Shown: positions 1 through 63,683 of the stretch, piece after piece
Layout of the letters: each line of letters opens with the position of its first letter
Numbering within the stretch: the stretch's first letter is position 1
Program-made: the position numbers and the translations under genes
Notes under the pieces: model-generated
Seen by the model: the letters and a program-made list of their open reading frames with translations, nothing else
The model's database searches: none
What the model was told of the DNA's origin: nothing
IMG/VR virus record: IMGVR_UViG_3300010361_000005
Location: 1 to 63,683 of that record
Source: a virus
Strand: one strand, 5' to 3'
Length of the DNA: 63,683 bases

Positions 1-8566: not shown

Positions 8567-9652
8567 ATGAAGCCAACGAAGCCCACCGTTCTCCAGATCG
8601 ACCACGGACCACGTGTTCAGGTGTGCGACGACACCCTGGCGGCGCTGGTCGCTGCGGGTCGCATGGATCCGGAGTTCGAGCGGATGCGCTTCCGCGATGC
8701 CGAGCAGTTCATTGCTGCTCGGTGGGAGGGTCCTCCCGCCGTTGCCGCAGCGCCGTACCCTGGTGCGGTAGTCAACCCGTTGGGACCGCCAACGATTTCG
8801 GGAACGACGTTCTCGATCGACATCGCACTGCAAAACCCCACGCGGGTGATCACGCCAATGGTCCTCGACCTGACAAGGCAGCGGTTCTTCGTGGACCGCG
8901 TGTTCACGTCAGCGGGAGGAGTCACGGGCGGCGCGGTCATCTATGACCTGGTGGTCACTCCTGACTACTACATGGACCGTGACATCCAGCGGGTCGAGCC
9001 AGGGTCGGAGTTCCCGATCGTGGCATTCAGCCGCCGCGCACCGGCAGCGGCTGTCGTCGAGAAGTGGGGCGGCAAGTTCTACTTCCTCGACGAAACCCGC
9101 GATCGCAACAACATCGCGGAGTTCACCAAGGCGATGCGCCAGCTGGCCAACACGGTGGTTCGCAAGATCAACCAGCGTGGCGTCCAGATCCTGGAGGCAT
9201 TCATCACGGCGAGCTCACGCACCTTCACCGGCGTCAGCTGGGGCAGCGTCAACACGACGTATGCCGCAGGTTCGAACTGGCCGCTGTTCCCGGCAAGGGA
9301 CTTCGCCAAGGCGGACCTGATCGCCGAGCAGGACGAGATGGACATGGATTACAACCTGTGGGTGATGAACCCCACGGAGATGTTCAATCTCGAGGGTATC
9401 TACGGCGACAAGCTGGGTGCCCTGCTCGACTCGTACGACATCGACATCTTCGTCACCAACCGCATGACTGCCGGCCAAGCCTACGCGCTGGCAGAGGGTG
9501 CGGTCGGCGAGATGCGCATCGAGGCACCGCTCAGCACGGAGACCTGGCGCGACCCGAACGGAAAGCAGCAAACCTGGGTCCAGTCGAGTGTCAGGCCTGT
9601 CATGTACGCGAACAATGCGTTCGCGGTCCTCAAGGTCACCGGACTCACCTAG
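8567..9652 (+). CDS. major capsid protein (HK97-fold by position)
   Basis: 361 aa, ATG 6 nt after GGAAGGGAGGGAAG; canonical position after protease/scaffold/decoration. Confidence 0.7.
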   Translation: MKPTKPTVLQIDHGPRVQVCDDTLAALVAAGRMDPEFERMRFRDAEQFIAARWEGPPAVAAAPYPGAVVNPLGPPTISGTTFSIDIALQNPTRVITPMVLDLTRQRFFVDRVFTSAGGVTGGAVIYDLVVTPDYYMDRDIQRVEPGSEFPIVAFSRRAPAAAVVEKWGGKFYFLDETRDRNNIAEFTKAMRQLANTVVRKINQRGVQILEAFITASSRTFTGVSWGSVNTTYAAGSNWPLFPARDFAKADLIAEQDEMDMDYNLWVMNPTEMFNLEGIYGDKLGALLDSYDIDIFVTNRMTAGQAYALAEGAVGEMRIEAPLSTETWRDPNGKQQTWVQSSVRPVMYANNAFAVLKVTGLT

Positions 9653-9660
9653 GAGGAGCG

Positions 9661-10182
9661 ATGGCACAGAAGATCATCAAGCATCGCCTCTTCACGTGGT
9701 TCGAGGTGACGCCCAACCCAGTCGACCCCGGCGGGCCGGATGTGCTCACGGAGCGCATCAACATTGCCGGTGACGACGTGGACATCACCAACGAGGACTA
9801 CGTCAAGCGCGGTGAGGAGCTCGACGCATTCTTCACCGACGAAGAGGCCGATCAGGTTCGCGCCGGAACGTACAACGGACCGGGTGCGGAGCAGGTGTAC
9901 TATCTCCGTCAGGGGAGCCAGACCGCTCCGCACAATCTGCCACGTCAGATCGGTCCTGCCGACGGCGAGCACGGCGACACGGCAAGCATGTCGGCCGAGG
10001 AGTTGGCCGACTACATCAACGAGCACAAGCTCAACGTCGATCAGACGGTGGCGCTCGCTGGCGATGACCTGGAGAGCATCGAGAAGGTCCTTGACGCAGA
10101 GAACCTTGCGACGGACAACGACCCGCGCAAGGGAGTCACGGATCGTCTCGAGGCCAAGATGAATGCCGCGACAACGGGCTAA
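9661..10182 (+). CDS. hypothetical virion-region protein (173 aa)
   Basis: ATG after AGGAGGAGCG; acidic. Confidence 0.5.
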   Translation: MAQKIIKHRLFTWFEVTPNPVDPGGPDVLTERINIAGDDVDITNEDYVKRGEELDAFFTDEEADQVRAGTYNGPGAEQVYYLRQGSQTAPHNLPRQIGPADGEHGDTASMSAEELADYINEHKLNVDQTVALAGDDLESIEKVLDAENLATDNDPRKGVTDRLEAKMNAATTG

Positions 10183-10186
10183 GGTC

Positions 10187-10597
10187 ATGGCCGACGAGTA
10201 CAAGGCTCTGACGTACGTCAACCTCCCATTCCTTGACGGGAATGGGAGGTCGTACCTTCCAGGGCAGATGATCCCGCACGCCGACTTCGAAGAGTCCGTC
10301 GAGTTGGCACAGGCGGCAATGCCCGATCATGACGACCTGGTCTCTGCAGACGACATGATCGCGGAGATGATCAAGTACGGCTCGCTCAGCGAGGACGCGG
10401 ATTCGGAACTGCATCCGGCTCACATCAACTTTGATCCGGGTCAGCCAACGGTCTACGGTCTCGCGCAGCAGGCGAAGCAACTTGTCGCACAACTGGAGGC
10501 GGAGGGCAAGGACGTGCCGCAGGAACTGCAGGTCTTCGCCGACGCTATCCAGAGCATCAACGCGGAAGACGCAGCCTCGGGTGGTGACAAGACGTGA
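10187..10597 (+). CDS. hypothetical protein (136 aa)
   Basis: ATG start shortly after upstream stop; acidic. Confidence 0.5.
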   Translation: MADEYKALTYVNLPFLDGNGRSYLPGQMIPHADFEESVELAQAAMPDHDDLVSADDMIAEMIKYGSLSEDADSELHPAHINFDPGQPTVYGLAQQAKQLVAQLEAEGKDVPQELQVFADAIQSINAEDAASGGDKT

Positions 10598-11169
10598 TCC
10601 GCAACGGCACCACCCACTGGATCTGCGAGAAGTGGAGCGAGGAAGCTTGTGAGTTCACCCGCAGGAAGCTTCTGCTCCCGAAGGACATGGACATCTCTTC
10701 GGCCCTGCTCCGTGAGATCATCGGTGAGGCGGAGATCATCGAGGAAGTCCATGGCAACTTGCTGCTAAACGAGGGCATTCAGCGGCTTCAGGACATGTCG
10801 ATGATCGCTACCGTCGTGTCCAATCAGGTGGCAACGAACCCGTGGTCAAACACCAACGCCTATCTGGGCGTCGGGACATCGAACACGGCTGAGGCGGCGA
10901 CTCAGACCGACCTTCAGGCCGGTGGGTTCTACAAGGCGATGAACGCGACCTATCCGTCGCGCTCAAACCAGACGGTCAGCTTTCAGTCTGACTTCGCCGG
11001 TACTGAGGCGAACCAGGTCTGGGCCGAATGGTCAATCGCTGCCGGCGCATCCGGTGCCTCCGGTGCAGGGTTCACGACGGGCACGACCAACCTTCAGAGG
11101 AAGGTCGCAGCCCTGGGCACAAAGGCATCGGGCACGTGGACCCTGACGGCACAGGTCACGTTCTCCTAG
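10594..11169 (+). CDS. hypothetical structural protein (191 aa)
   Basis: GTGA overlap with upstream gene; beta-rich Thr/Ser/Gly C-terminal half. Confidence 0.45.
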   Translation: MIRNGTTHWICEKWSEEACEFTRRKLLLPKDMDISSALLREIIGEAEIIEEVHGNLLLNEGIQRLQDMSMIATVVSNQVATNPWSNTNAYLGVGTSNTAEAATQTDLQAGGFYKAMNATYPSRSNQTVSFQSDFAGTEANQVWAEWSIAAGASGASGAGFTTGTTNLQRKVAALGTKASGTWTLTAQVTFS

Positions 11170-11208
11170 GGAGCGGGGGACTGCTCGCGAGGGCAGTCCC
11201 CTAATCTC

Positions 11209-12048
11209 ATGCCGTCAACTCCTAACTACAACATCCCGTATCCGCTCGGAACGGACAAGCCGCTCATGGCTAACCACATGGCGGCTATCGCTACACAGGT
11301 TGATGCATTCATAATGTCTATCCCGGTGGGTGCGTCCTTCGAGTGGGACTACGGTGCGGCACAGATCCCGGCGTGGGCATTGCTACAATACGGTCAGGCT
11401 GTCTCCCGCACAACCTACTCAGCGCTGGCTGCCCTAGCGTCGGCGTCGTCCTACCCACACGGCTCGGGCGACGGCAGTACCACATTCAACATTGCCGACA
11501 AGCGCGGTTGTCTGTCTGTTGGCCGTGATGACATGGGCGGTACTGCTGCCGGACGTATCACGGCTGCGCTTTCGGGTGTTGCCGGAACGGTTCTCGGTGC
11601 TGTATGTGGGAGTGAGGGCGTGACGCTGAGTACAGCGCAGCTGTCCTCACATAACCACAGCGGCGCTACCGGATACATCTCGGCGGATCATTCACACGCC
11701 GGTCAGTCAGCTGGTCGTGACACTGCGCACAATCACGCTGACAGTGGTCACCTTCACAATCCAGGGATCTCGGCGAACACGATGGATGGTTGGATCGGTG
11801 ATGACACGACCGGCTACTACTCTGGCGGCAACGGAGCGCCGATTGGCCCGCACTACGGCGGCAACTGGTACAACTCTAACTATGGTTACTTCAACAGTAG
11901 CGGAGAGACTGCCGAACATACGCATGGGACGACGACGGGTGGCATTGATACAAACCACACCCATCAGATCTACGCTGATGGCGGTGGTGGCGCTCACCCG
12001 AACACGCAGCCGACGCTCATCGCCAACAAGATCGTGAGAGCCACCTGA
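11209..12048 (+). CDS. tail-collar-domain fibre protein, paralogue 1
   Basis: Collar-domain motifs WALLQYGQAVSRTTY, GDGSTTFNIADKRG, VTLSTAQLSSHNH, C-terminal GGAHPNTQPTLIANKIVR; His-rich variable segment. Confidence 0.75.
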   Translation: MPSTPNYNIPYPLGTDKPLMANHMAAIATQVDAFIMSIPVGASFEWDYGAAQIPAWALLQYGQAVSRTTYSALAALASASSYPHGSGDGSTTFNIADKRGCLSVGRDDMGGTAAGRITAALSGVAGTVLGAVCGSEGVTLSTAQLSSHNHSGATGYISADHSHAGQSAGRDTAHNHADSGHLHNPGISANTMDGWIGDDTTGYYSGGNGAPIGPHYGGNWYNSNYGYFNSSGETAEHTHGTTTGGIDTNHTHQIYADGGGGAHPNTQPTLIANKIVRAT

Positions 12049-12905
12049 TGGGTACCACGACGCCAAACTACAAGCTTCGTTATCCAGTAGGCTCGGATAG
12101 CCCGAATGTCCAGAACGACATCAAGAACATGGCACTAGATATGGACGCCTACATCATGGGCATCGCGATCGGGATGACCTGCGACTGGGACTATGGTTCA
12201 GCACAGATACCGTCCTGGGCAATACTTCAGTACGGACAGGCTGTATCGCGTACGAACTACCCGAAGCTGCACACGCTTGCGAATCAGGCCAGCTACCCTC
12301 ACGGATCAGGTGATGGTAGCACCACCTTCAATATCGCAGACAAGCGTGGTCGCGCTGTTGCGGGCAAAGATGATATGGGAGGGACTGCCGCCAGCAGACT
12401 CACCGCCGCCATCTCCGGTGCGGCAGGTACGATCCTTGGTGCTGTGATGGGCGGTGAAGGTTACACACTCGCGACTGCCCAGATCGCTTCGCATTCACAT
12501 ACCGGAGCAACAGGAACGGTATCAACCGATCACTCACATAGTGGTACCTCTGGCGGTAGGTCTGCGGATCATGCTCACGGAGACTACGGACACCTTCACC
12601 AGCCGTACCAGCGTGTCATGTCTCAGGATGGATGGATCGGTCCTGGTAGTTCATGGTACGCAGGTGCCGGCGGTGACCTCTGGAGCTCTCACTCCGGCGG
12701 GGGCTGGCAGACCTCTGGTGGTTGGTTCTTCTCAAATACCGGCAACGCTTCTGTCGGCAACCCTTCCGCGAACCACGGACATCAGACGAACTTTGGAACT
12801 GTTAGCGCCTGGCATACACAGAGCATTCCTTCAGACGGTAGCGGTGCTGCCCACCCAAACGTGCAGCCTACGATCATCGTGAACAAGATCGTGAGGGCGC
12901 TCTGA
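12048..12905 (+). CDS. tail-collar-domain fibre protein, paralogue 2
   Basis: Same motifs (WAILQYGQAVSRTNY, GDGSTTFNIADKRG, SHSH, AHPNVQPTIIVNKIVR); TGATG junction. Confidence 0.75.
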   Translation: MGTTTPNYKLRYPVGSDSPNVQNDIKNMALDMDAYIMGIAIGMTCDWDYGSAQIPSWAILQYGQAVSRTNYPKLHTLANQASYPHGSGDGSTTFNIADKRGRAVAGKDDMGGTAASRLTAAISGAAGTILGAVMGGEGYTLATAQIASHSHTGATGTVSTDHSHSGTSGGRSADHAHGDYGHLHQPYQRVMSQDGWIGPGSSWYAGAGGDLWSSHSGGGWQTSGGWFFSNTGNASVGNPSANHGHQTNFGTVSAWHTQSIPSDGSGAAHPNVQPTIIVNKIVRAL

Positions 12906-13741
12906 TGGGTGTGACCTCGCAATACGCTCTTCGCTACCCAGAGCCGACCTACCCATCCACGGTTGCGACTGATTTGCAGAATCTGGCGCAGGATGTAGAC
13001 AACTTCATCATGAGCGTTCCCGTGGGAATGTCGATGGAGTGGGACTATGCCGCTGCGCTGATACCTACATGGGCATTGCTTCAGTATGGGCAGGCCGTGA
13101 GTCGGACGCTGTATCCTCTACTAGGTGCGCTCGCGAGCGCGGCCAGCTATCCTCATGGCGCGGGTGACGGCAGCACTACATTCAACATTGCGGACAAGCG
13201 GGGTCGGGTGCACGCTGGTAAAGATGATATGGGAGGCACGGCTGCCGGTCGTATTACAGCTGCGCTCTCCGGTACGGCTGGTACAGTGCTCGGTGCCGCT
13301 GTAGGTAATGAGGGTGTGACGCTGAGTACTGCTCAACTACCATCACACAATCACAGTGGCGCTACAAACATTCCCTCTGCGAACCATGCCCACTCCGGTC
13401 ACTCGGGCGGGGTCTCTGCCTGGCATAGTCATAACGACGGAGGACATGGACACAACCCGGCTGGTAACTGTAGCTTCGCGGATGGCTGGATGGGTACTGG
13501 CAACAATGACTTCTCTAACGGCGGTGCTGACCGCTACGGATCGCATATAGGCTACCAGTGGCTCTGGAGCAATACTGCGTATGTCAACCTTGCCACCGAG
13601 AACGTAGACCACTCTCATTACACCAGCACCGGCGGAGTAAGCGCGAATGAGTATCACGCGATACCGTCGGATGGTAGTGGCGCTGCCCACCCGAATACTC
13701 AACCAACCATCATCGTCAACCAGATTGTGAGGGCAATCTAA
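12905..13741 (+). CDS. tail-collar-domain fibre protein, paralogue 3
   Basis: Same motifs (WALLQYGQAVSRTLY, GDGSTTFNIADKRG, SHNH, AHPNTQPTIIVNQIVR); TGATG junction. Confidence 0.75.
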   Translation: MGVTSQYALRYPEPTYPSTVATDLQNLAQDVDNFIMSVPVGMSMEWDYAAALIPTWALLQYGQAVSRTLYPLLGALASAASYPHGAGDGSTTFNIADKRGRVHAGKDDMGGTAAGRITAALSGTAGTVLGAAVGNEGVTLSTAQLPSHNHSGATNIPSANHAHSGHSGGVSAWHSHNDGGHGHNPAGNCSFADGWMGTGNNDFSNGGADRYGSHIGYQWLWSNTAYVNLATENVDHSHYTSTGGVSANEYHAIPSDGSGAAHPNTQPTIIVNQIVRAI

Positions 13742-14145
13742 TGGCCTTAGGAGATACCAAGCCTGATGCACCGCCGCTCATCCCGCAGCTTCAGTTGGTC
13801 GACCAGAAGCGCAAGATTGTTCGGCGTATGCGGCGTAAGGACGAGCGGATCATGCAAGAGCATCTCAAGAAGAAGATGACCGAGCATCATCTGCAGCACC
13901 TGGAGGATCTGAAGGTGCAACACGAGCAGATGCTCGCGAACCTCGATGCGCCTATCGTGTATGAACTGGAGCGGAATGACACCGGCGGTCTGCTCTGGTT
14001 GCCGGATGGGATGGGCGTCATCATCCAGGACAACTACTTCTGCCGGATGACGGATCCGATCACCGGGATGGATCGAGTCTTCGGTCTGTCACCGATGGAG
14101 GTTGACACGTACTACGAGGATGCGGATGAAGCTACACCCAGTTGA
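13741..14145 (+). CDS. hypothetical protein (134 aa)
   Basis: TAATG junction with upstream gene. Confidence 0.5.
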   Translation: MALGDTKPDAPPLIPQLQLVDQKRKIVRRMRRKDERIMQEHLKKKMTEHHLQHLEDLKVQHEQMLANLDAPIVYELERNDTGGLLWLPDGMGVIIQDNYFCRMTDPITGMDRVFGLSPMEVDTYYEDADEATPS

Positions 14146-14386
14146 ACGGCTTCGTCAGATCTGGACTCCTGAGCGTGAGATCGAGGAGTTGTTCACAGAC
14201 CTGTCTCCGGGGTCTGAACTTGACTCACAGATCCGTGACTTCTTCTCGCGCATCATCGATCGGGAGGGCAGCATCACGCTTGACATAACAGACCCAGTCC
14301 CCGACTTCATGATCCGCTGGGAGATCATTCACACCCCACCGCCGGAGGCCCGGCGAAAAATCACAATCTGGAAGGTGCCGATATGA
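14126..14386 (+). CDS. hypothetical protein (86 aa)
   Basis: ATG 6 nt after GAGG; short overlap with upstream gene. Confidence 0.45.
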   Translation: MKLHPVERLRQIWTPEREIEELFTDLSPGSELDSQIRDFFSRIIDREGSITLDITDPVPDFMIRWEIIHTPPPEARRKITIWKVPI

Positions 14387-14601
14387 ACGTGATGTGCACG
14401 ATTCAGCTTCAGCCAGGTGATCAGGAATTGACCATGACGCCGGACGAGATGGCGACATCGATTCTGAACGGTCTTGGCGGCGACCCGGCCAAGGACTTGG
14501 TCAACGTCAGCGTCATGCAACCGCCCACCACCGGCACGGCAGGCAATCCACTGCCTCCGCCGCCTCCTCCCGACAACATCCTGCCTTCGCCGCCTGCATG
14601 A
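14383..14601 (+). CDS. hypothetical protein (72 aa, Pro-rich C-terminus)
   Basis: ATGA overlap. Confidence 0.45.
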   Translation: MNVMCTIQLQPGDQELTMTPDEMATSILNGLGGDPAKDLVNVSVMQPPTTGTAGNPLPPPPPPDNILPSPPA

Positions 14602-14840
14602 TCCCGACTGCTGATCCTGACGTCTTCATCGAGGAGCAGCGTGAGGGCTACATACGCTATCGCCGCACCGATGGAGCCGTCTGGGAGGTTAGGGGAATCT
14701 GTGATGGACGCGGAGATTGCTACGCTGGGGCTGCTGAGCCCGCGCCAGTGGGTCTCGATGTACCTGTTGGCCCTGCTCCTTTTGATGGCTGCTGCCCGCT
14801 GGAGATAACTCTACTGGTAGATTGGGATGCCAGTCAATAA
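14598..14840 (+). CDS. hypothetical protein (80 aa)
   Basis: ATGA overlap. Confidence 0.45.
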   Translation: MIPTADPDVFIEEQREGYIRYRRTDGAVWEVRGICDGRGDCYAGAAEPAPVGLDVPVGPAPFDGCCPLEITLLVDWDASQ

Positions 14841-17800
14841 GTGGTACCTGCACAACGCTGCCTACTCTGCTGGCGGCACAATGCCCGCGCCGACGACGCT
14901 AATGAGTGCGAGCGTTCAGGCAGGTTCTGGCTACTTCAACGCGACGGCGGTGGCTAACCGGATCGACACGAACATGACGATGAACGGAACGAAGGGCAGT
15001 ACGGTGCAGACTCCGAGCGGCACTACTGGCGCGAGCAATACTGCGCAGTATTTCCCGGTCAGACGTTTCGTTTCTCCTCCTTTGGCAGCGCAGACGATTC
15101 CAGCAACCGCGAACAGCTTGCTGCTCCAGGCGGGACTGCAAACGAGCAACGCTTCAACCAGCCCGATCTTCTTCCGCTTCGGATGTCTGGCGGTCTGGCG
15201 TCCATCGACCGGCGCGCTCGTTGGCCGTCTTCTGGACAAAGTTACCACCGGCGGCGGAGCTTCTTCGATTGCATCCATGGCATGGCATCAGTCGAGCGCG
15301 GCAGGCCTCTTCGACACTCCTGCGGCCGCGCTGACGATTCAAGACAACGACGTTCTCATATTCGAGATGTGGGTGGCCGTTACACAGTCGATGTCAACCG
15401 CCTACACGACTTGGGTGCAGTTCGACGGGGTGGATGATTTTACGAGCGACGGCACGGCTGAGTCAAGCGCAGCCGCAGTTCTGCTGACACCGACGATCTA
15501 CCTGCTAGGCGAGAGCGCGCCAGTCGGCGTCTCCAGTTCTGATTCGAACTCCGGGTCAGCGAATGAGTCGGCATACGTTGAGGTCACTGACTTCCCACAG
15601 AATGGTGTCATCGATAACTTCAATCGGGCCGATGGAATCTTGACTTCTCCCTGGGTGGGTATGACAGTACCCACTCAGACGTATCTGACTCCCTACGTTT
15701 CTAGTAATCAAGCTTCGACTGGGCCACCTGGAAATGGCTGTGGTGCGTATCGGAGTGATCAATCACTCACCGACTGCGAAGCGTACATTGATCTCCCAAA
15801 CCCGTCCGAGTCTCAATACCACGATGTATGGCTGAGATTCACTCCGGGCACCGATGTCGGTGCACAAAATGGCTACTACTTACGGCACGATAGTACAAAT
15901 AACAAGTTGATGTTGCAGAAGGTAAGTGGTGGTAGCTCGTCTACTGTCGGTGGACAACCTACCTGTGCTCTCTCACCAGGGGATTCAATTGGGGCAAGAG
16001 TGCTTGGAACGACATTCACGATTTATTACAAACCTCTTGGTGCGGCTAAATGGAGAGTGCTCGGAACAGGAACTGATGCGACATATCAGAATGCTGGCGC
16101 GACTGGATTCTTCTCGCCTGGGCATCCTACGGTCTTTGACAACTTCGGTGGCGGTTCCATCAAGACGAACGTATCCGCTTCCGACACTAACGGAACGACG
16201 ACAGAGAGTGGATCGTACAAGGGTCAGTATTCAGATACCGATGCCACCGGGATCAACGAGATCGAAGTGGTTACCCTTGTCGGGAAGCTTGGCGATACGG
16301 ACACCAACGGATATGTAGAAGTAGCTACATCGAAAACTCTCCAGCTTGACATTGACACGACCATCAGCGAATCAGAGACCGCGACTGCTACACCGGCAAC
16401 ACAGGTCTCTGGAACGGATGCTAATGGCGCTGTCACCGAGAACGGATCCGTCAGTACTTTCCCGACCAACGGGCTGATACTTCACTTCGACGCTTCTACA
16501 CTCGGCCTTGCGAATGGTGCCGACGTCAACCCATGGCCGAACCTCGCAACCCCAGCGATCCCTGGTACTGTTGTAGGAACACCCAACCCCACGTTCCAGA
16601 CCGGACAGATCAATGATGGCAAGGGTGTTGTTCGGTTCAAGGCTGGGGCGGGACGCGTCCGTGTATCAAGTACAGGTGTCTCGGTGCCAATGACCCTGCT
16701 GGTCGTTGCGCATCATAACGGCGCAGCAGCTACTCAGCAGAGGATCATCTCAACTAACTATCCGCCAAACAACTTCCTACTCGGTTGGTGGGGACCAGCA
16801 GGTGGGCCGGGATACCAGGATGCGGTATATGACGGAGGATGGGCAGCGGGTGAGCCGAGTGTCACGGCGAACAATCAATGGAAGCTGTACTCGTTTGATC
16901 AGGTAGGCGCGAATCCTGTACGGTTGTTCTCGGATGGCATCCTGACAAGGAACGGCGGTTCAGGATCTCAAAACCTCGGTGGTTCACTGAATATCTCCGG
17001 TCAGGATGCAACCGCCACGACAGAGACCTCTGACTGTGAGGTGGCTGAGGTCTTCGTCTACAGCAGACAGCTGTCTGACACTGAACGGCAGCTGGTCGAG
17101 AACTACCTCCGCAACAAGTGGTTCAGAAATCCTCAAACTGTTCTTGATTCTAATGCACCAGTCAGTGAGGTAACGGCTCCGGTACGGATCACGGACACCG
17201 ACAGCAACTTGGCGACCACTGAAACTGCCGGCTATGTCGTCAACATCATCGTCTACGAACCAGACTTCGTCGACTCATACAATACGCTTGCGACCCTCTA
17301 CTCACCGTACAGTTCGATCCCCGCAACCTTCTCGTCGTACAACACGCTTACCGGCGCACCCTTGCCGCTGCCCAATCTGGTTGAGGCAACTACCATCTCC
17401 CAGAAGTATTCAGATATAGATGCGAATGGTACAACGACTGAGTCAGCATCGGTTACTAGGGAGCAGATAACAGACGTAGACGCTACCGGAATCAACGAGA
17501 TCGAGGTTGTTTCGGTTGTCGCTAAGATCACGGATACGGATGTAACTATCGTTGAGACAGAGGCTGTCAGCATTGTCTACCTGCCGGTCAGCGCAGATGC
17601 AAACAGCGTCACCACCGAGTCAGCGTCCATCACACGGGAGCAGATCACTACCGCTGACACAAACAGTACTACGACCGAGTCAGGGTCTGTAACCAGGGGT
17701 CTCCTCACCGATGTAGATGCTGGTACTGGCTCAGACACGGCAACTGTTGGTAAGGCACTAGTCAGCGATATAGACGCTAACGGTACCACAACTGAATCAG

Positions 17801-18948
17801 CTAGTTACAACGTCGCAGTTTTGCCGGTCTCGAGCTCAGACGTCAATGGCGCTACCACCGAGTCGGCAGCCATACGTCAGACCTCGGCCGATGTGAATGG
17901 TACTACGACTGAAACCCAGGCACTAGTCGCACAGGCTTTGGTGACCACGGACACCGGCACAGGCAGCGATACGCAGGTTCTTGCTGCCGGCAATACACCG
18001 GTCAGCACGGACGCGGGAGCGATTACAGATACAGCAAGTGTTACTAAGGCAGCGGTCAACGACTCTGACTCTGGCACGGGCGCAGAGTCGGCGACTGCAA
18101 AGGTGGCGGTCTCGGATAGCGACGGGGGGACTGTTGCAAGCGAGACCGTCACCACAAATGTCCCGGTCTCGGCGTCCGACGTCGCAGGGGCGGCTGAGTC
18201 TGCGGCAGGCGTGGCCGCATTGCCTGCAACAGACGCAGGCTCAGCAACCGAGACCGGGACACCTGTAGCCCAAGTATCGACCACCGACAGCAATGGCGCG
18301 ACTGCGGAAACAACCGTGCTATCGACGCACTACCAGGTGGCCGATTCCGACACAGCGACCGCGAGCGATGGTTACCTCCTCATAGCCAAGCTTGCGGTCG
18401 CTGATGCCGGTAGCGTAACAGAAACGAGCGTTGGTACTGCGGCTCTGATCACGGTCGGTGATCAGAACGGGGTGGTGGCTGAGAACGCCGCACTCGTCAC
18501 CACCCCGCTTATCACAACTGACTCTGGTACTACAACTGAGACCACCAGCCCGATCCGGGCTGTCTTGACTGTTACTGACAGCGGCACATCAACCGAACTT
18601 GCAGCCGCTGGTACTGCCAATACACCGGTCAGCTTTGACTCCGCGACAATCGTTGAAAATGCCTCGCTTGGCAAGTACACTTCTGACCTAGTTTACGGAC
18701 TAGATACCGCCATCCTTCACGCCTGGCTCTCTGACGACGATTTCGGGATGGCATCCGATACGGGCGGTCAGTATTCACCATTTCCTCCTGGCGATCTGAT
18801 ATCAGGTAAGATCACGCGCGGACTGGGCGGTGGAGTGGTACCCGCACTAGCCGGTGACATCGTCGTTCAAGAGCACGTCATACAGGGAGGAATAGGGTCA
18901 AAGTTGGACGGTGACGTTGAGACCATTGTGACCGGGAGGATCTCGTGA
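14827..18948 (+). CDS. large repetitive fibre/adhesin-like virion protein with two ConA/LamG-like domains (1373 aa)
   Basis: LamG-like block about 16460-17125 (LHFDAS...GKGVVRF...NQWKLYSF...EVFVYSRQLSDTERQLVENYLRNKW); second jelly-roll-like block about 15590-16150; about 25 degenerate repeats of type SDxNGxTTESxS. Confidence 0.75.
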   Translation: MPVNKWYLHNAAYSAGGTMPAPTTLMSASVQAGSGYFNATAVANRIDTNMTMNGTKGSTVQTPSGTTGASNTAQYFPVRRFVSPPLAAQTIPATANSLLLQAGLQTSNASTSPIFFRFGCLAVWRPSTGALVGRLLDKVTTGGGASSIASMAWHQSSAAGLFDTPAAALTIQDNDVLIFEMWVAVTQSMSTAYTTWVQFDGVDDFTSDGTAESSAAAVLLTPTIYLLGESAPVGVSSSDSNSGSANESAYVEVTDFPQNGVIDNFNRADGILTSPWVGMTVPTQTYLTPYVSSNQASTGPPGNGCGAYRSDQSLTDCEAYIDLPNPSESQYHDVWLRFTPGTDVGAQNGYYLRHDSTNNKLMLQKVSGGSSSTVGGQPTCALSPGDSIGARVLGTTFTIYYKPLGAAKWRVLGTGTDATYQNAGATGFFSPGHPTVFDNFGGGSIKTNVSASDTNGTTTESGSYKGQYSDTDATGINEIEVVTLVGKLGDTDTNGYVEVATSKTLQLDIDTTISESETATATPATQVSGTDANGAVTENGSVSTFPTNGLILHFDASTLGLANGADVNPWPNLATPAIPGTVVGTPNPTFQTGQINDGKGVVRFKAGAGRVRVSSTGVSVPMTLLVVAHHNGAAATQQRIISTNYPPNNFLLGWWGPAGGPGYQDAVYDGGWAAGEPSVTANNQWKLYSFDQVGANPVRLFSDGILTRNGGSGSQNLGGSLNISGQDATATTETSDCEVAEVFVYSRQLSDTERQLVENYLRNKWFRNPQTVLDSNAPVSEVTAPVRITDTDSNLATTETAGYVVNIIVYEPDFVDSYNTLATLYSPYSSIPATFSSYNTLTGAPLPLPNLVEATTISQKYSDIDANGTTTESASVTREQITDVDATGINEIEVVSVVAKITDTDVTIVETEAVSIVYLPVSADANSVTTESASITREQITTADTNSTTTESGSVTRGLLTDVDAGTGSDTATVGKALVSDIDANGTTTESASYNVAVLPVSSSDVNGATTESAAIRQTSADVNGTTTETQALVAQALVTTDTGTGSDTQVLAAGNTPVSTDAGAITDTASVTKAAVNDSDSGTGAESATAKVAVSDSDGGTVASETVTTNVPVSASDVAGAAESAAGVAALPATDAGSATETGTPVAQVSTTDSNGATAETTVLSTHYQVADSDTATASDGYLLIAKLAVADAGSVTETSVGTAALITVGDQNGVVAENAALVTTPLITTDSGTTTETTSPIRAVLTVTDSGTSTELAAAGTANTPVSFDSATIVENASLGKYTSDLVYGLDTAILHAWLSDDDFGMASDTGGQYSPFPPGDLISGKITRGLGGGVVPALAGDIVVQEHVIQGGIGSKLDGDVETIVTGRIS

Positions 18949-19685
18949 TTGTTGTAACCTTCTCAAACTTCTTGCCCACCCCACGCTTTGACGGCATCCC
19001 CTGGCTCCACATCAACATCGAGGAGTCAGCCTCTGAAGATGGACCCTGGACGCTGATTGACACCCAGGACATTTATCCGACAGACCTCGATCCATCTGAC
19101 CCATCGCCGCGTTCTTTCACGACAGAGAATGCAACGATCCCTGAGGGCTGGTATCGGATCGTCTTTGTTGACAAGGACGGCAACACGATCGTTGCTGATC
19201 CTGTCCAGAACATTCCGCAGCAGGAGGAGCCGTACCTGCCGTCTGTGCGGGATGTAGCGCTGAAGATCCTCTCGCGCACACGCGACAGCAAGGGCAACCA
19301 GTTGGGTACGTTCACCGATGACACGGTACCGACCGCAACCGACTGCGCCGCCATCATAGGGCAGGCTGCACTTGACGTGTCTAAGGTACTAGGCACTAAC
19401 ATTCCCGAAGAGTTGCAGGACGATGTTGGCAACCTGATTGCGTTGAAGGCAGCCTGTCAGGTGGAGATGTCTTACTACTCGGAACAGGTCAACACCGGGC
19501 GCAGTATCTACCCACAGCTTGACAAGGAGTATGAGACAGAACTACCGCTCATCTCTAAGCAGATTCAGCAGGTACTCAGCGGTGGTGACGGTACCACTGG
19601 TCCTGTTATGTCTGGTCCAAGTCTAGCGGCATCTTGGGGAGGATTCCCGCCAGCCACCCCCGATTGGCTGACGAAGAAGATGTAA
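18945..19685 (+). CDS. hypothetical protein, possible head-tail adaptor (246 aa)
   Basis: GTGA overlap; position between fibre genes and neck/tail genes. Confidence 0.45.
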   Translation: MIVVTFSNFLPTPRFDGIPWLHINIEESASEDGPWTLIDTQDIYPTDLDPSDPSPRSFTTENATIPEGWYRIVFVDKDGNTIVADPVQNIPQQEEPYLPSVRDVALKILSRTRDSKGNQLGTFTDDTVPTATDCAAIIGQAALDVSKVLGTNIPEELQDDVGNLIALKAACQVEMSYYSEQVNTGRSIYPQLDKEYETELPLISKQIQQVLSGGDGTTGPVMSGPSLAASWGGFPPATPDWLTKKM

Positions 19686-20137
19686 TGAGATTCTACCTCA
19701 GAACGCACAACCTCGAGAGAGCCATTGCTCGATATGAGCATTTGGCCGAGGCTGCGATTGACGCTCAGCCAGCGATGGCGGAAGTCACGATGCTGATGAT
19801 GGACTTCATACGCGCGACGTTCGAGAGCGGAGGTAGACGTGGCGGTGGTTCCTGGGCGCAGCTCACGGATGAGTGGCTGACTCGTAAGATCAAGCTGGGT
19901 GGTGATCCCCGTATCGGCTTCTTCAGGCACCACCTGTTCGAAGCGTTCACCGTCCCAGGTGCAGAGCACCAGGAGATTCACATTGAGCCACACAGCGCCT
20001 CCATCATGTCTGACCTGCCCTACGCGGCAACGCAGCAGGCGCACCGTCCCTTCATCAAGTTCACACCGAACGACAGGATCAGGATGGGCGAGGTAGTCAC
20101 ACAGTATCTAGTTGAAGCATGGATGAGGGATCCATGA
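19685..20137 (+). CDS. head-tail joining/virion morphogenesis-like protein (150 aa)
   Basis: TAATG junction; GGGSWAQLTDEWLTRK segment reminiscent of Mu gpG/HK97 gp10-type proteins. Confidence 0.45.
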   Translation: MRFYLRTHNLERAIARYEHLAEAAIDAQPAMAEVTMLMMDFIRATFESGGRRGGGSWAQLTDEWLTRKIKLGGDPRIGFFRHHLFEAFTVPGAEHQEIHIEPHSASIMSDLPYAATQQAHRPFIKFTPNDRIRMGEVVTQYLVEAWMRDP

Positions 20138-20763
20138 GCATCTTCGGAGCCATACAGATCGCCGACGATCTGGAGGAGGCTGTGCTCGACACTCTTGAGA
20201 AATGGTTCTACACGTACATGGTCGAGTACGAGCTACAGCGTCACTTGATCCCTGACAGAAACACCAGACCTACACACCCGATGCCGCGCAGCTACTTGAA
20301 GGTCAATCAGCTAGATAAGGAGGCGGCTGATCAGCTGCCGAGCATTGTGTGCGTGAGTCCTGGGCTCAGTAATAGGCATCCTCCAATGCAGGAGGGTGAC
20401 GGGTCATTCCGCGCATTCTTCAACGTAGGGGTCGGGGTCTTCTGCACCGCAAAGGATCGTAAGGACACCATGAAGATCTGCCGCATGTACACCGGCATCG
20501 CTCGTACCATCATGCTACAGCAGCAGTCGCTCGGTGGCTTCGCAGACGGCAGTGTCTGGCTGGACGAAAGCTACGATCCGCACTTCACCTTCACAGATGA
20601 TCAGACGATCAGCGCCGGACAGGTCTTGTTCGAGATCGAGGTCGCTGGCGTCATCAACAGGTTCGATGGTCCCAAGACTATCGATCCGTTGCCCGAGCAA
20701 CCGGGCAGCGATTGGCCATTGGCCGAAGAAGTCATAGCAACAGTCGAGATCCTGGAGGACTAA
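20134..20763 (+). CDS. hypothetical protein, possible tail completion protein (209 aa)
   Basis: ATGA overlap; position upstream of sheath. Confidence 0.45.
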   Translation: MSIFGAIQIADDLEEAVLDTLEKWFYTYMVEYELQRHLIPDRNTRPTHPMPRSYLKVNQLDKEAADQLPSIVCVSPGLSNRHPPMQEGDGSFRAFFNVGVGVFCTAKDRKDTMKICRMYTGIARTIMLQQQSLGGFADGSVWLDESYDPHFTFTDDQTISAGQVLFEIEVAGVINRFDGPKTIDPLPEQPGSDWPLAEEVIATVEILED

Positions 20764-21101
20764 TGCCGCAGACAAAGGCAAAGACACCGGACCCCACGGT
20801 ACCGGAGGACTACAGGAATCTTGCTCTGCACGTGGTGTGCCTCGCCAGTGGCCAGACGGTAGCCATCGGCGAGATCTTCCAGCTCACCGGTGAAGACGCA
20901 AGTGATCCACACAACCAAGCCCTCATCACGACTGGCAGCATCGTGAACTGTGCAGCATACGAGAATGCCATCACGGCAGAGGGCCAGGCAGCAGTGCCGG
21001 AAGCAGAGGCCGAGGGCGACGACAAGACCTCGCTCTCAACCTCTGGGAAGCCGGGCGTCGAGAAGCCTGCTGCTGAGACCGAGGAAGGAGCCAAGGAATG
21101 A
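20763..21101 (+). CDS. hypothetical protein with acidic low-complexity tail (112 aa)
   Basis: TAATG junction. Confidence 0.45.
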   Translation: MPQTKAKTPDPTVPEDYRNLALHVVCLASGQTVAIGEIFQLTGEDASDPHNQALITTGSIVNCAAYENAITAEGQAAVPEAEAEGDDKTSLSTSGKPGVEKPAAETEEGAKE

Positions 21102-22543
21102 CGCGTCCTGGCGTAGTTGTTGCAGTTCAGACGTCAGTGCCGCCTCGCTCCGTTCCGACCGATTCTGGCGTCGCGTTCATCGTCGGCATGTGTGACAAGG
21201 GAGCAACCAACGCACCCACGTTCGTCCAGAGCCTGGATCAGTTCATCTCGCTCTGTGGCGCTCGCGTCACCTACAGCATTCTGTACGATGCGGTGGACAT
21301 CTTCTTCCGCGAGGGAGGGAACGGCGCGTACATCGGTCGCGTGGTAGGACCAGCAGCAGTCGCCGCATCGCACACATACCTGGATGCCGGCGCTGTTTCA
21401 AGCCTGGTCCTGTCAGCCGACTCGCCCGGAGCATGGGGCAACAACATCAAGGTCGGTATCGTCGCGGGGCAGGTGACCGGGTTTGCAATCCAGGTCACCG
21501 ATGCCAGCAACAACATCCTCGAGACATCGTACGACCTGGTGACACAGGCCGACGCGCTCGCGTGGGTGAATACATACAGCCAGTACCTCAACGTCGCGCT
21601 CGGTACCAGCACCAACCCACCGGCGCTGGTGGCCCCTGTCGCGCTCTCCGGCGGCAACGACGACCGAAACAACGCGACAGATGCACAGTGGCTGACTGCG
21701 CTCAACACGTTCGGCGCTGCACTTGGCCCCGGCCAGGTGTTCGCACCGGGCAGGACATCTACCGCTGGGACGCAGCAACTCGCGGCTCATGCTCAGGCCA
21801 ACAACCGGGTGGCTCTGATCGACCTGGTGGACACCCCAACGGTAGCAACGCTGCAGTCAGGCGCAGCTGCCGCTGCTGGTGGCGGTGCTGGGCAGTATTC
21901 GGCATCATTCACTCCATGGCTCGTTGTGCCAGGTGCCACGCCCGGTACGTCACGCATCGTGCCACCGTCCTGTGCCATGGCAGGATTGATCGCCCGCAAC
22001 GATGTCCTGAATAACCCGGACACACCGGCTGCCGGCGAGCAGGGTGTCTTCAACTCAGTAGTCGGTCTGAGTCAGCCTGCCTTCACCGACCCGGTGAGGC
22101 AGACGCTCAATGGCACCGGCGTGAATGTCATCCGCCAGATGCTCGGTGGCTTCAGGAACTACGGCTACCGTTCGCTGGCGAACCCCGTCAGCAACATGTC
22201 GTGGGTGGACTTCAGCAACGTCCGGTACCTGATGGAACTGGGCGCTCGTTGTCAGGCCGTCGGCGAGCAGTTCATGTTCGCTGTCATCGACGGCACTGGT
22301 CATACGTTCTCTGACTACGGCGCTGCCCTGTCGGCTCTGTGCCAGGCAGACTACTCGTCTGGTCAGATCTTCGGGTCGGTGCCGGAGGATGCGTTCAACG
22401 TGGACACCGGGCCGTCTGTCAACACGCCAGCGACGATCGCGGACAACCAACTCCGCGCGGTCGTGGCTGTGCGACCCTCACCCTTCGCGGAGTTGGTCTC
22501 GATCCTCATCGTGAACACGCCGATCACCCAGGCGGTGGCATAA
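21098..22543 (+). CDS. contractile tail sheath protein
   Basis: N-terminal TRPGVVVAVQ...VAFIVG and C-terminal GVNVIRQMLGGFRNYGYRSLA motifs typical of sheath proteins; followed by tube gene. Confidence 0.8.
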   Translation: MTRPGVVVAVQTSVPPRSVPTDSGVAFIVGMCDKGATNAPTFVQSLDQFISLCGARVTYSILYDAVDIFFREGGNGAYIGRVVGPAAVAASHTYLDAGAVSSLVLSADSPGAWGNNIKVGIVAGQVTGFAIQVTDASNNILETSYDLVTQADALAWVNTYSQYLNVALGTSTNPPALVAPVALSGGNDDRNNATDAQWLTALNTFGAALGPGQVFAPGRTSTAGTQQLAAHAQANNRVALIDLVDTPTVATLQSGAAAAAGGGAGQYSASFTPWLVVPGATPGTSRIVPPSCAMAGLIARNDVLNNPDTPAAGEQGVFNSVVGLSQPAFTDPVRQTLNGTGVNVIRQMLGGFRNYGYRSLANPVSNMSWVDFSNVRYLMELGARCQAVGEQFMFAVIDGTGHTFSDYGAALSALCQADYSSGQIFGSVPEDAFNVDTGPSVNTPATIADNQLRAVVAVRPSPFAELVSILIVNTPITQAVA

Positions 22544-22990
22544 ATGGCTGGAGGACCTACTCGTCAAGATACCCACAAGATCGTGGTGAGCATCGAGAAC
22601 CGGAAGACCGGCAAGATGCAGAACTACGGCGTGTGGGACAAGTGGACCGGTGGTGAGGTCGACTCAGACTCGACCAACTACTATCCGGGTGGCATGGCGG
22701 ATCCCGTCTCCCTTGGCGGCAGGCGCACGACAGCCAACGTCGTGGTCTCGCGTCTGTACCGCCTGGAGCGTGACCACTTGCACCTGCAGGAATGGATCAA
22801 CGCTGCCGGCAAGTCCCAGGCTCACATCAGCCGGCAGCCGTTGGACATCAATGGCAACGTGTTCGGAAAGCCAATCGTCTACAACGCCATCTTGAAGAAG
22901 GTCACGCCGCCACCGCTTGACTCCGAGCAGTCCGGCGCAGCCATCGTCGAGTTGGAGTTCACCGTCACCGGGTTCCCGACGGTCAACTAG
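22544..22990 (+). CDS. tail tube protein
   Basis: 148 aa immediately downstream of sheath (TAA ATG junction). Confidence 0.6.
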   Translation: MAGGPTRQDTHKIVVSIENRKTGKMQNYGVWDKWTGGEVDSDSTNYYPGGMADPVSLGGRRTTANVVVSRLYRLERDHLHLQEWINAAGKSQAHISRQPLDINGNVFGKPIVYNAILKKVTPPPLDSEQSGAAIVELEFTVTGFPTVN

Positions 22991-23012
22991 GGAACCCACA
23001 AGGAGGGAGCGC

Positions 23013-23588
23013 ATGTCCGAAGACGTACAAGAGGATCAGCCCAGCTTGGGTGAGACCTCTGAGTTCGCGGCGAGCGGGTTGCCTGACGATACGGGCAGCC
23101 TGCTCGACGCACTCGCTGCTGAGCGGGATGAGATGGCTGCCGAGAGGGAGACGTTTATCCCCATCCCTGGCTACGGTAGGGACAGCGGCGTGATCATGCT
23201 CGTGAAGTATCGGCTGCTGGGCGGTGAAGAGATCGCCGGCATCGGCCGCAAGGTACAGCGGGAGTTCCGCAAGAGCCAACAGTACGAGCGTATCCTGTAC
23301 GCATCGATCGACACGATGATCGCTGCCTGCGAGGGATTCTACGCTCAGCGTGGCACCAATGGCGAGAAGCTGGAACTACCACTGTATCACTACGACACCG
23401 AGTTGGCCAAGGCACTCAAGTTCGAGGATCAGATCGACCCGAACCAGCCTGCTCGTTCCGTAGTCATCGCGCTGTTTGGCGGCAACATGATCGCCATTCA
23501 GCAACACACCTTGCTCCTGGGACGGTGGATGGGTGACACTACCATGGACGCTACCGCTGAGTTCCTGGACCAAGGGGGAAACCTCTAG
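23013..23588 (+). CDS. tail assembly chaperone (G-like, 191 aa)
   Basis: Acidic protein between tube and tape measure; ends 4 nt after the GGGAAAC slippery heptamer. Confidence 0.65.
   Translation: MSEDVQEDQPSLGETSEFAASGLPDDTGSLLDALAAERDEMAAERETFIPIPGYGRDSGVIMLVKYRLLGGEEIAGIGRKVQREFRKSQQYERILYASIDTMIAACEGFYAQRGTNGEKLELPLYHYDTELAKALKFEDQIDPNQPARSVVIALFGGNMIAIQQHTLLLGRWMGDTTMDATAEFLDQGGNL
23576..23582 (+). promoter_or_regulatory. -1 programmed frameshift heptamer G_GGA_AAC
   Basis: X_XXY_YYZ pattern in the zero frame of the chaperone gene; the -1 frame stays open to 23797. Confidence 0.6.
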
Positions 23589-23797
23589 GGCGCGCAGAGA
23601 TCGAGACCGCCGCATATGTCGCTATCTTCGGAATGGATCCAATGGCTTTCCTTGAGACGGAGGATCCGCTCCGACGTGAGGTCATGCGGCGCATCGCCAT
23701 TGCTTCCCGTGACAACCTGCGGAAGCTGGATCAAGAGCGCGCCATCATGCACGCGAACGAGATTGGCAAGATCCTCAACCAGATGTTCGGGAGGTAG
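23576..23797 (+). CDS. -1 frame extension giving GT-like chaperone fusion
   Basis: -1 frame reads GKPLGRAEIETAAYVAIFGMDPMAFLETEDPLRREVMRRIAIASRDNLRKLDQERAIMHANEIGKILNQMFGR and stops 5 nt before the tape measure start. Confidence 0.55.
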   Translation, partial: GKPLGRAEIETAAYVAIFGMDPMAFLETEDPLRREVMRRIAIASRDNLRKLDQERAIMHANEIGKILNQMFGR

Positions 23798-23802
23798 CCA
23801 GG

Positions 23803-25986
23803 GTGCCCGTTGAGCCGGTAATCCTCGAGACCATCCTCACCGGCTGGCGTGAAGTTGTAGGTGGGGTGCAGGCTGAAGTCGCTGCGCTTGAAGAACTCGG
23901 CGTGGCGATGAACCTGACCGGGGATCGGGCAATGGTCAACGCACGGAAGCAGGAGATCTACAATCAGACCCTGTTCACCGGGCGTCGCCTAGCGTATGCG
24001 GGCACCCTGGCCCTCGTAGCCGCCGGTGCGGCAGTGTTGAAGTTAGGCTGGAACTATCAGAGTGCGATGCAGCAGGCTCGCGTTGCATTGAGTCCAGTCT
24101 TCAAGGACACCGCCTCACTCAATACCGAGCTACAGCATCTATTCCAGGTAACTGCCTTCTCACCGTTCCAGTTCAAAGATGTGACCACCGCGTTTCGGCA
24201 GCTGTACTACGGTCTCAAGTACGCACCGGGCGTCTCCGATCCTCTGCAGACCGCGAATCAGACGATGCAGTCCCTACTTGACTCGTTGGCCGCCGCTGGC
24301 AAGGCAACACCCGCAAACCTTCAGCGCGCATCCCTCGCGCTCCAGCACATGGCCTACTCTGGTAGGCTGACCGGCTACGCAGTCAACCAGCTATCCCGTG
24401 ACGGCATCCCGATGCTGCCGATCCTGAACCGGATGCTGCACATCACCGGCACGGAGATTCACCGCATCGGGTCGATGAACATCCCGGTGCAGCAGGTGCT
24501 CGACGCAATCAACAAGTTCGTCGAGACTACACCGGGCTACAGGATGGCAGCGTTCCGGCAGGCCACGCTCACCCTACACGGTGCCTGGACAACCTTCAAG
24601 GACCTGCTTAGTCAGGCGAGCGCGAGCAGTGGTGCCGGCATGTTCGGGTGGGTGCAGAAGTTCCTCACCGCAACGGACAAGGCTCTGTATGGACACCTGT
24701 ACTCCAACAGGCCGGTCACGATGACGGACTTCTTCAAGGCGATCGACGATGCAGCCTCACCTCGTACTCACCTCGTGTTTGATGTGTTCAAGCTTCTCGA
24801 GGGAGTGCTACAAGGGATCAAGGAGGACTTCAGCGCGGTCGCCACGGCCATCTGGCTAGTGCTCACGCCGCTGTGGGCGCTGGAGGCAGTCCTGGGCATC
24901 CCCGGTGGTAAGTACGGCATCGCCTACGCACTGCAGGTTGTGGGCTTCTTCCTCGGCCTGTACATCGGCTACCTCATCCTGGCGAAGACGTATGAGTACG
25001 CGCTCGCAGCAGCCACGATCATTCGCACAGCCGTCACCGAGGGTCTCGCCGTAGCCCAGGGTCTTGCCGATGCAGCGATGGTGATCTATGTTGTGACGCA
25101 GGGTCTCTATAACGACGTGATGGAAGCGGGCATTTGGCTCACGATAGGAATGGCAGCAGCACAGTACCGGCTGATCGCTGCTGCCGTGATAGCCGCTGCC
25201 ATCATGCGTGGACAGATGCTCCTGATGGAGATCTGGACTGCAGTCGTCGGTCTGTTTGACCTAGCGATGATCGGTCTTCAGTTCACGATTGATGCGGTCG
25301 CGGCAGCGTGGGTGGCGCTCGATCTCGTCATGGGACCCATCGGATGGATCATCTTGGCCATCGCCGCGATCACTACGCTGTACATGAGGTGGAAGTGGTT
25401 CCACGATCTGGTCAACGAGTTCGCGAACTGGTTGCGCGAGCACTGGCAACTGGCGCTGCTCGGCCTAGCCAGCCCGTTCTTGTTGGCAGTCGTGCTGATC
25501 ATCGAGCGGTTCGCACATCTACTCAGCTTCGCCCAGGGTGTCTACGACTGGTTCAAGAAGCACAACATCTTCGAGGCGGCAGCTAGCTTCCTGACCCCAT
25601 TTGGCATAGGCGGAAGTCTGTTCGGTGGTGGTGGAGCCGCTGGTGGTCCGGCTGCTGGCGGCGGTGGCTTCTGGGGATCGGTAGGCAAGTACCTGGGCTA
25701 CACCAACTATGCTAATCCTGGCTACTGGGTCGGACGCGGTCTGAGCATGATCCCGGGACTGCAGGGTGGCGGCGCTATCGTCGGTGGCGGTCTTGCGATG
25801 GTCGGGGAACATGGCCCCGAGATGCTCGCGCTGCCCTCAGGTGCGACGATCAGGTCTACGGCGCAAAGCCTCGGTGGTGCCGGCGGTTTCACAATCAAAA
25901 TATTTCCGCAGCCCATCATTCTGGACGGTAAGCAGATCGGCGTGGCGATGGCAACAGCGGTGACGGATGCGGAGGCGAGGCAGTGA
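23803..25986 (+). CDS. tape measure protein (727 aa)
   Basis: Position after chaperone; long helical N-terminus, multiple hydrophobic segments, Gly-rich C-terminal GGGGAAGGPAAGGGGFWG. Confidence 0.75.
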   Translation: MPVEPVILETILTGWREVVGGVQAEVAALEELGVAMNLTGDRAMVNARKQEIYNQTLFTGRRLAYAGTLALVAAGAAVLKLGWNYQSAMQQARVALSPVFKDTASLNTELQHLFQVTAFSPFQFKDVTTAFRQLYYGLKYAPGVSDPLQTANQTMQSLLDSLAAAGKATPANLQRASLALQHMAYSGRLTGYAVNQLSRDGIPMLPILNRMLHITGTEIHRIGSMNIPVQQVLDAINKFVETTPGYRMAAFRQATLTLHGAWTTFKDLLSQASASSGAGMFGWVQKFLTATDKALYGHLYSNRPVTMTDFFKAIDDAASPRTHLVFDVFKLLEGVLQGIKEDFSAVATAIWLVLTPLWALEAVLGIPGGKYGIAYALQVVGFFLGLYIGYLILAKTYEYALAAATIIRTAVTEGLAVAQGLADAAMVIYVVTQGLYNDVMEAGIWLTIGMAAAQYRLIAAAVIAAAIMRGQMLLMEIWTAVVGLFDLAMIGLQFTIDAVAAAWVALDLVMGPIGWIILAIAAITTLYMRWKWFHDLVNEFANWLREHWQLALLGLASPFLLAVVLIIERFAHLLSFAQGVYDWFKKHNIFEAAASFLTPFGIGGSLFGGGGAAGGPAAGGGGFWGSVGKYLGYTNYANPGYWVGRGLSMIPGLQGGGAIVGGGLAMVGEHGPEMLALPSGATIRSTAQSLGGAGGFTIKIFPQPIILDGKQIGVAMATAVTDAEARQ

Positions 25987-26690
25987 GTAGCTATGGTCTT
26001 GGTAGTGAAGTTGCAGCTGATCATTACGTGACGCTGAGTTCCTCTTCAGGGCACAGGGTGAAGCTTCTGATGGACGCGGCTGCCGTCAGCATCACTGGCG
26101 GGCATGGTGGCTGGGAAGTCATCGATCGCCCGAAGCGAACGAGCATCACGCGCTGGAAGGGCAAGACGCCATATACGATGGATCTACCCGTTGTGTTCAA
26201 CGGGATCAGTCAGTACCGAAACATGGAGGCTGATATTCAGACGTTGATCAAGATGGCTGAGCCTGTGGGTCACCTGAAGGAGCCACCGACGATCCGGGTG
26301 ATCGGATCGGCATTGCCGCTTGCGGGGACACGGTGGTGGGTCATCGCCGACATGTCTTGGGACAATCAGCAGGCTACTTGGTATCGTTTCGGGCACATCA
26401 CAGGCCGAACGCGGCAGAGCGTAGTGATCCATCTTCTCGAGTATGTTGACGAGCAGATCATCCTGACGCAGCCCTCGCCTGCAGTGCTCAACGGTGCAGC
26501 CGGTGGTGGAAAGGTGATCAAGTCATCCGGGCTGACCGCGAAGCAGGAGGCTCAGAAGCATCTGGGTGACCCGAACCTGTTCCAGATCATCCTGGAGGCA
26601 AACCCATGGCTGCCTATTGATACGCGCCTGGGGATCCCAGCGGGGCAGGACTTGATCATTCCTGATAAGAAGACGAAGAAGAAGACCTGA
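25983..26690 (+). CDS. LysM-domain tail protein (XkdP-like)
   Basis: GTGA overlap; C-terminal LysM-like LTAKQEAQKHLGDPNLFQIILEANPWL...GQDLIIP. Confidence 0.6.
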   Translation: MSSYGLGSEVAADHYVTLSSSSGHRVKLLMDAAAVSITGGHGGWEVIDRPKRTSITRWKGKTPYTMDLPVVFNGISQYRNMEADIQTLIKMAEPVGHLKEPPTIRVIGSALPLAGTRWWVIADMSWDNQQATWYRFGHITGRTRQSVVIHLLEYVDEQIILTQPSPAVLNGAAGGGKVIKSSGLTAKQEAQKHLGDPNLFQIILEANPWLPIDTRLGIPAGQDLIIPDKKTKKKT

Positions 26691-28720
26691 TGCCAATCAA
26701 GGGGTCACCCGCATCCGCAACTGAGATCGTCGCCCTGCACTCGGGCAAGATGTCCGACCAGCTGGAGGCACTGGCTGAGGATATCGACATCGTCTCCTTC
26801 CAGACGGAGATACAGAACGAGCTCAGCATCGACCTGACCAACACGATCAGCTCAGCGATCATTCAGCGTACGATCGAGGGAGCGAGCACGCTAACCATCG
26901 TGGTCGAGGACGATCTTGACCGCACGATCCAGAACAGCGGTCGTCTAGGTCGGCACGTGGACGTGGAACTTGATGGCCTCTACTTCACGTTGGTTGGCGT
27001 CAAGAAGCAGGCACGCCAGCTGACGCTCGTGTTCGAGGATCGCGAGGTCAACGTTCTCCGCTACTACAACTCCTTCATCCAGGCTGATCGCACCAACGTC
27101 ACCCGCGCACAGTTCGTTCTCCGCATGATACGTGAGGTGAAGGAAGTGCCGCTGTCCTGGGTCATCCCAGAGCTCCACGTTACGCAGGCGATCAGCGACA
27201 TTCAGCCCAACCAGGTGATCTACGCCGCTGGTACTCCACAGATTACTCCGGCCACGGATCCTGTGACCAAGCAGAAGATGAAGAAGGAGCGAGCCAAGGG
27301 TATCCCTTCCCCGCAGGACACCCATGGGCTAACGGTACGCGGAGCGCCGATGGACACGGAGCAGTGGCAGAACGCTGTGACCATCATCAACACCGGCGTC
27401 GCGATGAAGTGCAACACCAAGGTAATCGTATCCTCCATCATGACGGCGATCGACGAAAGCAACATTCGCAACCTGACCGGTGGCGACCGAGACAGCGTCG
27501 GAGTGTTCCAACAGCGTCCGAGCATGGGCTGGCCTGCCTCACGAAACGTGGCCACCGATGCGGCAGCCTATCTCAGAGCAGCGGTGAGTGTGGACCAGGG
27601 CAACCCACAGCTGAGCCTGAACGATCTCTGCCAGAGTGTTCAGCACAGCGGTACTCCGTATGCTTATGGCGCGTTCCAGGTTGAGGCTGATAACATCGTG
27701 AAGGCTTATGGGCTTGACGTGAAGTCAGGCCTGGTTGATCCAAAATACGGGGTCAACAACATGGCCGACACGAGCACTGTCAACCCTGACTACAGCACGG
27801 GACCGTTCTTCTTCACGCGCGGTACGCTGACCACCGATCAAGCTGGCGAGACGCTGCTGACCAAGGAGGACAGCTGGACGTGCATCAAGCGTCTGGCAAG
27901 CGAGGTCAACTGGCGAGCGTTCTGCGTCAGCGGTGTGATCTACTTCATCGATGACAAGGATCTGTTTGCCAGCAAGCCGTTCATGGTCATTAGCGAGGAC
28001 AGCGACGGCATTGACTGGATTGACTACGACTACGACGAGGGCAAGCGTAAGGCTACCGTAACCGTCACCGCACACCTGTCGCGCTGGAGTGCTCCTCCTG
28101 GCTGCACGGTGCAGTGTGTTGACAGCGGCATCGTCAACGGCAAGTGGCTAGTGCAGGACATCAGCCGTAGTCTGTACGATCGCATCGCCACCATCACCAT
28201 GATCAAGCCTCAGCCGGTACTGCCCGAGCCAACGACCAGTCCTACCTCGCAGGCGATGGACCAGGCAACGGGTGCGACCAACGGCACAAACAAGAAGGCA
28301 CAGCCTGGTGGAGCGCGAGCCGGTTACGAGGGACCGCTGTCTACGAAGCAGAACAAGATCGTGTCCTTTGCGCGGCAGCAACTGGGCGTCACCTATGTAT
28401 ATGGAGCAGAGACGCCTGGCAAGGCATTCGACTGCTCCGGGCTGGCACAAGCAGCTTACAGCGCCGCGAACATTCAGATCCCGCGTGTAGCGCAGGATCA
28501 GTTCAATGCAGGCACTCCCATCTATCCGCCAGCCACCCTGCAGCCTGCAGATCTAGTATTCTTCGGAGCCAATTCCAGCAGCATAGAGCACGTGGGCATC
28601 TACATTGGGAACGGAGCCATGATCGATGCACCGCACACTGGAGCGGTAGTGCGCGTTGATGATGGCTTCACGTCGTGGACGAATCCACCTTACGCGGGAG
28701 CGGTGCGACTGTGGCAGTGA
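26690..28720 (+). CDS. baseplate hub-like protein (XkdQ-like) with C-terminal NlpC/P60 endopeptidase
   Basis: NlpC/P60 motifs YVYGAETPGKAFDCSGLAQAAY ... HVGIYIGNGAMIDAPHTG (about 28352-28720); central GDRDSVGVFQQRPSMGWP motif. Confidence 0.75.
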   Translation: MPIKGSPASATEIVALHSGKMSDQLEALAEDIDIVSFQTEIQNELSIDLTNTISSAIIQRTIEGASTLTIVVEDDLDRTIQNSGRLGRHVDVELDGLYFTLVGVKKQARQLTLVFEDREVNVLRYYNSFIQADRTNVTRAQFVLRMIREVKEVPLSWVIPELHVTQAISDIQPNQVIYAAGTPQITPATDPVTKQKMKKERAKGIPSPQDTHGLTVRGAPMDTEQWQNAVTIINTGVAMKCNTKVIVSSIMTAIDESNIRNLTGGDRDSVGVFQQRPSMGWPASRNVATDAAAYLRAAVSVDQGNPQLSLNDLCQSVQHSGTPYAYGAFQVEADNIVKAYGLDVKSGLVDPKYGVNNMADTSTVNPDYSTGPFFFTRGTLTTDQAGETLLTKEDSWTCIKRLASEVNWRAFCVSGVIYFIDDKDLFASKPFMVISEDSDGIDWIDYDYDEGKRKATVTVTAHLSRWSAPPGCTVQCVDSGIVNGKWLVQDISRSLYDRIATITMIKPQPVLPEPTTSPTSQAMDQATGATNGTNKKAQPGGARAGYEGPLSTKQNKIVSFARQQLGVTYVYGAETPGKAFDCSGLAQAAYSAANIQIPRVAQDQFNAGTPIYPPATLQPADLVFFGANSSSIEHVGIYIGNGAMIDAPHTGAVVRVDDGFTSWTNPPYAGAVRLWQ

Positions 28721-29439
28721 TCCAGGACCTGATCCCAGAGGCACAGAAGCATGGCCGTGGTGTCATGCAGGGAACCTGGAAAGGAATCATCGCCAACAAT
28801 CCCTCTGCGTTTGGTAAGCAGGTGTACGTCATCATCCCGGATATCAGCAAGGATCACCGTTGGGGTCCCTGTAACTGGCAGCCGCAGGACAACATGAACC
28901 TGCCCGTAGTGGGTAACTCCTGTCTCGTCGTTTTCGATAATCAGCGTGCTCCCTGGGTCTCAAACTGGTGGACAGGGCAACCACCGAATGTACAGAATGG
29001 TAAGTGGGTGCATGGTGTTGGTGGCGCTGCTATTTGGGATGCCATCGGTCCGGCGGACGTCGGTGGTGCTGGTCTAGTCTACGCTGGTGGCTCCAGTGGG
29101 GCTATGGGTGGACCATGGCCAAAAAGCTGGACGGTGACGCTTCCGAAGAAATCAGACGTAACCCTGACGGTTTCGGCAAGTATCTATACCGATGGTGCAG
29201 GCTCTGCCGGAATGAATGGATTTATGGTCAACTGGGACGGGAGTCAGCTACCGTGTTACGCCGACATGTTCTTCAACGAGACTCTGAGTCACAAGATGCT
29301 TACTGTAACTAACACCATTCGTGGGGCGGCTGCTGGGCCTCACACGATACAAGTAGCAGCACCGTCAGCGTATCCGCATTGCGCCTCTGATGCAAATGAC
29401 CGTGCAACCTTCTCGGCTATCTGTGTGGCGGTACCCTGA
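28717..29439 (+). CDS. baseplate spike/gpV-like protein (XkdR-like)
   Basis: GTGA overlap; N-terminal OB-like GTWKGIIANNPSAFGKQVYVIIPDIS...VVGNSCLVVF. Confidence 0.5.
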   Translation: MIQDLIPEAQKHGRGVMQGTWKGIIANNPSAFGKQVYVIIPDISKDHRWGPCNWQPQDNMNLPVVGNSCLVVFDNQRAPWVSNWWTGQPPNVQNGKWVHGVGGAAIWDAIGPADVGGAGLVYAGGSSGAMGGPWPKSWTVTLPKKSDVTLTVSASIYTDGAGSAGMNGFMVNWDGSQLPCYADMFFNETLSHKMLTVTNTIRGAAAGPHTIQVAAPSAYPHCASDANDRATFSAICVAVP

Positions 29440-29765
29440 TGGCTACTGTCCCACATTTTGACATGCCCTTCCGGTTCGGATCTGCCGGTTCACACGTTGC
29501 GGTTGTGGAGCAGAACACCGGGGAGGATGTCACCAACTGCGTCGAGACCATCCTGCGTACAACGCGAGGCACGCGGTTGTATGTACCCAACTTCGGCATC
29601 ACGGATCCCACCTTCAGCATCAAGCCACTGCCCACGATGGTCACGGATCAGATGGAACAAGAGGTAGTGGAGAACGAGCCGAGAGCAATCGTAGCCTTCA
29701 CCGATCTTGGCACCATACTCGAACCGATGGTCGCGAACATCATTGCGGAGGTGAACAATGAGTAG
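29439..29765 (+). CDS. baseplate wedge protein, gp25/GpW-like (XkdS-like)
   Basis: 108 aa; VETILRTTRGTRLYVPNFGI matches the gp25-family core motif. Confidence 0.6.
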   Translation: MATVPHFDMPFRFGSAGSHVAVVEQNTGEDVTNCVETILRTTRGTRLYVPNFGITDPTFSIKPLPTMVTDQMEQEVVENEPRAIVAFTDLGTILEPMVANIIAEVNNE

Positions 29766-30951
29766 CACTGGTTACATCACCTATCCGATCACGGCCGATG
29801 CTCGTGACCTGATGCAGCGAGCGTTCGACTACCTGGGCGTGAAGGTGCCTGGGTGGACACCGGCGGAAGGGAACCTGGATGTCTGGATGATTGAGGCATT
29901 CGGCAACGAGGCTGCCGACATCCAGACGCTCGCCACCGAGGTACCGAAGAGTCTGTTCCGGTACATGGGTAGCAAACTGTTCGGCATTCAGCCGATCAAC
30001 GCTGTGGCCGCTACCTGTACCTCAACCTGGACGCTGACCGACAGCAATGGTCATACTATCCCTGCAGGCACGCAGGTCTCCATCAACGACGCGGCTGGCA
30101 ACCCTAATCCGTTCACCGTACTGTTCGACGTCATCGTGCCTGGTGGCTCGAACGCAACCCCTGCCGGTGCTGTCTCTCTCATGGCGTCCAATCCTGGGGC
30201 CGCTGCCAGCGGGATAGGCAGTGCCGGCGGGTCTGTCAACTTGATTGATCCTCTGGCCTGGGTCAATACGATCACGCAGGTGGCCGTGACTGCTGGTGGG
30301 ATCGATGCTGAGACAGACGATGCTTACCTGGATCGCCTCAGTAATGAACTACAGGCAATGTCTCCGCGTCCCATCCTTGCCTCTGACTTCGCGATCCTGG
30401 CAGAGAACGTAGCGGGTGTACAGCGGTCCATGGCCATTGATGGGTACAACCCTGGCGATGGTACCTCGAACAACCAGCGCATGGTTACGGTGTACTCACT
30501 CGACAGCACGGGCAGTCCAGTGAGTGCCGGCGTGAAGACAAATGTCCAGACGTACCTACAGAGCATGCGCGAGATCAACTTCATCGTCAACGTAGATGAT
30601 CCAGTGAAGCGTGAGATCGACGTTACGACCGCCGTTGTGATGAATGTAGGCTACCAGGCTGCGGATATCATCAACCGTGTTCAGCAGGCCATCATCAACT
30701 TCCTGAACCCAGCAACCTGGGGCATCTCGCCATCGGATAACCCGAACGATCCGATCACCTGGATCAACACGCCGACGATCAACCGTCTCGAGTTGGCGAG
30801 TGCGATCACTACAGTCGTTGGTGTGAACGTGATCAACACCCTTACGCTCGGCGCACACGGCGGAGCGCAGGCTGCTACGGACTACCTGATGCCTGGCAAG
30901 GCTCCTGTTCCGTTCACCCAAGTAGCTGACCTGACTGTGACGGCAAGCTGA
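29758..30951 (+). CDS. baseplate J-like protein (XkdT-like)
   Basis: 397 aa directly after the gp25-like gene. Confidence 0.6.
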   Translation: MSSTGYITYPITADARDLMQRAFDYLGVKVPGWTPAEGNLDVWMIEAFGNEAADIQTLATEVPKSLFRYMGSKLFGIQPINAVAATCTSTWTLTDSNGHTIPAGTQVSINDAAGNPNPFTVLFDVIVPGGSNATPAGAVSLMASNPGAAASGIGSAGGSVNLIDPLAWVNTITQVAVTAGGIDAETDDAYLDRLSNELQAMSPRPILASDFAILAENVAGVQRSMAIDGYNPGDGTSNNQRMVTVYSLDSTGSPVSAGVKTNVQTYLQSMREINFIVNVDDPVKREIDVTTAVVMNVGYQAADIINRVQQAIINFLNPATWGISPSDNPNDPITWINTPTINRLELASAITTVVGVNVINTLTLGAHGGAQAATDYLMPGKAPVPFTQVADLTVTAS

Positions 30952-31577
30952 TGCCTGCTCCCACCGACGCTGGCTCCTTCGCACAGGCAATGTATGCCCA
31001 GATGCTGCCCGTGCAGAATGCTGAGAATCAGACCGGGTGGGCGCTGATCACATACCTGGGTGCTCTTGGGCAAATGCTGCAGGATCTGGACTACCTCGCG
31101 CACGCACCCGATGCTAAGCACCCGGTCTGGTTCAACCTCATCGACCTGGACGCGGTACCGGACAACGGTGTGCCCTGGCTCGGGCAGTTCATCGGCATTC
31201 ACGCCCAGCCGGGTCTGACCCCTGCCCAGCAACGTCAGCAACTGAGGGACAAGGTTGGCTGGCAACGCGGCACACCGGCAGCAGTATCAGCGGCCATCGC
31301 GCTGTTTCTGACTGGCACCAAGACGGTTCAGATGAACGAGCGCGACAGCAGCCCGTATCACTTCACCGCGACGATTTGGACAAATGAGCTGACGCCGAAT
31401 ACTGCGGCGCAGGTAACTAACTACGTCAATCAGTTTGCGAAGCCTGCCGGTCTGCAGTGGACGCTGACGGTCAACCCTGGCTCGCCACCCGCTGTGACGT
31501 ATGCGCAGATCTATACCCGTGGTGACACCTACGGCTCCATTTATACAAGCTTCCAGACCTACGCAGACATCCACTAG
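30951..31577 (+). CDS. baseplate/tail protein (XkdU/P2 gpI-like)
   Basis: 208 aa, TGATG junction after the J-like gene. Confidence 0.5.
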   Translation: MPAPTDAGSFAQAMYAQMLPVQNAENQTGWALITYLGALGQMLQDLDYLAHAPDAKHPVWFNLIDLDAVPDNGVPWLGQFIGIHAQPGLTPAQQRQQLRDKVGWQRGTPAAVSAAIALFLTGTKTVQMNERDSSPYHFTATIWTNELTPNTAAQVTNYVNQFAKPAGLQWTLTVNPGSPPAVTYAQIYTRGDTYGSIYTSFQTYADIH

Positions 31578-31585
31578 GGAGGGCT

Positions 31586-32137
31586 ATGCTCACTACAACC
31601 AGAAGGGGGATTCAGTACCCGAACACGGATCGTAGCGACCGTGCTGACATTGCCCTTCATATGTCGTATCTCGCGCTCGCTACGGACGTTGATGTCCTGT
31701 TCAATCAGGGCACCGACGCTGCGCGGCAGGCGGCAGCGCACCAGAGTGGTGGCGGTAGGTTCTGGTGGGCTACTGACAGCAAGGTGATGTGGTACGATGA
31801 CGGCGCTGCTTGGCAGCAGGTCATCCCGACCACGCCGATCAACCTGCAGACGGCGAGTTACACGCTCACACTTGCAGACATCAACGGTATTGTGGAAATG
31901 AACGTAGCCGGTGCTAACAATCTCACCGTACCAAATGACACACTCGCGAACTTCCAGATCGGTTCATCGGTGACCATCTCACAGCTGGGAGCGGGACAGA
32001 CTACGCTCGTAGCGGCCAGCGGTGTTACGCTACGGTCTTACAACAACAGTCTGAGACTGGCTGGACAGTACGGTCTCTGCTCTCTGGTCAAGCGTGCCGC
32101 GAATGATTGGTATGCAGCCGGGAACCTGGTGCCCTAA
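31586..32137 (+). CDS. tail fibre-like protein (183 aa)
   Basis: Position after baseplate genes; SD GGGAGGG upstream. Confidence 0.45.
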   Translation: MLTTTRRGIQYPNTDRSDRADIALHMSYLALATDVDVLFNQGTDAARQAAAHQSGGGRFWWATDSKVMWYDDGAAWQQVIPTTPINLQTASYTLTLADINGIVEMNVAGANNLTVPNDTLANFQIGSSVTISQLGAGQTTLVAASGVTLRSYNNSLRLAGQYGLCSLVKRAANDWYAAGNLVP

Positions 32138-33174
32138 TGCTCACGGCCAAGGTACCGGGCGTCCTCTGCATTGACCGCGTGGTTCCTGCTCTCACGATCA
32201 CCAGTCCTGCGGCTGGTAATGTAGCAGGTACAGCCACTATCGCTGCAACTGCTACGGACAATGACCAGATCGCTTCGGTGCAGTTTAGGATGGATGGAAA
32301 CATCATCGGTACGGTGACGGCTGCACCGTTCCAGATGAGTTATGACACACATGCTATCCTAAACGGTGCTCACACCATCACCGCTATTGCTACAGATCGC
32401 GTAGGCAACCAGACGACGAGGACGGTGGCCATCACTGTAGTGAACCAGCCTGCTGTGAACTTCTACAGCCCCGGCAACGGTGCAACTGTCAGCGGCAACA
32501 TGACGCTCGCCGCTACCGTGACGCAGTACAGCACCGGCGTCACCGTCTGGTTCTATGTGAACGGTAACAACATCTATGGCTACCGTAGTGGCAATGGCAC
32601 GTACTCCGTAGCCTACGACACGCATTACCTCGCGGTGGGCTGGAACACGATCACAGTCATCGCACAGGATGATGCGGGTCAGCAGACACGAATCGACTAC
32701 AGCGTGTACGTCAACAATAGCGCACCGGGCGCTGGCGTCACTCTGCTCGGCGACCATTGCTACTGGGACGGCGAAGGCTGGGACAACTACCGCCATAGCC
32801 CGCCTGCCTACGATGGCACGGGAGATACCTGGATCTGGTCAAACACCGGAGCGAAGTTCAACCCGGTTTACCTGCCGGGCAACCCTGATCCCACGCACTA
32901 CCAGATGCGGGTGTGGTGCCAGGTCAACCGTATTGAAGGAGGCTCAGATGGAAACGTCTGCTACCTTGACTTCCAGGTGGGAGGGGTTGTGGGATGGACA
33001 AACGTCTGGGCGAATGGTCCAGCCTACACAAACATCGGGCCGCTCTGGAATGTGAACGGTGGCAATGACTGTTATGCGAAGTGGTGGTGCAGCAGCCCGG
33101 GATGGAACACATGCTTCTGCATCGGCATTGGCTTCTACTACGACTTTGTAGTCAAGTCGGGTTACGCGAGTTAG
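32137..33174 (+). CDS. tail fibre/receptor-binding candidate with Ig-like repeats (345 aa)
   Basis: Two Big-like repeats (ITSPAAGNVAGTATIAATATDNDQIASVQF...; FYSPGNGATVSGNMTLAATVT...); Trp/Cys-rich C-terminal domain; last gene of the late operon. Confidence 0.55.
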   Translation: MLTAKVPGVLCIDRVVPALTITSPAAGNVAGTATIAATATDNDQIASVQFRMDGNIIGTVTAAPFQMSYDTHAILNGAHTITAIATDRVGNQTTRTVAITVVNQPAVNFYSPGNGATVSGNMTLAATVTQYSTGVTVWFYVNGNNIYGYRSGNGTYSVAYDTHYLAVGWNTITVIAQDDAGQQTRIDYSVYVNNSAPGAGVTLLGDHCYWDGEGWDNYRHSPPAYDGTGDTWIWSNTGAKFNPVYLPGNPDPTHYQMRVWCQVNRIEGGSDGNVCYLDFQVGGVVGWTNVWANGPAYTNIGPLWNVNGGNDCYAKWWCSSPGWNTCFCIGIGFYYDFVVKSGYAS

Positions 33175-33191
33175 CGTTACGCTGAGTCGCG

Positions 33192-33671
33192 TTATCGCAT
33201 CGCGTACTGCAGCCAGGTCAGCTCATTCAGCAGCTTCACGATCGCTGACTTAGCCCAGCGCTGCTGCAGAGGAGTCTTGTCTACTCCCCAAGTCGCTATG
33301 TAAGTGATGCGGTTCTGCAGCGTGACGCTGTGACCCTCCCACCACTTGTCCCAGACTACCTGGGCAGCCTCCTTCTTTACATCCTTGACGGTGCCCTTCG
33401 TGATGTCACCACCCCAGCCAGTGTGGCATTGGGCGGCAACGTGCGCGATGCGGCGGCACCGCTTCTTGTCTTGACTCAGTTCCGTACCCTCTGCATCACT
33501 GCCGAGTCGACGTGGGATTTGGGAGGCGGCCAGGGCTACATGGTACAAGAGGCGAAGCCTATCCCTTTCGACCTTCTCTATCTCCGATGGGTCGAAGTCC
33601 CTAACGCTTACTCCAGGATCGTAGTAGGCTGCTAGGAACGAACTAGCGGCTTTGGAGGAGCCTTTCTCCAT
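33192..33671 (-). CDS. hypothetical protein (159 aa)
   Basis: Last gene of the leftward operon, convergent with the late operon. Confidence 0.5.
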   Translation of the reverse strand: MEKGSSKAASSFLAAYYDPGVSVRDFDPSEIEKVERDRLRLLYHVALAASQIPRRLGSDAEGTELSQDKKRCRRIAHVAAQCHTGWGGDITKGTVKDVKKEAAQVVWDKWWEGHSVTLQNRITYIATWGVDKTPLQQRWAKSAIVKLLNELTWLQYAMR

Positions 33672-33717
33672 GGCCGGTCCTTTCGAGGTGGTAAGGTAGT
33701 GGGTCCATTCGTTCCAG

Positions 33718-33741
33718 CCATGGAGAAACGATTCTCCATGG
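33718..33741. promoter_or_regulatory. inverted repeat CCATGGAGAA-ACGA-TTCTCCATGG
   Basis: 10-bp perfect arms; a third TCTCCATGG copy lies at 33665-33673. Confidence 0.5.
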
Positions 33742-33748
33742 TCACCCG

Positions 33749-34084
33749 CTAGTAGCCAGCTAGCCTTTCCTGGCGGTCTTCCCGTTCACGCTGCTGATCG
33801 ATACGTGCAGCGTCCTGGCGAGCCTTCAGAAGCTTGGCGTGTGTTCTGTGGAATCTGCGGTCCTCGATGCGCTTATGCTCAAGCGCAATCAGGATCTTAC
33901 GCGCAGTCGCCTGCTGGACGGTACAGTGGACCCCATGAAGGATCCGCTGTACCGTCTGAGGCGACACAAGTGCGTATTGGGCTGCCGCCTGAGCGGTGCC
34001 ACACCGATCTACTAGCTCCTTGGTGTGTGGCTGAATCTTGGAGCAATCGATCGTCGACTTGTGATACTTCTCATAGCTACTCAC
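33749..34084 (-). CDS. helix-turn-helix DNA-binding protein (111 aa)
   Basis: GTGA overlap; HTH-like GTAQAAAQYALVSPQTVQRILHG; basic coiled C-terminus. Confidence 0.6.
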   Translation of the reverse strand: MSSYEKYHKSTIDCSKIQPHTKELVDRCGTAQAAAQYALVSPQTVQRILHGVHCTVQQATARKILIALEHKRIEDRRFHRTHAKLLKARQDAARIDQQREREDRQERLAGY

Positions 34085-35085
34085 TTGGGGCGATCTTCCT
34101 CAGACCAGGTGATGCCGGCGTTGGCGTTGGCCAGCCACTCCTCTACCTCAATGGCTGGGATGCCGTGCTCTGCATCATCCTTGCCCCACTCAATAGGTGG
34201 CACACCGGCAGCCGAGAAGGACTGAACGCGATCACGTATGGTGCAGCCCCGGTCAAGTTGACCCATGAACACGCAGTGTCCTGCCTTGTAGCACACCGGT
34301 GCGAATGTAGCAGGGATCGGTGAGGCTAGTCTCTGGAACTGCCAGTCAGACTTCTTGACCGAGTACTGGTTCTCCTTGCCAAAGTTGATCGGGTGACGGT
34401 AGCTGTACCCGGTCTTGTTACGGATGGCGCTGATGATGCCGATGAAGACGCTGCGCCACTCGAACTGTGCTTGTGTACAAAGCCGGTTGCCCGCGTGTTC
34501 GGTGAGTCCACGCAGGTTGGTCTTGTAGATCACACGAGTGGTCACGCAGTGCGGCAGGATGCCACGCGCGTCTTCAGCAGGGATGCCCAGGTCGATCAGC
34601 TTCTCGTAGGCATCGCCTACCTGCTGCATGATGTCGCACCAGATCTTGAACGCCGGTTCATCGCCGGCAGGCCCAGGTACGATGTGCGGCGGTAGGGCTG
34701 CCTCAGCGGCGATGCCTCGCTTGACCGCGAACCGCAGACTTTCCTGCGCGTACACGGCTGTGCGCTGACGTACTAGCTGATGCGTGAAGGAGCGCGTAAC
34801 TCCCTCAATCATGAACTGGAAGTCGATGAACTCCCATGGTGCCTTGAGGTGTGTCTTGAGGCTTTCTTCCCACGCCCATTCACGATCCTCGTCGGTCAGG
34901 TCTTGCAAGTCATACACCGGGTCGCCGCGATACATGCGGAAACCAGCAGCGAGCGAGCCGAGCGGATCAGGCGTGGCGCTGAGGAGGGTCACAGAGGGTA
35001 CCACGTTGCGACCCTCCTCGCGCCTGATCGGCTGCGACTCGTACATCGCTACGTCAGCGTACCGTATGATGTCCGAGCCGCTCAT
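34081..35085 (-). CDS. thyX: ThyX-like flavin-dependent thymidylate synthase homologue (divergent signature)
   Basis: ThyX-like layout; signature region reads QLVRQRTAVYAQESLRF instead of the canonical RHRxxSxxxxSxRY. Confidence 0.6.
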   Translation of the reverse strand: MSGSDIIRYADVAMYESQPIRREEGRNVVPSVTLLSATPDPLGSLAAGFRMYRGDPVYDLQDLTDEDREWAWEESLKTHLKAPWEFIDFQFMIEGVTRSFTHQLVRQRTAVYAQESLRFAVKRGIAAEAALPPHIVPGPAGDEPAFKIWCDIMQQVGDAYEKLIDLGIPAEDARGILPHCVTTRVIYKTNLRGLTEHAGNRLCTQAQFEWRSVFIGIISAIRNKTGYSYRHPINFGKENQYSVKKSDWQFQRLASPIPATFAPVCYKAGHCVFMGQLDRGCTIRDRVQSFSAAGVPPIEWGKDDAEHGIPAIEVEEWLANANAGITWSEEDRPK

Positions 35086-35087
35086 GC

Positions 35088-35483
35088 CTAACCTGCCTTT
35101 CTCTTCACGACAGCCTTGGCCGTCTTGGTCTTCATGAAGTCGGTCATGGTCGTTGCCTTAGGGCGCAACTTCCCAACCTCTCCGGTCAGATTCGGCTTGA
35201 GGGTGACCTGTGCCTTGACCGGAGGGCTGTCGGTTTCCTTGATGTTGGCGATGCCTCCGAAGCCGACAACCTCCTCTCCCTTCTTCCACCGCGCTCCCTT
35301 GACTTGCGGCGGTCGATAGCGCCAGGTGATGCGGCAGATGCCCGGTACGGTGAAGTCCTCACCGAGCGCAATCTCGTCTGCCGCCACCTCAGCGATAGCG
35401 TCCATGACCGACTTCACCAAGTTGGGCTTGATGCCGGTCATCTCTTGCACCTCAAGTGCAAGTTCGTGTTTCGTGAGTGACAC
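35088..35483 (-). CDS. HU/IHF-family DNA-binding protein with extended arm
   Basis: GTG start 5 nt after AAGGGAG; SLTKHELALEVQEMTGIKPNLVKSVMDAIAEVAADEIALGEDFTVPGI. Confidence 0.7.
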   Translation of the reverse strand: MSLTKHELALEVQEMTGIKPNLVKSVMDAIAEVAADEIALGEDFTVPGICRITWRYRPPQVKGARWKKGEEVVGFGGIANIKETDSPPVKAQVTLKPNLTGEVGKLRPKATTMTDFMKTKTAKAVVKRKAG

Positions 35484-35543
35484 GTTTGCTCCCTTGGTAG
35501 TGATTCTTACAGACCGCAGAAGTGTCGTGTTGTAGGCCACGGG

Positions 35544-35870
35544 TTACACCTTGACATGTTGGTTTCCCATCCACTTATCTCCGGATCGCCTCTTGTTGGA
35601 AGCTGCTACGGCTTCGCCGCTGACTTTGCGATTCAACTCGCTGGGTGATCTTCCCGAGTTATGATACCGAAGATGACATCCTATGTGTGTAGCTTTGAGG
35701 TTCTTCCTGCTGTTGTCTCCGGTGTCCCCATTTCTATGGTGAACAGCCAGAGCCTCAGAGGAATGACCTCCTCGTACCAGGATCGAAGTTTTGCATACCC
35801 AACAGTTCCATGGCGGTTCTTCGCCAAAGAACTTGTGGAATGCTCTCCGAGCGGTACGATATCTACACAT
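35544..35870 (-). CDS. HNH endonuclease
   Basis: CWVCK...HHRNGDTGDNSRKNLKATHIGCH. Confidence 0.75.
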   Translation of the reverse strand: MCRYRTARRAFHKFFGEEPPWNCWVCKTSILVRGGHSSEALAVHHRNGDTGDNSRKNLKATHIGCHLRYHNSGRSPSELNRKVSGEAVAASNKRRSGDKWMGNQHVKV

Positions 35871-36212
35871 CTATAGTCCGCACATGTGTCTGGTTACCGG
35901 CCAAGGGTTCCATCCCCGCACTGCTACTGCGTTCCTTCCGGCTTGTAACTGTGCCCACACGGGCCAGTGATCTGCCGTGCCCCATCGCCGGTAGAAGGAC
36001 CCTCCAAATGTCCTCATGAAGTTGGAGTCCATTTGAAGCCCACCATAGTAGCCGTAGCCACTGCTGTTGGGATCTGTCCAGCTTCCCTCGTACGAGTGAA
36101 TGCACAACAACCCGCTCGTCACGTAGTCCGATGAACCACCGGCTGCGTGTGAGCTTCCTACCATGATGAACGCCGCGCATAGCGCAGCTAGGATGACTCG
36201 TGCCTTTGGCAC
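35871..36212 (-). CDS. secreted Rpf-like transglycosylase-domain protein
   Basis: GTG start after GGAG; signal peptide MPKARVILAALCAAFIMVGSSHA; SYEGSWTDPNSSGYGYYGGLQM and GWNPWP...CGL resemble the Rpf/transglycosylase-like domain. Confidence 0.65.
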   Translation of the reverse strand: MPKARVILAALCAAFIMVGSSHAAGGSSDYVTSGLLCIHSYEGSWTDPNSSGYGYYGGLQMDSNFMRTFGGSFYRRWGTADHWPVWAQLQAGRNAVAVRGWNPWPVTRHMCGL

Positions 36213-36260
36213 TATTCTCCTGACGTTGATTGCAGGCCTCGCGAGCGCCCATCTCCTTCT

Positions 36261-36274
36261 CGCGGTACACGCGC
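36261..36274. promoter_or_regulatory. partial GCGCGTACACGCGC-family box (CGCGGTACACGCGC)
   Basis: Last 10 nt identical to the 14-mer box; about 50-60 nt upstream of the Rpf-like gene start. Confidence 0.4.
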
Positions 36275-36314
36275 ACCTTCTTCACGCCTGCGTTCATGCG
36301 CACCCGGTTCACTG

Positions 36315-36542
36315 CTACGTGACCTCGATGGTTCCGCTGTCGCTGCCGCTCTTGGAGCCGACCACCGTGATGTCTACGCTCCCCTGGTAGTCCATGGGGA
36401 AGAAGACGTTGGTGGTGCCGGTGTTGTCCACGTTGCGCTTCTCCTCGTCCTCGGCCTGGATCGACGCGTGACTACCCTTCACCGCGTCGGTGTCCCAGGT
36501 AATGACGCAGACCTTGCGCGTGTGGATGAGTTCGACGGCCAC
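36315..36542 (-). CDS. hypothetical protein (75 aa)
   Basis: GTG start 1 nt after upstream stop; beta-rich sequence. Confidence 0.45.
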   Translation of the reverse strand: MAVELIHTRKVCVITWDTDAVKGSHASIQAEDEEKRNVDNTGTTNVFFPMDYQGSVDITVVGSKSGSDSGTIEVT

Positions 36543-36543
36543 G

Positions 36544-36711
36544 TTACTCGTCTTCCTCGTCGGAACCCTCGCCGTTCTCGTCCTCGGCCTCTTCGCCATT
36601 CTCTGCCGGCAGGCCGGTGTCGGGATCGTTGGGCTCGTTCCCAGCCTGCTCGGCGGGCACACTGCCCTCCTGCTGGGTCTCTTCGTCTCCCACTCTTGCT
36701 CCTTTCGTCAT
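36544..36711 (-). CDS. small highly acidic protein (55 aa)
   Basis: ATGA overlap with dnaE stop; C-terminus ENGEEAEDENGEGSDEEDE. Confidence 0.45.
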   Translation of the reverse strand: MTKGARVGDEETQQEGSVPAEQAGNEPNDPDTGLPAENGEEAEDENGEGSDEEDE

Positions 36712-39700
36712 AGTTCCGGGTCGATGACCCACATCTCAGAGATGCTTACCTGACGTGTGGGCATGTAACCCGGTTTGACACCGCGCACGAGAATGAGATC
36801 TCTGCCCGGCCTCATACCCCAGACTTTCTCTCGCAGCCTGGGGTACCGCCAGCGATCGACGCGAAGACCGAGTTGGTCGCTCTCGTCGTCACCGACCATC
36901 ACCACCCATTTGTCCAGGTGGGGATCTCTGATAGGTCTTCCGTTCAGCATCGGGTGCTTCGGATCGCTCATATCGAGCTCAGCACCTTTTGCCTGGTTGA
37001 ACTCAAACAGATCGCGTTCATTCCGCGTGTAGATGCAGCCCAACCAGACAACCTCGATATCGTTGCCTTGCTCGTAGGGCAGGTCAGACGCGACGTGAGT
37101 CGGCAGCGGAAGTTGCTCCAGATCCCCGCTTGCGATCTCTGCCTTGACATGCGTGATGGCTTTGTCAAGCCACAGAGCGCCGAATGGATCCTCGCTCCTG
37201 TCTGCAAACTCCTTGATACGCTCCATCGTGATCGGACCGACGCCCTTCACTTGTAGCAGATCTGGCCAGTCACGTAGGCCAAACTCCTCCCGGTAGCGCA
37301 CGATCTCACCGCCTGTCTTCTCGCCGATGCCCGGCACCTGGCTGAAGCCGCTGACGAGATCCTTGCCATCCCGCTCCCAGCCGATACCGCTTATGCTCGG
37401 GTGCGGAGGGCGTATCGTCAGCTTGCGGCCGAACCGTTGTGAATCACGCAGTAGTCGTCGTGCCTTTTCTGCGTCAGTCGTGACGTTCAGCCGACACTTG
37501 TAGAACACCTCAGGGTGATACCGTTTGAAGTACATCGTGTGGTACGCGATCATACCGTAACTCACCGCGTGACTAGCGTTGAATGCGTAGGAGCCTGCCG
37601 TGATCAGCCGCATCCAGATGAGGCGAGCTAGTTCCTCGGTCATGATACCGTCGCCGCCATGTAGCCTCATCGCACCGTCACGTGCCTGCTCCCACTTACG
37701 GTTGAACTCCTGATCGCCTAGTTTCTTGCTGATGATCCGGCGCACCTCAGCGCGGTGCGTCCAGTCAAAGTCAAAGATGGCACCTAGTAGCCGGAGGATC
37801 TGCTCCTGGTAGACGATCTGCCCGTACGTGCTGTCGCAAATCTCGCCCATCGCCGGGTGAAGCTGTTCCGGCTTCTTGCGTCCCCACTTGATGTCGATGT
37901 AGTCGTTGGCCGCCCCATTATGAAGAGGCCCAGGCCGTCCCAGTGCTGTAACGTCGTAGACATGTTTGAAATGGTCAGGTTGGAGTGCACCGTTGACGTA
38001 GCGGCACGCTCGCCCATCAAACTGGAAGATACCCACGACGTCGTTTTCCTTGAAGCCTCGGATGACCTCCTCGTCATCCAGCGGCATATTGTAGAGCGTA
38101 TCAAGATCCCACCCCATTTCCTTTCGCATGTGGTCTAGTGCCTCGATCGTACTCAGGCCGAGTGCGTCGATCTTCAGAAGTCCCTTGGCCTCAGCGTCGT
38201 ACTTATCCATGCTAATGACCTGACGCGTCTCACCTTTGACTTGGCGCTCATATATTGCTGCCACGTCTGTGATGGGACCAGTAGAGATGACCATTCCAGC
38301 CGCGTGGACTCCAAATCCTGCGTAGTTGCCCTCAAGGTCAAGTGCAGCTCCAAGATCCGGATACTTCTCAAATACTTCACGTGCCTGCGGAAACTGTTCA
38401 GCCGTGTCCTCGACCGTCGCGCTGGCACGTAGATCACCGGATGATCGTTCGATGAGTACATCTTTGATCTTTTGAATCTCCCAGTCGGGTACGTGGAAGA
38501 CACGGGCTGCCGCATCCAGGCTGTTCTTTCCCTTGTACCGGGTGAACGTCCCGATCGTGCTTACCTTCCCGCGTCCGTACTTGCTCTCCATGTAGTTCCA
38601 GATGTCGTTGCGCCTGTCCGACGAGAAGTCAATGTCCACGTCGGGCAGATCCTTGCGCGTGACATCGATGAACCGTTCGAAGACGAGGTCAGGATACTTC
38701 ACCGGGTCAACCTCGGTGATGCGGAGTAGCCAGCACACGAGCGAGCCTGCGGCGCTACCGCGTGCTGGCCCCACCGCGATGTCGTTGTCCTTCGCCCAGC
38801 GTACCATGTCGCTGATGACGAGGAAGTAGTCGATGAAGTCCTTGCCCTCGATGACTTCCATCTCATGCCGCAGCCGTTCCTTGTACACACTCAGCTGCGG
38901 CTCGGACAGCTTGTTACACCGCCGGTACCGCCAACCGTCTAGGATCCAGTCACGCCATACCTGCAGGGCATCGGTGTAGCCTGCTGGTAGCGGGAACCGC
39001 ACCATCTCGAGCGATGGGAGCTCAACCGTACAGCGCTCCGCGATCTCGCGCGAGGTAAGTATGGCCTGAATAGCCTGACGCTTGGTCAGCCCCGTACCCA
39101 TCAGTTTGCGCATGATCATCTGATCCGTCCATGGCGGGCAGAGGTTGGCGTTGTAGCCCCACTCACGCGCCATGTCCTCCAGGCTGCGCTTCTCACCTGG
39201 CCGGAGGTTGTGAAGGATCTGCTGCATCTCCTTCTCCTCCGGGATCGTGTAGTGACAGTCAAATGTCACCACGTACGGGATCCTGAGTTCCTCGGCGATC
39301 CTTACAAGCATCCCATTCGCTTGCCGAGTCTTATCCAACTCAGGAAAAGCCTGAACCTCAATGTAATAGGAATCGCCGAACTCGCGAAGGTACTGAGAAG
39401 CAAGTCTTCTCGCTCGTCCATAGGAAGCGTCAGCTTCAGTAACGTGCTTCCCGCCCACGGCGGCTGTAAAAAGTGCAGATCCCTGGCATCCAGAAAGTAT
39501 GACCAACCCGCGCTTATGAGCCGCAAGCATCTTTCCATCTGCGGTGGGCTCATAATAGAATCCTCTTGAAAACGTGTCCGAAACAAGTCGGAGCAGATTG
39601 CGATATCCCTCCGCGTTCTCGGCCACAATGGTAAGGTGATTCTTTCTTTGTGTAGCCTGTTCACCTAGTTCTCCCGTGTAGAGCTCGACGCCAAAGAGGG

Positions 39701-40016
39701 GCTTGACCCCGTGTTTACGGGCTGCCGACTCAAGCTGGACATGCGAAGAGATATTTCCATGCTCGGTAGCCGCAAGTGCAGTGAGGCCAATCTCTCCTGC
39801 CCGCCGGATATGCGCAGACGGCAGAGCGTAGCCGTCACCGTAACTGAACGTCGTGTGGTGGTGAAGTGAGGCAAAGACCATCTCCCTTGTCCGTTGGGGT
39901 AGCCTCGCCGTACGCTTCACCTTGCGGTGGATGATGGGCGTGTGGTGTCCATGCCCGTCACGATGAACTGGTACGGTGACGCTCAGTGCTTCAAACTGTG
40001 ATTCGCGATCAGCCAC
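36708..40016 (-). CDS. dnaE: DNA polymerase III alpha subunit (DnaE-type)
   Basis: 1102 aa; N-terminal PHP motif FASLHHHTTFSYGDGY...ATEHGN; polymerase core and HhH/OB-sized C-terminus. Confidence 0.9.
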   Translation of the reverse strand: MADRESQFEALSVTVPVHRDGHGHHTPIIHRKVKRTARLPQRTREMVFASLHHHTTFSYGDGYALPSAHIRRAGEIGLTALAATEHGNISSHVQLESAARKHGVKPLFGVELYTGELGEQATQRKNHLTIVAENAEGYRNLLRLVSDTFSRGFYYEPTADGKMLAAHKRGLVILSGCQGSALFTAAVGGKHVTEADASYGRARRLASQYLREFGDSYYIEVQAFPELDKTRQANGMLVRIAEELRIPYVVTFDCHYTIPEEKEMQQILHNLRPGEKRSLEDMAREWGYNANLCPPWTDQMIMRKLMGTGLTKRQAIQAILTSREIAERCTVELPSLEMVRFPLPAGYTDALQVWRDWILDGWRYRRCNKLSEPQLSVYKERLRHEMEVIEGKDFIDYFLVISDMVRWAKDNDIAVGPARGSAAGSLVCWLLRITEVDPVKYPDLVFERFIDVTRKDLPDVDIDFSSDRRNDIWNYMESKYGRGKVSTIGTFTRYKGKNSLDAAARVFHVPDWEIQKIKDVLIERSSGDLRASATVEDTAEQFPQAREVFEKYPDLGAALDLEGNYAGFGVHAAGMVISTGPITDVAAIYERQVKGETRQVISMDKYDAEAKGLLKIDALGLSTIEALDHMRKEMGWDLDTLYNMPLDDEEVIRGFKENDVVGIFQFDGRACRYVNGALQPDHFKHVYDVTALGRPGPLHNGAANDYIDIKWGRKKPEQLHPAMGEICDSTYGQIVYQEQILRLLGAIFDFDWTHRAEVRRIISKKLGDQEFNRKWEQARDGAMRLHGGDGIMTEELARLIWMRLITAGSYAFNASHAVSYGMIAYHTMYFKRYHPEVFYKCRLNVTTDAEKARRLLRDSQRFGRKLTIRPPHPSISGIGWERDGKDLVSGFSQVPGIGEKTGGEIVRYREEFGLRDWPDLLQVKGVGPITMERIKEFADRSEDPFGALWLDKAITHVKAEIASGDLEQLPLPTHVASDLPYEQGNDIEVVWLGCIYTRNERDLFEFNQAKGAELDMSDPKHPMLNGRPIRDPHLDKWVVMVGDDESDQLGLRVDRWRYPRLREKVWGMRPGRDLILVRGVKPGYMPTRQVSISEMWVIDPEL

Positions 40017-40339
40017 TACGTCGTACCCTCCGCGATACGCACGCCGAAGTTTGCGTAGTTGGTGATGTCAAGGAACTCCTCCACCAAGTTGTGCGTGACC
40101 TCTGCCCTCATCGACTCGGTCAGATCTCCATCGAGCAGATCCAGCGCGTTGAGAACTCGGTCAATCTTGGTTCTGATCTGTACGGCCTGATCACGACAGG
40201 AGTAGTTCTTCCAGAGTGCCTTCCTAAGCCTTTCGCGATCGACGTGGACATCCCAGGCCATGCGTATGACCCGCATGTAGTCGTGGGCGTCGTCTTCGGG
40301 CAGTGCGCCTTGGGTATCATAGGACTCCTCGAAGATCAT
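40016..40339 (-). CDS. hypothetical all-helical protein, possibly MazG-like NTP pyrophosphohydrolase (107 aa)
   Basis: ATGA overlap upstream, TAGTG junction with dnaE; VEEFLDITNY resembles the MazG EExxD motif. Confidence 0.35.
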   Translation of the reverse strand: MIFEESYDTQGALPEDDAHDYMRVIRMAWDVHVDRERLRKALWKNYSCRDQAVQIRTKIDRVLNALDLLDGDLTESMRAEVTHNLVEEFLDITNYANFGVRIAEGTT

Positions 40340-41112
40340 GCGTGTACCCTCATGACTTCTTTCGCTCCCTTGTAGACGTCGTGAAGTAGAACGCCATGCT
40401 GCCACTTTGCCCATCTACCCAGACGGTGAACGCGAGGCCAGCAGTCGCAGGTATTGCTTACTGCCTTCACGCCCATCTTCCACGTTCGGTCGTTCGGGTC
40501 GAAGTCAGTTGGTTGAATGGAATACTCGATTGAGCAGATGCCGCTCAGGATAGACCAGCGGTACCAGGGGTCGTGCTCGTAGCCGTTGTAGATGACCAAG
40601 TCCTTCTCGGCATCCAGTGGCGGCGCTACGAGCGTGTGGATAAAGTAGGGTGAACTCTTGAAGTCGTGGTCTCCGTGACAGAGCAGCGGCTGCGGTAGCG
40701 TACTGATCACCACATCAAACTCGGCGACGATGTGGTGCAGGTTATGCAGGTTGCCGCTGAACTCAGTGGGAAGGATGATGCCCTCGTACTTCTCCCACAG
40801 CACGTCGTAGACGTTCTGCACGTTCCACGATGGATATGCCTGGAGGTACTGCTCCCACGCGGTATATCGGGCAGCGTCGCCGTACACCTTGTGCGCGTAT
40901 CCCTCAGCCGTGCCCAGCCGGACGTACTGAACATAGCTGTCCGGGTAGGTACCGTTGATGCCAGGGATGCCTTCGTGTAAGTACATGCTCCCTGGCAGGA
41001 CGCTCTTCTCCTTGATGCTGAAGATCGCCACGTATGCGTCGTCGAACTCATCGATCGCGTGGGCGGCGATGAGTCCCGCCGGGCCACAGCCTAGGATCGC
41101 GACGTTGATCAA
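40336..41112 (-). CDS. FAD/NAD(P)-binding Rossmann-fold protein (258 aa)
   Basis: TTG start 7 nt after CAGGGAGG; N-terminal dinucleotide-binding INVAILGCGPAGLIAAHA. Confidence 0.6.
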   Translation of the reverse strand: MINVAILGCGPAGLIAAHAIDEFDDAYVAIFSIKEKSVLPGSMYLHEGIPGINGTYPDSYVQYVRLGTAEGYAHKVYGDAARYTAWEQYLQAYPSWNVQNVYDVLWEKYEGIILPTEFSGNLHNLHHIVAEFDVVISTLPQPLLCHGDHDFKSSPYFIHTLVAPPLDAEKDLVIYNGYEHDPWYRWSILSGICSIEYSIQPTDFDPNDRTWKMGVKAVSNTCDCWPRVHRLGRWAKWQHGVLLHDVYKGAKEVMRVHA

Positions 41113-43937
41113 ATCTTTACCTCCCTGAGAAGTTCATGTAGTGTAGGCTCGACGTAGATGTCGCCGAGGTAGCGTCTTACCATGCGTGCTTCGTACAGCG
41201 TGTTGATGATGCCGTTCGCCTCATCGCGTGGGACGTTGAGTAGCTCCTCAAGATCCTGACGGCGGAACTTGCCCTGGTTCCTGAGGTGCTTCGCGAGTAG
41301 TGGGCGACCCTTCAGGTACTGTGCCATCTTCTCCTTGTTGCTCTGCGCCGCCTCACGGTCAGACAGTATCTCCTTGCTCCGCTCGCGGTACCCGAACGTA
41401 GGCATACCGTACAGAACGTTCATAAAGCGGCACGCCGCATTCACATGCTCCGGTCGTACGACCACCTTCTGGTACGTCGAGTCGGTGCTGAACAGACGCG
41501 CTGCTATCGCTGCCGCGATGCGCGCAATCTTGATCCTGATGTTCGCCGCCTGTACCAGTGGCGGATCCTCGATGTACCGCTTACCCATCTCATTTGCCAA
41601 CTCGAACACCCTCGTCTCAGCACGCTTCTGGAACAAGACCTGGTCTACGCTGCGGGTCCAGCACCACATTAGTAACTGGTGGCAAGCTTCGGATGTGTAC
41701 CGTAGCTCACCACCGCCCACCGGCTGGTTGATCTTCTCGGCAGGTACGTCAAACAGCGTACACGCCATCGCTAGGTCGAAGCGTGCTATGTCCTCTGCGT
41801 TACCGATCAGCGGCTTGATGGCGTCCACCCCGTAGGTGTAGTTGGCCATGGTAGCGTTGCGTGGGTTGCCTAGCCAGATAAGTCGCGTGCGAGCCCAGGT
41901 TGACTCTTGCTGAATCTTCACGAGCCTAGCCATACCCGACGAGCGGATGTCGCTCATCTGTGCTATCTCGTCGGGTGAGAGACCGCTGATCTCGTCCAGT
42001 ACTACCAGACGCTTGTCGTTGATCGGTACGACGCCCCATGTGACTGCCCAGTCCCGGCCACCCATTTGCTGGAGGCCACCCACCACGCCTGCGAAACTGG
42101 CAGCCTCACAGCTGATTAGCTCCCCGCCACCGTAGTGACGAATCAGCCGTTCGGCCGCCAGGCTTTTGCCGGTACGTGTGTCACCGACAATAAGGCTTTC
42201 TAGCCAGCCGCGATTCACTCGTTCGCCTGCGAAGTCAAAGCTGAGCAGGCTGTGGAACGTCAGGTCCATCAGCGCGTGCATCTCGGGACGACCCTGGATG
42301 TGCGTGACGTGATCGCTCAGAGCCTTGCTGATGTCGGCCAGCTTCTTGATCGGATCGCTTGGTGCTTGGAACTTCTTCATGAGACGAATCGCAGCGTCGC
42401 TCATGTCGAACTGATCAACGGCGGTCTCCATGTAACTCAGCTCATGTGCTAGGAACTCCTTGCGATGGTTGACCGGGTTCATGTGCAACGCACCGATAGC
42501 TGAGACTGTGTTGTTCGGCAGTAGGCTGTGATGATCTACCGATGTGATAGAGATGCTCTTGTACTGCGCGGCGTCCGGTGATGTGTCCGCACCGTCGGTG
42601 TAGTCAAGAGCGGGTCGCGCAAAGAATACATCTACCGAATGATGCTCGTCGTACTCATGCTGCAACCTACCGCACTTGCCACCAGGGATACCGTAGGCGT
42701 CGTTGATAACCTTCGCCACGTGTTCCTTCGTCGCTTCAATCATGCCGAGGATGAGCGGGTCATCTGACTCAATGAAGACTTCAGCTTGACCCTGGTTCGC
42801 GTTGAGTGGGCAGCCTTGGCACTTGGTACCGGCATCCTGGGTGCAGACTAGGCGTGCCTTACGCGGGATCAGGTAGCCAGGTTCCTTGCGCCCCTTCAGC
42901 GTGACGAGTACGCGCACAGGTATGCCCACTCGTTCATTGTCAAATGTGTCTAGCACGGTGACCGTGTCTACCGGCACGTCCTTCTGCCTGCGCCCGGCGC
43001 GTGCAGCCTTGCCAACATATTTCACAGCACCGCTGATCGCAGCCCTAAGAGCGGCAGGACCCTCGCCGGTGAGCAGATCGGTGATGTCCTTACCGTGCTT
43101 AGGCACCACGGGATATGGCAGCTTCACCAAATAGATAGAGTCAGTCACGGATGAGAGGCTACGGGCTATCTTGACATTGCCCTGTTGCCCCTCGTCGTCC
43201 ATGTCCTGCGCGATGTAGACCGTCTTACCCTTGAACAATGGCCCCCAGGTCATGTCCCATTGGTTCTCCCCGGCGGTACGGGTGATGGCACTGAACCCAT
43301 ACTGGATTGCGAGCATGGCGTCCCATTCACCCGCGCAGATGATGATCTCACCAGGTGCGCTCGCGAGCACGCTTAGAGGGTATAGGCGTGGCGGCTTGTT
43401 GTAACCGATCTCGCCCCAGATCTTGCGGCGACCCTCAGCAGGACGCGGATTGTAGTACCGGATGTTGACTAGCTCGCCATCCTCGTCATATACAGGGATG
43501 GTGTAGTTGGCGCTATCCTGTAGTCCGACCTTGAACTTCTTGAGCGTGGCATCAGTCAGACCACGGCGCTCGTGTAGCCACTGTAGCGCACCCGGATTTG
43601 ACATTAGCGCCGAGTGCCACCCGTCTACCATGGCCTGGCTGATGACACGCTGCTTCCTATCCGGTGGTTGCCCGTTGAGATTCGGAGACACACCGTTGCT
43701 TGATGCTGGCGTCCACTCGCTCCGCCTACGGATGAGGGCAGTTACTGGCATCCCACCGCACTTGAAGCAGTAGTAGACACCCTTGTCCACGTTGAGGCTC
43801 GCCGACCTACGCGAGTCGCCGTGGAGCGGACAGTGCATGTTCCATTCTCTGGTACCATCATCATTCCTGTGAGTTGGGGTCTCGCCCTCCAGGTACGGTT
43901 GTAAGACCTGTATTTGACGTGATGTTACTTTAGCCAT
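41109..43937 (-). CDS. primase (CHC2 zinc finger + Toprim) fused to MCM-like AAA+ helicase
   Basis: HCPLHGD...YYCFKCGG; Toprim IIICAGEWDAM and IAQDMDDEG; Cys cluster CTQDAGTKCQGCP; Walker A GDTRTGKS, Walker B LVVLDEISG. Start ambiguous (43937, 43967 or TTG 44000). Confidence 0.75.
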   Translation of the reverse strand: MAKVTSRQIQVLQPYLEGETPTHRNDDGTREWNMHCPLHGDSRRSASLNVDKGVYYCFKCGGMPVTALIRRRSEWTPASSNGVSPNLNGQPPDRKQRVISQAMVDGWHSALMSNPGALQWLHERRGLTDATLKKFKVGLQDSANYTIPVYDEDGELVNIRYYNPRPAEGRRKIWGEIGYNKPPRLYPLSVLASAPGEIIICAGEWDAMLAIQYGFSAITRTAGENQWDMTWGPLFKGKTVYIAQDMDDEGQQGNVKIARSLSSVTDSIYLVKLPYPVVPKHGKDITDLLTGEGPAALRAAISGAVKYVGKAARAGRRQKDVPVDTVTVLDTFDNERVGIPVRVLVTLKGRKEPGYLIPRKARLVCTQDAGTKCQGCPLNANQGQAEVFIESDDPLILGMIEATKEHVAKVINDAYGIPGGKCGRLQHEYDEHHSVDVFFARPALDYTDGADTSPDAAQYKSISITSVDHHSLLPNNTVSAIGALHMNPVNHRKEFLAHELSYMETAVDQFDMSDAAIRLMKKFQAPSDPIKKLADISKALSDHVTHIQGRPEMHALMDLTFHSLLSFDFAGERVNRGWLESLIVGDTRTGKSLAAERLIRHYGGGELISCEAASFAGVVGGLQQMGGRDWAVTWGVVPINDKRLVVLDEISGLSPDEIAQMSDIRSSGMARLVKIQQESTWARTRLIWLGNPRNATMANYTYGVDAIKPLIGNAEDIARFDLAMACTLFDVPAEKINQPVGGGELRYTSEACHQLLMWCWTRSVDQVLFQKRAETRVFELANEMGKRYIEDPPLVQAANIRIKIARIAAAIAARLFSTDSTYQKVVVRPEHVNAACRFMNVLYGMPTFGYRERSKEILSDREAAQSNKEKMAQYLKGRPLLAKHLRNQGKFRRQDLEELLNVPRDEANGIINTLYEARMVRRYLGDIYVEPTLHELLREVKI

Positions 43938-44241
43938 CAGAAGCGGAGGCTGCTGCAGGAGAAGCATTGGGTCTTGCCGGACTCTTCCCCAAGAACGCAA
44001 ACAGCACCGTCTTCATTCGGCTGAGCTCTATAGTGAACGACCACGGCTCTACCGTACAGCGACGGCTCTCGTAGTCGGCCAGTAGATCATAGAACTCCTC
44101 ATCACGGCTCTCTGGCGGCGTGAAGATCCACGCAACCTTTGTGCTGTTCAGCCTCTTCAGGTCATACTCAAACCCCGCGCAGGCGAGCGTCGTCGCGAGT
44201 GCGAGATCGTCCGTCCCAAATGCTTCTCCTGCTTCAGCCAT
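43930..44241 (-). CDS. hypothetical protein (103 aa)
   Basis: ATG 2 nt after upstream stop. Confidence 0.5.
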   Translation of the reverse strand: MAEAGEAFGTDDLALATTLACAGFEYDLKRLNSTKVAWIFTPPESRDEEFYDLLADYESRRCTVEPWSFTIELSRMKTVLFAFLGKSPARPNASPAAASASDG

Positions 44242-44243
44242 AG

Positions 44244-45107
44244 CTACTCGAACGGATTGGCTGCGTCGTCCTCGCGCAGCGCCTCGATGATGGCGGCAGT
44301 CAGCCGTTCGGCAGCACCGCTTCCACGCATCTTGGGCATGTCGCCCAGGTTGCGATCTTCCCACTCCTTCTTCAGAGCATCGATGTCCCAAGACTCGTAA
44401 TCGTCGCCATCCTCGTCACCGCTCTCTGCCTCTTGCCCCGCCTCGTCAGCGGCATCGGCGACAGCGTTGTCTTCCTCGCGCAGAGCCTTGATCAGCTTGT
44501 CGCGCTTGTTGCCACGGCCACCGGGGATAGTGGCACCCCGGTCGTTGACTTCTGCCTCGAGATCGTCATCGGCCCAGTCGTCGTAGCTGCCGACCTCCGG
44601 GTCGTCCTCACGCGAAGGAACGAAACCGTCTGCGTACTGCGACGTTGCCTCCTCCTCGTCAGTCTCGATCGCGTTGCTACTGCCGTTGGCTGCGGCAGTG
44701 GCTGACAGACCGCCGACCTCGTCGCCGTCCTGAGACGGCATTAGCTTGCCGGCATCCGGCGCGTACTCGCCGTTGTACTCTCCGTGGTTGACTTTCACAC
44801 GGATGATCTTGCCGACCTGCTTGGTCGGATCCAGCTTGCCTTTCTCCTTCAGCTGGCATGCTCGGATGAACTCCGCCAGCTTCCAATCGCTCTCGGGACC
44901 CAGCCCGATGTACGTGAAGAGCCAGTCGTAGTCTGGCCCCATGTCCAACCCGACCCGGATGTCGTTCGCGGGTTGGCCGTTTGCCTTGACCTCGCGCTGT
45001 TCGCACAACGCGATACGTCCGACGCGAAGTCCGGTGGGTACCTTGACGCCGGTACCGCCACCTGACTCTTCGACGCCAGTGACGTCGTAGTCAATGAGAC
45101 GTGCCAC
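44244..45107 (-). CDS. SSB-like protein (DUF669-like) with long acidic tail
   Basis: GTG start in TAGTG junction; N-terminal OB-sized region then Asp/Glu-rich C-terminal half; adjacent to the Sak4-like ATPase. Confidence 0.5.
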   Translation of the reverse strand: MARLIDYDVTGVEESGGGTGVKVPTGLRVGRIALCEQREVKANGQPANDIRVGLDMGPDYDWLFTYIGLGPESDWKLAEFIRACQLKEKGKLDPTKQVGKIIRVKVNHGEYNGEYAPDAGKLMPSQDGDEVGGLSATAAANGSSNAIETDEEEATSQYADGFVPSREDDPEVGSYDDWADDDLEAEVNDRGATIPGGRGNKRDKLIKALREEDNAVADAADEAGQEAESGDEDGDDYESWDIDALKKEWEDRNLGDMPKMRGSGAAERLTAAIIEALREDDAANPFE

Positions 45108-46039
45108 TATTGCTCCCTTCTGCCTCGTCTAGTTGCGGCCGCACGACCTCGCTGGCTGCGCAAACCAGCGCCGCCTGAGCGTGCCGCCTCTACTGCCCGC
45201 ATTATCTGCGGGATCGTCGGATCGTCTACATACCCATCCGGTAGGAACGCATCGAAGTGATCCTTTGCGTAGTACCGGCTGGACTCGGTGAAGTGGATCC
45301 GACGAATCTCTTTCTTGCCTTCCTCCACGACTTCCATGAACCCCACCATATTCATGTAGCCGCAAATCTTCTCTGGCATCTGGCGTACCTGTATGTACGG
45401 GCGAAGGACGTCACCACCCTCATCGTTCGCGGGATGCGGTCCCTCTAGCGGGTGAGCGGTGATGCCAAAGTGGAACCGCTTACACCCGATCATGTGCCGC
45501 ACCCACTGCTGAATGCGGTCGGCATTGGTACCATACTCCGGCTTGTCCTTGCCGCCGGTGGACGTGATGTTGGGCTTGTTGGTTGGCCGACCATTGTCGT
45601 CAAGTACCCAGTTACGGCCAGGCTTGTTTCGCCACGCGGCTTCCCAAACGTCGTCCAGCAATACGTCCTGCGCGATGCTGATGCAGTCCCACCAGATCCA
45701 TTCATAGGGCATAGGGTCAATGTGCTGACACCACTCCAGGATCTGCAACATCTTCTCGTGCGTGTCCGCAACGATCTCGTGTGCGCCGCTGCGTAACGCT
45801 CGCGCTGGTATCAGGTCCATGCTACTGCGGATGATGAGCGTCGGGTACTCGGCAGCACCCGTCGCGATGAAGCTAGTCTTGCCATTACCAGGGCTGCTGT
45901 AGACCAGCATCCTAATCCACTCTGACTCACCAAGCTGCGTGAAGTTCAGGTGGGGTGATACGGGTGCCTGTACGACCGACAGGTTCGCCTGCCTACCCGA
46001 CGGTCGGACGTGCGAGCCTGTTTGCGGCCGACGCGGCAT
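45107..46039 (-). CDS. Sak4-like/AAA_24 RecA-core ATPase
   Basis: Walker A LVYSSPGNGKTSF; Walker B-like IWWDCIS. Confidence 0.6.
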   Translation of the reverse strand: MPRRPQTGSHVRPSGRQANLSVVQAPVSPHLNFTQLGESEWIRMLVYSSPGNGKTSFIATGAAEYPTLIIRSSMDLIPARALRSGAHEIVADTHEKMLQILEWCQHIDPMPYEWIWWDCISIAQDVLLDDVWEAAWRNKPGRNWVLDDNGRPTNKPNITSTGGKDKPEYGTNADRIQQWVRHMIGCKRFHFGITAHPLEGPHPANDEGGDVLRPYIQVRQMPEKICGYMNMVGFMEVVEEGKKEIRRIHFTESSRYYAKDHFDAFLPDGYVDDPTIPQIMRAVEAARSGGAGLRSQRGRAAATRRGRREQ

Positions 46040-46101
46040 CTAATCCCCTTTCTGCGAACCGATGCAGATAAAAATGCGATTTTGGATCGCCATACGGCAA
46101 A

Positions 46102-47181
46102 TCACCTACCCTCGTACACTTCGTGCTCGCTGTACGGGTCCCACTGCTTCGTTGTCTGCTCGAGAAATGCCAAGTAGTCGTTGCCGGTCTCGTGCAGCTC
46201 ACAGGCGTCGCGCATCGGGCACATCGGGCAGGTGAACATGCCCGGATTCTTCGTGAGCGGCAGCTGGCCGCGTCTGAATAGCTCAATGCGAGCGTAATCG
46301 ACCTGTGCGCGGTACTTGACCTCCTCGCGGTCGTGCTCATCCCGGAAGATCGGCATCCGCTTGAAGTACGGTGACGGCTGTTTCTTGCTGACCGTGCCAT
46401 CCTGGTTGAGATACATGCGCTTGCCGTCAATCAGCTTACTCGCTCGTTCATCAGGCATAGCCTTGCGCATGATGTTGTACATCATCCCGGCGAGCCGCTG
46501 TTTAGGGCCAAGGATCTTCTTCTCGCGCAAGAAGTCCACGCCATAGGACCAGTACGCTCCTGCCTGGTCATCCAGTACCAGATGGCTCCAGTTCTTGTCG
46601 CCGATGCCACCCGTAGTCTTGTGATCCGGGATCCAGATCTTCTTGTCGCGTCTGTCGCGCCAGAGACCATCAACGACGCCGGTGTAGTAGAACCATGGCT
46701 CTACCTTGCTATGCGGCCATTCAGCTTTCCGTACCTCATGCGTAACGAGTACGCGGAAAGGCATCTCGGTGGCGAGCACTTCCCAGCGGTCATCGTTGCC
46801 GTACTCGTCCACATAGTTGTTCATCATCGCGATGCCTAGCTCGTGGGCATTCTCCCAACGCTCGTCGTCACCCTCACCGACGCGCATGCCAAAGATCTCC
46901 TGGTTCTCCTTCATGTCGTCTTCGTAGGCTGCCTCAAACGCAACAGCGGGATGGGTGCCCCGCTTCACGCCGGGCACGTACCACGCAGCGAGTGCGCGGT
47001 GTACGAGGCTGCCGAAGCGCAGGGCAGGCGCATCAGTATGCGGCTTGAGCCGATCGTTGTACGTCCGGTCCCACAGCCACTCACACTTCTTCAGTGTGGT
47101 GCGCTCGCTGGTTCGCAACATAGGCAAACCGCGTCCGTTTGCTGCCCCACGCTTACCCGTCATGCTTGAACCCTCCACCAC
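46102..47181 (-). CDS. Cas4/RecB-family PD-(D/E)XK exonuclease with Fe-S cysteine cluster
   Basis: VVDGLW...IWIPDHKT nuclease motif; N-terminal KKCEW plus C-terminal CPMCPMRDAC (C-x2-C-x5-C). Confidence 0.7.
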   Translation of the reverse strand: MVEGSSMTGKRGAANGRGLPMLRTSERTTLKKCEWLWDRTYNDRLKPHTDAPALRFGSLVHRALAAWYVPGVKRGTHPAVAFEAAYEDDMKENQEIFGMRVGEGDDERWENAHELGIAMMNNYVDEYGNDDRWEVLATEMPFRVLVTHEVRKAEWPHSKVEPWFYYTGVVDGLWRDRRDKKIWIPDHKTTGGIGDKNWSHLVLDDQAGAYWSYGVDFLREKKILGPKQRLAGMMYNIMRKAMPDERASKLIDGKRMYLNQDGTVSKKQPSPYFKRMPIFRDEHDREEVKYRAQVDYARIELFRRGQLPLTKNPGMFTCPMCPMRDACELHETGNDYLAFLEQTTKQWDPYSEHEVYEGR

Positions 47182-47345
47182 TTGTAGGTACTAGACCGCC
47201 GGGGAACTGCCCCCGAACCGGGAACCCTACCGTACCCCAATCCCCGGCGCTAGTCTAAAAAGTCCGCTATTTACGGACGAATACTGCGACACCTATTCCT
47301 GTCGCAAATATCCTTCAAGTTATTCACAAGTGCCACAAGCCTCTC

Positions 47346-47361
47346 GCGCGAGCGCTCGCGC
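47346..47361. promoter_or_regulatory. 16-bp perfect palindrome GCGCGAGCGCTCGCGC
   Basis: Read directly; in the inter-operon region. Confidence 0.5.
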
Positions 47362-47400
47362 TCGGGCCGCCAGTTGCCCTAGTCACCTTTCCTCACGATC

Positions 47401-47414
47401 GCGCGTACACGCGC
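47401..47414. promoter_or_regulatory. GCGCGTACACGCGC box (exact)
   Basis: Exact 14-mer shared with 59777 and 59828. Confidence 0.6.
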
Positions 47415-47424
47415 TCGCGCGCTG

Positions 47425-47454
47425 AAGATCTTAGAGACTAAGAACTAAGATCTT
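47425..47454. promoter_or_regulatory. inverted repeat AAGATCTTAG-N10-CTAAGATCTT
   Basis: 10-bp perfect arms; overlaps a TTGACA hexamer at 47453-47458. Confidence 0.5.
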
Positions 47455-47482
47455 GACACAGTTTGTTCGCTCGCGCGGTCGA

Positions 47483-47496
47483 GCGCTTACACGCGC
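47483..47496. promoter_or_regulatory. GCGCTTACACGCGC box (13/14)
   Basis: One mismatch to the 14-mer. Confidence 0.45.
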
Positions 47497-47572
47497 GATC
47501 GAGTCCTACGCGCGAGAGCGATCCTGCCTCGCGAGCGCGAGCAAAGGAAAAGCCCTGGTTCCAAGCGATTCT

Positions 47573-47606
47573 GGATTTGTGGCTATCTTTGGATTTCCTT
47601 GGATTT
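47573..47606. repeat. three GGATTT (= AAATCC) repeats at 47573, 47591 and 47601
   Basis: Read directly in an AT-rich stretch. Confidence 0.5.
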
Positions 47607-47664
47607 ATTTGCGATTATGCTTATCCGTCGTTCTCTCAGAGACGATAGTCTCAAATCGAGCCAC

Positions 47665-47703
47665 AAAAAAAAACGGCTCCCAGCACTACCCATGCTGGGA
47701 GCC
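47665..47703 (-). terminator. rho-independent terminator of the early leftward operon
   Basis: 11-bp perfect stem GGCTCCCAGCA/TGCTGGGAGCC with a 7-nt loop, followed on the minus strand by nine T. Confidence 0.85.
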
Positions 47704-47949
47704 GTATTCGTCGAGGATTCTTTGATCGAAGCTGAACCAGTCGTCTTCAGCTGGCTTTGGCTCCGATTGAATCCTCGGTTTTCGTGCCGTCTTCGGTCGT
47801 GCAGGACGCTTTGGTGGCTCTTCCGGGACGATTTTCTCGTCTGGATGCGCCTTGAAAAGCGTCTTCACGACGTTGAGACACGGAATCAGGAAGATAATCA
47901 CGAGTGGAAAATACACGGCCTCTTCAAGACCGTGCATGACCGTGTTCAC
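47686..47949 (-). CDS. membrane protein with Pro/Lys-rich tail (87 aa)
   Basis: ATGA overlap; TM segment AVYFPLVIIFLIPCLNVV. Confidence 0.5.
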   Translation of the reverse strand: MNTVMHGLEEAVYFPLVIIFLIPCLNVVKTLFKAHPDEKIVPEEPPKRPARPKTARKPRIQSEPKPAEDDWFSFDQRILDEYGSQHG

Positions 47950-48182
47950 GCGACCTGAATCGGGTGGTAGTTGCTCTTGATGTGCCGGTTGAAGTACCGA
48001 CCAACGCTCTTGGCACGCGAGCAGGCGACCACTCGCTGACGGGGCACACCCTCGTACATATAGATGCGCCCATCGTTGAACTCAACGTACATGTGTCCGC
48101 GATGGTCCCAACCCACAGCCGTCACGTTGGACGACTGTGGAGTCTGGCGCCAGCGAACCTTGATGGCAGGAATGGTAGTCAT
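47946..48182 (-). CDS. KTSC-domain protein (78 aa)
   Basis: VTAVGWDHRGHMYVEFNDGRIYMYEGVP...SVGRYFNRHIKSNY fits the KTSC domain pattern. Confidence 0.6.
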   Translation of the reverse strand: MTTIPAIKVRWRQTPQSSNVTAVGWDHRGHMYVEFNDGRIYMYEGVPRQRVVACSRAKSVGRYFNRHIKSNYHPIQVA

Positions 48183-48206
48183 TGTGCTCCCTTCTCTGGT
48201 ACGGTC

Positions 48207-48719
48207 CTATTTCTCGTGCTGTTCCGCGTAAATGCGGCGAAATGCGTCTACGTCCGCCCAGGCAGCCTCGTCGTCGTAGTCGTCGGCGAGGGTGTCAATG
48301 GCGTTGAGGAACGCTTCATACCGCTCATTCCGCTTGCCGTCGTAGCCGTACCGACGATATTCAGGATTGAGCATGTTGGCTTCGGATGCCTGATGGTTCA
48401 GGGCATCCCTGTCTGACTCCTTGACCTTCGCGATCATGTCCCACAGCACTACACCGGGCACCTGACTGGCGCGACGGTAGGTGTTTGAAGCGTTCTCCGC
48501 GAGGGCAAGTTCCCACCCCGAGTACGACTTCTCTATGTACAGGTGCTCACCCATGGCCTCCGGCTCGTAGAGCAGGAAGTAACGGTCGACCTGTGTCGCG
48601 AGGTCGCTGCGGTCCCCGAGCCAAAGCTCAAGGACCACAGCCTCGTAAGTGGTGTCAGGCATCAATGTCCGGGAGATCTCCAGGACGCTGATGTTCTCCT
48701 TCTTGCCGAGAATAGTCAT
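48207..48719 (-). CDS. hypothetical protein (170 aa)
   Basis: ATGA overlap with the SNF2 stop. Confidence 0.55.
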   Translation of the reverse strand: MTILGKKENISVLEISRTLMPDTTYEAVVLELWLGDRSDLATQVDRYFLLYEPEAMGEHLYIEKSYSGWELALAENASNTYRRASQVPGVVLWDMIAKVKESDRDALNHQASEANMLNPEYRRYGYDGKRNERYEAFLNAIDTLADDYDDEAAWADVDAFRRIYAEQHEK

Positions 48720-50695
48720 GACTTACCGTTCTTCTGGCTCTCGACGATCGTGGCCCTGAAGCCTTGCCGTCGGAGATCCAGGATATCACGGTTGATCTTG
48801 CCCTTCTCGATGTTCGCCTCAGCGATCTGTTGCTCGATCGTGTTTCTGGAGCGGTAGACATACACGCCGATCTGGTGCATACGGCTGGTGTTGACTGCCC
48901 GGTCGGCCAGCTGTTCTTGGTCGTCCGGCACCCATGTCTCGTCAAGAATGTGAACATTCTCGACCAGGTCCAGGGTGATTGCCACACCGCCGGCAGTCGT
49001 CGTCATCACGATGACGCGAGGATCGTCAGGTAGACGCTTCCCGTCTTCACGGAAGAGCATCTGATTCACCGTACGATCTTCGTCCTTGGTGTCACCGGTG
49101 ATCTTGACTGCCTTGATACCGTTCGCGTTCAGATAGGCGTGGACCATGTCGGCCACTTCCTTGAACTGCGAGGCGACGATGGCGAGCGATTCACCCTCAG
49201 CCTCGTCACCAGCCGAGTTCTTGCCCACGATACCCTGCTCAGCCAGACGCTCTACGAGCGCCTCCAGCTTACCAGAGTCCGTGCTCGGGATGAGATGCTG
49301 AATAGTGCGCTTGCCGCTACCCAGGCAGCGAGGACAGGTGTAGCTGACGGTCGAACCAGTGTTCGCGCCAGCCTCGTTCTCGATCTTACCTGAGCCACCA
49401 CATGTACCGCAGTTGACTTCCTTGTTCACCATCTCGGCGCAGTATGCGTCAGCGAACACCTTGAGCCGAGCGTACTCGGCTAGGATGCCGATGGCGTTGA
49501 GCTGCAGTTCTTCGATGGTCGTCTCTGCTCGCGCAGCGAACTCCCGATACTGCTTCTCTTGCTTGGGAGTCATGTCACACCACACGTCGATCCACTGCGC
49601 TGGCGGCAGCTGAGGCAGAACCTCAGACCGCAGCCTGCGGACCACGTATGGCGCCATAGCACGGTAGAACTCATCTTCGCGACCACGCTGGATCCCGCCG
49701 ATGTCGCTACCGTAGCCATTATTGTTGACCTGCAACCACGTCTTAGCCCATTGCCATTTTGACGTGTACTGCCTGGGGTAGATGAAGTGAAGAGCGCCCC
49801 ACAGCTTGATGGGCTTACCACCCATCGGCGTGCCGGACAGCGCGTAGCGTCGCTGTGCGTTGATCTCTTTCACAGCGAGCGCGAACTTGCTGTTGCTCTT
49901 CGGATCCTTCTTCCCGGAGGCACGCGGCAGACCGCTCTTGTGGAACTCGTCGATGGTGAAAGACGCCCAACCCTCAGGAAACTCCTTCGGGTCCATGAAC
50001 GGCTCCGCACCGTCGCGAACGGTCTGATACGTGCAGACAAACCAGACGGGCCACTCTTCATCGATGCACTTCCAGAACTCTTCGATGGCGTTGGCCCTGG
50101 TCTGCTGCGACATCTCGCCGGAGTACGTGATGACCTCGTGCGGCTTTGGAAGCTTCGCTGTCCAACGCTCCACTTCGAAACGCCACACTGTATTCAGGCT
50201 CGTCTTCGGAGCGCATACAAGATGCGGTCCATCGCCGAGGCCTGCCTCAAACACGGCAGCGATCGTCTCCGGAGTCTTCCCCAGCCGTTGCTGGTTCAGG
50301 TTCAGAGCCGACGTTGCCGCGAGGAACTGTGTGTCCGCACGCTGGTAGCCACGTAGCCACTCAGCGAGATCCGGCATGGTTTGTGCGATCTGCAGCTTGT
50401 CCGCCGGTAGATCATCCACCGTGGCCAGGTCGTTGAGCATACGCTCCCTGTCGATCGCCTCCTTGCCCCACTGCTTGAATGCCCTGCCGAGAACGAGGCT
50501 TGGCCCCATCCACTTGTTGAGCATTCGCGCAGACTCGAGTGTCAACGGAACGGTCCACATGGGACCGCCCTCGTTCGCGGGAACAAATCGAGCTCCCGGC
50601 ACTTCCCTGATGCATGTTACGAGATCAGGGTCATACCGGAATGAGATCTCGATCCTGTCACCTGCGGCACTCATTTCCGCAAATGCCTTATTCAT
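48716..50695 (-). CDS. SNF2-family helicase with zinc-ribbon insertion
   Basis: Motif I QQRLGKT, motif II TIDEFHKSG; insertion CGTCGGSGK...CPRCLGSGK; helicase C-terminal lobe. Confidence 0.8.
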   Translation of the reverse strand: MNKAFAEMSAAGDRIEISFRYDPDLVTCIREVPGARFVPANEGGPMWTVPLTLESARMLNKWMGPSLVLGRAFKQWGKEAIDRERMLNDLATVDDLPADKLQIAQTMPDLAEWLRGYQRADTQFLAATSALNLNQQRLGKTPETIAAVFEAGLGDGPHLVCAPKTSLNTVWRFEVERWTAKLPKPHEVITYSGEMSQQTRANAIEEFWKCIDEEWPVWFVCTYQTVRDGAEPFMDPKEFPEGWASFTIDEFHKSGLPRASGKKDPKSNSKFALAVKEINAQRRYALSGTPMGGKPIKLWGALHFIYPRQYTSKWQWAKTWLQVNNNGYGSDIGGIQRGREDEFYRAMAPYVVRRLRSEVLPQLPPAQWIDVWCDMTPKQEKQYREFAARAETTIEELQLNAIGILAEYARLKVFADAYCAEMVNKEVNCGTCGGSGKIENEAGANTGSTVSYTCPRCLGSGKRTIQHLIPSTDSGKLEALVERLAEQGIVGKNSAGDEAEGESLAIVASQFKEVADMVHAYLNANGIKAVKITGDTKDEDRTVNQMLFREDGKRLPDDPRVIVMTTTAGGVAITLDLVENVHILDETWVPDDQEQLADRAVNTSRMHQIGVYVYRSRNTIEQQIAEANIEKGKINRDILDLRRQGFRATIVESQKNGKS

Positions 50696-50732
50696 GGTAC
50701 TCCTTGTATTCTGGTAGTGTCTGAACCGGGTG

Positions 50733-50738
50733 ATTATA
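50733..50738 (-). promoter_or_regulatory. candidate -10 hexamer TATAAT upstream of the SNF2 gene
   Basis: Minus strand GGGTATAATCACCCGGTTCAGACACTACC, 38 nt before the ATG. Confidence 0.4.
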
Positions 50739-50740
50739 CC

Positions 50741-50995
50741 CTACGCACGAGACTTCCGCTTGCCACTTGGCATGCGTCCGGCTCGGAAACAATAGGGACA
50801 GCTTCGCCCGGTTATGGTCGTACCTCGACGTACCAGAGCACGAGTCCAATGACTTTTGCGTACTAGGAAGACCCCAGCACAGTCATCGCGCCCACACTCC
50901 ACGATCAGCCAGCCAGGGTAATCCTCGCTGGGCTTCACCTTGAAGGGTGGAAGCTTACTGACAAACTGCTCTGGATCTTCTAGTCTTCTTGCCAT
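50741..50995 (-). CDS. zinc-ribbon-like protein (84 aa)
   Basis: ATG after GGGAAGGGAGG; ECGRDDC...CPYC. Confidence 0.5.
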   Translation of the reverse strand: MARRLEDPEQFVSKLPPFKVKPSEDYPGWLIVECGRDDCAGVFLVRKSHWTRALVRRGTTITGRSCPYCFRAGRMPSGKRKSRA

Positions 50996-51063
50996 GCTAC
51001 CTCCCTTCCCATTGGGGTGCCGAGTGGCACCGGCCGACGCTCTCCCCAGAGCGCCAGCCGCTA
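50996..51063 (-). promoter_or_regulatory. early intergenic module M1
   Basis: Minus strand: TAG-TAGCGGCTG-[GCGCTCT GGGG AGAGCGTC]-GGCCGGTGCC ACTC GGCACC-CCAATGGGAAGGGAGG-ATG. Confidence 0.6.
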
Positions 51064-51330
51064 CTACTCGTGCAGTTTCATCTCCTTGCGGTGCATCTGA
51101 ATAGCGGTCCGCACGATGAGAATCCACTTCAGAGTGTTGCTGTCATCTTCGTCGTCAGCCGAAGACGTGATGACGTCATTCATGACTCGCCGGGCAGCGA
51201 GGATCTCCATGCGTTCATCAGACCGCGAGGCGATCCCCATTATGCCCAGAACGGCGAGCCAGAACATACCCAACACACCTACTACAGCGCATCCTATCCC
51301 CAGGATGAGCCAAGTATCGGGACTGAACAA
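51064..51330 (-). CDS. membrane protein (88 aa)
   Basis: TM WLILGIGCAVVGVLGMFWLAVLGIMGI; canonical AACCAGGGAGG leader. Confidence 0.55.
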   Translation of the reverse strand: MFSPDTWLILGIGCAVVGVLGMFWLAVLGIMGIASRSDERMEILAARRVMNDVITSSADDEDDSNTLKWILIVRTAIQMHRKEMKLHE

Positions 51331-51411
51331 CTATCCTCCCTGGTTTGTAGGTGTCGTACAGAGTGCCCTAAGCACTCTGGCCATGCCCGCTTCCGGGCAC
51401 AGCCACAGCGC
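51331..51411 (-). promoter_or_regulatory. early intergenic module M2
   Basis: Minus: GTGGCTG-[TGCCCG GAAG CGGGCA]-TGGC-[CAGAGTGC TTAGG GCACTCTG]-TACGACACCTACAAACCAGGGAGG. Confidence 0.6.
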
Positions 51412-51747
51412 TCACGAAGTTCTCCGGCGTCGTGGGTCACGGAGCCGAATGCTGCCAACAGACAGAGTCCTCATTCCACCAGGATCCGTGTAGAGTTGCA
51501 CCAGATGCTTCTCACGGTGCTTCTTCTTGTCGGCTGGTAGGAACTGTCGGAAAGACATCACGCGAACATCATAGATGTGAGCTGGCAATGTGTATTCGAT
51601 CTCACGGCCATCATCTTTGCCTTTTCGCGTGGTCTCCTGAACTTCGACCCATATCCGGCTTCCCACCAGCAGACGCTCAAGCGGCGTCGTATCTGGTGGG
51701 TCGCCGGATGCGAGGACTTCCTCGACCGCCTGCCTTACTTGGGGTTT
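51412..51747 (-). CDS. start-less coding segment in the -1 frame relative to 51735..52250 (possible frameshift extension, 108 aa)
   Basis: Protein-like sequence (…IWVEVQETTRKGKDDGREIEYTLPAHIYDVRVMSFRQF…) with no start codon or SD at its 5' end; first codon after the upstream stop is GTA. Confidence 0.4.
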   Translation of the reverse strand, partial: KPQVRQAVEEVLASGDPPDTTPLERLLVGSRIWVEVQETTRKGKDDGREIEYTLPAHIYDVRVMSFRQFLPADKKKHREKHLVQLYTDPGGMRTLSVGSIRLRDPRRRRTS

Positions 51748-52250
51748 GCGCCTGCGCGCGTGCCCCTGCGTCCGGCAGGACGCCCACCGCGCTTGGTGGG
51801 CTCGGTCTTGGCGGCACCACGCCGCCCGGACGTGCCGCTCGGCTGCGCCTTGGCAGCCGCGCCGCGCCGACCGGAGCCACCCGTCTTCTTGACCGTGGTG
51901 ACACCGTCGAACTGCCGACCGCGAGCGGTCAGGTTGCTCGGGGCAGAACCGTGACCGGCCTGCTCGTAGAGCGCCTTGGCCTGACCGACGCTGACGCCAG
52001 CGTAGACGGCGATGCGGGGCCAGCGGAAGTTGCCGCTGCTGGCCGCCTTGTAGATCGCTGCCGGCGTGGCCGCGATCTTCAGGCTGGGATCTGCGGTGAG
52101 CTCGGCCTGCCACATTGCGCGGCCGATCATGCTCATCTCGATCCCAGTCTGCTCGGAGTACCACCGCTCGGACTCCCCACCGTTCTTCTTGATGAGGGCG
52201 ACGAGCTTGTTGAACTGTGCGGTAGGCACAGCCCTTGCTTCCCTTGCCAT
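51735..52250 (-). CDS. DNA-binding-like protein with RGG/AT-hook-like basic tail (171 aa)
   Basis: Globular N-terminal half; tail GGSGRRGAAAKAQPSGTSGRRGAAKTEPTKRGGRPAGRRG. Confidence 0.55.
   Translation of the reverse strand: MAREARAVPTAQFNKLVALIKKNGGESERWYSEQTGIEMSMIGRAMWQAELTADPSLKIAATPAAIYKAASSGNFRWPRIAVYAGVSVGQAKALYEQAGHGSAPSNLTARGRQFDGVTTVKKTGGSGRRGAAAKAQPSGTSGRRGAAKTEPTKRGGRPAGRRGTRAGANPK
51741..51747 (-). promoter_or_regulatory. candidate -1 slippery heptamer A_AAC_CCC
   Basis: X_XXY_YYZ pattern in the zero frame, 3 nt before the TAA stop of the 171-aa gene. Confidence 0.35.
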
Positions 52251-52428
52251 TACTGCTCCCTTCGGTAGTGTCTACTCGGTGAATCAGGAAAGAAAATCAT
52301 ACCTGAACCTAGCCAGAAAAGCTAGTCCTTGGAGCAACTTATTCAGCGGCTCCTAAGTGCGCTCTATGGGCCCAGGGAGGACCACCCAGAGCGCACTTAG
52401 CAGCCGCCGTGGCTGCTATCGTGCTGTA
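52251..52428 (-). promoter_or_regulatory. long intergenic region with 13-bp stem hairpin (52353-52400), TATGAT -10 candidate and GACACTACC leader
   Basis: Minus: GGCGGCTG-[CTAAGTGCGCTCT...AGAGCGCACTTAG]-GAGCCGCTG ... GGTATGATT ... GTAGACACTACCGAAGGGAGCAGTA-ATG. Confidence 0.5.
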
Positions 52429-53139
52429 CTACTCGTCGTCGATCTCCTCGTCCGGGTCTTCGCCACGAGCGATGATCTCTGCCCGCTTGGCTTTGACCTC
52501 GGACTTCCATTCTGACTCGCCGAACATGCGGCCTCCGCAGACCGGTCCGATGCCGAGTTCACGGCTGATGCGGTTGGTGAGGCGATAGCCACAGTTGGAG
52601 CAGTGGCGGATCTCCATACCGAATCGAATCGCGCACTCGCGGATGCCCTCTTTGAGGATCATCTTCGCGATCTTGTTCTGCACGTCAGGCGGCAGCTTGC
52701 CTTGGCTGGGTCCGAACATGACGTACAGACGCTTGGCCTGCTTGTCACGCGATTCCCAGCATTGGTAGAACCGAAGCTCGTTGTCTTCGAGTTCCGTGCC
52801 GGCTTTCGGCAGTGCGTATCGACCAGGCGGCAATCCGGAGAGAGCCGTGCTCGTCTCGACACCTTCGCTGACGATGGTCTCGCGAGGCTTGCGAGGAAGC
52901 GGGATCAGAAGATCCAGAATCCTCCTAGCCTTTTCGAAGCTGAGCCGTGTCGTCTCCTCGACCCAGAACTCCTCGGGCTGCTCAAGAGCGTCCCGCTGTT
53001 CCTGGGTGAATGACGTCAGGTCCTGCTTCTGAATGAGGTCTCGGATGTAGTCCAGCTGTTTCTGACTTGCGACACGCTCACCACGTTCGGTTTGCCTGTC
53101 GCGAGCCCAGTCTGGTACCGAGTCTCGTTGTACGGTCAT
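52429..53139 (-). CDS. hypothetical protein with C-terminal DUF6011-like zinc motif (236 aa)
   Basis: CSNCGYRLTNRISRELGIGPVCGG. Confidence 0.55.
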   Translation of the reverse strand: MTVQRDSVPDWARDRQTERGERVASQKQLDYIRDLIQKQDLTSFTQEQRDALEQPEEFWVEETTRLSFEKARRILDLLIPLPRKPRETIVSEGVETSTALSGLPPGRYALPKAGTELEDNELRFYQCWESRDKQAKRLYVMFGPSQGKLPPDVQNKIAKMILKEGIRECAIRFGMEIRHCSNCGYRLTNRISRELGIGPVCGGRMFGESEWKSEVKAKRAEIIARGEDPDEEIDDE

Positions 53140-53219
53140 AAGACCTCCCTGGTTACTTACCGGATGGAGTTTACCTGAAACTCCGGGTCGGCGCTACTCT
53201 CGTAGCACCACCCGCAGGC
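53140..53219 (-). promoter_or_regulatory. early intergenic module M3
   Basis: Minus: TGA-GCCTGCGGG-[GTGCTAC GAGA GTAGCGC]-CGACCC-[GGAGTTT CAGGT AAACTCC]-..GTAACCAGGGAGG. Confidence 0.6.
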
Positions 53220-53432
53220 TCAGGCAGCGATGATGTCCTTGATGTCATCAAGGAGACCACCGTAGATGTCCTGCATGTGCTTGTGGTACTCCATCGCACG
53301 TGATGCGTTCTCGCGCTTCTGCTTAGACGGATGCGTGAGCTCGCGCTGTGCCAGGAGTTCCTTCTGACTATGCTTGTGGATCAGTTCTTCGACAGTGACG
53401 ACGATCGCGTCTAGCTTGTCCTTGTCACTCAC
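53220..53432 (-). CDS. hypothetical protein (70 aa)
   Basis: GTG start; 8-nt overlap with upstream gene. Confidence 0.5.
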   Translation of the reverse strand: MSDKDKLDAIVVTVEELIHKHSQKELLAQRELTHPSKQKRENASRAMEYHKHMQDIYGGLLDDIKDIIAA

Positions 53433-53676
53433 CGCGAAGCACTCCGGTGTCCTTCAGGTACTGCTCGAACTGAACGAGTACCGTGGCCTTGCGACCCTTG
53501 GGCTTGATGCCCGCCTTGCGCAAATATGCTTGCGCCTGTGCCATTGGCGGAACACGCCACCGCATGCCACTGCCGGCAGTCTTCACTTCCAGCTTCAGCT
53601 TGTTGTAGACCTGAAGCATGAAGAACGCCTGGATGGCCTCTGGCGTGTCGAGGATGATCATACCGTCCTTCGACAT
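53425..53676 (-). CDS. hypothetical protein (83 aa)
   Basis: 1-nt overlap (TGATG) with upstream gene. Confidence 0.5.
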   Translation of the reverse strand: MSKDGMIILDTPEAIQAFFMLQVYNKLKLEVKTAGSGMRWRVPPMAQAQAYLRKAGIKPKGRKATVLVQFEQYLKDTGVLRGE

Positions 53677-53867
53677 CAGACCACCTCAATGTTCGCGGCA
53701 CCATACTCACGGCACCGTTCGCAGTTGGGCAGATGACGTTTGCGGAAGTCTTCCCACCACTCTTCACCGATGTCAGCATATGCCCACATCGGATCTTCAG
53801 CTTGGGCTTGACTTGCCGCCGCCACATCCGGACATTCCGGATCTAGTGGGGCATGCCATCTTGGCAT
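53676..53867 (-). CDS. hypothetical Trp/acidic-rich protein (63 aa)
   Basis: ATG at 53867 sits 5 nt after the CCAGGGAGG leader. Confidence 0.5.
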   Translation of the reverse strand: MPRWHAPLDPECPDVAAASQAQAEDPMWAYADIGEEWWEDFRKRHLPNCERCREYGAANIEVV

Positions 53868-53937
53868 ACTTACCTCCCTGGTTCGGTACATCGGCTGACG
53901 TACCAGGAAGCCTAGCTGAGCTAGGCAACCTGCTGCG
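53868..53937 (-). promoter_or_regulatory. early intergenic module M4
   Basis: Minus: TGA-CGCAGCAGG-[GCCTAGC TCA GCTAGGC]-TTCCT-[GGTAC GTCAGCCGAT GTACC]-GAACCAGGGAGG. Confidence 0.6.
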
Positions 53938-54168
53938 TCACACCATCTCCGAGATCTTGACGCGGAGATACTTCGGCATGCTGCTGCTACTCTCTGAGCC
54001 GAACTTGAAGCGCATTACGATCTCACCACGAGTGAGATCCTGCACTTCAACGCTGATCCTGCCCTTGAACTGCGACTGCAGTTCGTGGACAAACTCCTCG
54101 TGGTGCGTGGTGAGAAGCTGACACAGCGCTGCTGCGACCAGATCCTTGCTTTGCGGGGCAGCCATCAC
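53938..54168 (-). CDS. hypothetical protein (76 aa)
   Basis: ATGA overlap. Confidence 0.5.
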   Translation of the reverse strand: MMAAPQSKDLVAAALCQLLTTHHEEFVHELQSQFKGRISVEVQDLTRGEIVMRFKFGSESSSSMPKYLRVKISEMV

Positions 54169-54413
54169 GCGAGGCTGCTGCGCAGCTTGTTCTTGTACCC
54201 GATGCTGTACAGCGGCACCGGCTTGCCGTCGGCAGGACGCGCGATGATCCAGCGCTCGGTGACCTTGATGTTCTTGCCACTGACGTGGACGATCGGGTGA
54301 TGGGTCTGGAGCGTCAGGGTGAAGAGACGCTTGTCAATCTCCACGCTCTTCTTGCCTGACGACCAGGCATCGAGAATCGCCTGCTGAGGCGTCAATTGCT
54401 TCTTGACGCCCAT
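54165..54413 (-). CDS. hypothetical protein (82 aa)
   Basis: TAATG junction. Confidence 0.5.
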   Translation of the reverse strand: MGVKKQLTPQQAILDAWSSGKKSVEIDKRLFTLTLQTHHPIVHVSGKNIKVTERWIIARPADGKPVPLYSIGYKNKLRSSLA

Positions 54414-54598
54414 TACCGCAGCCTCGACATGATGTCCTCGATCTGCGCGGACAACTGGCGCTGCTCCGCACGGATCTTGGCATCGGTATGCGTGTCCTTG
54501 AAGACCGCCTGCGCCCGGAGGCTCTCGCCCTTCAGGATTTCCCTGACGAGGTCGAACTCACCGGGAGTGAAGCTGACGGTGATCTTGGCTTCTGCCAT
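54413..54598 (-). CDS. hypothetical protein (61 aa)
   Basis: ATG at 54598, 5 nt after the CCAGGGAGG leader. Confidence 0.5.
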   Translation of the reverse strand: MAEAKITVSFTPGEFDLVREILKGESLRAQAVFKDTHTDAKIRAEQRQLSAQIEDIMSRLR

Positions 54599-54670
54599 GC
54601 TTACCTCCCTGGTTATAGTGTCAGATGATTCTGAGCACCGGCCATGCCCATCTCTGGGCACAGCCGCTGA
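54599..54670 (-). promoter_or_regulatory. early intergenic module M5
   Basis: Minus: TGA-TCAGCGGCTG-[TGCCCA GAGA TGGGCA]-TGGCCGGTGCTCAGAATCATCTGACACTATAACCAGGGAGG. Confidence 0.6.
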
Positions 54671-54892
54671 TCAGAGCTCTCCGTTGGTGTACAGGTCGTA
54701 CCACCGGTCGATGTCGCCCAGTCCTGGCGGCCAAGGCAGACTGTGCTTCTTGGCGTAGCTCTTGGCGTTCTTCACTGCGCGCTCGTCCCAGTCCTCGTCC
54801 TTCCAAGGATGGGCTTCGGGTGCGCTGGCCTCGTCGGCCAAGCTGGCGTAGTCCTCGCGCTCCTCGTCGTATGGCTCTTCTTGCCTGGCCAT
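54671..54892 (-). CDS. hypothetical acidic protein (73 aa)
   Basis: TAATG junction. Confidence 0.5.
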   Translation of the reverse strand: MARQEEPYDEEREDYASLADEASAPEAHPWKDEDWDERAVKNAKSYAKKHSLPWPPGLGDIDRWYDLYTNGEL

Positions 54893-55236
54893 TAGATGAG
54901 GAGGTACTCGGGACCGTAGACCATCAGCGCGTTCATGCGTGCCACGCGCCTGGCGACGAGCCGGCACTGGGCGTCACGCGAGAACGTGTCCCAACCAGGC
55001 TCGCCGTGCTCGATGTAGGACGCGCATTGGTCCCACATCTCCTTGATGAACCAGCTGTCCTCCTGCTCCATCACATCGGTCCACCCGTAGGTCGGGCTGC
55101 CGGTGTTCCGGTAGAGGCGCTGCTCCTCCCGCGTCAGCGCGGCCCACTCGTCATCGAGCGGTGCCTTCAGCTTCGGCAGTTTGAAGTCCAGTGTGATCTT
55201 GTCATACTGGAAGTCAATCGTGATGTGCTTATCCAC
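54892..55236 (-). CDS. hypothetical protein (114 aa)
   Basis: GTG start 6 nt after CCAGGGAGG. Confidence 0.5.
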   Translation of the reverse strand: MDKHITIDFQYDKITLDFKLPKLKAPLDDEWAALTREEQRLYRNTGSPTYGWTDVMEQEDSWFIKEMWDQCASYIEHGEPGWDTFSRDAQCRLVARRVARMNALMVYGPEYLLI

Positions 55237-55307
55237 ATCAACCTCCCTGGTTATGATACTCTGTCTGAGTACCAGCAAGCCCACCCTGGTGGGTGAGCCG
55301 CTGCTGC
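55237..55307 (-). promoter_or_regulatory. early intergenic module M6
   Basis: Minus: TGA-GCAGCAGCGGCTCA-[CCCAC CAGG GTGGG]-CTTGCTGGTACTCAGACAGAGTATCATAACCAGGGAGG. Confidence 0.55.
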
Positions 55308-55538
55308 TCAGTACCAGTCACGCTTTGGTACGTGTTGCCAGATCATCTCGTCTAGCTCTGCTTGGAGACGATCCTTGTTGATCGGTACGTCGGTGACGCG
55401 CAGAAAGAACAGGACGTCGCGAGTCAACTGCGCTCTCGTCTTGCCCGGAACGTACACGTGATCGGGTGCCTTCTTGCTTACCTTGACAATCACGTGTCCG
55501 TCATCCGTCAGCGTCAGAGAGTAGGAGACCCTGACCAT
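55308..55538 (-). CDS. hypothetical protein (76 aa)
   Basis: TGATG junction with upstream stop. Confidence 0.5.
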   Translation of the reverse strand: MVRVSYSLTLTDDGHVIVKVSKKAPDHVYVPGKTRAQLTRDVLFFLRVTDVPINKDRLQAELDEMIWQHVPKRDWY

Positions 55539-55876
55539 CAGTATTCGTCCAGCTTTGCTTCGCCACCGCATCTCTTACAGCGGAAGTACGTTGTCATGCC
55601 ACCGTAAGCATCGACCTCGTGCTTACCGTGCTTGAAGTCTGAGGGATGCGGGCACTCGTCGTGCTGCATCATGAAGTCCTCAGGCTGTGGCCCGGAACCA
55701 TAGCAGGTCTGCTTGATCTTGTGCGTGACCTGCTCGATCATGTTCTCGTGCCTGGTGCTTACCCAGCCGCCGCAGAAGGAGCAGTGTAGCAGTAGCTCCC
55801 ATGCTTCGTCGGGTCCGTACCACGGTGGCTCGCGCGTGACCCAAGCGTCATACGCTCTTGCGTCGATGCTTGACAC
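55538..55876 (-). CDS. Cys/His-rich zinc-finger-like protein (112 aa)
   Basis: GTG start; CSFCGG ... CKRCGG. Confidence 0.5.
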   Translation of the reverse strand: MSSIDARAYDAWVTREPPWYGPDEAWELLLHCSFCGGWVSTRHENMIEQVTHKIKQTCYGSGPQPEDFMMQHDECPHPSDFKHGKHEVDAYGGMTTYFRCKRCGGEAKLDEY

Positions 55877-56015
55877 GAGTTACACCACCCTTCTTGAATC
55901 GGCGAGCCCAAGCTTCTGCGTTGGTGCGTGCTTCAGCCTCGGTCTTGCCGTAGAAGACACAGATCTCCACGCCGATCTTGAAGTGAAACGGGTGGAGTGT
56001 TGCGTGTGTTGGCAT
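55848..56015 (-). CDS. hypothetical protein (55 aa)
   Basis: ATG at 56015, 4 nt after the CCAGGGAGG leader. Confidence 0.4.
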   Translation of the reverse strand: MPTHATLHPFHFKIGVEICVFYGKTEAEARTNAEAWARRFKKGGVTRVKHRRKSV

Positions 56016-56077
56016 ACAACCTCCCTGGTTATGGAGCGTGAACTCCGGGTGGGGCACTGTCGTGCCCTGCCCGCAGG
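56016..56077 (-). promoter_or_regulatory. early intergenic module M7
   Basis: Minus: TGA-CCTGCGGGCA-[GGGCAC GACA GTGCCC]-CACCC-[GGAG TTCACG CTCC]-ATAACCAGGGAGG. Confidence 0.6.
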
Positions 56078-57079
56078 TCACTTGTCCAGTGACTTCTGCT
56101 GCTTGAGACCTGGATCGTTGCTCACGATCCTCGCGTTGGCACCCTTGTCGCTGCCCGAGCCGTATGCAGTGTAGTTCAGCTTGCGCTGTTCCCTGTACTT
56201 GACAGGCTTGCGCTTCGCCGTGCACTGCTTACACGTGCAGTCCGCTGCGTGAGGCCTGAGCTCGGGGAAGTCTCCCCAGAGCGCATCCTTGGCCTGGTCA
56301 CGGATGTCGCGGATGACCAGAGCGACGCTGTCCTTCTCGCCGGTGCTACCAGACCGCAGCGCTGTGATGTCCTTCAGGCGCTTGCGAATCATGGTGACGA
56401 ATCCCTCGACGTAGCTGATCTGCCACTCGTCAGGATGCACCGAGACGACGTCACGTGGCGTCTTGCCGATGGTCTTGAGATGCGCCTTGTACTCGCGCAG
56501 CATCTTGCCGTTGTCGGCAGTCTTGTAACCGCCAGTGCCGTTCGGGACACGCCACTCAGGATGCCCGAGCCAGATCGCGATGTCGATGTACTTCATGCCG
56601 GCCTCTTTCGCCAACATGACATTCTCGCCCATCGTTTTGTTCGGGTCGTACTTGGGCTTGATGTGGTCGACCATCTGCAGGAGCAGATCGGTGAACAACA
56701 TGTCCAGGTACGAGAGGTCAGACGCCATGCCGTACACAGCAGCGCTGTTCTGCTTGAAGTCCCAGACGCTGTAGCTGCTGTAGCACCGGCAGAAGTCCAC
56801 GCAGGCCATCCACAGCCACGCGATGTTGTTCCTCGCGTCGATGTGCACGCCGTTGCGGAGCTCTGACCACCAGCTGATGTCCATGTCGCGCCGGACGACC
56901 AGCCGAGCGTTCTTGTCCTGGCCGAGCTTCAGCATTGCCTGGTCAATGGCGTACTTCTCCATCAGGAGGTCCGCCTTGGCCATGAATGCTTCCTTCTCGG
57001 CAGGGAAGTCGGTGCTGTTCGCCTTGGCGATCAGACCTCTGACTTTCCGCAGGATATCTTCGTGTTCCTGTTCCGTCAT
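56078..57079 (-). CDS. hypothetical protein with DUF2786-like N-terminus (333 aa)
   Basis: ILRKVRGLIAKANSTDFPAEKEAFMAKADLLMEKYAI. Confidence 0.6.
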   Translation of the reverse strand: MTEQEHEDILRKVRGLIAKANSTDFPAEKEAFMAKADLLMEKYAIDQAMLKLGQDKNARLVVRRDMDISWWSELRNGVHIDARNNIAWLWMACVDFCRCYSSYSVWDFKQNSAAVYGMASDLSYLDMLFTDLLLQMVDHIKPKYDPNKTMGENVMLAKEAGMKYIDIAIWLGHPEWRVPNGTGGYKTADNGKMLREYKAHLKTIGKTPRDVVSVHPDEWQISYVEGFVTMIRKRLKDITALRSGSTGEKDSVALVIRDIRDQAKDALWGDFPELRPHAADCTCKQCTAKRKPVKYREQRKLNYTAYGSGSDKGANARIVSNDPGLKQQKSLDK

Positions 57080-57164
57080 GCCTTTCCTCCCTGGTTTGGT
57101 AGTGTCTTACGCGGTGCGCCTAGCACACCGGGAAGTCTACCTGTTACGGTAGACTCCCGCTGGG
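57080..57164 (-). promoter_or_regulatory. early intergenic module M8
   Basis: Minus: TAA-CCCAGCGGGAG-[TCTACC GTAACA GGTAGA]-CTTCCC-[GGTGTGC TAG GCGCACC]-GCGTAAGACACTACCAAACCAGGGAGG. Confidence 0.6.
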
Positions 57165-57347
57165 TTAGGCGTCGTCTTGCGGCCAGTAGTCGAGCGAGTT
57201 GATGAACCAGCAGATCAGACGCGCTTGCCATCTGAACCGCACGATCTTCAACGGACGACCATGGTACGGATCGAAGATCTCATAGCCGCGTGGCCTGAGA
57301 GCCTTCATCAGCTGGACGATCTGGTTGATCTCTTGCGTGTGGGGCAT
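57165..57347 (-). CDS. hypothetical protein (60 aa)
   Basis: ATG 1 nt after upstream stop (alternative ATG at 57365). Confidence 0.4.
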   Translation of the reverse strand: MPHTQEINQIVQLMKALRPRGYEIFDPYHGRPLKIVRFRWQARLICWFINSLDYWPQDDA

Positions 57348-57348
57348 G

Positions 57349-57591
57349 TTACTCACGATGCCCATCCGCAAAGACGATGGCGTAGATGCCGCCGTCCTTG
57401 TCAACGCAGATTCCGCCACGTTCGGCAGCGCAGCCTGGGCCGATGTACGTTGAATAACGTACAGTGACGCTGAAATCGGCGAACTGCTTAGCCTCGTTGA
57501 CAGCGTCGAGCACGAAGTTCTTGTGCTCATCGCTGAGGTTGTTGAGCGGACTGTATTTACCGCGCAGTCCGTGGACATGAACCGTGCTCAT
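57349..57591 (-). CDS. hypothetical protein (80 aa)
   Basis: ATGA overlap. Confidence 0.5.
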   Translation of the reverse strand: MSTVHVHGLRGKYSPLNNLSDEHKNFVLDAVNEAKQFADFSVTVRYSTYIGPGCAAERGGICVDKDGGIYAIVFADGHRE

Positions 57592-57689
57592 CGCTTCGGC
57601 GGCCAGTTACCGCGACGCTTCAGCTGCGTGTACTTGATGAACATCCCCACGGGGATGCCAATCGCGAGCATGATAAGCATGCCTGTCAT
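57588..57689 (-). CDS. small membrane peptide (33 aa)
   Basis: ATG 4 nt after the CCAGGGAGG leader; MTGMLIMLAIGIPVGMFIKYTQLKRRGNWPPKR. Confidence 0.45.
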   Translation of the reverse strand: MTGMLIMLAIGIPVGMFIKYTQLKRRGNWPPKR

Positions 57690-57769
57690 ATTTCCTCCCT
57701 GGTTTGTGTTATTCGTGTTGGTGCTTATGGCGCACCGGCCGACCACCTTTAGGGTGGGCAGCCGCTGAG
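57690..57769 (-). promoter_or_regulatory. early intergenic module M9
   Basis: Minus: TGA-CTCAGCGGCTG-[CCCACC CTAAA GGTGG]-TCGGCC-[GGTGC GCCATAA GCACC]-AACACGAATAACACAAACCAGGGAGG. Confidence 0.6.
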
Positions 57770-57952
57770 TCACTTCGCAAAGTGGGCAGCGCGTGTGCTT
57801 AGCCAGAGTTCGCGTTCCTTGGCAAGCCGTTCCTGTTCCTTGAGTTCCCAGGCTGGGTAGCCTGATGGCTTACTGAAGCCACGCTTGCTGCGCTTGCCCC
57901 TGCGCTCGCGCGGCGAGTGGCCGATCTTGCGCGGGTGCTGGCGTTCTGCCAT
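57770..57952 (-). CDS. small basic protein (60 aa)
   Basis: ATG after the CCAGGGAGG leader; Arg/Lys-rich. Confidence 0.5.
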   Translation of the reverse strand: MAERQHPRKIGHSPRERRGKRSKRGFSKPSGYPAWELKEQERLAKERELWLSTRAAHFAK

Positions 57953-58021
57953 TTCTGTTCCTCCCTGGTTCGGGGTGCGTAAGCACCGGGACGGGGCACC
58001 CTGAGATGCCCCTCCCGCTGA
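57953..58021 (-). promoter_or_regulatory. early intergenic module M10
   Basis: Minus: TAG-TCAGCGGGAG-[GGGGCA TCTCAGGG TGCCCC]-GTCCC-[GGTGC TTAC GCACC]-CCGAACCAGGGAGG. Confidence 0.6.
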
Positions 58022-58297
58022 CTACGCCTGAAGTGCGGCCAGCTTGGCCTGAAGCGCCGTGATGCGCTCAGCCTTCTTGGCAGCTGCCTTCGCGGTGCGC
58101 TCAGCCTTCTTGGCCTCGCGCTCGGCCTTGGCGGTGGCCGCCTTGGCCTGGCGCTCCTGGCGGAGTGCCTCGTAGCTCGCCTTGCGCGCTGCGAGCAACG
58201 CGTCGGTGAGCTCGGTGACGTCCGTGACCTCGATCTGGAACTTCTTGCCAGACTTGAGGGTGACGGTGATCTTGCTGTTGTTGACGTCGGTGCTCAT
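58022..58297 (-). CDS. Ala/Lys/Glu-rich coiled, histone H1/Hlp-tail-like protein (91 aa); first early gene
   Basis: ATG at 58297, 5 nt after the CCAGGGAGG leader; AKAATAKAEREAKKAERTAKAAAKKAERITALQAKLAALQA. Confidence 0.55.
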   Translation of the reverse strand: MSTDVNNSKITVTLKSGKKFQIEVTDVTELTDALLAARKASYEALRQERQAKAATAKAEREAKKAERTAKAAAKKAERITALQAKLAALQA

Positions 58298-58400
58298 TTC
58301 TACCTCCCTGGTAGTTAGGGTGCGTTTGGCATTGTTGCCTCCGGTCACCAGCAGGGGGCAGGTTCAGCGCAGGGTAGTTCACGCTCAGCCTGCCCCAGCT
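58298..58400 (-). promoter_or_regulatory. early intergenic module M11 / leader of the first early gene
   Basis: Minus: CAGCTGG-[GGCAGG ..26 nt.. CCTGCC]-CCCTGCTGGTGACC...CTAACTACCAGGGAGG. Confidence 0.5.
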
Positions 58401-58913
58401 GCTAACCGTAGGGAGGGAGGTTTTGGCTTCCTAGGTGCCCGTGTCCGCGTCTCGTTCCGCGTCGCTGCGCCTGGCCTACTCCGGTTCGCTCGCGTGCCCG
58501 CCGGTTCCTTGAAGCCTCAGCTGCCTACGCTGAGCCGTACTCTGCCGGTGGCGTTCGCGCCTCGTGACGTCGCCCAAATGCCGCCGCGTCCGTAGGTCGC
58601 AAACCCTTTCGCCAGGATCGCCGCGACGCGGTCACCGCGTCGTAGCTACCTAGTTGGGGCTGCGCGCCTAGTAACCCCGTTGCTAACCCTGGTCATCCCC
58701 CTGGCGCGCGAGCCGAGGGACCATCACGCCTACTAGGGTCAGTCCGTGCCTTGAAATCGCACACGCGTCGCCCGTTGGTGAGGGTGCGACTTTGTGGTAC
58801 GCGTCGCCCCTACGATTGGTCGTTCCGCCGGAGCAGCACCCCTTTGGCCCGTTGGGGCGGGTCGCCCGCTCGCGCGGTCCCACCGTCCGGTGCCTTCAAA
58901 CTTCGGCTCCGGC

Positions 58914-58934
58914 CTGGGCGCCTCACGCGCCCAG
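58914..58934. other. 8-bp stem hairpin CTGGGCGC-CTCAC-GCGCCCAG
   Basis: Read directly in the ORF-free region. Confidence 0.5.
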
Positions 58935-58957
58935 CCCCTACATAGTAGCGCGAACCG

Positions 58958-58976
58958 GACCCCGCGGGGTCGTTTT
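58958..58976 (+). terminator. terminator-like palindrome GACCCCGCGGGGTC followed by GTTTT
   Basis: 14-bp perfect palindrome plus a short T run on the plus strand only. Confidence 0.35.
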
Positions 58977-59029
58977 CGTCGGATTTGGGACATAACTTTT
59001 TCAGCGCCGTTGGGCCTTGACCCATAGGC

Positions 59030-59167
59030 TTGAGGCTATACCTGGGCGCGTCGCTACGGTGGCGTGTACCGTTGGCGCTACGCGACCCATCCGCTAGGCT
59101 GGTTTGAGGCTACCTGGCCCACCTGGACCATGACGGCTGGCCGTACGGAGCGTGGTGGCTTGAGGCT
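59030..59167. repeat. three TTGAGGCT repeats (59030, 59104, 59160)
   Basis: GGCTTGAGGCT / GGTTTGAGGCT / GGCTTGAGGCT read directly. Confidence 0.55.
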
Positions 59168-59222
59168 CGGCTAGGCGGTACGCTCCCCGGCGGCTCGGAT
59201 TTGAGCGCTGAATTGTGGCACC

Positions 59223-59713
59223 GAATCCCTGTGGAATGGTGGGTGGCTGAGTTCTTTGAGGATTGAGGTTGCGAATCCGCTGGTAAATCGGAACTTCTAA
59301 GGCTCAAAGCCGAGGGAATGCCTTCGCAAAACGTGGGGAAAAGGCCGCAGAATCCCATGTGTCTATTCTCTCCTGATTTGGCTACGACAAATCCGAATTC
59401 TTTGTGGTCACACATGCCATTTCGCATGGCGATTGTCGCAAAAAACTAAACACAAAGGAATCCGAAAGTGCGGGTGCAACGCACAAAAATTGCATTCAGA
59501 GATAGTTTCATGGCAAATAGCCGATTTGATCCGAATTATTTCAGTATTTTCGGCCATTTGAATCCGACAAATCCGACAAAAAAGCTTCTGTACTCCTTAG
59601 CTCAGTCATCAAATCGTATTTGTCTCTAAAAAAAAACTCGAAACGCAGGTTCTAGCAAATCCATAATCGCATGGAATCCAGATTCACCATTTCTATAGAA
59701 AGTAAAGAATCCC
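59223..59713. repeat. iteron-like cluster of about 12 RAATCCN repeats in AT-rich DNA
   Basis: GAATCC-type cores at 59223, 59273, 59350, 59389, 59457, 59528, 59561, 59570, 59657, 59673 and 59707, plus AAATCG variants. Confidence 0.6.
59561..59578. repeat. tandem AATCCGACA x2
   Basis: Two directly abutting 9-mers followed by an A run. Confidence 0.7.
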
Positions 59714-59776
59714 ATTCCATACACAAATCTCTCGTTCCCGTCGAGTCCAGATCGTCCTCGCGCGTAGGACTTGCGA

Positions 59777-59790
59777 GCGCGTACACGCGC
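59777..59790. promoter_or_regulatory. GCGCGTACACGCGC box (exact)
   Basis: Exact 14-mer. Confidence 0.6.
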
Positions 59791-59827
59791 GGGAGGAGAG
59801 CGATTTTCGCAAATGGGTCCAACGTAT

Positions 59828-59841
59828 GCGCGTACACGCGC
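59828..59841. promoter_or_regulatory. GCGCGTACACGCGC box (exact)
   Basis: Exact 14-mer, 51 bp from the copy at 59777. Confidence 0.6.
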
Positions 59842-60073
59842 TCGAGAGAGGAAATCTGCACTAGGCCGCCGCCATCGCACTTTCAGCCCACAAAGACGCT
59901 CGAATGCCCACAAAAGAAACTCCGACCGACCCGACTAGCTTTTCACCGCCGGATAAGGTAGACTAAGCCGTCGGTGTTCGGGGTGCTACCCGCTCGGGTC
60001 CTGGTAGTGTCCCTGAGCGGTAGCATCCCGGCACTAACGGCACCAAGCGACACTACCAACAGGGGACGGGGAT

Positions 60074-60364
60074 ATGAGTCAAGAAGAACCACTGCCGATC
60101 ACGCTGCCTGATCTCGAACGGCTGCTTTACGAAACTCGCGCGATCGTTCACCAGGAAGGACTGGGGACATGGTTTGAGCGGCGCGGCATGGAGTACGAGA
60201 CCATGTATCCGTTCTACATGGGCCTAATGGGCGCGGCCACTGAACACATCTACAGGCTGCAGCGACACGGCGATGACGGCACCGATGCGATCTTCGAGCT
60301 CATCCTCACAACTTTCCTGCTCGGATGGATGATGAAGGAACAATACGGGAGGGGTAGACCGTGA
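60074..60364 (+). CDS. hypothetical protein (96 aa)
   Basis: ATG after the GACACTACCAACAGGGGACGGGGAT leader. Confidence 0.55.
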   Translation: MSQEEPLPITLPDLERLLYETRAIVHQEGLGTWFERRGMEYETMYPFYMGLMGAATEHIYRLQRHGDDGTDAIFELILTTFLLGWMMKEQYGRGRP

Positions 60365-60621
60365 CATTGCACGTCAGGCTGATTCACACCCAGGAAAACG
60401 ACAAACAAGAGCAAGAAGCCTTGCTGTGGACAGACCACACTTGCGAGAAGCTTCAGGTTGCCCTGCCCTTCGGGCAGCTTCTCACGGTTCTTGATACGGG
60501 CGAGGACATCGCCGTCGTCATTCACGAGGCAGACCAGGATGAGAACACCGAACCCGCCGAGTGCGTGTATTCGTGTGTTCACAACGGAACTCCCAACAAT
60601 ATTCACGAACGGGGGGAATGA
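60361..60621 (+). CDS. hypothetical acidic protein (86 aa)
   Basis: GTGA overlap. Confidence 0.45.
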   Translation: MTLHVRLIHTQENDKQEQEALLWTDHTCEKLQVALPFGQLLTVLDTGEDIAVVIHEADQDENTEPAECVYSCVHNGTPNNIHERGE

Positions 60622-60648
60622 CATCAAACAACAAACGAAGGAGATGAG

Positions 60649-62862
60649 TTGAAAGCAAAGCAATACCTTCCGCTGGCGCTGATGCTTGCGGCGCTGATGG
60701 CGCTCACAGGTGTCATCACGGGTGTAGCATCCGCCGACGTGACAGGTGCAACCGCGACAAAGAACTGCCAGCAGGGTCCTTTTTCTCTGGGGCAGTCCAT
60801 TCACTGTACCTTTACGGTACAGAACGCCGGTGCATTTCCGGCGACGATCGACGTTCTGACGGAGACAAGCCCGCTTCCGAGCGGACCTACCACTCCGATC
60901 ACGTGCGTCGGTACCGACAGCGTGACGTACCACACAGGTGACACGCTCCCTCCGGGTGTGACCTGTTCCGGTGCGTTCGACGTTCCTGTCGGGAACGATC
61001 CAGCGTCATGTGGAACGCTACTGCGGGATAGGGTCGAGATCGACCTGAGCTATCCGCAGTTCGATCCGCCGCTGACCGCTGGTGCGTTTGCGACAGCAAC
61101 AACGGCCATCGTTTGTCCGGCGCAAGCGACCGTGGCGAAGACGGCTGACACGCTGAGCAAGCCGACCGACCAGGTGACGTATACGGTCACAGTCACAAAC
61201 CCGAATGTTGTGGCTGAGGACGTCACGTCCGTCAACGACACGCTCGTCGGGGACATCACGAGTCACTTCGCGTCGCCGCTTGCGGCCGGAGCGTCGGAGA
61301 GCTACACGTACCAGCGCACGGTGCTGGCGGGTGATCCTAACCCGCTGGTCAACACCGTGACGGCTGTACTCAGCGATGAGGGTACATCAGCGACGGCAAC
61401 GGCTTCGGCCAGCACCAAGCTGTTCTACCCAAGTGTTCACGTGACCAAGACGTGCGCACCAAGTCCCATCGAGGTTGGCGGGACGCTTCTCTGCACCATC
61501 ACGGTCACAAACACGAGCACCGGAACAACTCCTCCGGCGCTTCAACTCGACTCGCAGACTGATACACGGGCTGGGAATCTGGACTTGGTTGGAAATCCGC
61601 AGGTTGTTTCCAACAATTGTCTTGCCTCGCTCGCGACCGGCGGTAGCTGCACCATCGTTACCACCGATCACGTCGGCCTGTCCGATCTGCCTGGTCCGGT
61701 CGTGGACACCGCAACGGTGCATTACCATCCGCTCGGGTTCACGAACAACATCACGGACACGGCTGCTGCATCGGTGCCGGTGACTACGACAGCGACGATG
61801 ACGCTGACGAAGTCCTGTTCGCCGGCAGTCGAGAATGTTGGCGACACGACGACGTACACCTTCGTGATCACAAATACGGGTGACGTGCCGCTGACTCGCC
61901 AGAGCGTGAACGACACGCTTCTTGGTAACATCGGTGCTGACTTCCCCGCGACTCTTGCTCCTGGGGATTCGGCAACGGTGACCGAGACGCGGGTTGTCCT
62001 CGCGGGTGACCCGTCGCCGCTTCCGAACACGGTCACCAGCGTTTACGGCAACTCCGTGGTCAACGTGACGATCACGAAGTCGGCATCGTGTTCTATCGTT
62101 ATCAAGCATCCGTCCATGACGCTGACCAAGGCCTGCAATCCGCCGTCGGCTCATGTCGGCGATACGGTGCAGTACGGCTACACGGTCACCAACACGGGCG
62201 ATGTTACTCTGAACCTGAAGAGTGCCACCGATACGCTGCTCGGCGATCTGACCGCTGACTTCCCGGCAACGCTCGCGCCTGGACAGTCGGTGTCGTTCTC
62301 TGTGCCACGAGTAATCCTACAGAGCGACCCGAACCCACTACCGAACACGGTCACGACTGTGTACCAGGAAGAGGGCTTCACGGTCACTCTGACGAAGTCG
62401 GCTAGCTGCTCAGTGACGATCATTCCGCCCGGTACGGTGAAGGTGACGATCGGGTTCTGGAAGACGCATGCTCCGAAGTCCTGCAAGCAGGGCAACGGCA
62501 AGCAGGCGGATGCACTGACCCCGGCTCTCGGTTCGGGATTCCCGCTCGGTAGCGGTTACACGCTAACCGATCCGTGCGTGGCGGTGCAGCTGCTGAGCAA
62601 GGCTGTCCTGGGTTCGGGTGATCCCATCGGGAACATGCTTGCCCAGATGGTCGGTGCGGAACTGAACATCAATGCCGGCGGGACAACGAGCGGCAGTTGC
62701 TCGTTCATCAACGGCGCTATTACCGATGCCAACACGCTTCTGTCCGCGATCAACTTCAACGGCACCAGCTACACCAAGCCGCTGACGACCGCGCAGAAGA
62801 ACGAGGCATCTACGCTGGAAGGTCTGTTCTCAAGCTACAACAACGACAGCACGACCTGCTAG
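60649..62862 (+). CDS. secreted repeat protein (DUF11-type beta-domain repeats plus Cys-containing C-terminal domain, 737 aa)
   Basis: TTG start 5 nt after AAGGAG; signal peptide MKAKQYLPLALMLAALMALTGVITGVASA; five repeats incl. near-duplicate units LTKSCSPAVENVGDTTTYTFVITNTGDVPL... and LTKACNPPSAHVGDTVQYGYTVTNTGDVTL... Confidence 0.75.
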   Translation: MKAKQYLPLALMLAALMALTGVITGVASADVTGATATKNCQQGPFSLGQSIHCTFTVQNAGAFPATIDVLTETSPLPSGPTTPITCVGTDSVTYHTGDTLPPGVTCSGAFDVPVGNDPASCGTLLRDRVEIDLSYPQFDPPLTAGAFATATTAIVCPAQATVAKTADTLSKPTDQVTYTVTVTNPNVVAEDVTSVNDTLVGDITSHFASPLAAGASESYTYQRTVLAGDPNPLVNTVTAVLSDEGTSATATASASTKLFYPSVHVTKTCAPSPIEVGGTLLCTITVTNTSTGTTPPALQLDSQTDTRAGNLDLVGNPQVVSNNCLASLATGGSCTIVTTDHVGLSDLPGPVVDTATVHYHPLGFTNNITDTAAASVPVTTTATMTLTKSCSPAVENVGDTTTYTFVITNTGDVPLTRQSVNDTLLGNIGADFPATLAPGDSATVTETRVVLAGDPSPLPNTVTSVYGNSVVNVTITKSASCSIVIKHPSMTLTKACNPPSAHVGDTVQYGYTVTNTGDVTLNLKSATDTLLGDLTADFPATLAPGQSVSFSVPRVILQSDPNPLPNTVTTVYQEEGFTVTLTKSASCSVTIIPPGTVKVTIGFWKTHAPKSCKQGNGKQADALTPALGSGFPLGSGYTLTDPCVAVQLLSKAVLGSGDPIGNMLAQMVGAELNINAGGTTSGSCSFINGAITDANTLLSAINFNGTSYTKPLTTAQKNEASTLEGLFSSYNNDSTTC

Positions 62863-62871
62863 CGTAACAAG

Positions 62872-62895
62872 ACTCCCGCTTACCCCAGCGGGAGT
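62872..62895 (+). terminator. stem-loop ACTCCCGCT-TACCCC-AGCGGGAGT after the repeat-protein gene
   Basis: 9-bp stem 10 nt after the stop; no clear T run. Confidence 0.45.
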
Positions 62896-62915
62896 GTCTC
62901 ACCCCGTACCGCAGA

Positions 62916-62947
62916 GGGGATCCCGGCCTAAACCCACCGGGGTCCCC
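62916..62947 (+). terminator. second stem-loop GGGGATCCCGG-N10-CCGGGGTCCCC
   Basis: 11 pairs incl. one G-U, followed by a pyrimidine-rich tract. Confidence 0.45.
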
Positions 62948-62977
62948 TCCCCCTTCTCAGCTATACTCACGTCGGTG

Positions 62978-62991
62978 CCCCGGTGGCCTCC
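62978..62991 (+). repeat. CCCCGGTGGCCTCC direct repeat copy 1
   Basis: Exact 14-mer; TATACT at 62962-62967 upstream. Confidence 0.55.
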
Positions 62992-63052
62992 TTTCCGAAA
63001 ACCCATCGGCATGGATAACTGGGGCACCATTCATCGATGAAGGGAGACAGGC

Positions 63053-63133
63053 ATGTCTCGTGACACAAGAGGTATCCGGGTTGTTAGAATCCCCGGTGGC
63101 CTCCACACCACAAAGCCGGGGAGCAGCCGCTGA
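63053..63133 (+). CDS. possible leader peptide (26 aa)
   Basis: ATG 6 nt after GGGAG; TGATG coupling to the next ORF. Confidence 0.3.
   Translation: MSRDTRGIRVVRIPGGLHTTKPGSSR
63091..63104 (+). repeat. CCCCGGTGGCCTCC direct repeat copy 2
   Basis: Exact 14-mer; TAGAAT at 63085-63090 immediately upstream. Confidence 0.55.
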
Positions 63134-63345
63134 TGTTCAAGCTGACTGGTTCATCCGGCTACCGCCGCAGCGGAGGCAGCAGCACCGTCGCTCGCGTCAG
63201 TGCCAGCCGCCTCAATCGCGTCGCGTTCGCTCCTGTGCCCACACGCGGGGCATGGGTGCCCGAGACGATGCAGGAACAGGGGCAGGATTCCAGTACTGCC
63301 CGCACGGGTGGTCTGGAGAAGGTCCTGCGCTTCAACGGGATGTAG
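63133..63345 (+). CDS. hypothetical protein (70 aa)
   Basis: ATG in a TGATG junction; Ser/Gly/Arg-rich N-terminus. Confidence 0.4.
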   Translation: MFKLTGSSGYRRSGGSSTVARVSASRLNRVAFAPVPTRGAWVPETMQEQGQDSSTARTGGLEKVLRFNGM

Positions 63346-63348
63346 CAG

Positions 63349-63555
63349 ATGGCACGTAGACGCAAGCCCATCAAGATCAAGAAGAGCAGACAGGGCTCTC
63401 TGCGTCGTGCCACAGGCACCAAGAAGGGCAAGAAGATCCCTGTTAGTACTCTGCGTCGCATGAAGAGAAGCAAGTCACCGGCCATGCGCAAGAAAGCCAC
63501 CTTCGCGTTGAACGCGCGCAAGTGGAAGAAGACAGGCCGGAGGAAGAGGCGATAA
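63349..63555 (+). CDS. extremely basic small protein (68 aa)
   Basis: Nearly half Lys/Arg; KSPAMRKKATFALNARKW motif. Confidence 0.5.
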   Translation: MARRRKPIKIKKSRQGSLRRATGTKKGKKIPVSTLRRMKRSKSPAMRKKATFALNARKWKKTGRRKRR

Positions 63556-63680
63556 TGCCTGCAAGATCGCAAGCGCAGCGACGCTGGGCCTACGGCGTGA
63601 AGGGAAAAGCGTGGGCAAAGCGTCACCACTTCAACAACAAGGGCAAGTTGCCCAAGCGTGTGAAGCGGAAGCGTAAGTGA
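63555..63680 (+). CDS. basic small protein (41 aa, DUF3008-like)
   Basis: MPARSQAQRRWAYGVKGKAWAKRHHFNNKGKLPKRVKRKRK; its last 120 nt are duplicated at 1-120; stop overlaps the GTG of the RuvC-like gene. Confidence 0.5.
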   Translation: MPARSQAQRRWAYGVKGKAWAKRHHFNNKGKLPKRVKRKRK

Positions 63681-63683
63681 ACA
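63561..63683. repeat. Terminal direct repeat copy 2
   Basis: Exact copy of 1-123. Confidence 0.95.

Follow-up and report, generated by a model that had tools for sequence, protein, structure and literature searches.

The window analysed here, a stretch of 63,683 nucleotides (63.7 kb) from an uncultured phage, carries a train of early genes on the minus strand; between these genes lies a repeated RNA module, formed by a stop-codon hairpin and an identical ribosome-binding leader. The whole window was scanned, with filters off, using a covariance model derived from 38 non-redundant module copies. Ten canonical matches were obtained, all on the minus strand, with scores of 33.6–48.5 bits, at the intergenic gaps listed in a first-pass annotation of the sequence; two variants were also found, the hairpin of module 1 (58335–58413, 21.9 bits) and the "anti-leader" hairpin (52339–52412, 17.5 bits). 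Apart from the antisense of modules (18.5 bits at most), the 63.7 kb window contains no further match at E < 0.05. The repeated architecture is thus real; the "longer variant" placed by the first-pass annotation at 52251–52428 is a different element, namely the anti-leader hairpin.

The variable stem-loop, its flanks CAGCGG and CCGGTG and the stop-codon region form a single continuous hairpin, hairpin 1, of about 24 nt per strand, whose lowest helix includes the stop codon of the upstream gene. The 5–8 bp stem-loop originally noticed exists, and is only the top of it. The arms of the conserved box, 5'-(C/U)(A/U)GCGG...CCGG(U/A)G-3' (X and Y), pair with an invariant G·G mismatch inside, found 12–13 nt beneath the apex in 31 of the 39 sequence clusters. 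The upper stem is free to vary in sequence and is closed by a loop of 4 nt in 25 of 39 clusters; the stop codon lies 0–4 nt ahead of the box, or within it, in 35 of 37. Stop-codon pairing, the fixed-distance G·G mismatch and the anti-leader are all absent from the first-pass annotation.

The compensatory stem changes reported there are borne out in two sets of sequences. In the 38 non-redundant copies, paired cells make up 81.6% (58.5 ± 1.7 in shuffles), and double changes occur at 13 of 13 pairs; for 73 distinct copies found on related viral contigs the values are 86.4% and 57.1, with compensatory changes at 17 of 17 pairs, every helix position covarying. RNAalifold arrives independently at the identical hairpin. 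The anchoring made no use of the stop-codon stem, and for this stem permutation gives z = 7.9 for pairs and -11 for energy. At X2:Y5', A:U is found 42 times and U:A 23 times; true modules never show A·A or U·U there, even with no pairing imposed. In 36 of 39 clusters the sense strand folds more stably than the antisense strand (mean -6.6 kcal/mol, p = 1e-7), and module stems contain 73 G·U pairs versus 13 A·C appositions: on the basis of G·U content and fold energies, the hairpin is assigned to the mRNA strand. The covarying stems argue, as already proposed, for a functional structure rather than chance, and the strand asymmetry adds that this is RNA of mRNA sense. No Rfam family matches the modules.

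The lower stem of hairpin 1 competes with a second covarying hairpin, hp2: in the alternative fold the lower stem is dissolved and CCGGUG pairs downstream, generating an hp2 that abuts hairpin 1. The type of Y predicts the downstream complement: GGUG is accompanied by CACC in 10 of 19 cases and by CUCC in none of the 19, GGAG by CUCC in 11 of 13. Together with the covariation of the stop-codon stem, this confirms that the CAGCGG and CCGGTG flanks pair and that alternative folds exist, both anticipated from the sequence.

Eleven modules, all on the minus strand, are distributed along the train. Module 1 (58298–58420) is a 5'-UTR variant without upstream ORF, in which a 5' anti-leader, CCTCCCTCCCT (58410–58420), an enlarged-apex long hairpin (58335–58413) and the leader ACCAGGGAGG (58303–58312) precede an ATG at 58297; in its minimum free energy fold, CCUCCCUC pairs across the hairpin with the Shine-Dalgarno (SD) sequence of the first gene (z = -3.9). 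Module 2 (57953–58029, 39.5 bits) includes a TAG stop codon, hairpin 57973–58029, hp2 GGTGC/GCACC and leader 57960–57969, followed by ATG 57952. Module 3 (57690–57776, 40.7 bits) has stop TGA, hairpin 57722–57776, leader 57694–57703 and ATG 57689; module 4 (57080–57171, 38.0 bits), preceding a DUF2786 gene (ATG 57079), has stop TAA, hairpin 57115–57171, GACACTACC at 57098–57106 and leader 57086–57095. The flanks are CTGCGG/CCGGAG in module 5 (56016–56085, 45.0 bits; stop TGA, hairpin 56032–56085, leader 56020–56029, ATG 56015) and CAGCGG/CTGGTA in module 6 (55237–55315, 33.6 bits; stop TGA, hairpin 55259–55315, leader 55242–55251, GTG 55236), whose copy was left out of the covariance-model seed. 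Module 7 (54599–54678, 48.5 bits) features stop TGA, hairpin 54625–54678, GACACTATA, leader 54604–54613 and ATG 54598. Module 8 (53868–53944, 39.1 bits) has flanks CAGCAG/CTGGTA, stop TGA, hairpin 53890–53944, leader 53873–53882 and ATG 53867; module 9 (53140–53226, 34.2 bits), upstream of a DUF6011 gene (ATG 53139), has flanks CTGCGG/CCGGAG, stop TGA, hairpin 53170–53226 and leader 53144–53153. A TTG start at 51330 follows module 10 (51331–51417, 45.3 bits; stop TGA, flanks CTGTGG/CCAGAG, hairpin 51364–51417, leader 51335–51344). Finally, in module 11 (50996–51072, 40.8 bits; hairpin 51017–51072, ATG 50995) the stop codon TAG coincides with X1-3 of TAGCGG, and the variant leader GGAAGGGAGG (51000–51009) replaces ACCAGGGAGG.

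Within the whole window, ACCAGGGAGG has ten exact copies, all on the minus strand (51335–58312); with the variant, they stand upstream of minus-strand early genes throughout 50996–58420, 4–7 nt before the start codon in every copy. The claim of an invariant leader in at least 11 modules was therefore slightly overstated, the eleventh being GGAAGGGAGG. When up to one mismatch is allowed, 18 matches are found, against 4.8 ± 2.3 expected from shuffles; no late or replication gene of the window uses the leader. It is A/C-rich and ends in an invariant extended SD, which folding of the long form predicts to be about half unpaired. GACAC(T)ACC, described as frequent, is found in only 2–3 modules; the SNF2 gene and the gene starting at 52250 also have it, as an element of their 5' UTRs.

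The anti-leader hairpin (52339–52412, minus strand), of about 30 bp in three tiers, lies directly 3' of the stop codon of the DUF6011 gene. Its apex bears CCTCCCTGGG (52371–52380), the complement of leader CCAGGGAGG; the leader's complement is found once here and once upstream in module 1 (58410–58420). The predicted leader:anti-leader duplex reaches -20 to -22 kcal/mol for this hairpin (-20 to -25 overall), compared to -9 to -12 for the leader with the 16S tail; in the window clade the anti-leader is partly paired inside its own apex. The core is conserved, while the stems diverge, in four relatives (L016, L030, L022, L027). Leader and complement change together between clades: CCAGGGAGG(A) occurs with TCCTCCCTGG, CAGGGAGGT with ACCTCCCTG, GGAGGGTACC with GGTACCCTCC and GAGAGGGAA with TTCCCTCTC, the complement being located at or beside a hairpin apex in every clade bearing such a pair. 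An anti-leader was not found in 3 of the 8 leader-bearing clades sampled (L025, L044, L038), nor in the parts of the TM4 and Pixie genomes examined, and Rfam returned no match for it, C4 included, at E up to 1. Since one complement per locus is expected by chance with a probability of 0.1–0.25, the case for leader/anti-leader covariation rests on 2–3 independent events together with the structural context. After the hairpin, on the same strand, a promoter-like element (52296–52324; TAGCTT, 17 nt, TATGAT) may be read from the sequence, followed by a 5'-UTR element GACACTACC (52264–52272) and by the gene starting at 52250. Missed by a strict promoter scan, it has a -10 region, AGGTAT(C/G)AT, that is kept in relatives, L022 featuring TTGACA-16-TATCAT.

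A clue to function comes from two distant syntenic relatives, L044 and L046, each of which carries 10 type II hammerhead ribozymes in the intergenic slot of the modules, in the order stop codon, ribozyme, A/C spacer, repeated leader, start; the hammerhead core CTGATGAG has no copy in the window. Clustered phage hammerheads have been interpreted as transcript-processing sites (PMC3088659). As ribozymes fill the slot in syntenic relatives, processing or stabilisation is the best supported of the four functions originally listed; the argument draws an analogy between elements that are not homologous. The hammerheads in the relatives' slot and the anti-leader arrangement are new findings.

The reading preferred here, to which a probability of roughly 45% is assigned, is that of an intercistronic mRNA processing and stability module, combined with a start-associated leader on which a cis-encoded anti-leader acts. 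Each module would be a cis-acting element of a polycistronic early mRNA, whose long form may be cut by an RNase III-type endonuclease, specific for double strands, of a presumably actinobacterial host: the geometry of this form matches the approximately 22-bp, two-turn substrate of RNase III. The G·G mismatch may restrict or position the cut. Mismatches in RNase III target sites are known to result in single-strand cuts, leaving stabilising 3' hairpins (review PMC3867540); single-strand or offset cleavage is required by the model, because hairpin 1 would be lost and hp2 shortened if both strands were cut at the mismatch. After cleavage, hairpin 1 would stay on the upstream cistron as a protective 3' end, while the downstream cistron would refold hp2 at its 5' end, and the train would be resolved into stable units of 1–4 genes each, with identical strong start sites. 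Conservation of the leader past the SD core may reflect pairing with the phage-encoded anti-leader: the 5'-UTR copy (58410–58420) would keep the first gene masked as long as the hairpin in between is neither cut nor opened, and the apical copy (52371–52380), on the hairpin closing the train, could switch off all early cistrons at once.

A rather unlikely alternative dispenses with cleavage, and sees the module as a translation insulator or ribosome-sensing switch. As an insulator, the hairpin would sequester the last part of the upstream ORF together with the C-rich intergenic strand, leaving the A/C-rich leader and the SD single-stranded; as a switch, it would be flipped into the two-hairpin form by a ribosome terminating at the in-stem stop codon, so that initiation on the next cistron is coupled or timed, or ribosomes that the helix has brought near are handed over. 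The position of the stop codon, the covariation of its stem and the half-unpaired SD of the predicted long form are all consistent with this. Moreover, as read from individual module folds, the long and two-hairpin forms appear to lie within about 1–3 kcal/mol of each other, and hp2 is predicted in 58 of 60 modules once the 5' arm is masked. The same masking, however, lowers predicted SD accessibility from 0.52 to 0.37 (p = 0.002), leaving a simple SD-unmasking switch unsupported; the sequence-conserved box, the invariant G·G and the fixed 12–13 nt to the loop are not explained, nor are the ribozymes in the slot of the relatives.

It is improbable that the modules are U-less intrinsic terminators, pause sites or attenuators, metering transcription of the early train, the least supported of the functions first listed. 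Stable GC-rich hairpins directly 3' of stop codons, an alternative pairing formally resembling a terminator/antiterminator pair and the actinophage-like context would fit, and such elements would resemble the poly-U-less terminators reportedly present in the early region of Streptomyces phage phiC31. As originally remarked, however, a U tract is missing: in 38 of the 39 clusters no T run longer than 2 nt is found between hairpin and SD, and in vitro, termination by mycobacterial RNA polymerase requires a U tract. Nor do the stems, about 24 nt long on each strand and interrupted by a mismatch, resemble those of terminators. Furthermore, the strict scan detected no promoter after any module, and without restart eleven efficient serial terminators would silence the distal genes, conserved ones included.

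Still less probable is a role at the DNA level, as joints for cassette shuffling, in the manner of the PeSLs (PMC4122927), or as sites for a DNA-binding regulator, RNA structure being secondary. Modules do delimit small gene groups whose content varies among relatives, and a comparison with the 99%-identical L014 reveals an indel of a 354-nt cassette and a gene replacement, both ending within module 7, where the two sequences agree from Y to the leader and diverge in hairpin 1. Yet breakpoints in intergenic DNA are expected anyway, the conserved blocks are just 6–10 nt long, and neither strand asymmetry nor compensatory changes in the variable stems are expected for a duplex DNA site or homology-driven recombination; such a role could also exist alongside an RNA function. 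A new class of self-cleaving ribozyme, replacing the hammerhead of distant relatives, is very improbable: slot, lack of an Rfam match and a superficial likeness of the two adjoining hairpins and closing stem to a three-way junction would suggest it, but known small ribozymes carry about 10 or more conserved unpaired core nucleotides, while here nearly all conserved nucleotides are helical and covarying, one G·G apposition is the sole invariant non-canonical feature, and hp2 and closing stem are mutually exclusive, so that no junction can form.

Among known systems, the leader behaves, as judged from sequence, like the start-associated sequence (SAS) of cluster K mycobacteriophages and cluster EF Microbacterium phages (PMC3203893, PMC7302621): multicopy (10–19 copies), in single orientation, 10–13 nt long with an SD core, 3–9 nt before starts, present in the non-structural arm only and conserved beyond 16S-pairing needs. 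SAS function was still called ill-defined in papers of 2024–2025. K1 phages carry one SAS copy in reverse orientation, comparable to the anti-leader; that of Adephagia lies in the 10-nt apical loop of a hairpin of about 19 bp, the same arrangement as in the window. The sequences differ (GGGATAGGAGCCC or GGGAAAGGACCCC versus ACCAGGGAGG), and identity is about 40% for the two proteins compared, DNA polymerase III alpha and terminase; the upstream partner is a stop-codon RNA hairpin in the window, a promoter in cluster K. The first-pass analogy with cluster K thus holds for the SAS and fails for the extended SAS (ESAS). This, like the module, is a conserved element directly upstream of the SAS, with inverted symmetry and variable centre, but it consists of 17-bp imperfect inverted repeats, whose departures, according to their authors, lend no support to RNA pairing, and it is now interpreted as SigA promoters with an operator-like inverted repeat; the modules are promoterless, covary at all helix positions and are strand-specific.

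The type II hammerheads of L044 and L046 (Rfam RF02276; PMC3088659) occupy the identical slot, and their products would bear 3' and 5' hairpins; the modules, in contrast, have no conserved unpaired catalytic core. Promoter-early/stem-loop (PeSL) cassettes of T4-type phages (PMC2839356, PMC4122927) are also repeated composite motifs between small, variable early genes, and in one case the boundary of an indel between close relatives coincides with a module. PeSLs, however, hold an early promoter and act via DNA homology, while the modules lack promoters and show selection on RNA pairing.

In coliphage T7, RNase III processing sites lie between the early genes: like the modules, they are intercistronic hairpins of about two turns in a polycistronic early mRNA, with a mid-stem internal non-Watson-Crick element and no U tract, and leave a 3' hairpin as stability determinant, as is predicted for the modules. 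The in-stem stop codon, the conserved alternative hairpin and the invariant leader after each hairpin set the modules, where cleavage is putative, apart from them. The c4 RNA of P1/P7 and the sar RNA of P22 are cis-encoded antisense regulators, masking the ribosome binding site of co-transcribed phage genes. As in the anti-leader, a short complement of that site is exposed on a stable hairpin, on the same strand and in the same transcription unit as its targets; in the window, a single anti-leader would serve about 10 identical targets, putatively in trans.

The early region of the window, a phage-like genome of about 64 kb and about 59% G+C, consists, on the minus strand, of a series of small genes that precedes the SNF2 helicase gene; intergenic modules divide this series into sets of 1-4 genes, and within a set neighbors overlap stop-to-start. 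Terminase, portal/protease, a DnaE-like polymerase, primase/helicase and ThyX are also encoded, and a 1045-aa ORF (4947-8084) matches both portal and head-maturation protease families. At the protein level, identity to actinobacteriophages (phages of Microbacterium, Mycobacterium, Streptomyces and Arthrobacter) is about 40%; no nucleotide-level relatives were found among 50,697 deposited phage genomes. Relatives, from uncultured viruses, were collected by an exact-pattern scan of IMG/VR and by fetching loci via the SNF2 protein. They form a graded series, with SNF2 identity from 99% down to 28%, where the synteny DUF2786, DUF6011, ..., SNF2, RecB-like is conserved throughout; modules of the same architecture are present in all relatives down to 46% SNF2 identity.

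The repeated module had been noticed in a first-pass annotation, and the observation is confirmed and sharpened by a covariance model (CM), built from 38 non-redundant copies and run over both window strands without filters. Ten matches, scoring 33.6-48.5 bits, fall in the gaps originally proposed; the first gap scores 21.9 bits, and, beyond antisense matches (18.5 bits or less) and a weak match discussed below, nothing else is found in the window below E = 0.05. In the relatives, all 123 CM matches are on the gene strand, and nearly all are upstream of the helicase. In bacterial genomes, the full module pattern gives 120 single matches, equal to chance expectation, none of which is confirmed by the CM.

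What had been described as a separate stem-loop of 5-8 bp proves, on the mRNA strand, to be the upper part of a single long helix. The conserved boxes flanking the variable stem, X ((C/U)(A/U)GCGG) and Y (CCGG(U/A)G), pair with each other on both sides of an invariant G·G apposition, in line with the initial suggestion that these flanks can pair, and 4-6 nt 5' of X pair with the nucleotides immediately 3' of Y. The segment 5' of X includes the upstream stop codon (TGA opposite TCA, TAG opposite CTA), which is located 0-4 nt 5' of X, or coincides with X1-3, in 35 of the 37 sequence clusters. In 31 of the 39 clusters, 12-13 nt separate the G·G from the apex above it; the loop is of 4 nt in 25 of 39, and the 5' strand spans about 24 nt. 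The 14 nt immediately 5' of the SD are 76% A+C.

Pairing was evaluated in the 38 non-redundant copies: 81.6% of cells are paired, versus 58.5 +/- 1.7 in column shuffles and 25-42% in slid controls, with double changes at all 13 tested pairs, and the fold predicted by RNAalifold is again this hairpin, with its stop-codon stem paired and its G·G unpaired. In 73 distinct CM-aligned copies, an alignment leaning towards the CM used to make it, pairing reaches 86.4% (versus 57.1%), and 17 of 17 pairs are compensatory. The stop-codon stem played no part in finding or anchoring the modules: when its 3' flanks are swapped between clusters, pairs drop from 5.31 to 4.18 +/- 0.14 (z = 7.9) and energy rises from -9.9 to -5.5 kcal/mol (z = -11). 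At X2:Y5', where pairing was not required, A:U occurs 42 times and U:A 23 times, while A·A and U·U never occur in true modules. The sense fold is better than the antisense one in 36 of the 39 clusters (mean -6.6 kcal/mol, Wilcoxon p = 1e-7), and the sense strand features 73 G·U pairs versus 13 A·C appositions. Strand asymmetry and covariation together indicate that one strand only, the one with mRNA polarity, is under selection; RNA is by far the most economical interpretation, a non-template DNA hairpin being formally possible. Of the functional RNA (or DNA) structure envisaged at first, mRNA-sense RNA is thus the form favored by G·U excess and sense-fold stability. The modules very probably act as a sense-strand RNA structure, and the hairpin is a well-supported RNA family, absent from Rfam: no Rfam 15 family reaches the gathering threshold in the whole window, where tRNAs are not found either, and only chance-level matches appear at E up to 1 between 50900 and 59700.

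Y also pairs downstream, and its type predicts the complement that comes next: GGUG-type Y boxes are followed by CACC in 10 of 19 cases and by CUCC in none, GGAG-type by CUCC in 11 of 13, GGUA-type by UACC in 4 of 5. The resulting second hairpin (hp2) is formed, in predicted folds, in 58 of 60 modules when the 5' arm is masked, and is mutually exclusive with the lower stem of the long hairpin. That X, Y and the downstream arm covary three ways points to a role for both folds. As read from individual module folds, the long and the two-hairpin states appear to be about 1-3 kcal/mol apart, an estimate drawn from the masked-arm result and per-module energies rather than from a dedicated comparison of states. 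Two such folds could serve a translational insulator or switch working without cleavage, a rather unlikely reading; an SD-sequestration switch was rejected as the main mechanism, as masking the 5' arm, the effect expected of a terminating ribosome, lowers predicted SD accessibility from 0.52 to 0.37.

Downstream of the hairpins, a leader precedes the start codon. Ten exact copies of ACCAGGGAGG are present in the window, all on the minus strand (51335-58312), each 4-7 nt from one of ten starts. The leader had been reported as invariant in at least eleven gaps: this holds for the ten copies, but the eleventh gap (50996-51072) carries GGAAGGGAGG instead. Late and replication genes have ordinary, varied SD sequences, and none is preceded by the leader. 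The ACC located 5' of AGGGAGG is invariant, and finds no match in the consensus actinobacterial 16S tail, which may differ from that of the host; conservation may extend past the 16S-pairing positions. The leader is constant within each clade and different between clades: CCAGGGAGG in the window clade (10-13 copies), ACAGGGAGG(T/A) in the clade with 64-75% SNF2 identity to the window (7-10 copies), GGAGGGTACC at 46% (6-12 copies) and GAGAGGGAA at 28% (7-8 copies).

In these clades each genome also contains one complement of the leader, the anti-leader, on the same strand, at the tip of a strong hairpin or adjacent to it. The window copy is CCTCCCTGGG (52371-52380), at the apex of a hairpin (52339-52412) directly 3' of the DUF6011 gene and 5' of a conserved promoter-like AGGTAT(C/G)AT. 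The hairpin had been listed as a longer variant of the module; it does give a weak CM match (17.5 bits), but is better described as the anti-leader hairpin. The anti-leaders of L030 (TCCTCCCTGG), L022 (ACCTCCCTG) and L027 (TCCTCCCTG), three of the relatives, each match the nucleotide 3' of the SD in their own leaders; in the 46% clade GGTACCCTCC is found in 6 of 6 loci, in the loop of an unrelated stem of 11-12 bp, and a further relative, L054, carries TTCCCTCTC. A second copy in the window, CCTCCCTCCCT (58410-58420), conserved in relatives, is located just 5' of the first module, and is predicted to pair with the SD of the first gene across the hairpin. The apical CCTCCCTGG is predicted to form duplexes of 9-10 bp with the leaders, at -20 to -22 kcal/mol; across clades, leader:anti-leader duplexes range from -20 to -25 kcal/mol, roughly double the figure for leader:16S pairing. 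The chance probability of one complement per locus is 0.1-0.25, and the anti-leader is absent from 3 of the 8 leader-bearing clades within the DNA examined; the case therefore consists of 2-3 independent covariation events and of the recurrent apical position. A complement of the RBS of co-transcribed targets, carried on a hairpin predicted to be stable, is a trait shared with c4-type antisense RNAs; c4 RNAs are also released by RNase P from a tRNA-like precursor, and the anti-leader hairpin matches neither Rfam C4 nor any other family at E up to 1.

In the 46% clade only, the anti-leader hairpin is closely followed, on its 3' side, by a T-arm-like hairpin (GGGTTCGAnTCCC / GGGTTCGA(C/T)TCCC) enclosed by an acceptor-like stem (L032, about 9650-9740, L035, L036 and L037), possibly a tRNA-like minihelix; in this clade, ARAGORN finds no tRNA at the element and Rfam no match. 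In L022, from the 75% clade, a consensus-like TTGACA-16-TATCAT promoter follows the anti-leader hairpin (about 7760-7790), while the same place in the window features only TAGCTT-17-TATGAT; the weaker site suggests activator dependence in the lineage of the window.

Other elements surround the early genes. Six exact copies of GACACTACC are present in the window (23535, 50713, 52264, 57098, 60003, 60049), about 0.5 being expected. The SNF2 gene, the 52250 gene and some modules have it as a 5'-UTR element: four copies are in leaders, a short distance 5' of the SD, including those after TATAAT (SNF2) and TATGAT (52250 gene), and one is found in each arm of a hairpin at 60002-60058. An AT-rich, ORF-free control region (59370-59720) contains the repeats ATTTG..TCCGACAAATCCGA and ATCCGAATT, along with a promoter-like TTCAAA-16-TG-AATAAT on the minus strand (59562-59535), and may be an early promoter or origin region. 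At 59774-59846 the palindrome GCGCGTACACGCGC occurs twice, 51 nt apart, with 17-nt arms 88% complementary, and looks, by its sequence, operator-like. The control region is separated from the first module by about 0.7 kb of G+C-rich DNA (58420-59100), which has no convincing ORF and contains several short direct repeats (GTTGGGGC..., ACGCGTCGCCC); this stretch may be a 5' leader, long and structured. Beyond the early region, a 737-aa plus-strand ORF (60649-62862) encodes Ig-like DUF7507/DUF11 repeats.

A different element occupies the position of the module in two more distant relatives, L044 and L046 (IMGVR_UViG_3300046536_000116 and 3300047317_000073; SNF2 34% identical, same synteny): each has ten type II hammerhead ribozymes, at 1231-8600 and 4829-12200, respectively. 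The type II hammerhead core is CUGAUGA...GAAA...UH with three stems; all ten copies are detected by a core-pattern scan, and two score above the Rfam gathering threshold. The order is a stop codon abutting stem II, the ribozyme, an A/C-rich spacer of 10-25 nt, a repeated leader (TGGAGGATGA) and the start. L045, another relative, has one hammerhead; the window contains no copy of the core CTGATGAG, nor any Rfam match at E up to 1 other than chance-level ones.

For clustered hammerheads beside phage genes, the cleavage of long transcripts to gene length has been proposed as the role, and demonstrated in vitro (PMC3088659). A hammerhead cut leaves a 3' hairpin on the upstream RNA and a 5' hairpin on the downstream one, and the two-hairpin form of the window module would yield the same ends. 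RNase III sites have a helix of about 20-22 bp, or two A-form turns, where a mismatch or loop may occur at the target, and mismatched substrates are cut on a single strand, with stabilizing 3' hairpins (PMC3867540). The module, with a 5' strand of about 24 nt and a G·G mismatch in mid-stem, has this geometry, as judged from sequence. Hammerheads in the same slot and RNase III-like geometry therefore rank intercistronic processing and stabilization first: the preferred reading, a processing/stability module combined with an anti-leader-controlled start-associated sequence (SAS), is assigned by this analysis a probability of roughly 0.45. One syntenic slot appears to be filled by non-homologous elements, host-dependent hairpins or self-cleaving hammerheads, and this diversity provides direct comparative evidence for selection to cut the early polycistronic mRNA into units.

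Readings other than processing and the translational insulator or switch are less probable still. A promoter function finds no sigma-70-type promoter on the minus (mRNA) strand of any module; the sole match over a module is on the plus strand (54592-54619), opposite module 7. Intrinsic (Rho-independent) terminators are GC-rich hairpins followed by a U tract: the modules have the hairpin, but the terminator scan finds no terminator-like sites there, and, as already remarked in the first-pass annotation, the U tract is missing, the longest T run after Y being of 1-2 nt in 38 of the 39 clusters. A phage RNA polymerase promoter was rejected, as GACACTATA, similar to the SP6/K11 promoter core, is found in 2-3 modules only, no RNA polymerase gene was found among the large ORFs scanned, and the 737-aa ORF is the Ig-like protein. 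Nor is an RNA-processing enzyme recognizable among the ORFs scanned.

The leader behaves as the SAS of cluster K and cluster EF phages (PMC3203893, PMC7302621), in agreement with the analogy initially drawn to cluster K: it is a motif of at least 10 nt, including the SD core, within the 3-9 nt distance 5' of the start that is typical of SAS, and is present in many copies, in one orientation, in the non-structural (early) arm only. The motif differs from the consensus of both clusters (GGGATAGGAGCCC in K, GGGAAAGGACCCC in EF). The best match for the DNA polymerase, Microbacterium phage Ajin, was uninformative, with a single SAS-like site. The listing of SASs in actinobacteriophages began in 2011, and papers of 2024-2025 still call their role ill-defined; the 2011 description left unexplained a single SAS in reverse orientation in K1 phages. 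In Mycobacterium phage Adephagia (JF704105) this reverse SAS, GGCCTCCTATCCC at 58682, is located in the 10-nt apical loop of a hairpin of about 19 bp between genes 92 and 93; RNA-seq maps the onset of late transcription to this gap (PMC11373665). No reverse-complement SAS was found, with up to 3 mismatches, in the parts of Pixie and TM4 examined. Anti-leader covariation with the leader between clades, and its recurrence in Adephagia, offer a concrete, mutation-testable hypothesis for the role of SAS.

It is somewhat doubtful, yet conceivable, that the early operon of these phages, and perhaps that of SAS-bearing actinobacteriophages such as cluster K1, is under an RNA program with two layers. 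In the first layer, a bistable stop-codon hairpin would report translation of the upstream cistron and be a substrate for intercistronic cleavage, a role taken by the hammerhead ribozyme in other lineages. In the second, the common extended leader would let one phage-encoded anti-leader loop, located at the boundary of temporal transcription units, mask or unmask early cistrons as a class. If true, this would be an RNA-only timer for early-gene shut-off, and would explain the purpose of SAS. In practical terms, the modules would provide compact parts, insulator and RBS in one, for use in high-GC hosts.

In one respect the modules resemble the PeSLs of T4-type phages, which combine an early promoter and a terminator-like stem-loop at indel joints: they lack the promoter, but one indel joint is found, at module 7. 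L014, the closest relative (99% SNF2 identity), has an extra module-plus-gene cassette of 354 nt (window 54671-54900 versus L014 5457-6020), and homology breaks inside module 7, between X and Y; sequence identity is complete from Y to the leader, while hairpin 1 and the upstream gene have diverged. The modules are therefore also mosaic joints, like PeSLs, as is expected anyway of intergenic DNA. The extended SAS (ESAS) of cluster K, initially proposed as the nearest analogue, consists of 17-bp imperfect inverted repeats with a SigA-like -35/-10 promoter: it is a promoter/operator element, not a counterpart of the window hairpin, where no promoter is present and conserved blocks of 6 nt flank a covarying RNA stem. 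The modules can be placed beside two known kinds of element, intercistronic RNA elements of phages and SAS, of which they represent a variation.

What the first reader, a model, noticed from the sequence alone, without database searches (positions are those of the whole stretch)
59223..59713. AT-rich iteron-like cluster (about 12 RAATCCN repeats) in the ORF-free region: candidate replication origin or partition/packaging site
Within about 500 bp that is visibly AT-richer than the rest of the genome, the core (A/G)AATCC(G/C/A) recurs at 59223, 59273, 59350, 59389, 59457, 59528, 59561, 59570, 59657, 59673 and 59707.
- AATCCGACA AATCCGACA is an abutting tandem followed by an A run.
- GAATCCAGATTC is palindromic.
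- Short hairpins lie between the repeats (GCCAT-TTCGC-ATGGC, GTGCG-N7-CGCAC).
- An A9 run lies at 59628-59637.

Three further copies on the opposite strand (GGATTT at 47573, 47591, 47601) sit in the other large intergenic region. Iterons next to an easily melted stretch are the classical origin layout. The phage encodes its own primase-MCM and DnaE but no recognisable initiator, so the repeat-binding protein is unknown.
Basis: partly seen in the sequence, partly recalled or inferred. Interest (0 to 1): 0.62.

Follow-up and report, generated by a model that had tools for sequence, protein, structure and literature searches.

The report
AATCC repeat array in phage control region
The main gene-free stretch of this uncultured actinobacterial phage holds a real, conserved, one-stranded cluster of the short word AATCC in the easiest-to-melt DNA of the genome; it is most likely where a protein assembles to start DNA copying, but a DNA-packaging or gene-control role is not excluded.

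Summary
Ten AATCC words lie on the + strand within 59224-59712, against 1.6 expected from local shuffles (0 of 5000 reach 10). This segment is also the lowest-G+C DNA of the 63.7-kb genome.

The cluster recurs, on the same strand and at the same place, in four related uncultured phages. Two sites keep their position and the others turn over. More distant relatives carry different short repeats at the same spot.

The DNA is non-coding, matches no Rfam family, and shows no strand-specific fold. The repeats are short (5-7 bp core), irregularly spaced and not helically phased, so they are not textbook iterons.

My best reading, at about 0.4, is a replication-origin region:
- The phage has no classical initiator but encodes a primase-MCM helicase with a predicted C-terminal winged helix.
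- Cultured phages with the homologous protein carry inverted CCACAAT arrays plus an AT-rich patch just upstream of that gene.
- This lineage has no such gap, and CCACAAT-type words are enriched in its main gap instead.

Two rivals remain:
- A packaging site or genome terminus. Contigs of at least five relatives end within about 70 nt of one invariant block at 59445-59489.
- An upstream array for the divergent promoters. The right-hand end of the cluster has a paralogue in the second gap.

The parts
59224..59712 (+). Array of ten AATCC words on the + strand. Starts: 59224, 59274, 59351, 59390, 59459, 59561, 59570, 59658, 59675, 59708. Extended consensus: c-R-AATCC-G/C-A.
   Evidence: 10 observed against 1.64 expected locally, 0 of 5000 shuffles
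58981..59264 (-). Three inverted copies (GGATT at 58981, 59197, 59260) at the left edge of the array.
59330..59740 (.). AT-rich valley, the global G+C minimum of the genome (33-45%); A6 at 59579-59584 and A9 at 59629-59637. Candidate unwinding element.
59561..59584 (+). Abutting 9-bp tandem AATCCGACA AATCCGACA followed by A6, at the edge of the lowest-G+C stretch. Not kept in the closest relative L005.
59345..59357 (+). Positionally conserved site CCGCAGAATCCCA (CGC-a-R-AATCCC-c-A in five genomes).
59445..59489 (+). Block A: ACTAA-N7-GGAATCCGAAAGTGCGGGTGCAACGCAC-A5, the most conserved non-coding block of the region. It contains one AATCC and the small hairpin GTGCG-N7-CGCAC, and is unique in the genome. 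Contig ends of relatives cluster here.
59280..59293 (+). Block 0: CTGGTAAATCGGAA (CCTGGTAAwTCGG), conserved at the left border of the AT-rich part; present in 2-3 copies in the L004/L033/L035 lineages.
59687..59707 (+). Block B: CCATTTCTATAGAAAGTAAAG, conserved in W, L005, L006 and L030. Possible promoter element for the rightward cassette.
59656..59841 (+). Segment with a collinear paralogue in the second gap: CAAATCCATAATCGCATGGAA (59656-59676), CTCGCGCGTAGGACT (59757-59771), and two GCGCGTACACGCGC boxes (59777-59790, 59828-59841).
59887..59913 (+). Two GCCCACAAA words 20 bp apart (CCCACAA at 59887 and 59907). With ATTGTGG at 59213-59219 (- strand), these are three of the genome's nine CCCACAA/CCACAAT words.
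47573..47620 (-). Second gap, read on the - strand after a strong terminator (47664-47706): CATAATCGCA, three AAATCC, then CAAATCCAGAATCGCTTGGAA. Present only in W and its closest relative G005.
41109..44000 (-). Primase-MCM gene: DnaG-type zinc ribbon and Toprim, an MCM AAA+ domain, and a predicted C-terminal winged helix. Candidate protein that is loaded at, or recognises, the region.

Best explanation
The AATCC array is a multi-site protein-binding platform in the phage's main non-coding control region. Most likely it marks the replication origin.

**Proposed mechanism (inferred, not shown)**
1. A phage protein binds the asymmetric AATCC(G/C)A words as monomers along about 500 bp. The candidate is the primase-MCM helicase, through its C-terminal winged helix, or a small early protein acting for it.
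2. This nucleoprotein complex, possibly helped by transcription from the adjacent divergent promoters, opens the 33-37% G+C stretch at 59490-59720.
3. The primase-MCM, which in its studied Bacillus prophage homologue prefers single-stranded and bubble DNA, loads there and primes synthesis by the phage DnaE.

**What is shown**
- The array is real, strand-biased and conserved as an array with turnover of sites.
- It is non-coding and coincides with the genome's melting minimum.

**What is inferred**
- The identity of the binding protein.
- That replication starts here.
For: 1. The cluster is far above chance locally and is independently enriched in relatives. It lies on the same strand and in the same position in L005, L006, L030 and L031.
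2. Two sites are positionally conserved while the others turn over. The 3' flank shifts from CCG in the window to CCC in L006 and L030. More distant lineages carry other repeats at the same place: GCGTAATTG x4 in L035; GATTAGCAGGGACTTT x2 and TTGTGGG x4 in L003. This is the pattern expected of sites co-evolving with a cognate protein.
3. The segment is the global G+C minimum at three scales.
4. No Rep/O/DnaA-type initiator, integrase or Par protein turned up in Pfam or PHROGs scans of about 45 proteins.
5. The primase-MCM has a confidently modelled C-terminal winged-helix topology, with weak structural matches to MCM4/6 C-termini and to MarR/CRP/ArsR wHTH proteins.
6. Cultured phages with the homologous protein (34% identity) keep a 430-500-bp gap just upstream of that gene. 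These are the Microbacterium cluster EF phages Karate and Sparcetus and Arthrobacter phage Wollypog. The gap holds inverted arrays of CCACAAT(C) units next to a local G+C minimum.
7. The window and a 59%-identical relative have no gap there.
8. CCCACAA/CCACAAT words are about 7-fold enriched in the main gaps of the family: 19 in 14.7 kb against 28 in 157 kb. They include an 18-bp palindrome ATTGTGGGTGCCCACAAT beside Block A in L049.
9. The window's 9-bp tandem unit AATCCG-ACA resembles the EF unit AATCCCCACA.
10. BcMCM, the studied prophage homologue, prefers ssDNA and bubble substrates (PMC3273815), which fits loading at an opened AT-rich element.
Against: - The repeats have only a 5-7-bp core, irregular spacing and no helical phasing, unlike classical iterons.
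- The tandem pair next to the AT-rich core is not kept in the closest relative.
- A position-weight matrix built from the EF iterons is only about 3.5-fold enriched in the window's gap and does not hit the AATCC sites themselves.
- GC skew gives no support.
- The winged helix is a normal part of MCM architecture, and the Foldseek matches are not significant (best E = 0.013).
- The right-hand end of the array belongs to a duplicated promoter/operator-like module.
- Contig ends of relatives cluster at Block A, which suggests a terminus or a mosaic boundary rather than an origin.
- There are no replication data of any kind.
Confidence: 0.4

Rival explanations
1. Packaging site or genome terminus. 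The physical ends of the packaged DNA (cos, a short direct terminal repeat, or a pac cut) lie at or just right of Block A (59445-59489). The flanking AATCC words are the binding sites of the small terminase, comparable to lambda cosB R-sites or the hexamers that flank the P1 pac cut.
For: - Contigs of relatives that come from the early-gene side stop at the Block A core GTGCGGGTGC at +0 (L033), about -6 (L049), +10 (L003) and +41 (L035). Two others stop before it (G001 at -170, L053). None runs beyond +41, although the gap continues for about 600 nt.
- A contig from the other side starts at -30 (L037).
- Five of eight ends in a 1.3-1.7-kb gap falling within about 80 nt is unlikely by chance. 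A rough post-hoc binomial gives about 2e-5.
- Block A is a GC-rich 10-mer in AT-rich DNA and is the best-conserved non-coding block.
- Five samples of the L030-type phage are identical across the region, which argues against strain variation there.
- In many actinobacteriophages (L5-type layout; my own knowledge) the ends lie between a leftward early arm and a rightward structural arm, as here.
- The nearest cultured TerL relatives include Arthrobacter cluster AQ phages with 1.5-kb terminal repeats.
Against: - The ends are ragged over about 70 nt and overlap from both sides, which a boundary between conserved and hypervariable DNA in mixed populations would also give. The 59525-59640 stretch is very divergent even between W and L005.
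- Eight contigs run straight through the region.
- Other TerL relatives look circularly permuted: Streptomyces phage Stuff has gene 1 at base 1, and cluster EF is permuted (PMC7302621).
- The site is 4-6 kb upstream of the terminase genes.
- Copies of the motif also occur in the 47.5-kb gap.
- The window's own 123-bp terminal repeat lies inside a small ORF and is an assembly overlap, so it says nothing about the ends.
Confidence: 0.22
2. Transcription-control array. The AATCC words are binding sites of an activator, repressor or architectural protein, or act as an UP-like element, upstream of the divergent early (leftward) and cassette/late (rightward) promoters. They have no direct role in replication.
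For: - The array lies between divergent operons.
- Its right-hand end (59656-59841) is collinear with a paralogous module in the second gap: CAAATCCAnAATCGCwTGGAA, then CTCGCGCGTAGGACT, then two palindromic boxes. In both places the module is oriented with the downstream genes, and in the second gap it directly follows a terminator.
- Two weak sigma-70-like matches lie inside the array.
- Block B is conserved and resembles a TATAGA-type element that also precedes the primase gene in phage Karate.
Against: - The palindromic GCGCGTACACGCGC boxes already look like the phage's operators, and they are kept in relatives that lack AATCC in the second gap.
- Ten asymmetric sites over 500 bp is far more than known phage promoters use.
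- The promoter-like hexamers are not conserved in L005 or L006.
- No DNA-binding regulator was recognised among the early proteins.
Confidence: 0.25
3. A non-coding RNA or an RNA-level signal. The A+C-rich + strand would be read as an unstructured, Rho- or protein-binding RNA, or the - strand as a GGAUU-rich leader of the early operon.
For: - The strand asymmetry (A and C rich on the + strand) is kept in relatives.
- The Block A hairpin changes from G-C to G-U on the + strand in L005 and L006.
Against: - No Rfam family matches.
- Fold z-scores are the same on both strands, -2.5 and -2.6.
- With three sequences there is almost no covariation.
- No conserved promoter or terminator brackets the region.
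Confidence: 0.06
4. A partition (centromere-like) site of a plasmid prophage.
For: Direct repeats in one orientation resemble parC or tubC arrays.
Against: No ParA/ParB/ParM/TubZ, integrase or repressor was found. The cultured relatives are lytic (PMC7302621).
Confidence: 0.02

Closest known systems
Satellite phage P4 ori and crr (type I octamer iterons bound by the alpha primase-helicase through a C-terminal winged helix) and SaPI/PICI origins (short iterons flanking an AT-rich core, with a self-loading Rep helicase). Cited from my own knowledge.
   Same: Short (6-8 bp) repeats in number. The initiator is itself a primase and/or helicase with a winged-helix DNA-binding end, so no separate initiator is needed. 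A second, smaller repeat cluster lies kilobases away, as crr does in P4.
   Different: The core here is only 5-7 bp, the spacing is irregular over 500 bp, nearly all copies share one orientation, and the helicase is MCM-type rather than SF3/D5-type. Binding has not been tested. The second cluster is lineage-specific and part of a promoter-like module.
Polyomavirus (SV40) core origin in the non-coding control region. Cited from my own knowledge.
   Same: A pentanucleotide word (GAGGC there, AATCC here), an A/T tract and GC-rich repeats or palindromes sit together between divergent early and late units. The initiator there is the replicative AAA+ helicase.
   Different: SV40 has four precisely arranged pentamers as inverted pairs within 27 bp. 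Here there are ten or more loosely spaced direct copies. This is an analogy of layout only, with no homology.
Unannotated inverted CCACAAT(C) arrays upstream of the primase-MCM gene of Microbacterium cluster EF phages (Karate 32254-32365, Sparcetus) and Arthrobacter phage Wollypog.
   Same: The primase-MCM is homologous (34% identity). Short repeats lie next to a local G+C minimum. The unit AATCCCCACA resembles the window's AATCCG-ACA, and CCACAAT-type words are enriched in the window's gap.
   Different: The EF arrays are compact: 3+4 units in 32-nt inverted arms, 46 nt apart, with 9-10-bp periodicity, directly beside the gene. The window's array is dispersed, direct and 15 kb from the gene. 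The EF arrays are not experimentally characterised either; PMC7302621 does not mention them.
Terminase recognition regions: lambda cosB (R1-R3 plus an IHF site) and P1 pac (seven hexamers flanking the cut). Cited from my own knowledge.
   Same: Several short asymmetric words flank a conserved central block in bendable AT-rich DNA. Contig ends of relatives pile up at that block.
   Different: The site is not adjacent to the terminase genes, the termini are not demonstrated, and the number and spread of repeats are larger.
Lactococcus phage c2 origin: a non-coding AT-rich region between the divergent early and late gene clusters, with origin activity tied to early transcription. T4 oriF/oriG: a promoter plus a downstream unwinding element. 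Cited from my own knowledge.
   Same: The location between divergent early and late units, the AT-rich DNA, and promoters close by.
   Different: Those origins do not rely on a dense pentamer array. There is no evidence of transcription here.

Membership tests
Iteron-type replication origin (lambda ori, P1 oriR, iteron plasmids, P4 ori, SaPI ori) | Several copies of one defined repeat that binds the initiator | tested here: inconclusive
   Ten same-strand AATCC copies, highly non-random, but only 5-7 bp are shared. Binding is untested.
Iteron-type replication origin (lambda ori, P1 oriR, iteron plasmids, P4 ori, SaPI ori) | Regular or helically phased spacing of the repeats | tested here: not met
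   Spacings range from 9 to 102 bp. Rayleigh test at 10.5 bp gives P = 0.09; the best period in the 9-12 bp range gives P = 0.24.
Iteron-type replication origin (lambda ori, P1 oriR, iteron plasmids, P4 ori, SaPI ori) | An adjacent, easily melted AT-rich element | tested here: met
   Global G+C minimum of the genome at 100-, 200- and 400-bp scales.
Iteron-type replication origin (lambda ori, P1 oriR, iteron plasmids, P4 ori, SaPI ori) | A cognate initiator encoded by the element | tested here: inconclusive
   No Rep/O/DnaA-like protein was found. A primase-MCM with a predicted winged helix is present, but the link to the repeats is inferred.
Iteron-type replication origin (lambda ori, P1 oriR, iteron plasmids, P4 ori, SaPI ori) | Replication starts there (marker frequency, 2D gels, autonomous replication) | not testable with these tools
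GC skew is uninformative.
cos/pac packaging site | Physical DNA ends or the first headful cut map to the site | tested here: inconclusive
   Five contig ends of relatives fall within about 80 nt of Block A, but eight contigs run through and no reads could be laid.
cos/pac packaging site | Position next to or inside the small terminase gene | tested here: not met
   TerL is at 2015-3553. The array lies 4-6 kb upstream, behind a three-gene cassette.
Sigma-70-type promoter/operator region | Conserved -35/-10 hexamers | tested here: inconclusive
   Two 9-of-12 matches that are not conserved in L005 or L006. The conserved Blocks A and B fit no clear consensus.
Sigma-70-type promoter/operator region | Palindromic operators | tested here: not met
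   The AATCC words are asymmetric. The palindromic boxes lie outside the cluster, at 59777 and 59828.
Partition site (parS/parC/tubC) | Partner partition genes in the same genome | tested here: not met
   No Par, ParM or TubZ family among the roughly 45 proteins scanned.
Known RNA family (Rfam 15) or tRNA | A match at the gathering threshold | tested here: not met
   No Rfam match and no tRNA in the whole window.

The most novel reading that the evidence does not exclude
A bacteriophage origin built like a polyomavirus control region. Pentanucleotide words spread through the non-coding region between the early and late units would be read directly by the winged-helix end of a self-loading primase-MCM helicase. 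That helicase would then melt the neighbouring A/T tract and prime its own DnaE, with no separate initiator. The same recognition system, diverged to CCACAAT units, would define the still unmapped origins of the cultured Microbacterium cluster EF and Arthrobacter Wollypog phages.
Probability: 0.15. Interest if true: 0.7.

Novelty: new member of a known kind. Interest (0 to 1): 0.42.

Why it matters
Phage-encoded MCM helicases have been studied biochemically (BcMCM), but how they are brought to a start site is unknown. No origin has been mapped for any phage of this replication type.

This work defines a conserved, testable DNA element in a widespread group of uncultured actinobacterial phages. 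One relative occurs in about 150 public assembly blocks. In passing it also turned up compact inverted repeat arrays next to the homologous gene in cultured, laboratory-tractable phages (Microbacterium foliorum and Arthrobacter globiformis hosts), where the idea can be tested directly.

If the element turns out to be the packaging site instead, it would fix the genome ends for this phage group. Either way it is the main cis-acting control region of the genome. As it stands, it is one more candidate origin or control region without functional data.

Tried and rejected
- **Nucleotide search of GenBank phages** with the 1.6-kb region: no match.
- **Rfam and tRNA scans:** nothing.
- **Coding potential:** tblastx conservation is equal in many frames and on both strands, and W and L005 differ by indels, so I rejected a small gene.
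- **Structured RNA:** equal z-scores on both strands and almost no covariation.
- **Helical phasing of the repeats:** not significant.
- **GC skew as an origin pointer:** it follows gene orientation, is flat over 57-61.5 kb, and has its minimum at 63244.
- **DnaA box (TTATCCACA / TTGTCCACA):** AATCC(G/C)ACA needs an extra base to align, so I rejected it by inspection.
- **GANTC (CcrM) sites:** only the GAATCC copies fit, and the relatives mostly carry AAATCC.
- **tRNA T-arm or attP reading:** no TTCGAATCC context and no integrase.
- **Metagenome scan with the 108-aa early protein family:** it was swamped by low-complexity patterns and gave one useless hit.
- **Homologue search with the 96-aa cassette protein:** only the close relative.
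- **Window's 123-bp terminal repeat as a physical end:** it lies inside a 41-codon ORF, so it is an assembly overlap.
- **L039 as a contig end:** I first read it as one, and one search showed that it is an internal slice, so I dropped it.
- **Phyletic profiling of early genes against presence of the AATCC array:** the three families shared only by W, G005 and L030 (57165-57578, 55538-55876, 55308-55571) simply track relatedness, and none looks like a known DNA binder.
- **TerL-based inference of the packaging mode:** the nearest cultured relatives include both terminal-repeat and apparently permuted genomes.
Full report
**What the window is**

The window is a complete IMG/VR virus record of 63,683 bp. 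Its 123-bp terminal repeat lies inside a 41-codon basic ORF, so it is an assembly overlap of a circular or permuted assembly and not a physical end.

The gene layout is as follows:
- + strand, 1-33 kb: terminase, Mu-type portal and protease, tail genes.
- - strand, 33-58.35 kb: ThyX, HU-like, HNH, DnaE, a 963-aa primase-MCM, AAA_24 RecA-like, PD-(D/E)XK nuclease, SNF2 helicase, and many small early genes.
- 58.35-60.07 kb: an ORF-free gap.
- + strand, 60074-62862: a three-gene cassette.

No integrase, repressor, Par protein or classical initiator was found. The nearest cultured relatives by primase-MCM (34% identity) are the lytic Microbacterium cluster EF phages and Arthrobacter phage Wollypog (PMC7302621). 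The host is therefore probably an actinobacterium.

Yes. RAATCC is not over-represented genome-wide: 45 found against 43 expected. But ten copies lie on the + strand within 59224-59712, and three inverted copies lie at the left edge.

Dinucleotide-preserving shuffles of the same 561 bp give 1.64 +/- 1.2 copies, and none of 5000 shuffles reaches ten. The segment is the lowest-G+C DNA of the genome at 100-, 200- and 400-bp scales. The second-lowest is the 47.55-kb gap, which holds the three opposite-strand copies.

The tandem AATCCGACAAATCCGACA plus A6, the two small hairpins, the GAATC-CA-GATTC inverted repeat and the A9 run are all present as described. The extended consensus is weak: c-R-AATCC-G/C-A. 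Spacing is irregular and not helically phased. In the strict sense these are therefore not iterons.

**What it is not**

- It is not coding. Conservation against a relative appears in many frames on both strands, and close relatives differ by indels.
- It matches no Rfam family or tRNA.
- RNA fold z-scores are the same on both strands (-2.5 and -2.6). This fits DNA-level inverted repeats rather than a strand-specific RNA.
- Cumulative GC skew follows gene orientation, is flat from 57 to 61.5 kb and bottoms at 63244, so it says nothing about an origin.

**Comparative evidence**

I fetched the homologous gap from relatives by four routes: flanking proteins, homologues of the DUF2786 early protein, conserved DNA words, and the records behind these loci.

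The architecture is shared across the family, in this order: first early gene; 0.6-0.9 kb of very GC-rich ORF-free DNA; an AT-rich part; GC-rich palindromic boxes; a leader hairpin; rightward genes.

AATCC enrichment across relatives:
- Within the AT-rich part, W, L005, L006, L030 and, more weakly, L031 all carry 5-13 AATCC words on the same strand. That is 5.6-7.5 per kb against 0.6-1.6 per kb in their flanks.
- L006 and L005 are independently significant against local shuffles.

Conservation of individual sites:
- Two sites keep their position in all five genomes: CGC-a-R-AATCCC-c-A at 59345-59357, and the GGAATCC inside Block A.
- The other sites come and go. Even the tandem pair is absent from L005, which is 87% identical overall.
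- The flank drifts from AATCCG in W to AATCCC in L006 and L030.

Other lineages carry different short repeats at the same place:
- GCGTAATTG x4 in L035.
- CCTGGTAAT x2-3 in L004, L033 and L035.
- GATTAGCAGGGACTTT x2 and TTGTGGG x4 in L003.

An array that is kept while its members turn over, and whose word changes between lineages, is what one expects of binding sites that co-evolve with a protein encoded by the phage.

**The conserved skeleton**

An alignment of five genomes defines these blocks:
- Block 0: CCTGGTAAwTCGG, at 59280-59293.
- Block A: ACTAA-N7-GGAATCCGAAAGTGCGGGTGC, at 59445-59489. It is more conserved than the neighbouring proteins and is unique in the genome.
- Block B: CATTTCTAnnrAwAGTAAAG, at 59687-59707.

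The AATCC array straddles Block A. The deepest A/T valley (59490-59720) starts directly to its right.

**Evidence pointing to transcription control**

Read on the - strand, the second gap (47181-47686) starts with a strong terminator. It then carries CATAATCGCA, three AAATCC, CAAATCCAGAATCGCTTGGAA (19 of 21 identical to 59656-59676), CTCGCGCGTAGGACT (15 of 15 identical to 59757-59771) and two GCGCGTACACGCGC-type boxes. These are collinear with 59656-59841 and oriented with the downstream genes.

However, the AATCC copies in the second gap exist only in W and its closest relative. G001 and G002 keep the boxes without them. The sigma-70-like matches inside the array are weak and are not conserved.

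**Evidence pointing to an origin**

- The primase-MCM (MCM P-loop family PF00493 in its homologues) is the only candidate for a loading or initiating protein.
- An AlphaFold2 model of its last 224 residues (mean pLDDT 80.8; over 90 in the last domain) shows AAA+ lid helices followed by an H-beta-H-H-beta-beta winged helix.
- Foldseek gives only weak matches, best E = 0.013, to MCM4/6 C-termini and to MarR/CRP/ArsR regulators.
- In Karate, Sparcetus and Wollypog the homologous gene is preceded by a 430-500-bp gap. The gap contains compact inverted arrays of CCACAAT(C) units beside a local G+C minimum. In Karate these are 32-nt arms, 88% complementary, 46 nt apart, with three to four 9-10-bp units each.
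- The paper on these phages does not describe the arrays.
- W and a 59%-identical relative have no gap at that gene.
- In the W family the words CCCACAA/CCACAAT are about seven-fold enriched in the main gap: 19 in 14.7 kb against 28 in 157 kb. Examples are ATTGTGG at 59213, GCCCACAAA at 59887 and 59907, a TTGTGGG cluster in L003, and the palindrome ATTGTGGGTGCCCACAAT next to Block A in L049.
- The window's 9-bp tandem unit AATCCG-ACA is one gap and one mismatch away from the EF unit AATCCCCACA.
- The studied prophage homologue BcMCM prefers ssDNA and bubble substrates (PMC3273815), which fits loading at an opened A/T element.

Against this, a matrix built from the EF units is only about 3.5-fold enriched in the window's gap and does not score the AATCC sites. 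The enrichment statistics are not corrected for composition or for the relatedness of the genomes.

**Evidence pointing to a terminus or packaging site**

Many fragmentary contigs of relatives end inside this gap, and they do so at one place.
- From the early-gene side, contigs stop at the Block A core at +0 (L033), about -6 (L049), +10 (L003) and +41 (L035), or earlier (G001 at -170, L053). None continues beyond +41.
- From the other side, one contig starts at -30 (L037) and one at -480 (L006).

Five of eight ends within about 80 nt of a 1.3-1.7-kb gap is very unlikely by chance. The window was chosen after seeing the data, so this figure is only indicative.

Two explanations fit:
- A physical discontinuity such as cos, a short terminal repeat or a pac cut. 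This would suit the L5-like layout, in which the ends lie between a leftward early arm and a rightward structural arm.
- A branch in assembly graphs at the border between an invariant block and the hypervariable DNA to its right.

Five samples of the L030-type phage are identical here, which speaks somewhat against strain variation. Eight contigs run through the site. The nearest cultured TerL relatives include both 1.5-kb terminal-repeat genomes (Arthrobacter cluster AQ; PMC5794937, PMC5513430) and apparently permuted ones.

**Verdict**

Its function is not established.

| Reading | Probability |
|---|---|
| Origin-type nucleoprotein platform next to the unwinding element | about 0.4 |
| Transcription-control array | about 0.25 |
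| Packaging site or terminus | about 0.22 |
| RNA signal | about 0.06 |
| Partition site | about 0.02 |

The first three readings are not mutually exclusive in a compact phage control region. In kind it is a new member of the familiar class 'short repeats plus AT-rich DNA in the main non-coding region of a phage'. Its interest lies in the link to phage MCM helicases and in the testable arrays found in cultured relatives.

Noticed in passing
L018 7255-7366 (Karate record 32254-32365); L020 2105-2225 (Sparcetus); L019 1757-1865 (Wollypog): Cultured phages with the homologous primase-MCM have a 430-500-bp gap directly upstream of that gene. The gap holds compact inverted arrays of CCACAAT(C) units beside a local G+C minimum. 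These are unannotated and are not mentioned in the cluster EF paper. They are good candidate origins that could be tested at the bench.
   Followed up: partly
window 59445-59489 (Block A); ends of L033, L049, L003, L035, L037: Contigs of at least five related phages from different samples end within about 70 nt of this invariant block. This is either a physical DNA end or a conserved/hypervariable boundary that breaks assemblies.
   Followed up: partly
window 47390-47620 (- strand) versus 59656-59841 (+ strand): The two largest gaps share a collinear module: CAAATCCAnAATCGCwTGGAA, then CTCGCGCGTAGGACT, then two GCGCGTACACGCGC-type boxes. Each is oriented with its downstream genes, which looks like a duplicated promoter/operator unit.
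   Followed up: partly
window 1-123 = 63561-63683: The 123-bp direct terminal repeat of the record lies inside a 41-codon ORF for a very basic peptide (MPARSQAQRRWAYGVKGK...). It is therefore an assembly overlap and not a packaging end.
   Followed up: yes
window 58430-59200 and the homologous stretch in L003, L004, L030, L031, L033, L035, L049, L053: 0.6-0.9 kb of ORF-free DNA at 65-78% G+C is kept between the first early gene and the AT-rich part in every relative, but its sequence is not conserved between lineages. A terminator-like hairpin sits on the + strand at 58958-58971. Its function is unexplained.
   Followed up: no
L049 about 40-60 (reverse strand), L031 3180-3230, L006 311-337, L030 about 2880-2910: Block A is often preceded by an inverted pair of CCCACAAT-like words. 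Examples are ATTGTGGGTGCCCACAAT in L049, CCAATCCCCACGCCCGGATTGTGG in L031, and AATCCCCAAATCC-N5-GATTGTGG in L006 and L030.
   Followed up: partly
L004 about 5120-5160, L003 about 270-300, L035 about 500-530, L049, L053: A hairpin CCCGCTATTTGCGGG flanked by GAAAA/AATTT is conserved at the GC-rich/AT-rich border in the lineages that lack the AATCC array. The window has GCCATTTCGCATGGC in a similar place.
   Followed up: no
window 41112-41300 (- strand): The last roughly 65 residues of the primase-MCM are predicted with pLDDT above 90 to form a winged helix, as in archaeal and eukaryotic MCM C-termini.
   Followed up: partly
L030 (ENA ERZ27255615 contig k141_2853517) and loci L037-L040: The relative carrying DUF2786 protein P0125 is indexed in 148 blocks of the public assembly collection, 96 of them with contigs of 50 kb or more. 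Its control region is identical in five samples. It is an abundant, well-sampled member of this phage group and is suited to read-level work.
   Followed up: no

What the first reader, a model, noticed from the sequence alone, without database searches (positions are those of the whole stretch)
59777..59841. GCGCGTACACGCGC box family confined to intergenic DNA (candidate operator of a phage regulator)
The exact 14-mer GCGCGTACACGCGC occurs at 59777 and 59828 (51 bp apart, upstream of the rightward 60074 cassette) and at 47401 (between the two leftward operons).

Close variants:
- 47483: GCGCTTACACGCGC.
- 36261: CGCGGTACACGCGC, upstream of the Rpf-like gene.
- 677: a perfect palindrome, GCGCGTATACGCGC.
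- 699 and 709: inverse orientation, between the RuvC-like gene and the terminase genes.

Every copy I saw lies outside a gene. Three exact copies of a near-palindromic 14-mer in 63 kb are unlikely by chance. The positions fit a shared operator or promoter element that switches middle or late transcription units. The only obvious sequence-specific DNA binder is the HTH protein at 33749-34084.
Basis: partly seen in the sequence, partly recalled or inferred. Interest (0 to 1): 0.62.

Follow-up and report, generated by a model that had tools for sequence, protein, structure and literature searches.

The report
Conserved paired palindromic boxes in phage control regions
A 14-letter near-palindrome recurs only in the few non-coding control regions of this uncultured phage and stays at the same places in related phages, so it is almost certainly a docking site for a DNA-binding protein, an ordinary kind of phage control element whose binder is still unknown.

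Summary
GCGCGTACACGCGC occurs exactly three times (0 expected). The degenerate consensus GCGCRTRYAYGCGC has 7 sites at one mismatch or fewer (0.37 expected). All 7 lie in three intergenic regions: A 677-722, B 47401-47496 and C 59777-59841. A degenerate fourth site, D, lies at 36261.

The window is a complete 63.7-kb uncultured actinophage-like myovirus.

- **Position:** related metagenomic phages (60-83% protein identity) keep the boxes at A, B and C, although the surrounding non-coding DNA no longer aligns by blastn.
- **Concerted change:** one lineage has a GC centre in 5 of 5 boxes; the window has AC or AT in 7 of 7.
- **Substitutions:** central changes are 28 transitions to 1 transversion.
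- **Arrangement:** boxes come in pairs with lineage-specific outer flanks. At B and C they bracket an AT-richer spacer upstream of an extended -10-like element.

My best reading is that these are binding sites of a dimeric sequence-specific protein in the operon control regions. The serious rival is that they are initiator sites of replication origins.

It has no Pfam match and is absent from relatives that keep the boxes.

This is a new member of a known kind, like the cluster O and cluster EG repeat motifs. Interest is moderate.

The parts
677..690 (.). Box A1, GCGCGTATACGCGC, a perfect palindrome. It lies 12 bp after the stop of the RuvC-like gene 117-665.
699..712 (-). Box A2 (GCGCATACACGCGC on the minus strand).
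709..722 (-). Box A3 (TCGCGTACACGCGC on the minus strand). It overlaps A2 by 4 bp.
677..740 (.). GC-rich tract of almost uninterrupted purine-pyrimidine alternation. It contains A1-A3 and further CGCG runs.
   Evidence: read directly
780..787 (+). Extended -10-like element GGTAGGGT, 57 bp downstream of box A3 (TAGGGT at 782-787). The identical 11-mer GGTAGGGTTCC also stands downstream of module B. This is inferred to be a promoter.
   Evidence: Relatives have GGTAGCGT, GGTACGCT or GCTATACT at the same place.
36261..36274 (-). Degenerate box D (minus strand GCGCGTGTAC-C-GCG, followed by CGAGAAGGAGAT and GCGCTCGCGAGG). It lies in the gap before the Rpf-like gene.
   Evidence: In relative G003 the same spot reads GGCATGCAC, that lineage's own centre.
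47401..47414 (.). Box B-proximal, exact 14-mer, 171 bp upstream of the -10-like element of the leftward replication operon.
47415..47482 (.). Spacer of module B (68 bp, 50% G+C, with an AT-rich core). It holds AAGATCTTAG/CTAAGATCTT palindromes and a GAACAAA element.
47483..47496 (.). Box B-distal, GCGCTTACACGCGC. With its flank it forms a 27-nt inverted repeat with the proximal site (47396-47422 against 47475-47501, 81% complementary).
   Evidence: (I19)
47503..47515 (-). Accessory box GTCCTACGCGCGA, the inverse of the box at 59758-59770.
   Evidence: I1
47222..47231 (-). Extended -10-like GGTAGGGTTC with an ACTAGC element 19 nt upstream, before the structured leader of gene 46102-47181. Inferred promoter.
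47673..47705 (-). Intrinsic terminator (14-bp stem plus a T run) that ends the early leftward operon just upstream of module B.
47565..47610 (-). RAATCC repeats (GGATTY on the plus strand) upstream of module B.
59223..59713 (+). RAATCC repeat cluster upstream of module C. It holds 11 of the 21 plus-strand copies in the genome.
59758..59770 (+). Accessory box TCGCGCGTAGGAC, 6 bp before box C-distal.
   Evidence: I1
59777..59790 (.). Box C-distal, exact 14-mer.
59828..59841 (.). Box C-proximal, exact 14-mer, followed by TCGAGAGAGGAA and ACTAGG. It lies 117 bp upstream of TAGACT.
59957..59964 (+). Extended -10-like GGTAGACT with TAGCTT 17 nt upstream, before the structured leader of gene 60074-60364. 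Inferred promoter.

Best explanation
The boxes are binding sites for a sequence-specific, probably dimeric, DNA-binding protein. They mark the phage's main control regions.

**The site.** Each site consists of two abutting 7-bp half-sites, GCGCRTR, in inverted orientation, with the GCGC arms 10 bp apart centre to centre. A lineage-specific flank of about 12 bp lies on one side.

**The arrangement.** Sites come in pairs:
- A, close-packed, lies ahead of the terminase/structural operon.
- B lies between the early-operon terminator and the replication operon.
- C lies in the region from which leftward and rightward transcription diverge.
- D, degenerate, lies ahead of the Rpf-like gene.
- At B and C the two sites bracket a 34-74-bp AT-richer spacer.

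**Proposed mechanism (inferred).** An early phage protein, or possibly a host protein, occupies both sites of a pair. It bridges or bends the spacer, possibly helped by the phage's HU-like protein (35088-35540). This would turn on, or gate, the downstream promoters, which have an extended -10 (GnTAnnnT) but no recognisable -35.

**What is shown:** non-random occurrence, restriction to intergenic DNA, conserved position, and concerted sequence change.

**What is inferred:** that a protein binds, its identity, and the direction of regulation.
For: **Enrichment.** There are 7 sites at one mismatch or fewer against 0.37 expected, all within 1.6% of the genome.

**Conserved position.**
- Relatives at 60-83% identity of the flanking nuclease or RuvC-like protein keep boxes at the homologous A, B and C places.
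- blastn alignments between the window and G001, G003, G006 or G007 stop at the edges of these intergenic regions.
- A more distant farmland phage, L062 (50% identity of the 171-aa protein), still has both modules.

**Concerted change.**
- The single 25-kb contig G006 has 5 of 5 boxes with a GC centre at A, B and C. The window has 7 of 7 with AC or AT.
- The degenerate D site follows the same rule, TGCAC in G003 against TGTAC in the window.
- The two sites of a module also share their outer flank (up to 12 of 12 positions). That flank differs between lineages: gatcgagagga, ggggtcgag, gcaggacaag.

**Not a long hairpin.** Pairs are usually inverted but sometimes direct (module C of the window; module B of L016).

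**Half-site degeneracy.** GCGCRTR with invariant GCGC arms 10 bp apart is the geometry of a dimer that contacts two successive major grooves. This rests on established knowledge of HTH dimers, not on a test.

**Context.** A terminator lies upstream of B. Extended -10-like elements conserved across relatives lie downstream of A, B and C.
Against: - No binder was identified. No Pfam match to a repressor, Cro, sigma or integrase family appeared among the roughly 68 ORFs scanned.
- The boxes sit 59-171 bp upstream of the inferred -10 elements, and that distance varies between relatives. They cannot act as classical promoter-overlapping operators for those promoters.
- No sigma-70-type promoter was found inside modules A or B, and none in the box part of C. 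The two matches in the C scan lie at 59535-59562 and 59638-59667, upstream of the boxes.
- Two other copies of the -10-like element lack boxes: 57132, which is intergenic, and 53907, which lies inside a small called ORF just upstream of gene 53429-53827.
- Box spacing (48-88 bp) shows no helical phasing.
- The distant relative L063 keeps the gene order and all core early proteins but has other motifs at the same places (CGCGCG-TTACTTAG-CGCG and GATTCCTACGTAGGAATC). No gene's presence or absence tracks the box.
Confidence: 0.5

Rival explanations
1. Modules B and C are replication origins, or an origin plus an auxiliary cis site as in P4 ori/crr or SPP1 oriL/oriR. The boxes would be initiator-binding sites that flank an AT-rich unwinding element, with the RAATCC repeats as further iterons.
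For: - There is a large imperfect dyad centred on an AT-richer spacer (G+C 0.35-0.51 against 0.59 for the genome) flanked by inverted sites.
- B lies directly upstream of the replication genes: PD-(D/E)XK nuclease, AAA_24, primase and DnaE.
- C lies at the point where the gene strand switches and at the minimum of cumulative GC skew.
- RAATCC repeats lie beside both modules.
- The unrelated element G004 carries four copies of the same 14-mer as iteron-like repeats. They lie next to an AT-rich palindrome and a TTGTCCACA word, which matches the actinobacterial DnaA box as I recall it.
Against: - Site A has box pairs only 8-20 bp apart with no AT-rich spacer, and site D is a single degenerate site. 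Neither looks like an origin.
- Having three or four loci is unusual for an origin.
- No initiator protein was recognised.
- GC skew follows gene orientation here and is not independent evidence.
Confidence: 0.2
2. The boxes are structural DNA elements rather than sequence-read sites. They would be alternating purine-pyrimidine tracts that flip to Z-DNA, or otherwise absorb negative supercoils, and so tune neighbouring promoters or origins.
For: - The 14-mer alternates purine and pyrimidine perfectly.
- In 33 boxes from 10 lineages, changes at central positions 5-10 are 28 transitions to 1 transversion, which keeps the alternation.
- Region A is 15 + 5 + 23 + 12 alternating bases interrupted only by single A residues.
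- Unrelated viral contigs carry similar alternating CG/CA tracts in non-coding DNA.
Against: - The concerted lineage-wide change of the central dinucleotide (AC to GC) at every locus is not needed for alternation. It points to a sequence-reading partner.
- The recurrent arm variant GAGC/GCTC breaks alternation but is tolerated.
- The conserved asymmetric flanks are not alternating.
- The transition bias is equally explained by a half-site that needs a purine at positions 5 and 7.
Confidence: 0.07
3. The boxes act in RNA as short GC-rich hairpins, serving as terminators without a U-tract, processing sites or stabilisers. Alternatively, the paired sites form one long hairpin.
For: - Each box can form a 5-bp GC stem with a 4-nt loop (-8.5 kcal/mol).
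- Module B can fold into a long stem (-54.8 kcal/mol).
- A lies just after a stop codon.
Against: - The folds are no better than shuffles: z from -1.1 to -2.0, with 7-28 of 200 shuffles as good.
- There is no U-tract and no Rfam family.
- Variants such as GCGCATATACGCGC or GAGCGTGCACGCGC put A-C or A-G opposite each other in the stem.
- The arms never vary, so there is no compensatory evidence.
- Pairs in direct orientation (module C of the window) cannot form the long hairpin.
- A loop would not change in concert at all loci.
Confidence: 0.05
4. The boxes are recombination or mosaic-boundary repeats, or remnants of a small mobile inverted-repeat element, with no regulatory role.
For: - Each site has 25-28-bp inverted ends around a short interior.
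- The cassette downstream of C (60361-62862) is absent from relatives.
- Cluster O repeats flank insertions and deletions (PMC4351075).
Against: - The positions are stable across lineages that have diverged to 60-70% protein identity.
- There are no crisp element ends and no target duplications. The dyad simply fades out over about 45 bp on each side.
- There are no copies elsewhere in the genome.
Confidence: 0.04

Closest known systems
17-bp dyad-symmetric repeats of cluster O mycobacteriophages (TGTTCGGNNNCCGAACA) and 18-bp inverted repeats of cluster EG Microbacterium phages (GATCAACCNNGGTTGATC)
   Same: - These are short inverted-repeat motifs repeated in actinophage genomes.
- They are mostly intergenic and conserved among cluster members even where the surrounding DNA has diverged.
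- Their function and binder are unknown (PMC4351075; PMC7302621).
   Different: - This phage has only 7-8 copies in 3-4 loci, against more than 30 spread through cluster O genomes or 8-10 start-proximal copies in cluster EG.
- Copies here come in pairs with asymmetric flanks.
- They lie far (59-171 bp) upstream of promoter-like elements, not 14-22 bp before start codons.
- The sequence is different and has no central spacer.
Stoperators of cluster A mycobacteriophages (L5 gp71-type immunity repressor sites)
   Same: Many copies of one short site in non-coding DNA, with the site sequence evolving together with the phage lineage (PMC6550527 and PMC9283540, listed).
   Different: - Stoperators are asymmetric 13-17-bp sites oriented with transcription.
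- They are bound by a monomeric repressor of a temperate phage.
- Here the core is symmetric and the copies are few.
- No repressor or integrase was found among the ORFs scanned.
Phage phi29 protein p4 sites with histone-like p6 (recalled from memory, not tested)
   Same: Pairs of inverted-repeat sites some tens of bp apart, bound by a dimeric early regulator. Together with a phage nucleoid protein it bends the DNA between the sites and switches early and late promoters. This phage also encodes an HU-like protein.
   Different: There is no sequence or protein similarity. The phi29 sites lie directly at the promoters. Nothing here has been shown to bind.
Origins with initiator sites flanking an AT-rich core: lambda ori iterons inside gene O, SPP1 oriL/oriR, P4 ori/crr (recalled from memory)
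   Same: Dyad-symmetric repeated sites next to an AT-rich stretch, near replication genes, and at more than one locus in SPP1 and P4.
   Different: No initiator was identified. Sites A and D lack the AT-rich core. No replication data exist.

Membership tests
Conserved intergenic inverted-repeat motifs of actinophages (cluster O and cluster EG type) | A short motif with dyad symmetry repeated several times in one genome, far above chance | tested here: met
   5 exact and 7 near matches to GCGCRTRYAYGCGC against 0.017 and 0.37 in simulations; 0 of 100 shuffles had the exact 14-mer.
Conserved intergenic inverted-repeat motifs of actinophages (cluster O and cluster EG type) | Located mainly in intergenic DNA | tested here: met
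   All 7 sites, plus the degenerate site D, lie in gaps between called genes.
Conserved intergenic inverted-repeat motifs of actinophages (cluster O and cluster EG type) | Conserved in related phages at corresponding places despite divergence of the surroundings | tested here: met
   blastn alignments stop at the edges of the intergenic regions.
Cluster A stoperators | An asymmetric site whose orientation follows the direction of transcription | tested here: not met
   The core is a near-palindrome. Pairs are inverted in most modules and direct in a few.
Cluster A stoperators | Temperate phage with an immunity repressor and integrase | tested here: not met
   No repressor or integrase family matched in about 68 ORFs scanned against Pfam. 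Not every small ORF was scanned.
Replication origin (iterons plus an AT-rich unwinding element) | Repeated binding sites next to an AT-rich stretch | tested here: inconclusive
   Met at B and C (spacer G+C 0.35-0.51). Not met at A and D.
Replication origin (iterons plus an AT-rich unwinding element) | A cognate initiator protein and replication that starts there | not testable with these tools
   No initiator family was recognised.
Intrinsic terminator or structured RNA | A stable stem-loop, beyond what composition gives, followed by a U-tract, or a match to an RNA family | tested here: not met
   z from -1.1 to -2.0. No terminator-like site at the boxes. No Rfam match in the window.
Z-DNA-prone tract | Uninterrupted purine-pyrimidine alternation of 12 bp or more, rich in CG | tested here: met
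   14-15 bp per box and 23 bp within region A. Whether Z-DNA forms cannot be tested here.

The most novel reading that the evidence does not exclude
The element may be read by shape rather than, or as well as, by sequence. Selection keeps a perfect purine-pyrimidine alternation: 28 transitions to 1 transversion in the box centre, and a 58-nt almost fully alternating tract at A. On this reading the boxes would be supercoil-responsive Z-DNA-type switches at phage control regions. They might be recognised by a host factor shared with the unrelated integrative element G004, which carries four copies of the same 14-mer.
Probability: 0.07. Interest if true: 0.75.

Novelty: new member of a known kind. 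Interest (0 to 1): 0.4.

Why it matters
- **Control map.** The finding gives a concrete, comparatively supported map of the control regions of an uncultured lineage of actinobacterial myoviruses. It defines a 14-bp site with a clear half-site rule (GCGCRTR) that could be used to fish for its binder.
- **Source of the factor.** If the binder is phage-encoded, this would be a new regulator-and-site pair for temporal control in lytic actinophages, where almost nothing is known. If it is host-encoded, the site would help to assign hosts to these metagenomic phages.
- **Co-evolution.** The paired-site module with a lineage-specific centre and flank is a natural system for studying how a site and its binder evolve together.
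- **Overall.** Short conserved palindromes in phage intergenic DNA are a familiar finding, so the element itself is not surprising.

Tried and rejected
- **Cultured relatives.** None are close. Megablast against phage records found nothing. The best protein matches are about 37-45% identical, to terminase and DnaE of Streptomyces, Arthrobacter, Microbacterium and cluster D mycobacteriophages.
- **Host regulon.** A paired-box scan of 185,579 species genomes returned only tandem repeats in unrelated GC-rich genomes. It gave no host clue.
- **The HTH protein 33749-34084 as binder.** It has no Pfam or PDB match, a poor model, and no homologue in G001 or G003.
- **The 171-aa basic protein 51735-52250.** It has no Pfam (one sub-threshold match, E 0.075), PHROG or PDB match. 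Its 45 homologues are all unnamed metagenomic proteins. It is present in box-bearing L062 and also in L063, which lacks the box, so it does not track the box.
- **Gene presence or absence against the box.** No early gene is present in every box-bearing lineage yet missing from L063.
- **Shared protein with G004.** blastp and tblastx found none. No relatives of G004 were found.
- **A promoter inside the AT-rich spacer.** No consistent -35/-10 pair was seen across relatives. A CTAG about 21 nt after the proximal box is conserved in 9 of 13 modules, but it lacks the -7 T of a -10 element.
- **GATC clustering.** This idea was dropped because GATC is common throughout the genome, with 514 copies.
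- **RNA folds.** Not significant.
- **Global alignments of modules.** Box columns are 64-89% identical and other columns 43-56%. The alignments misplace boxes because spacing varies, and the script stopped after six comparisons, so I give this little weight.

Full report

Yes. GCGCGTACACGCGC occurs at 47401, 59777 and 59828, and in none of 100 dinucleotide-preserving shuffles. At two mismatches or fewer there are 11 strand-hits, which make 7 distinct sites, against 1.28 expected.

The variants fit the degenerate consensus GCGCRTRYAYGCGC. That consensus has 5 exact matches and 7 matches at one mismatch or fewer. In 300 first-order Markov simulations the means were 0.017 and 0.37. All seven lie in three gaps between called genes:
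- A, 666-794;
- B, 47182-47685;
- C, 59558-59973.

Together these gaps make 1.6% of the sequence. The single additional hit at two mismatches (54927, inside a gene) is at the chance level.

The copy at 36261 is a degenerate site: 10 of 14 positions match, with a one-base insertion. It sits in the roughly 100-bp gap before the Rpf-like gene 35871-36212.

**2. What the window is.**

The window is a complete IMG/VR virus record of 63,683 bp whose ends repeat 123 bp.
- It encodes a Mu-type portal, a capsid protein, a tail sheath, baseplate J and a tape measure protein.
- It also encodes DnaE, a DnaG-type primase, an SNF2 helicase, a PD-(D/E)XK nuclease, ThyX and an HU-like protein.
- No integrase or repressor family matched.
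- The nearest cultured phages are only about 37-45% identical in terminase and DnaE. They infect Actinobacteria.

Plus-strand genes run from 60074 across the ends to 33174. Minus-strand genes run from about 59557 to 33192. A strong terminator at 47673-47705 splits the minus-strand block into an operon of small genes and the replication operon.

The boxes therefore sit at four places:
- A, after the RuvC-like gene and ahead of the terminase/structural genes;
- B, between the terminator and the replication operon;
- C, in the region where leftward and rightward genes diverge;
- D, before the Rpf-like gene.

**3. Anatomy.**

*The box.* It consists of two abutting 7-bp half-sites, GCGCRTR, in inverted orientation. 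The dominant form is a hybrid of GCGCGTA and GCGCGTG, so the centre (AC) is not symmetric.

*The flank.* Each box carries a flank of about 12 bp on one side, for example GATCGAGAGGA.

*The pairing.* Sites come in pairs.
- At B and C the two sites lie 48-88 bp apart, start to start, across relatives, with no helical phasing.
- They bracket a spacer with lower G+C (0.35-0.51 against 0.59 for the genome). The spacer often holds GAACAAA and AGATCT-type palindromes.
- At A the sites are only 8-20 bp apart.

*Shared surroundings of B and C.* RAATCC repeats lie upstream. An accessory box, TCGCGCGTAGGAC, lies beside the distal site. Downstream there is an extended -10-like element followed by a structured leader:
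- GGTAGGGT, 57 bp from the last box at A;
- GGTAGGGT at B, with its TAGGGT hexamer 171 bp from the proximal box;
- GGTAGACT at C, with its TAGACT hexamer 117 bp from the proximal box.

That these elements are promoters is an inference.

**4. Comparative evidence.**

Protein-anchored searches of viral contigs found relatives with 60-83% identity of the nuclease and 71-97% identity of the RuvC-like protein. Pattern scans found further relatives.

*Conserved position.*
- In every lineage whose contig covers the place, boxes are present at the homologous A, B and C positions.
- blastn alignments between the window and G001, G003, G006 and G007 stop at the borders of these intergenic regions.
- A farmland phage, L062, whose 171-aa protein is only 50% identical, still has both modules.

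*Concerted change.*
- In the single 25-kb contig G006 all five boxes (A, B and C) have a GC centre (GCGCGTGCAYGCGC). All seven in the window have AC or AT.
- The degenerate D site follows the rule: TGCAC in G003, TGTAC in the window.
- The outer flanks are nearly identical between the two sites of a module (up to 12 of 12 positions) but differ between lineages.

*Substitution pattern.* I compared 33 boxes from 10 lineages with the consensus.
- Positions 5-10 show 28 transitions and 1 transversion.
- The GCGC arms show 0 transitions and 13 transversions, mostly the recurrent GAGC/GCTC variant.
- These counts include inherited changes and are not independent events.

*Loss in a distant relative.* L063 keeps the gene order, but at the same places it has other motifs built around CGCGCG: CGCGCG-TTACTTAG-CGCG and the palindrome GATTCCTACGTAGGAATC.

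Such turnover of a site at a fixed place, with concerted change at all loci of a genome, is what a site that co-evolves with a trans-acting reader would show. Gene conversion among copies could add to it.

**5. Who binds?**

This remains unresolved.

- It has an HTH-looking stretch but no Pfam match, and only a PHROG family of unknown function.
- It has no PDB relative.
- The single-sequence model is poor, with mean pLDDT 67.
- It has no homologue in G001 or G003, which keep the boxes. The same slot after ThyX holds an unrelated protein there.

*The 171-aa basic protein, 51735-52250.* It is conserved in all lineages, but it has no significant Pfam, PHROG or PDB match and only unnamed metagenomic homologues. 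It is equally present in L063, which lacks the box.

*Other tests.*
- No early gene's presence tracks the box.
- A host factor cannot be excluded. An unrelated 27.5-kb element with an integrase (G004) carries four copies of the same 14-mer, as TTGCGCGTGTACGCGCAA repeats beside an AT-rich palindrome. It shares no protein with the window.
- A scan of species genomes for paired boxes gave only unrelated tandem repeats.

**6. Rival readings.**

*Origin of replication.* This is the serious rival for B and C. In its favour:
- sites flank an AT-richer core;
- B lies next to the replication genes;
- C lies at the strand-switch point;
- iteron-like RAATCC repeats lie nearby.

A and D lack such a core, and no initiator is known.

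*RNA hairpins.* This reading is poorly supported:
- the folds are not better than shuffles;
- there is no U-tract;
- there is no Rfam match;
- natural variants would mispair;
- directly repeated pairs exist.

*Structural (Z-DNA-type) element.* The alternation and the transition bias suggest it. It does not explain the concerted change of the centre or the conserved non-alternating flanks.

*Mobile element or recombination repeat.* This does not fit the stable positions or the absence of defined ends.

**7. Comparison with what is known.**

Short dyad-symmetric motifs repeated in intergenic DNA and conserved within a cluster are documented in actinophages. Examples are cluster O (17 bp, more than 30 copies, function unknown; PMC4351075) and cluster EG (18 bp, 8-10 copies before start codons; PMC7302621).

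Cluster A stoperators are the best-understood case of many sites that co-evolve with a repressor (papers listed). They are asymmetric, oriented with transcription, and belong to temperate phages.

The present element belongs to this general kind. It differs in four ways:
- few copies;
- a strictly paired arrangement with asymmetric flanks;
- placement well upstream of the promoter-like elements;
- an AT-richer spacer at two loci.

**8. Verdict.**

This is a real, conserved cis-element and a new member of a known kind. I put 0.5 on protein-binding sites that govern the operon control regions, and 0.2 on origin-type initiator sites. The rest is spread over structural, RNA and recombination readings. 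Interest is moderate (0.4).

Transcript starts and depth profiles, which would have separated the two leading readings, could not be examined.

Noticed in passing
G004 = IMGVR_UViG_3300012956_000010 (L026, L027), bases 16389-16509: An unrelated 27.5-kb element with terminal repeats, a tyrosine integrase and an HTH_7 protein carries four exact copies of the same 14-mer as TTGCGCGTGTACGCGCAA repeats. They lie beside an AT-rich palindrome and a TTGTCCACA word, and inside a 266-aa ORF that has no relatives. The element shares no protein with the window. The cause could be a shared host factor, an iteron family or coincidence.
   Followed up: partly
window 780-787 (+), 47222-47231 (-), 59957-59964 (+), 57132 (-), 53907 (-): There is a family of extended -10-like elements, G(G/C)TA(G/T)NNT(T/A)C. 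The 11-mer GGTAGGGTTCC is identical at A and B. An ACTAGC/TAGCTT element lies about 17-19 nt upstream at B and C. The family is conserved in relatives. These are likely the phage's main promoters.
   Followed up: partly
window 795-797: The GTG start of ORF 795-1019 lies 7-8 nt after the -10-like TAGGGT, which could mean a leaderless transcript. Relatives instead have an ATG 6-12 nt after their -10-like element.
   Followed up: no
window 33749-34084 and the same slot in G001 (26674-27276) and G003 (20367-20936): The slot after the ThyX gene holds non-homologous small proteins in different lineages: a 111-aa HTH-like protein here, and a conserved protein of about 150-190 aa ending in ...NPNWSPE(K/R)WLAYM.ERGC in G001 and G003.
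   Followed up: partly
L063 (jgi 3300086553 contig, 57 kb), 1340-1560 and 15760-15960: A more distant relative keeps the gene order but has replaced the boxes with CGCGCG-TTACTTAG-CGCG words and an 18-bp perfect palindrome, GATTCCTACGTAGGAATC, at the equivalent control regions. The palindrome's CCTACG core recalls the window's accessory box TCGCGCGTAGGAC.
   Followed up: partly
window 60361-62862: The 86-aa and 737-aa (DUF11/DUF7507 Ig-like repeat) genes downstream of module C have no counterpart in any relative examined. The first gene of the unit, 60074-60364, is conserved.
   Followed up: partly
window 47565-47610 and 59223-59713: RAATCC repeats cluster upstream of both paired-box modules, in the same orientation relative to the downstream operon. 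Relatives also have AAATCC-type words there.
   Followed up: partly
proximal boxes of modules B and C in the window and relatives: A CTAG tetranucleotide lies 19-24 nt beyond the proximal box in 9 of 13 modules, often as ACTAGG. It is too poor a match for a -10 element and remains unexplained.
   Followed up: partly
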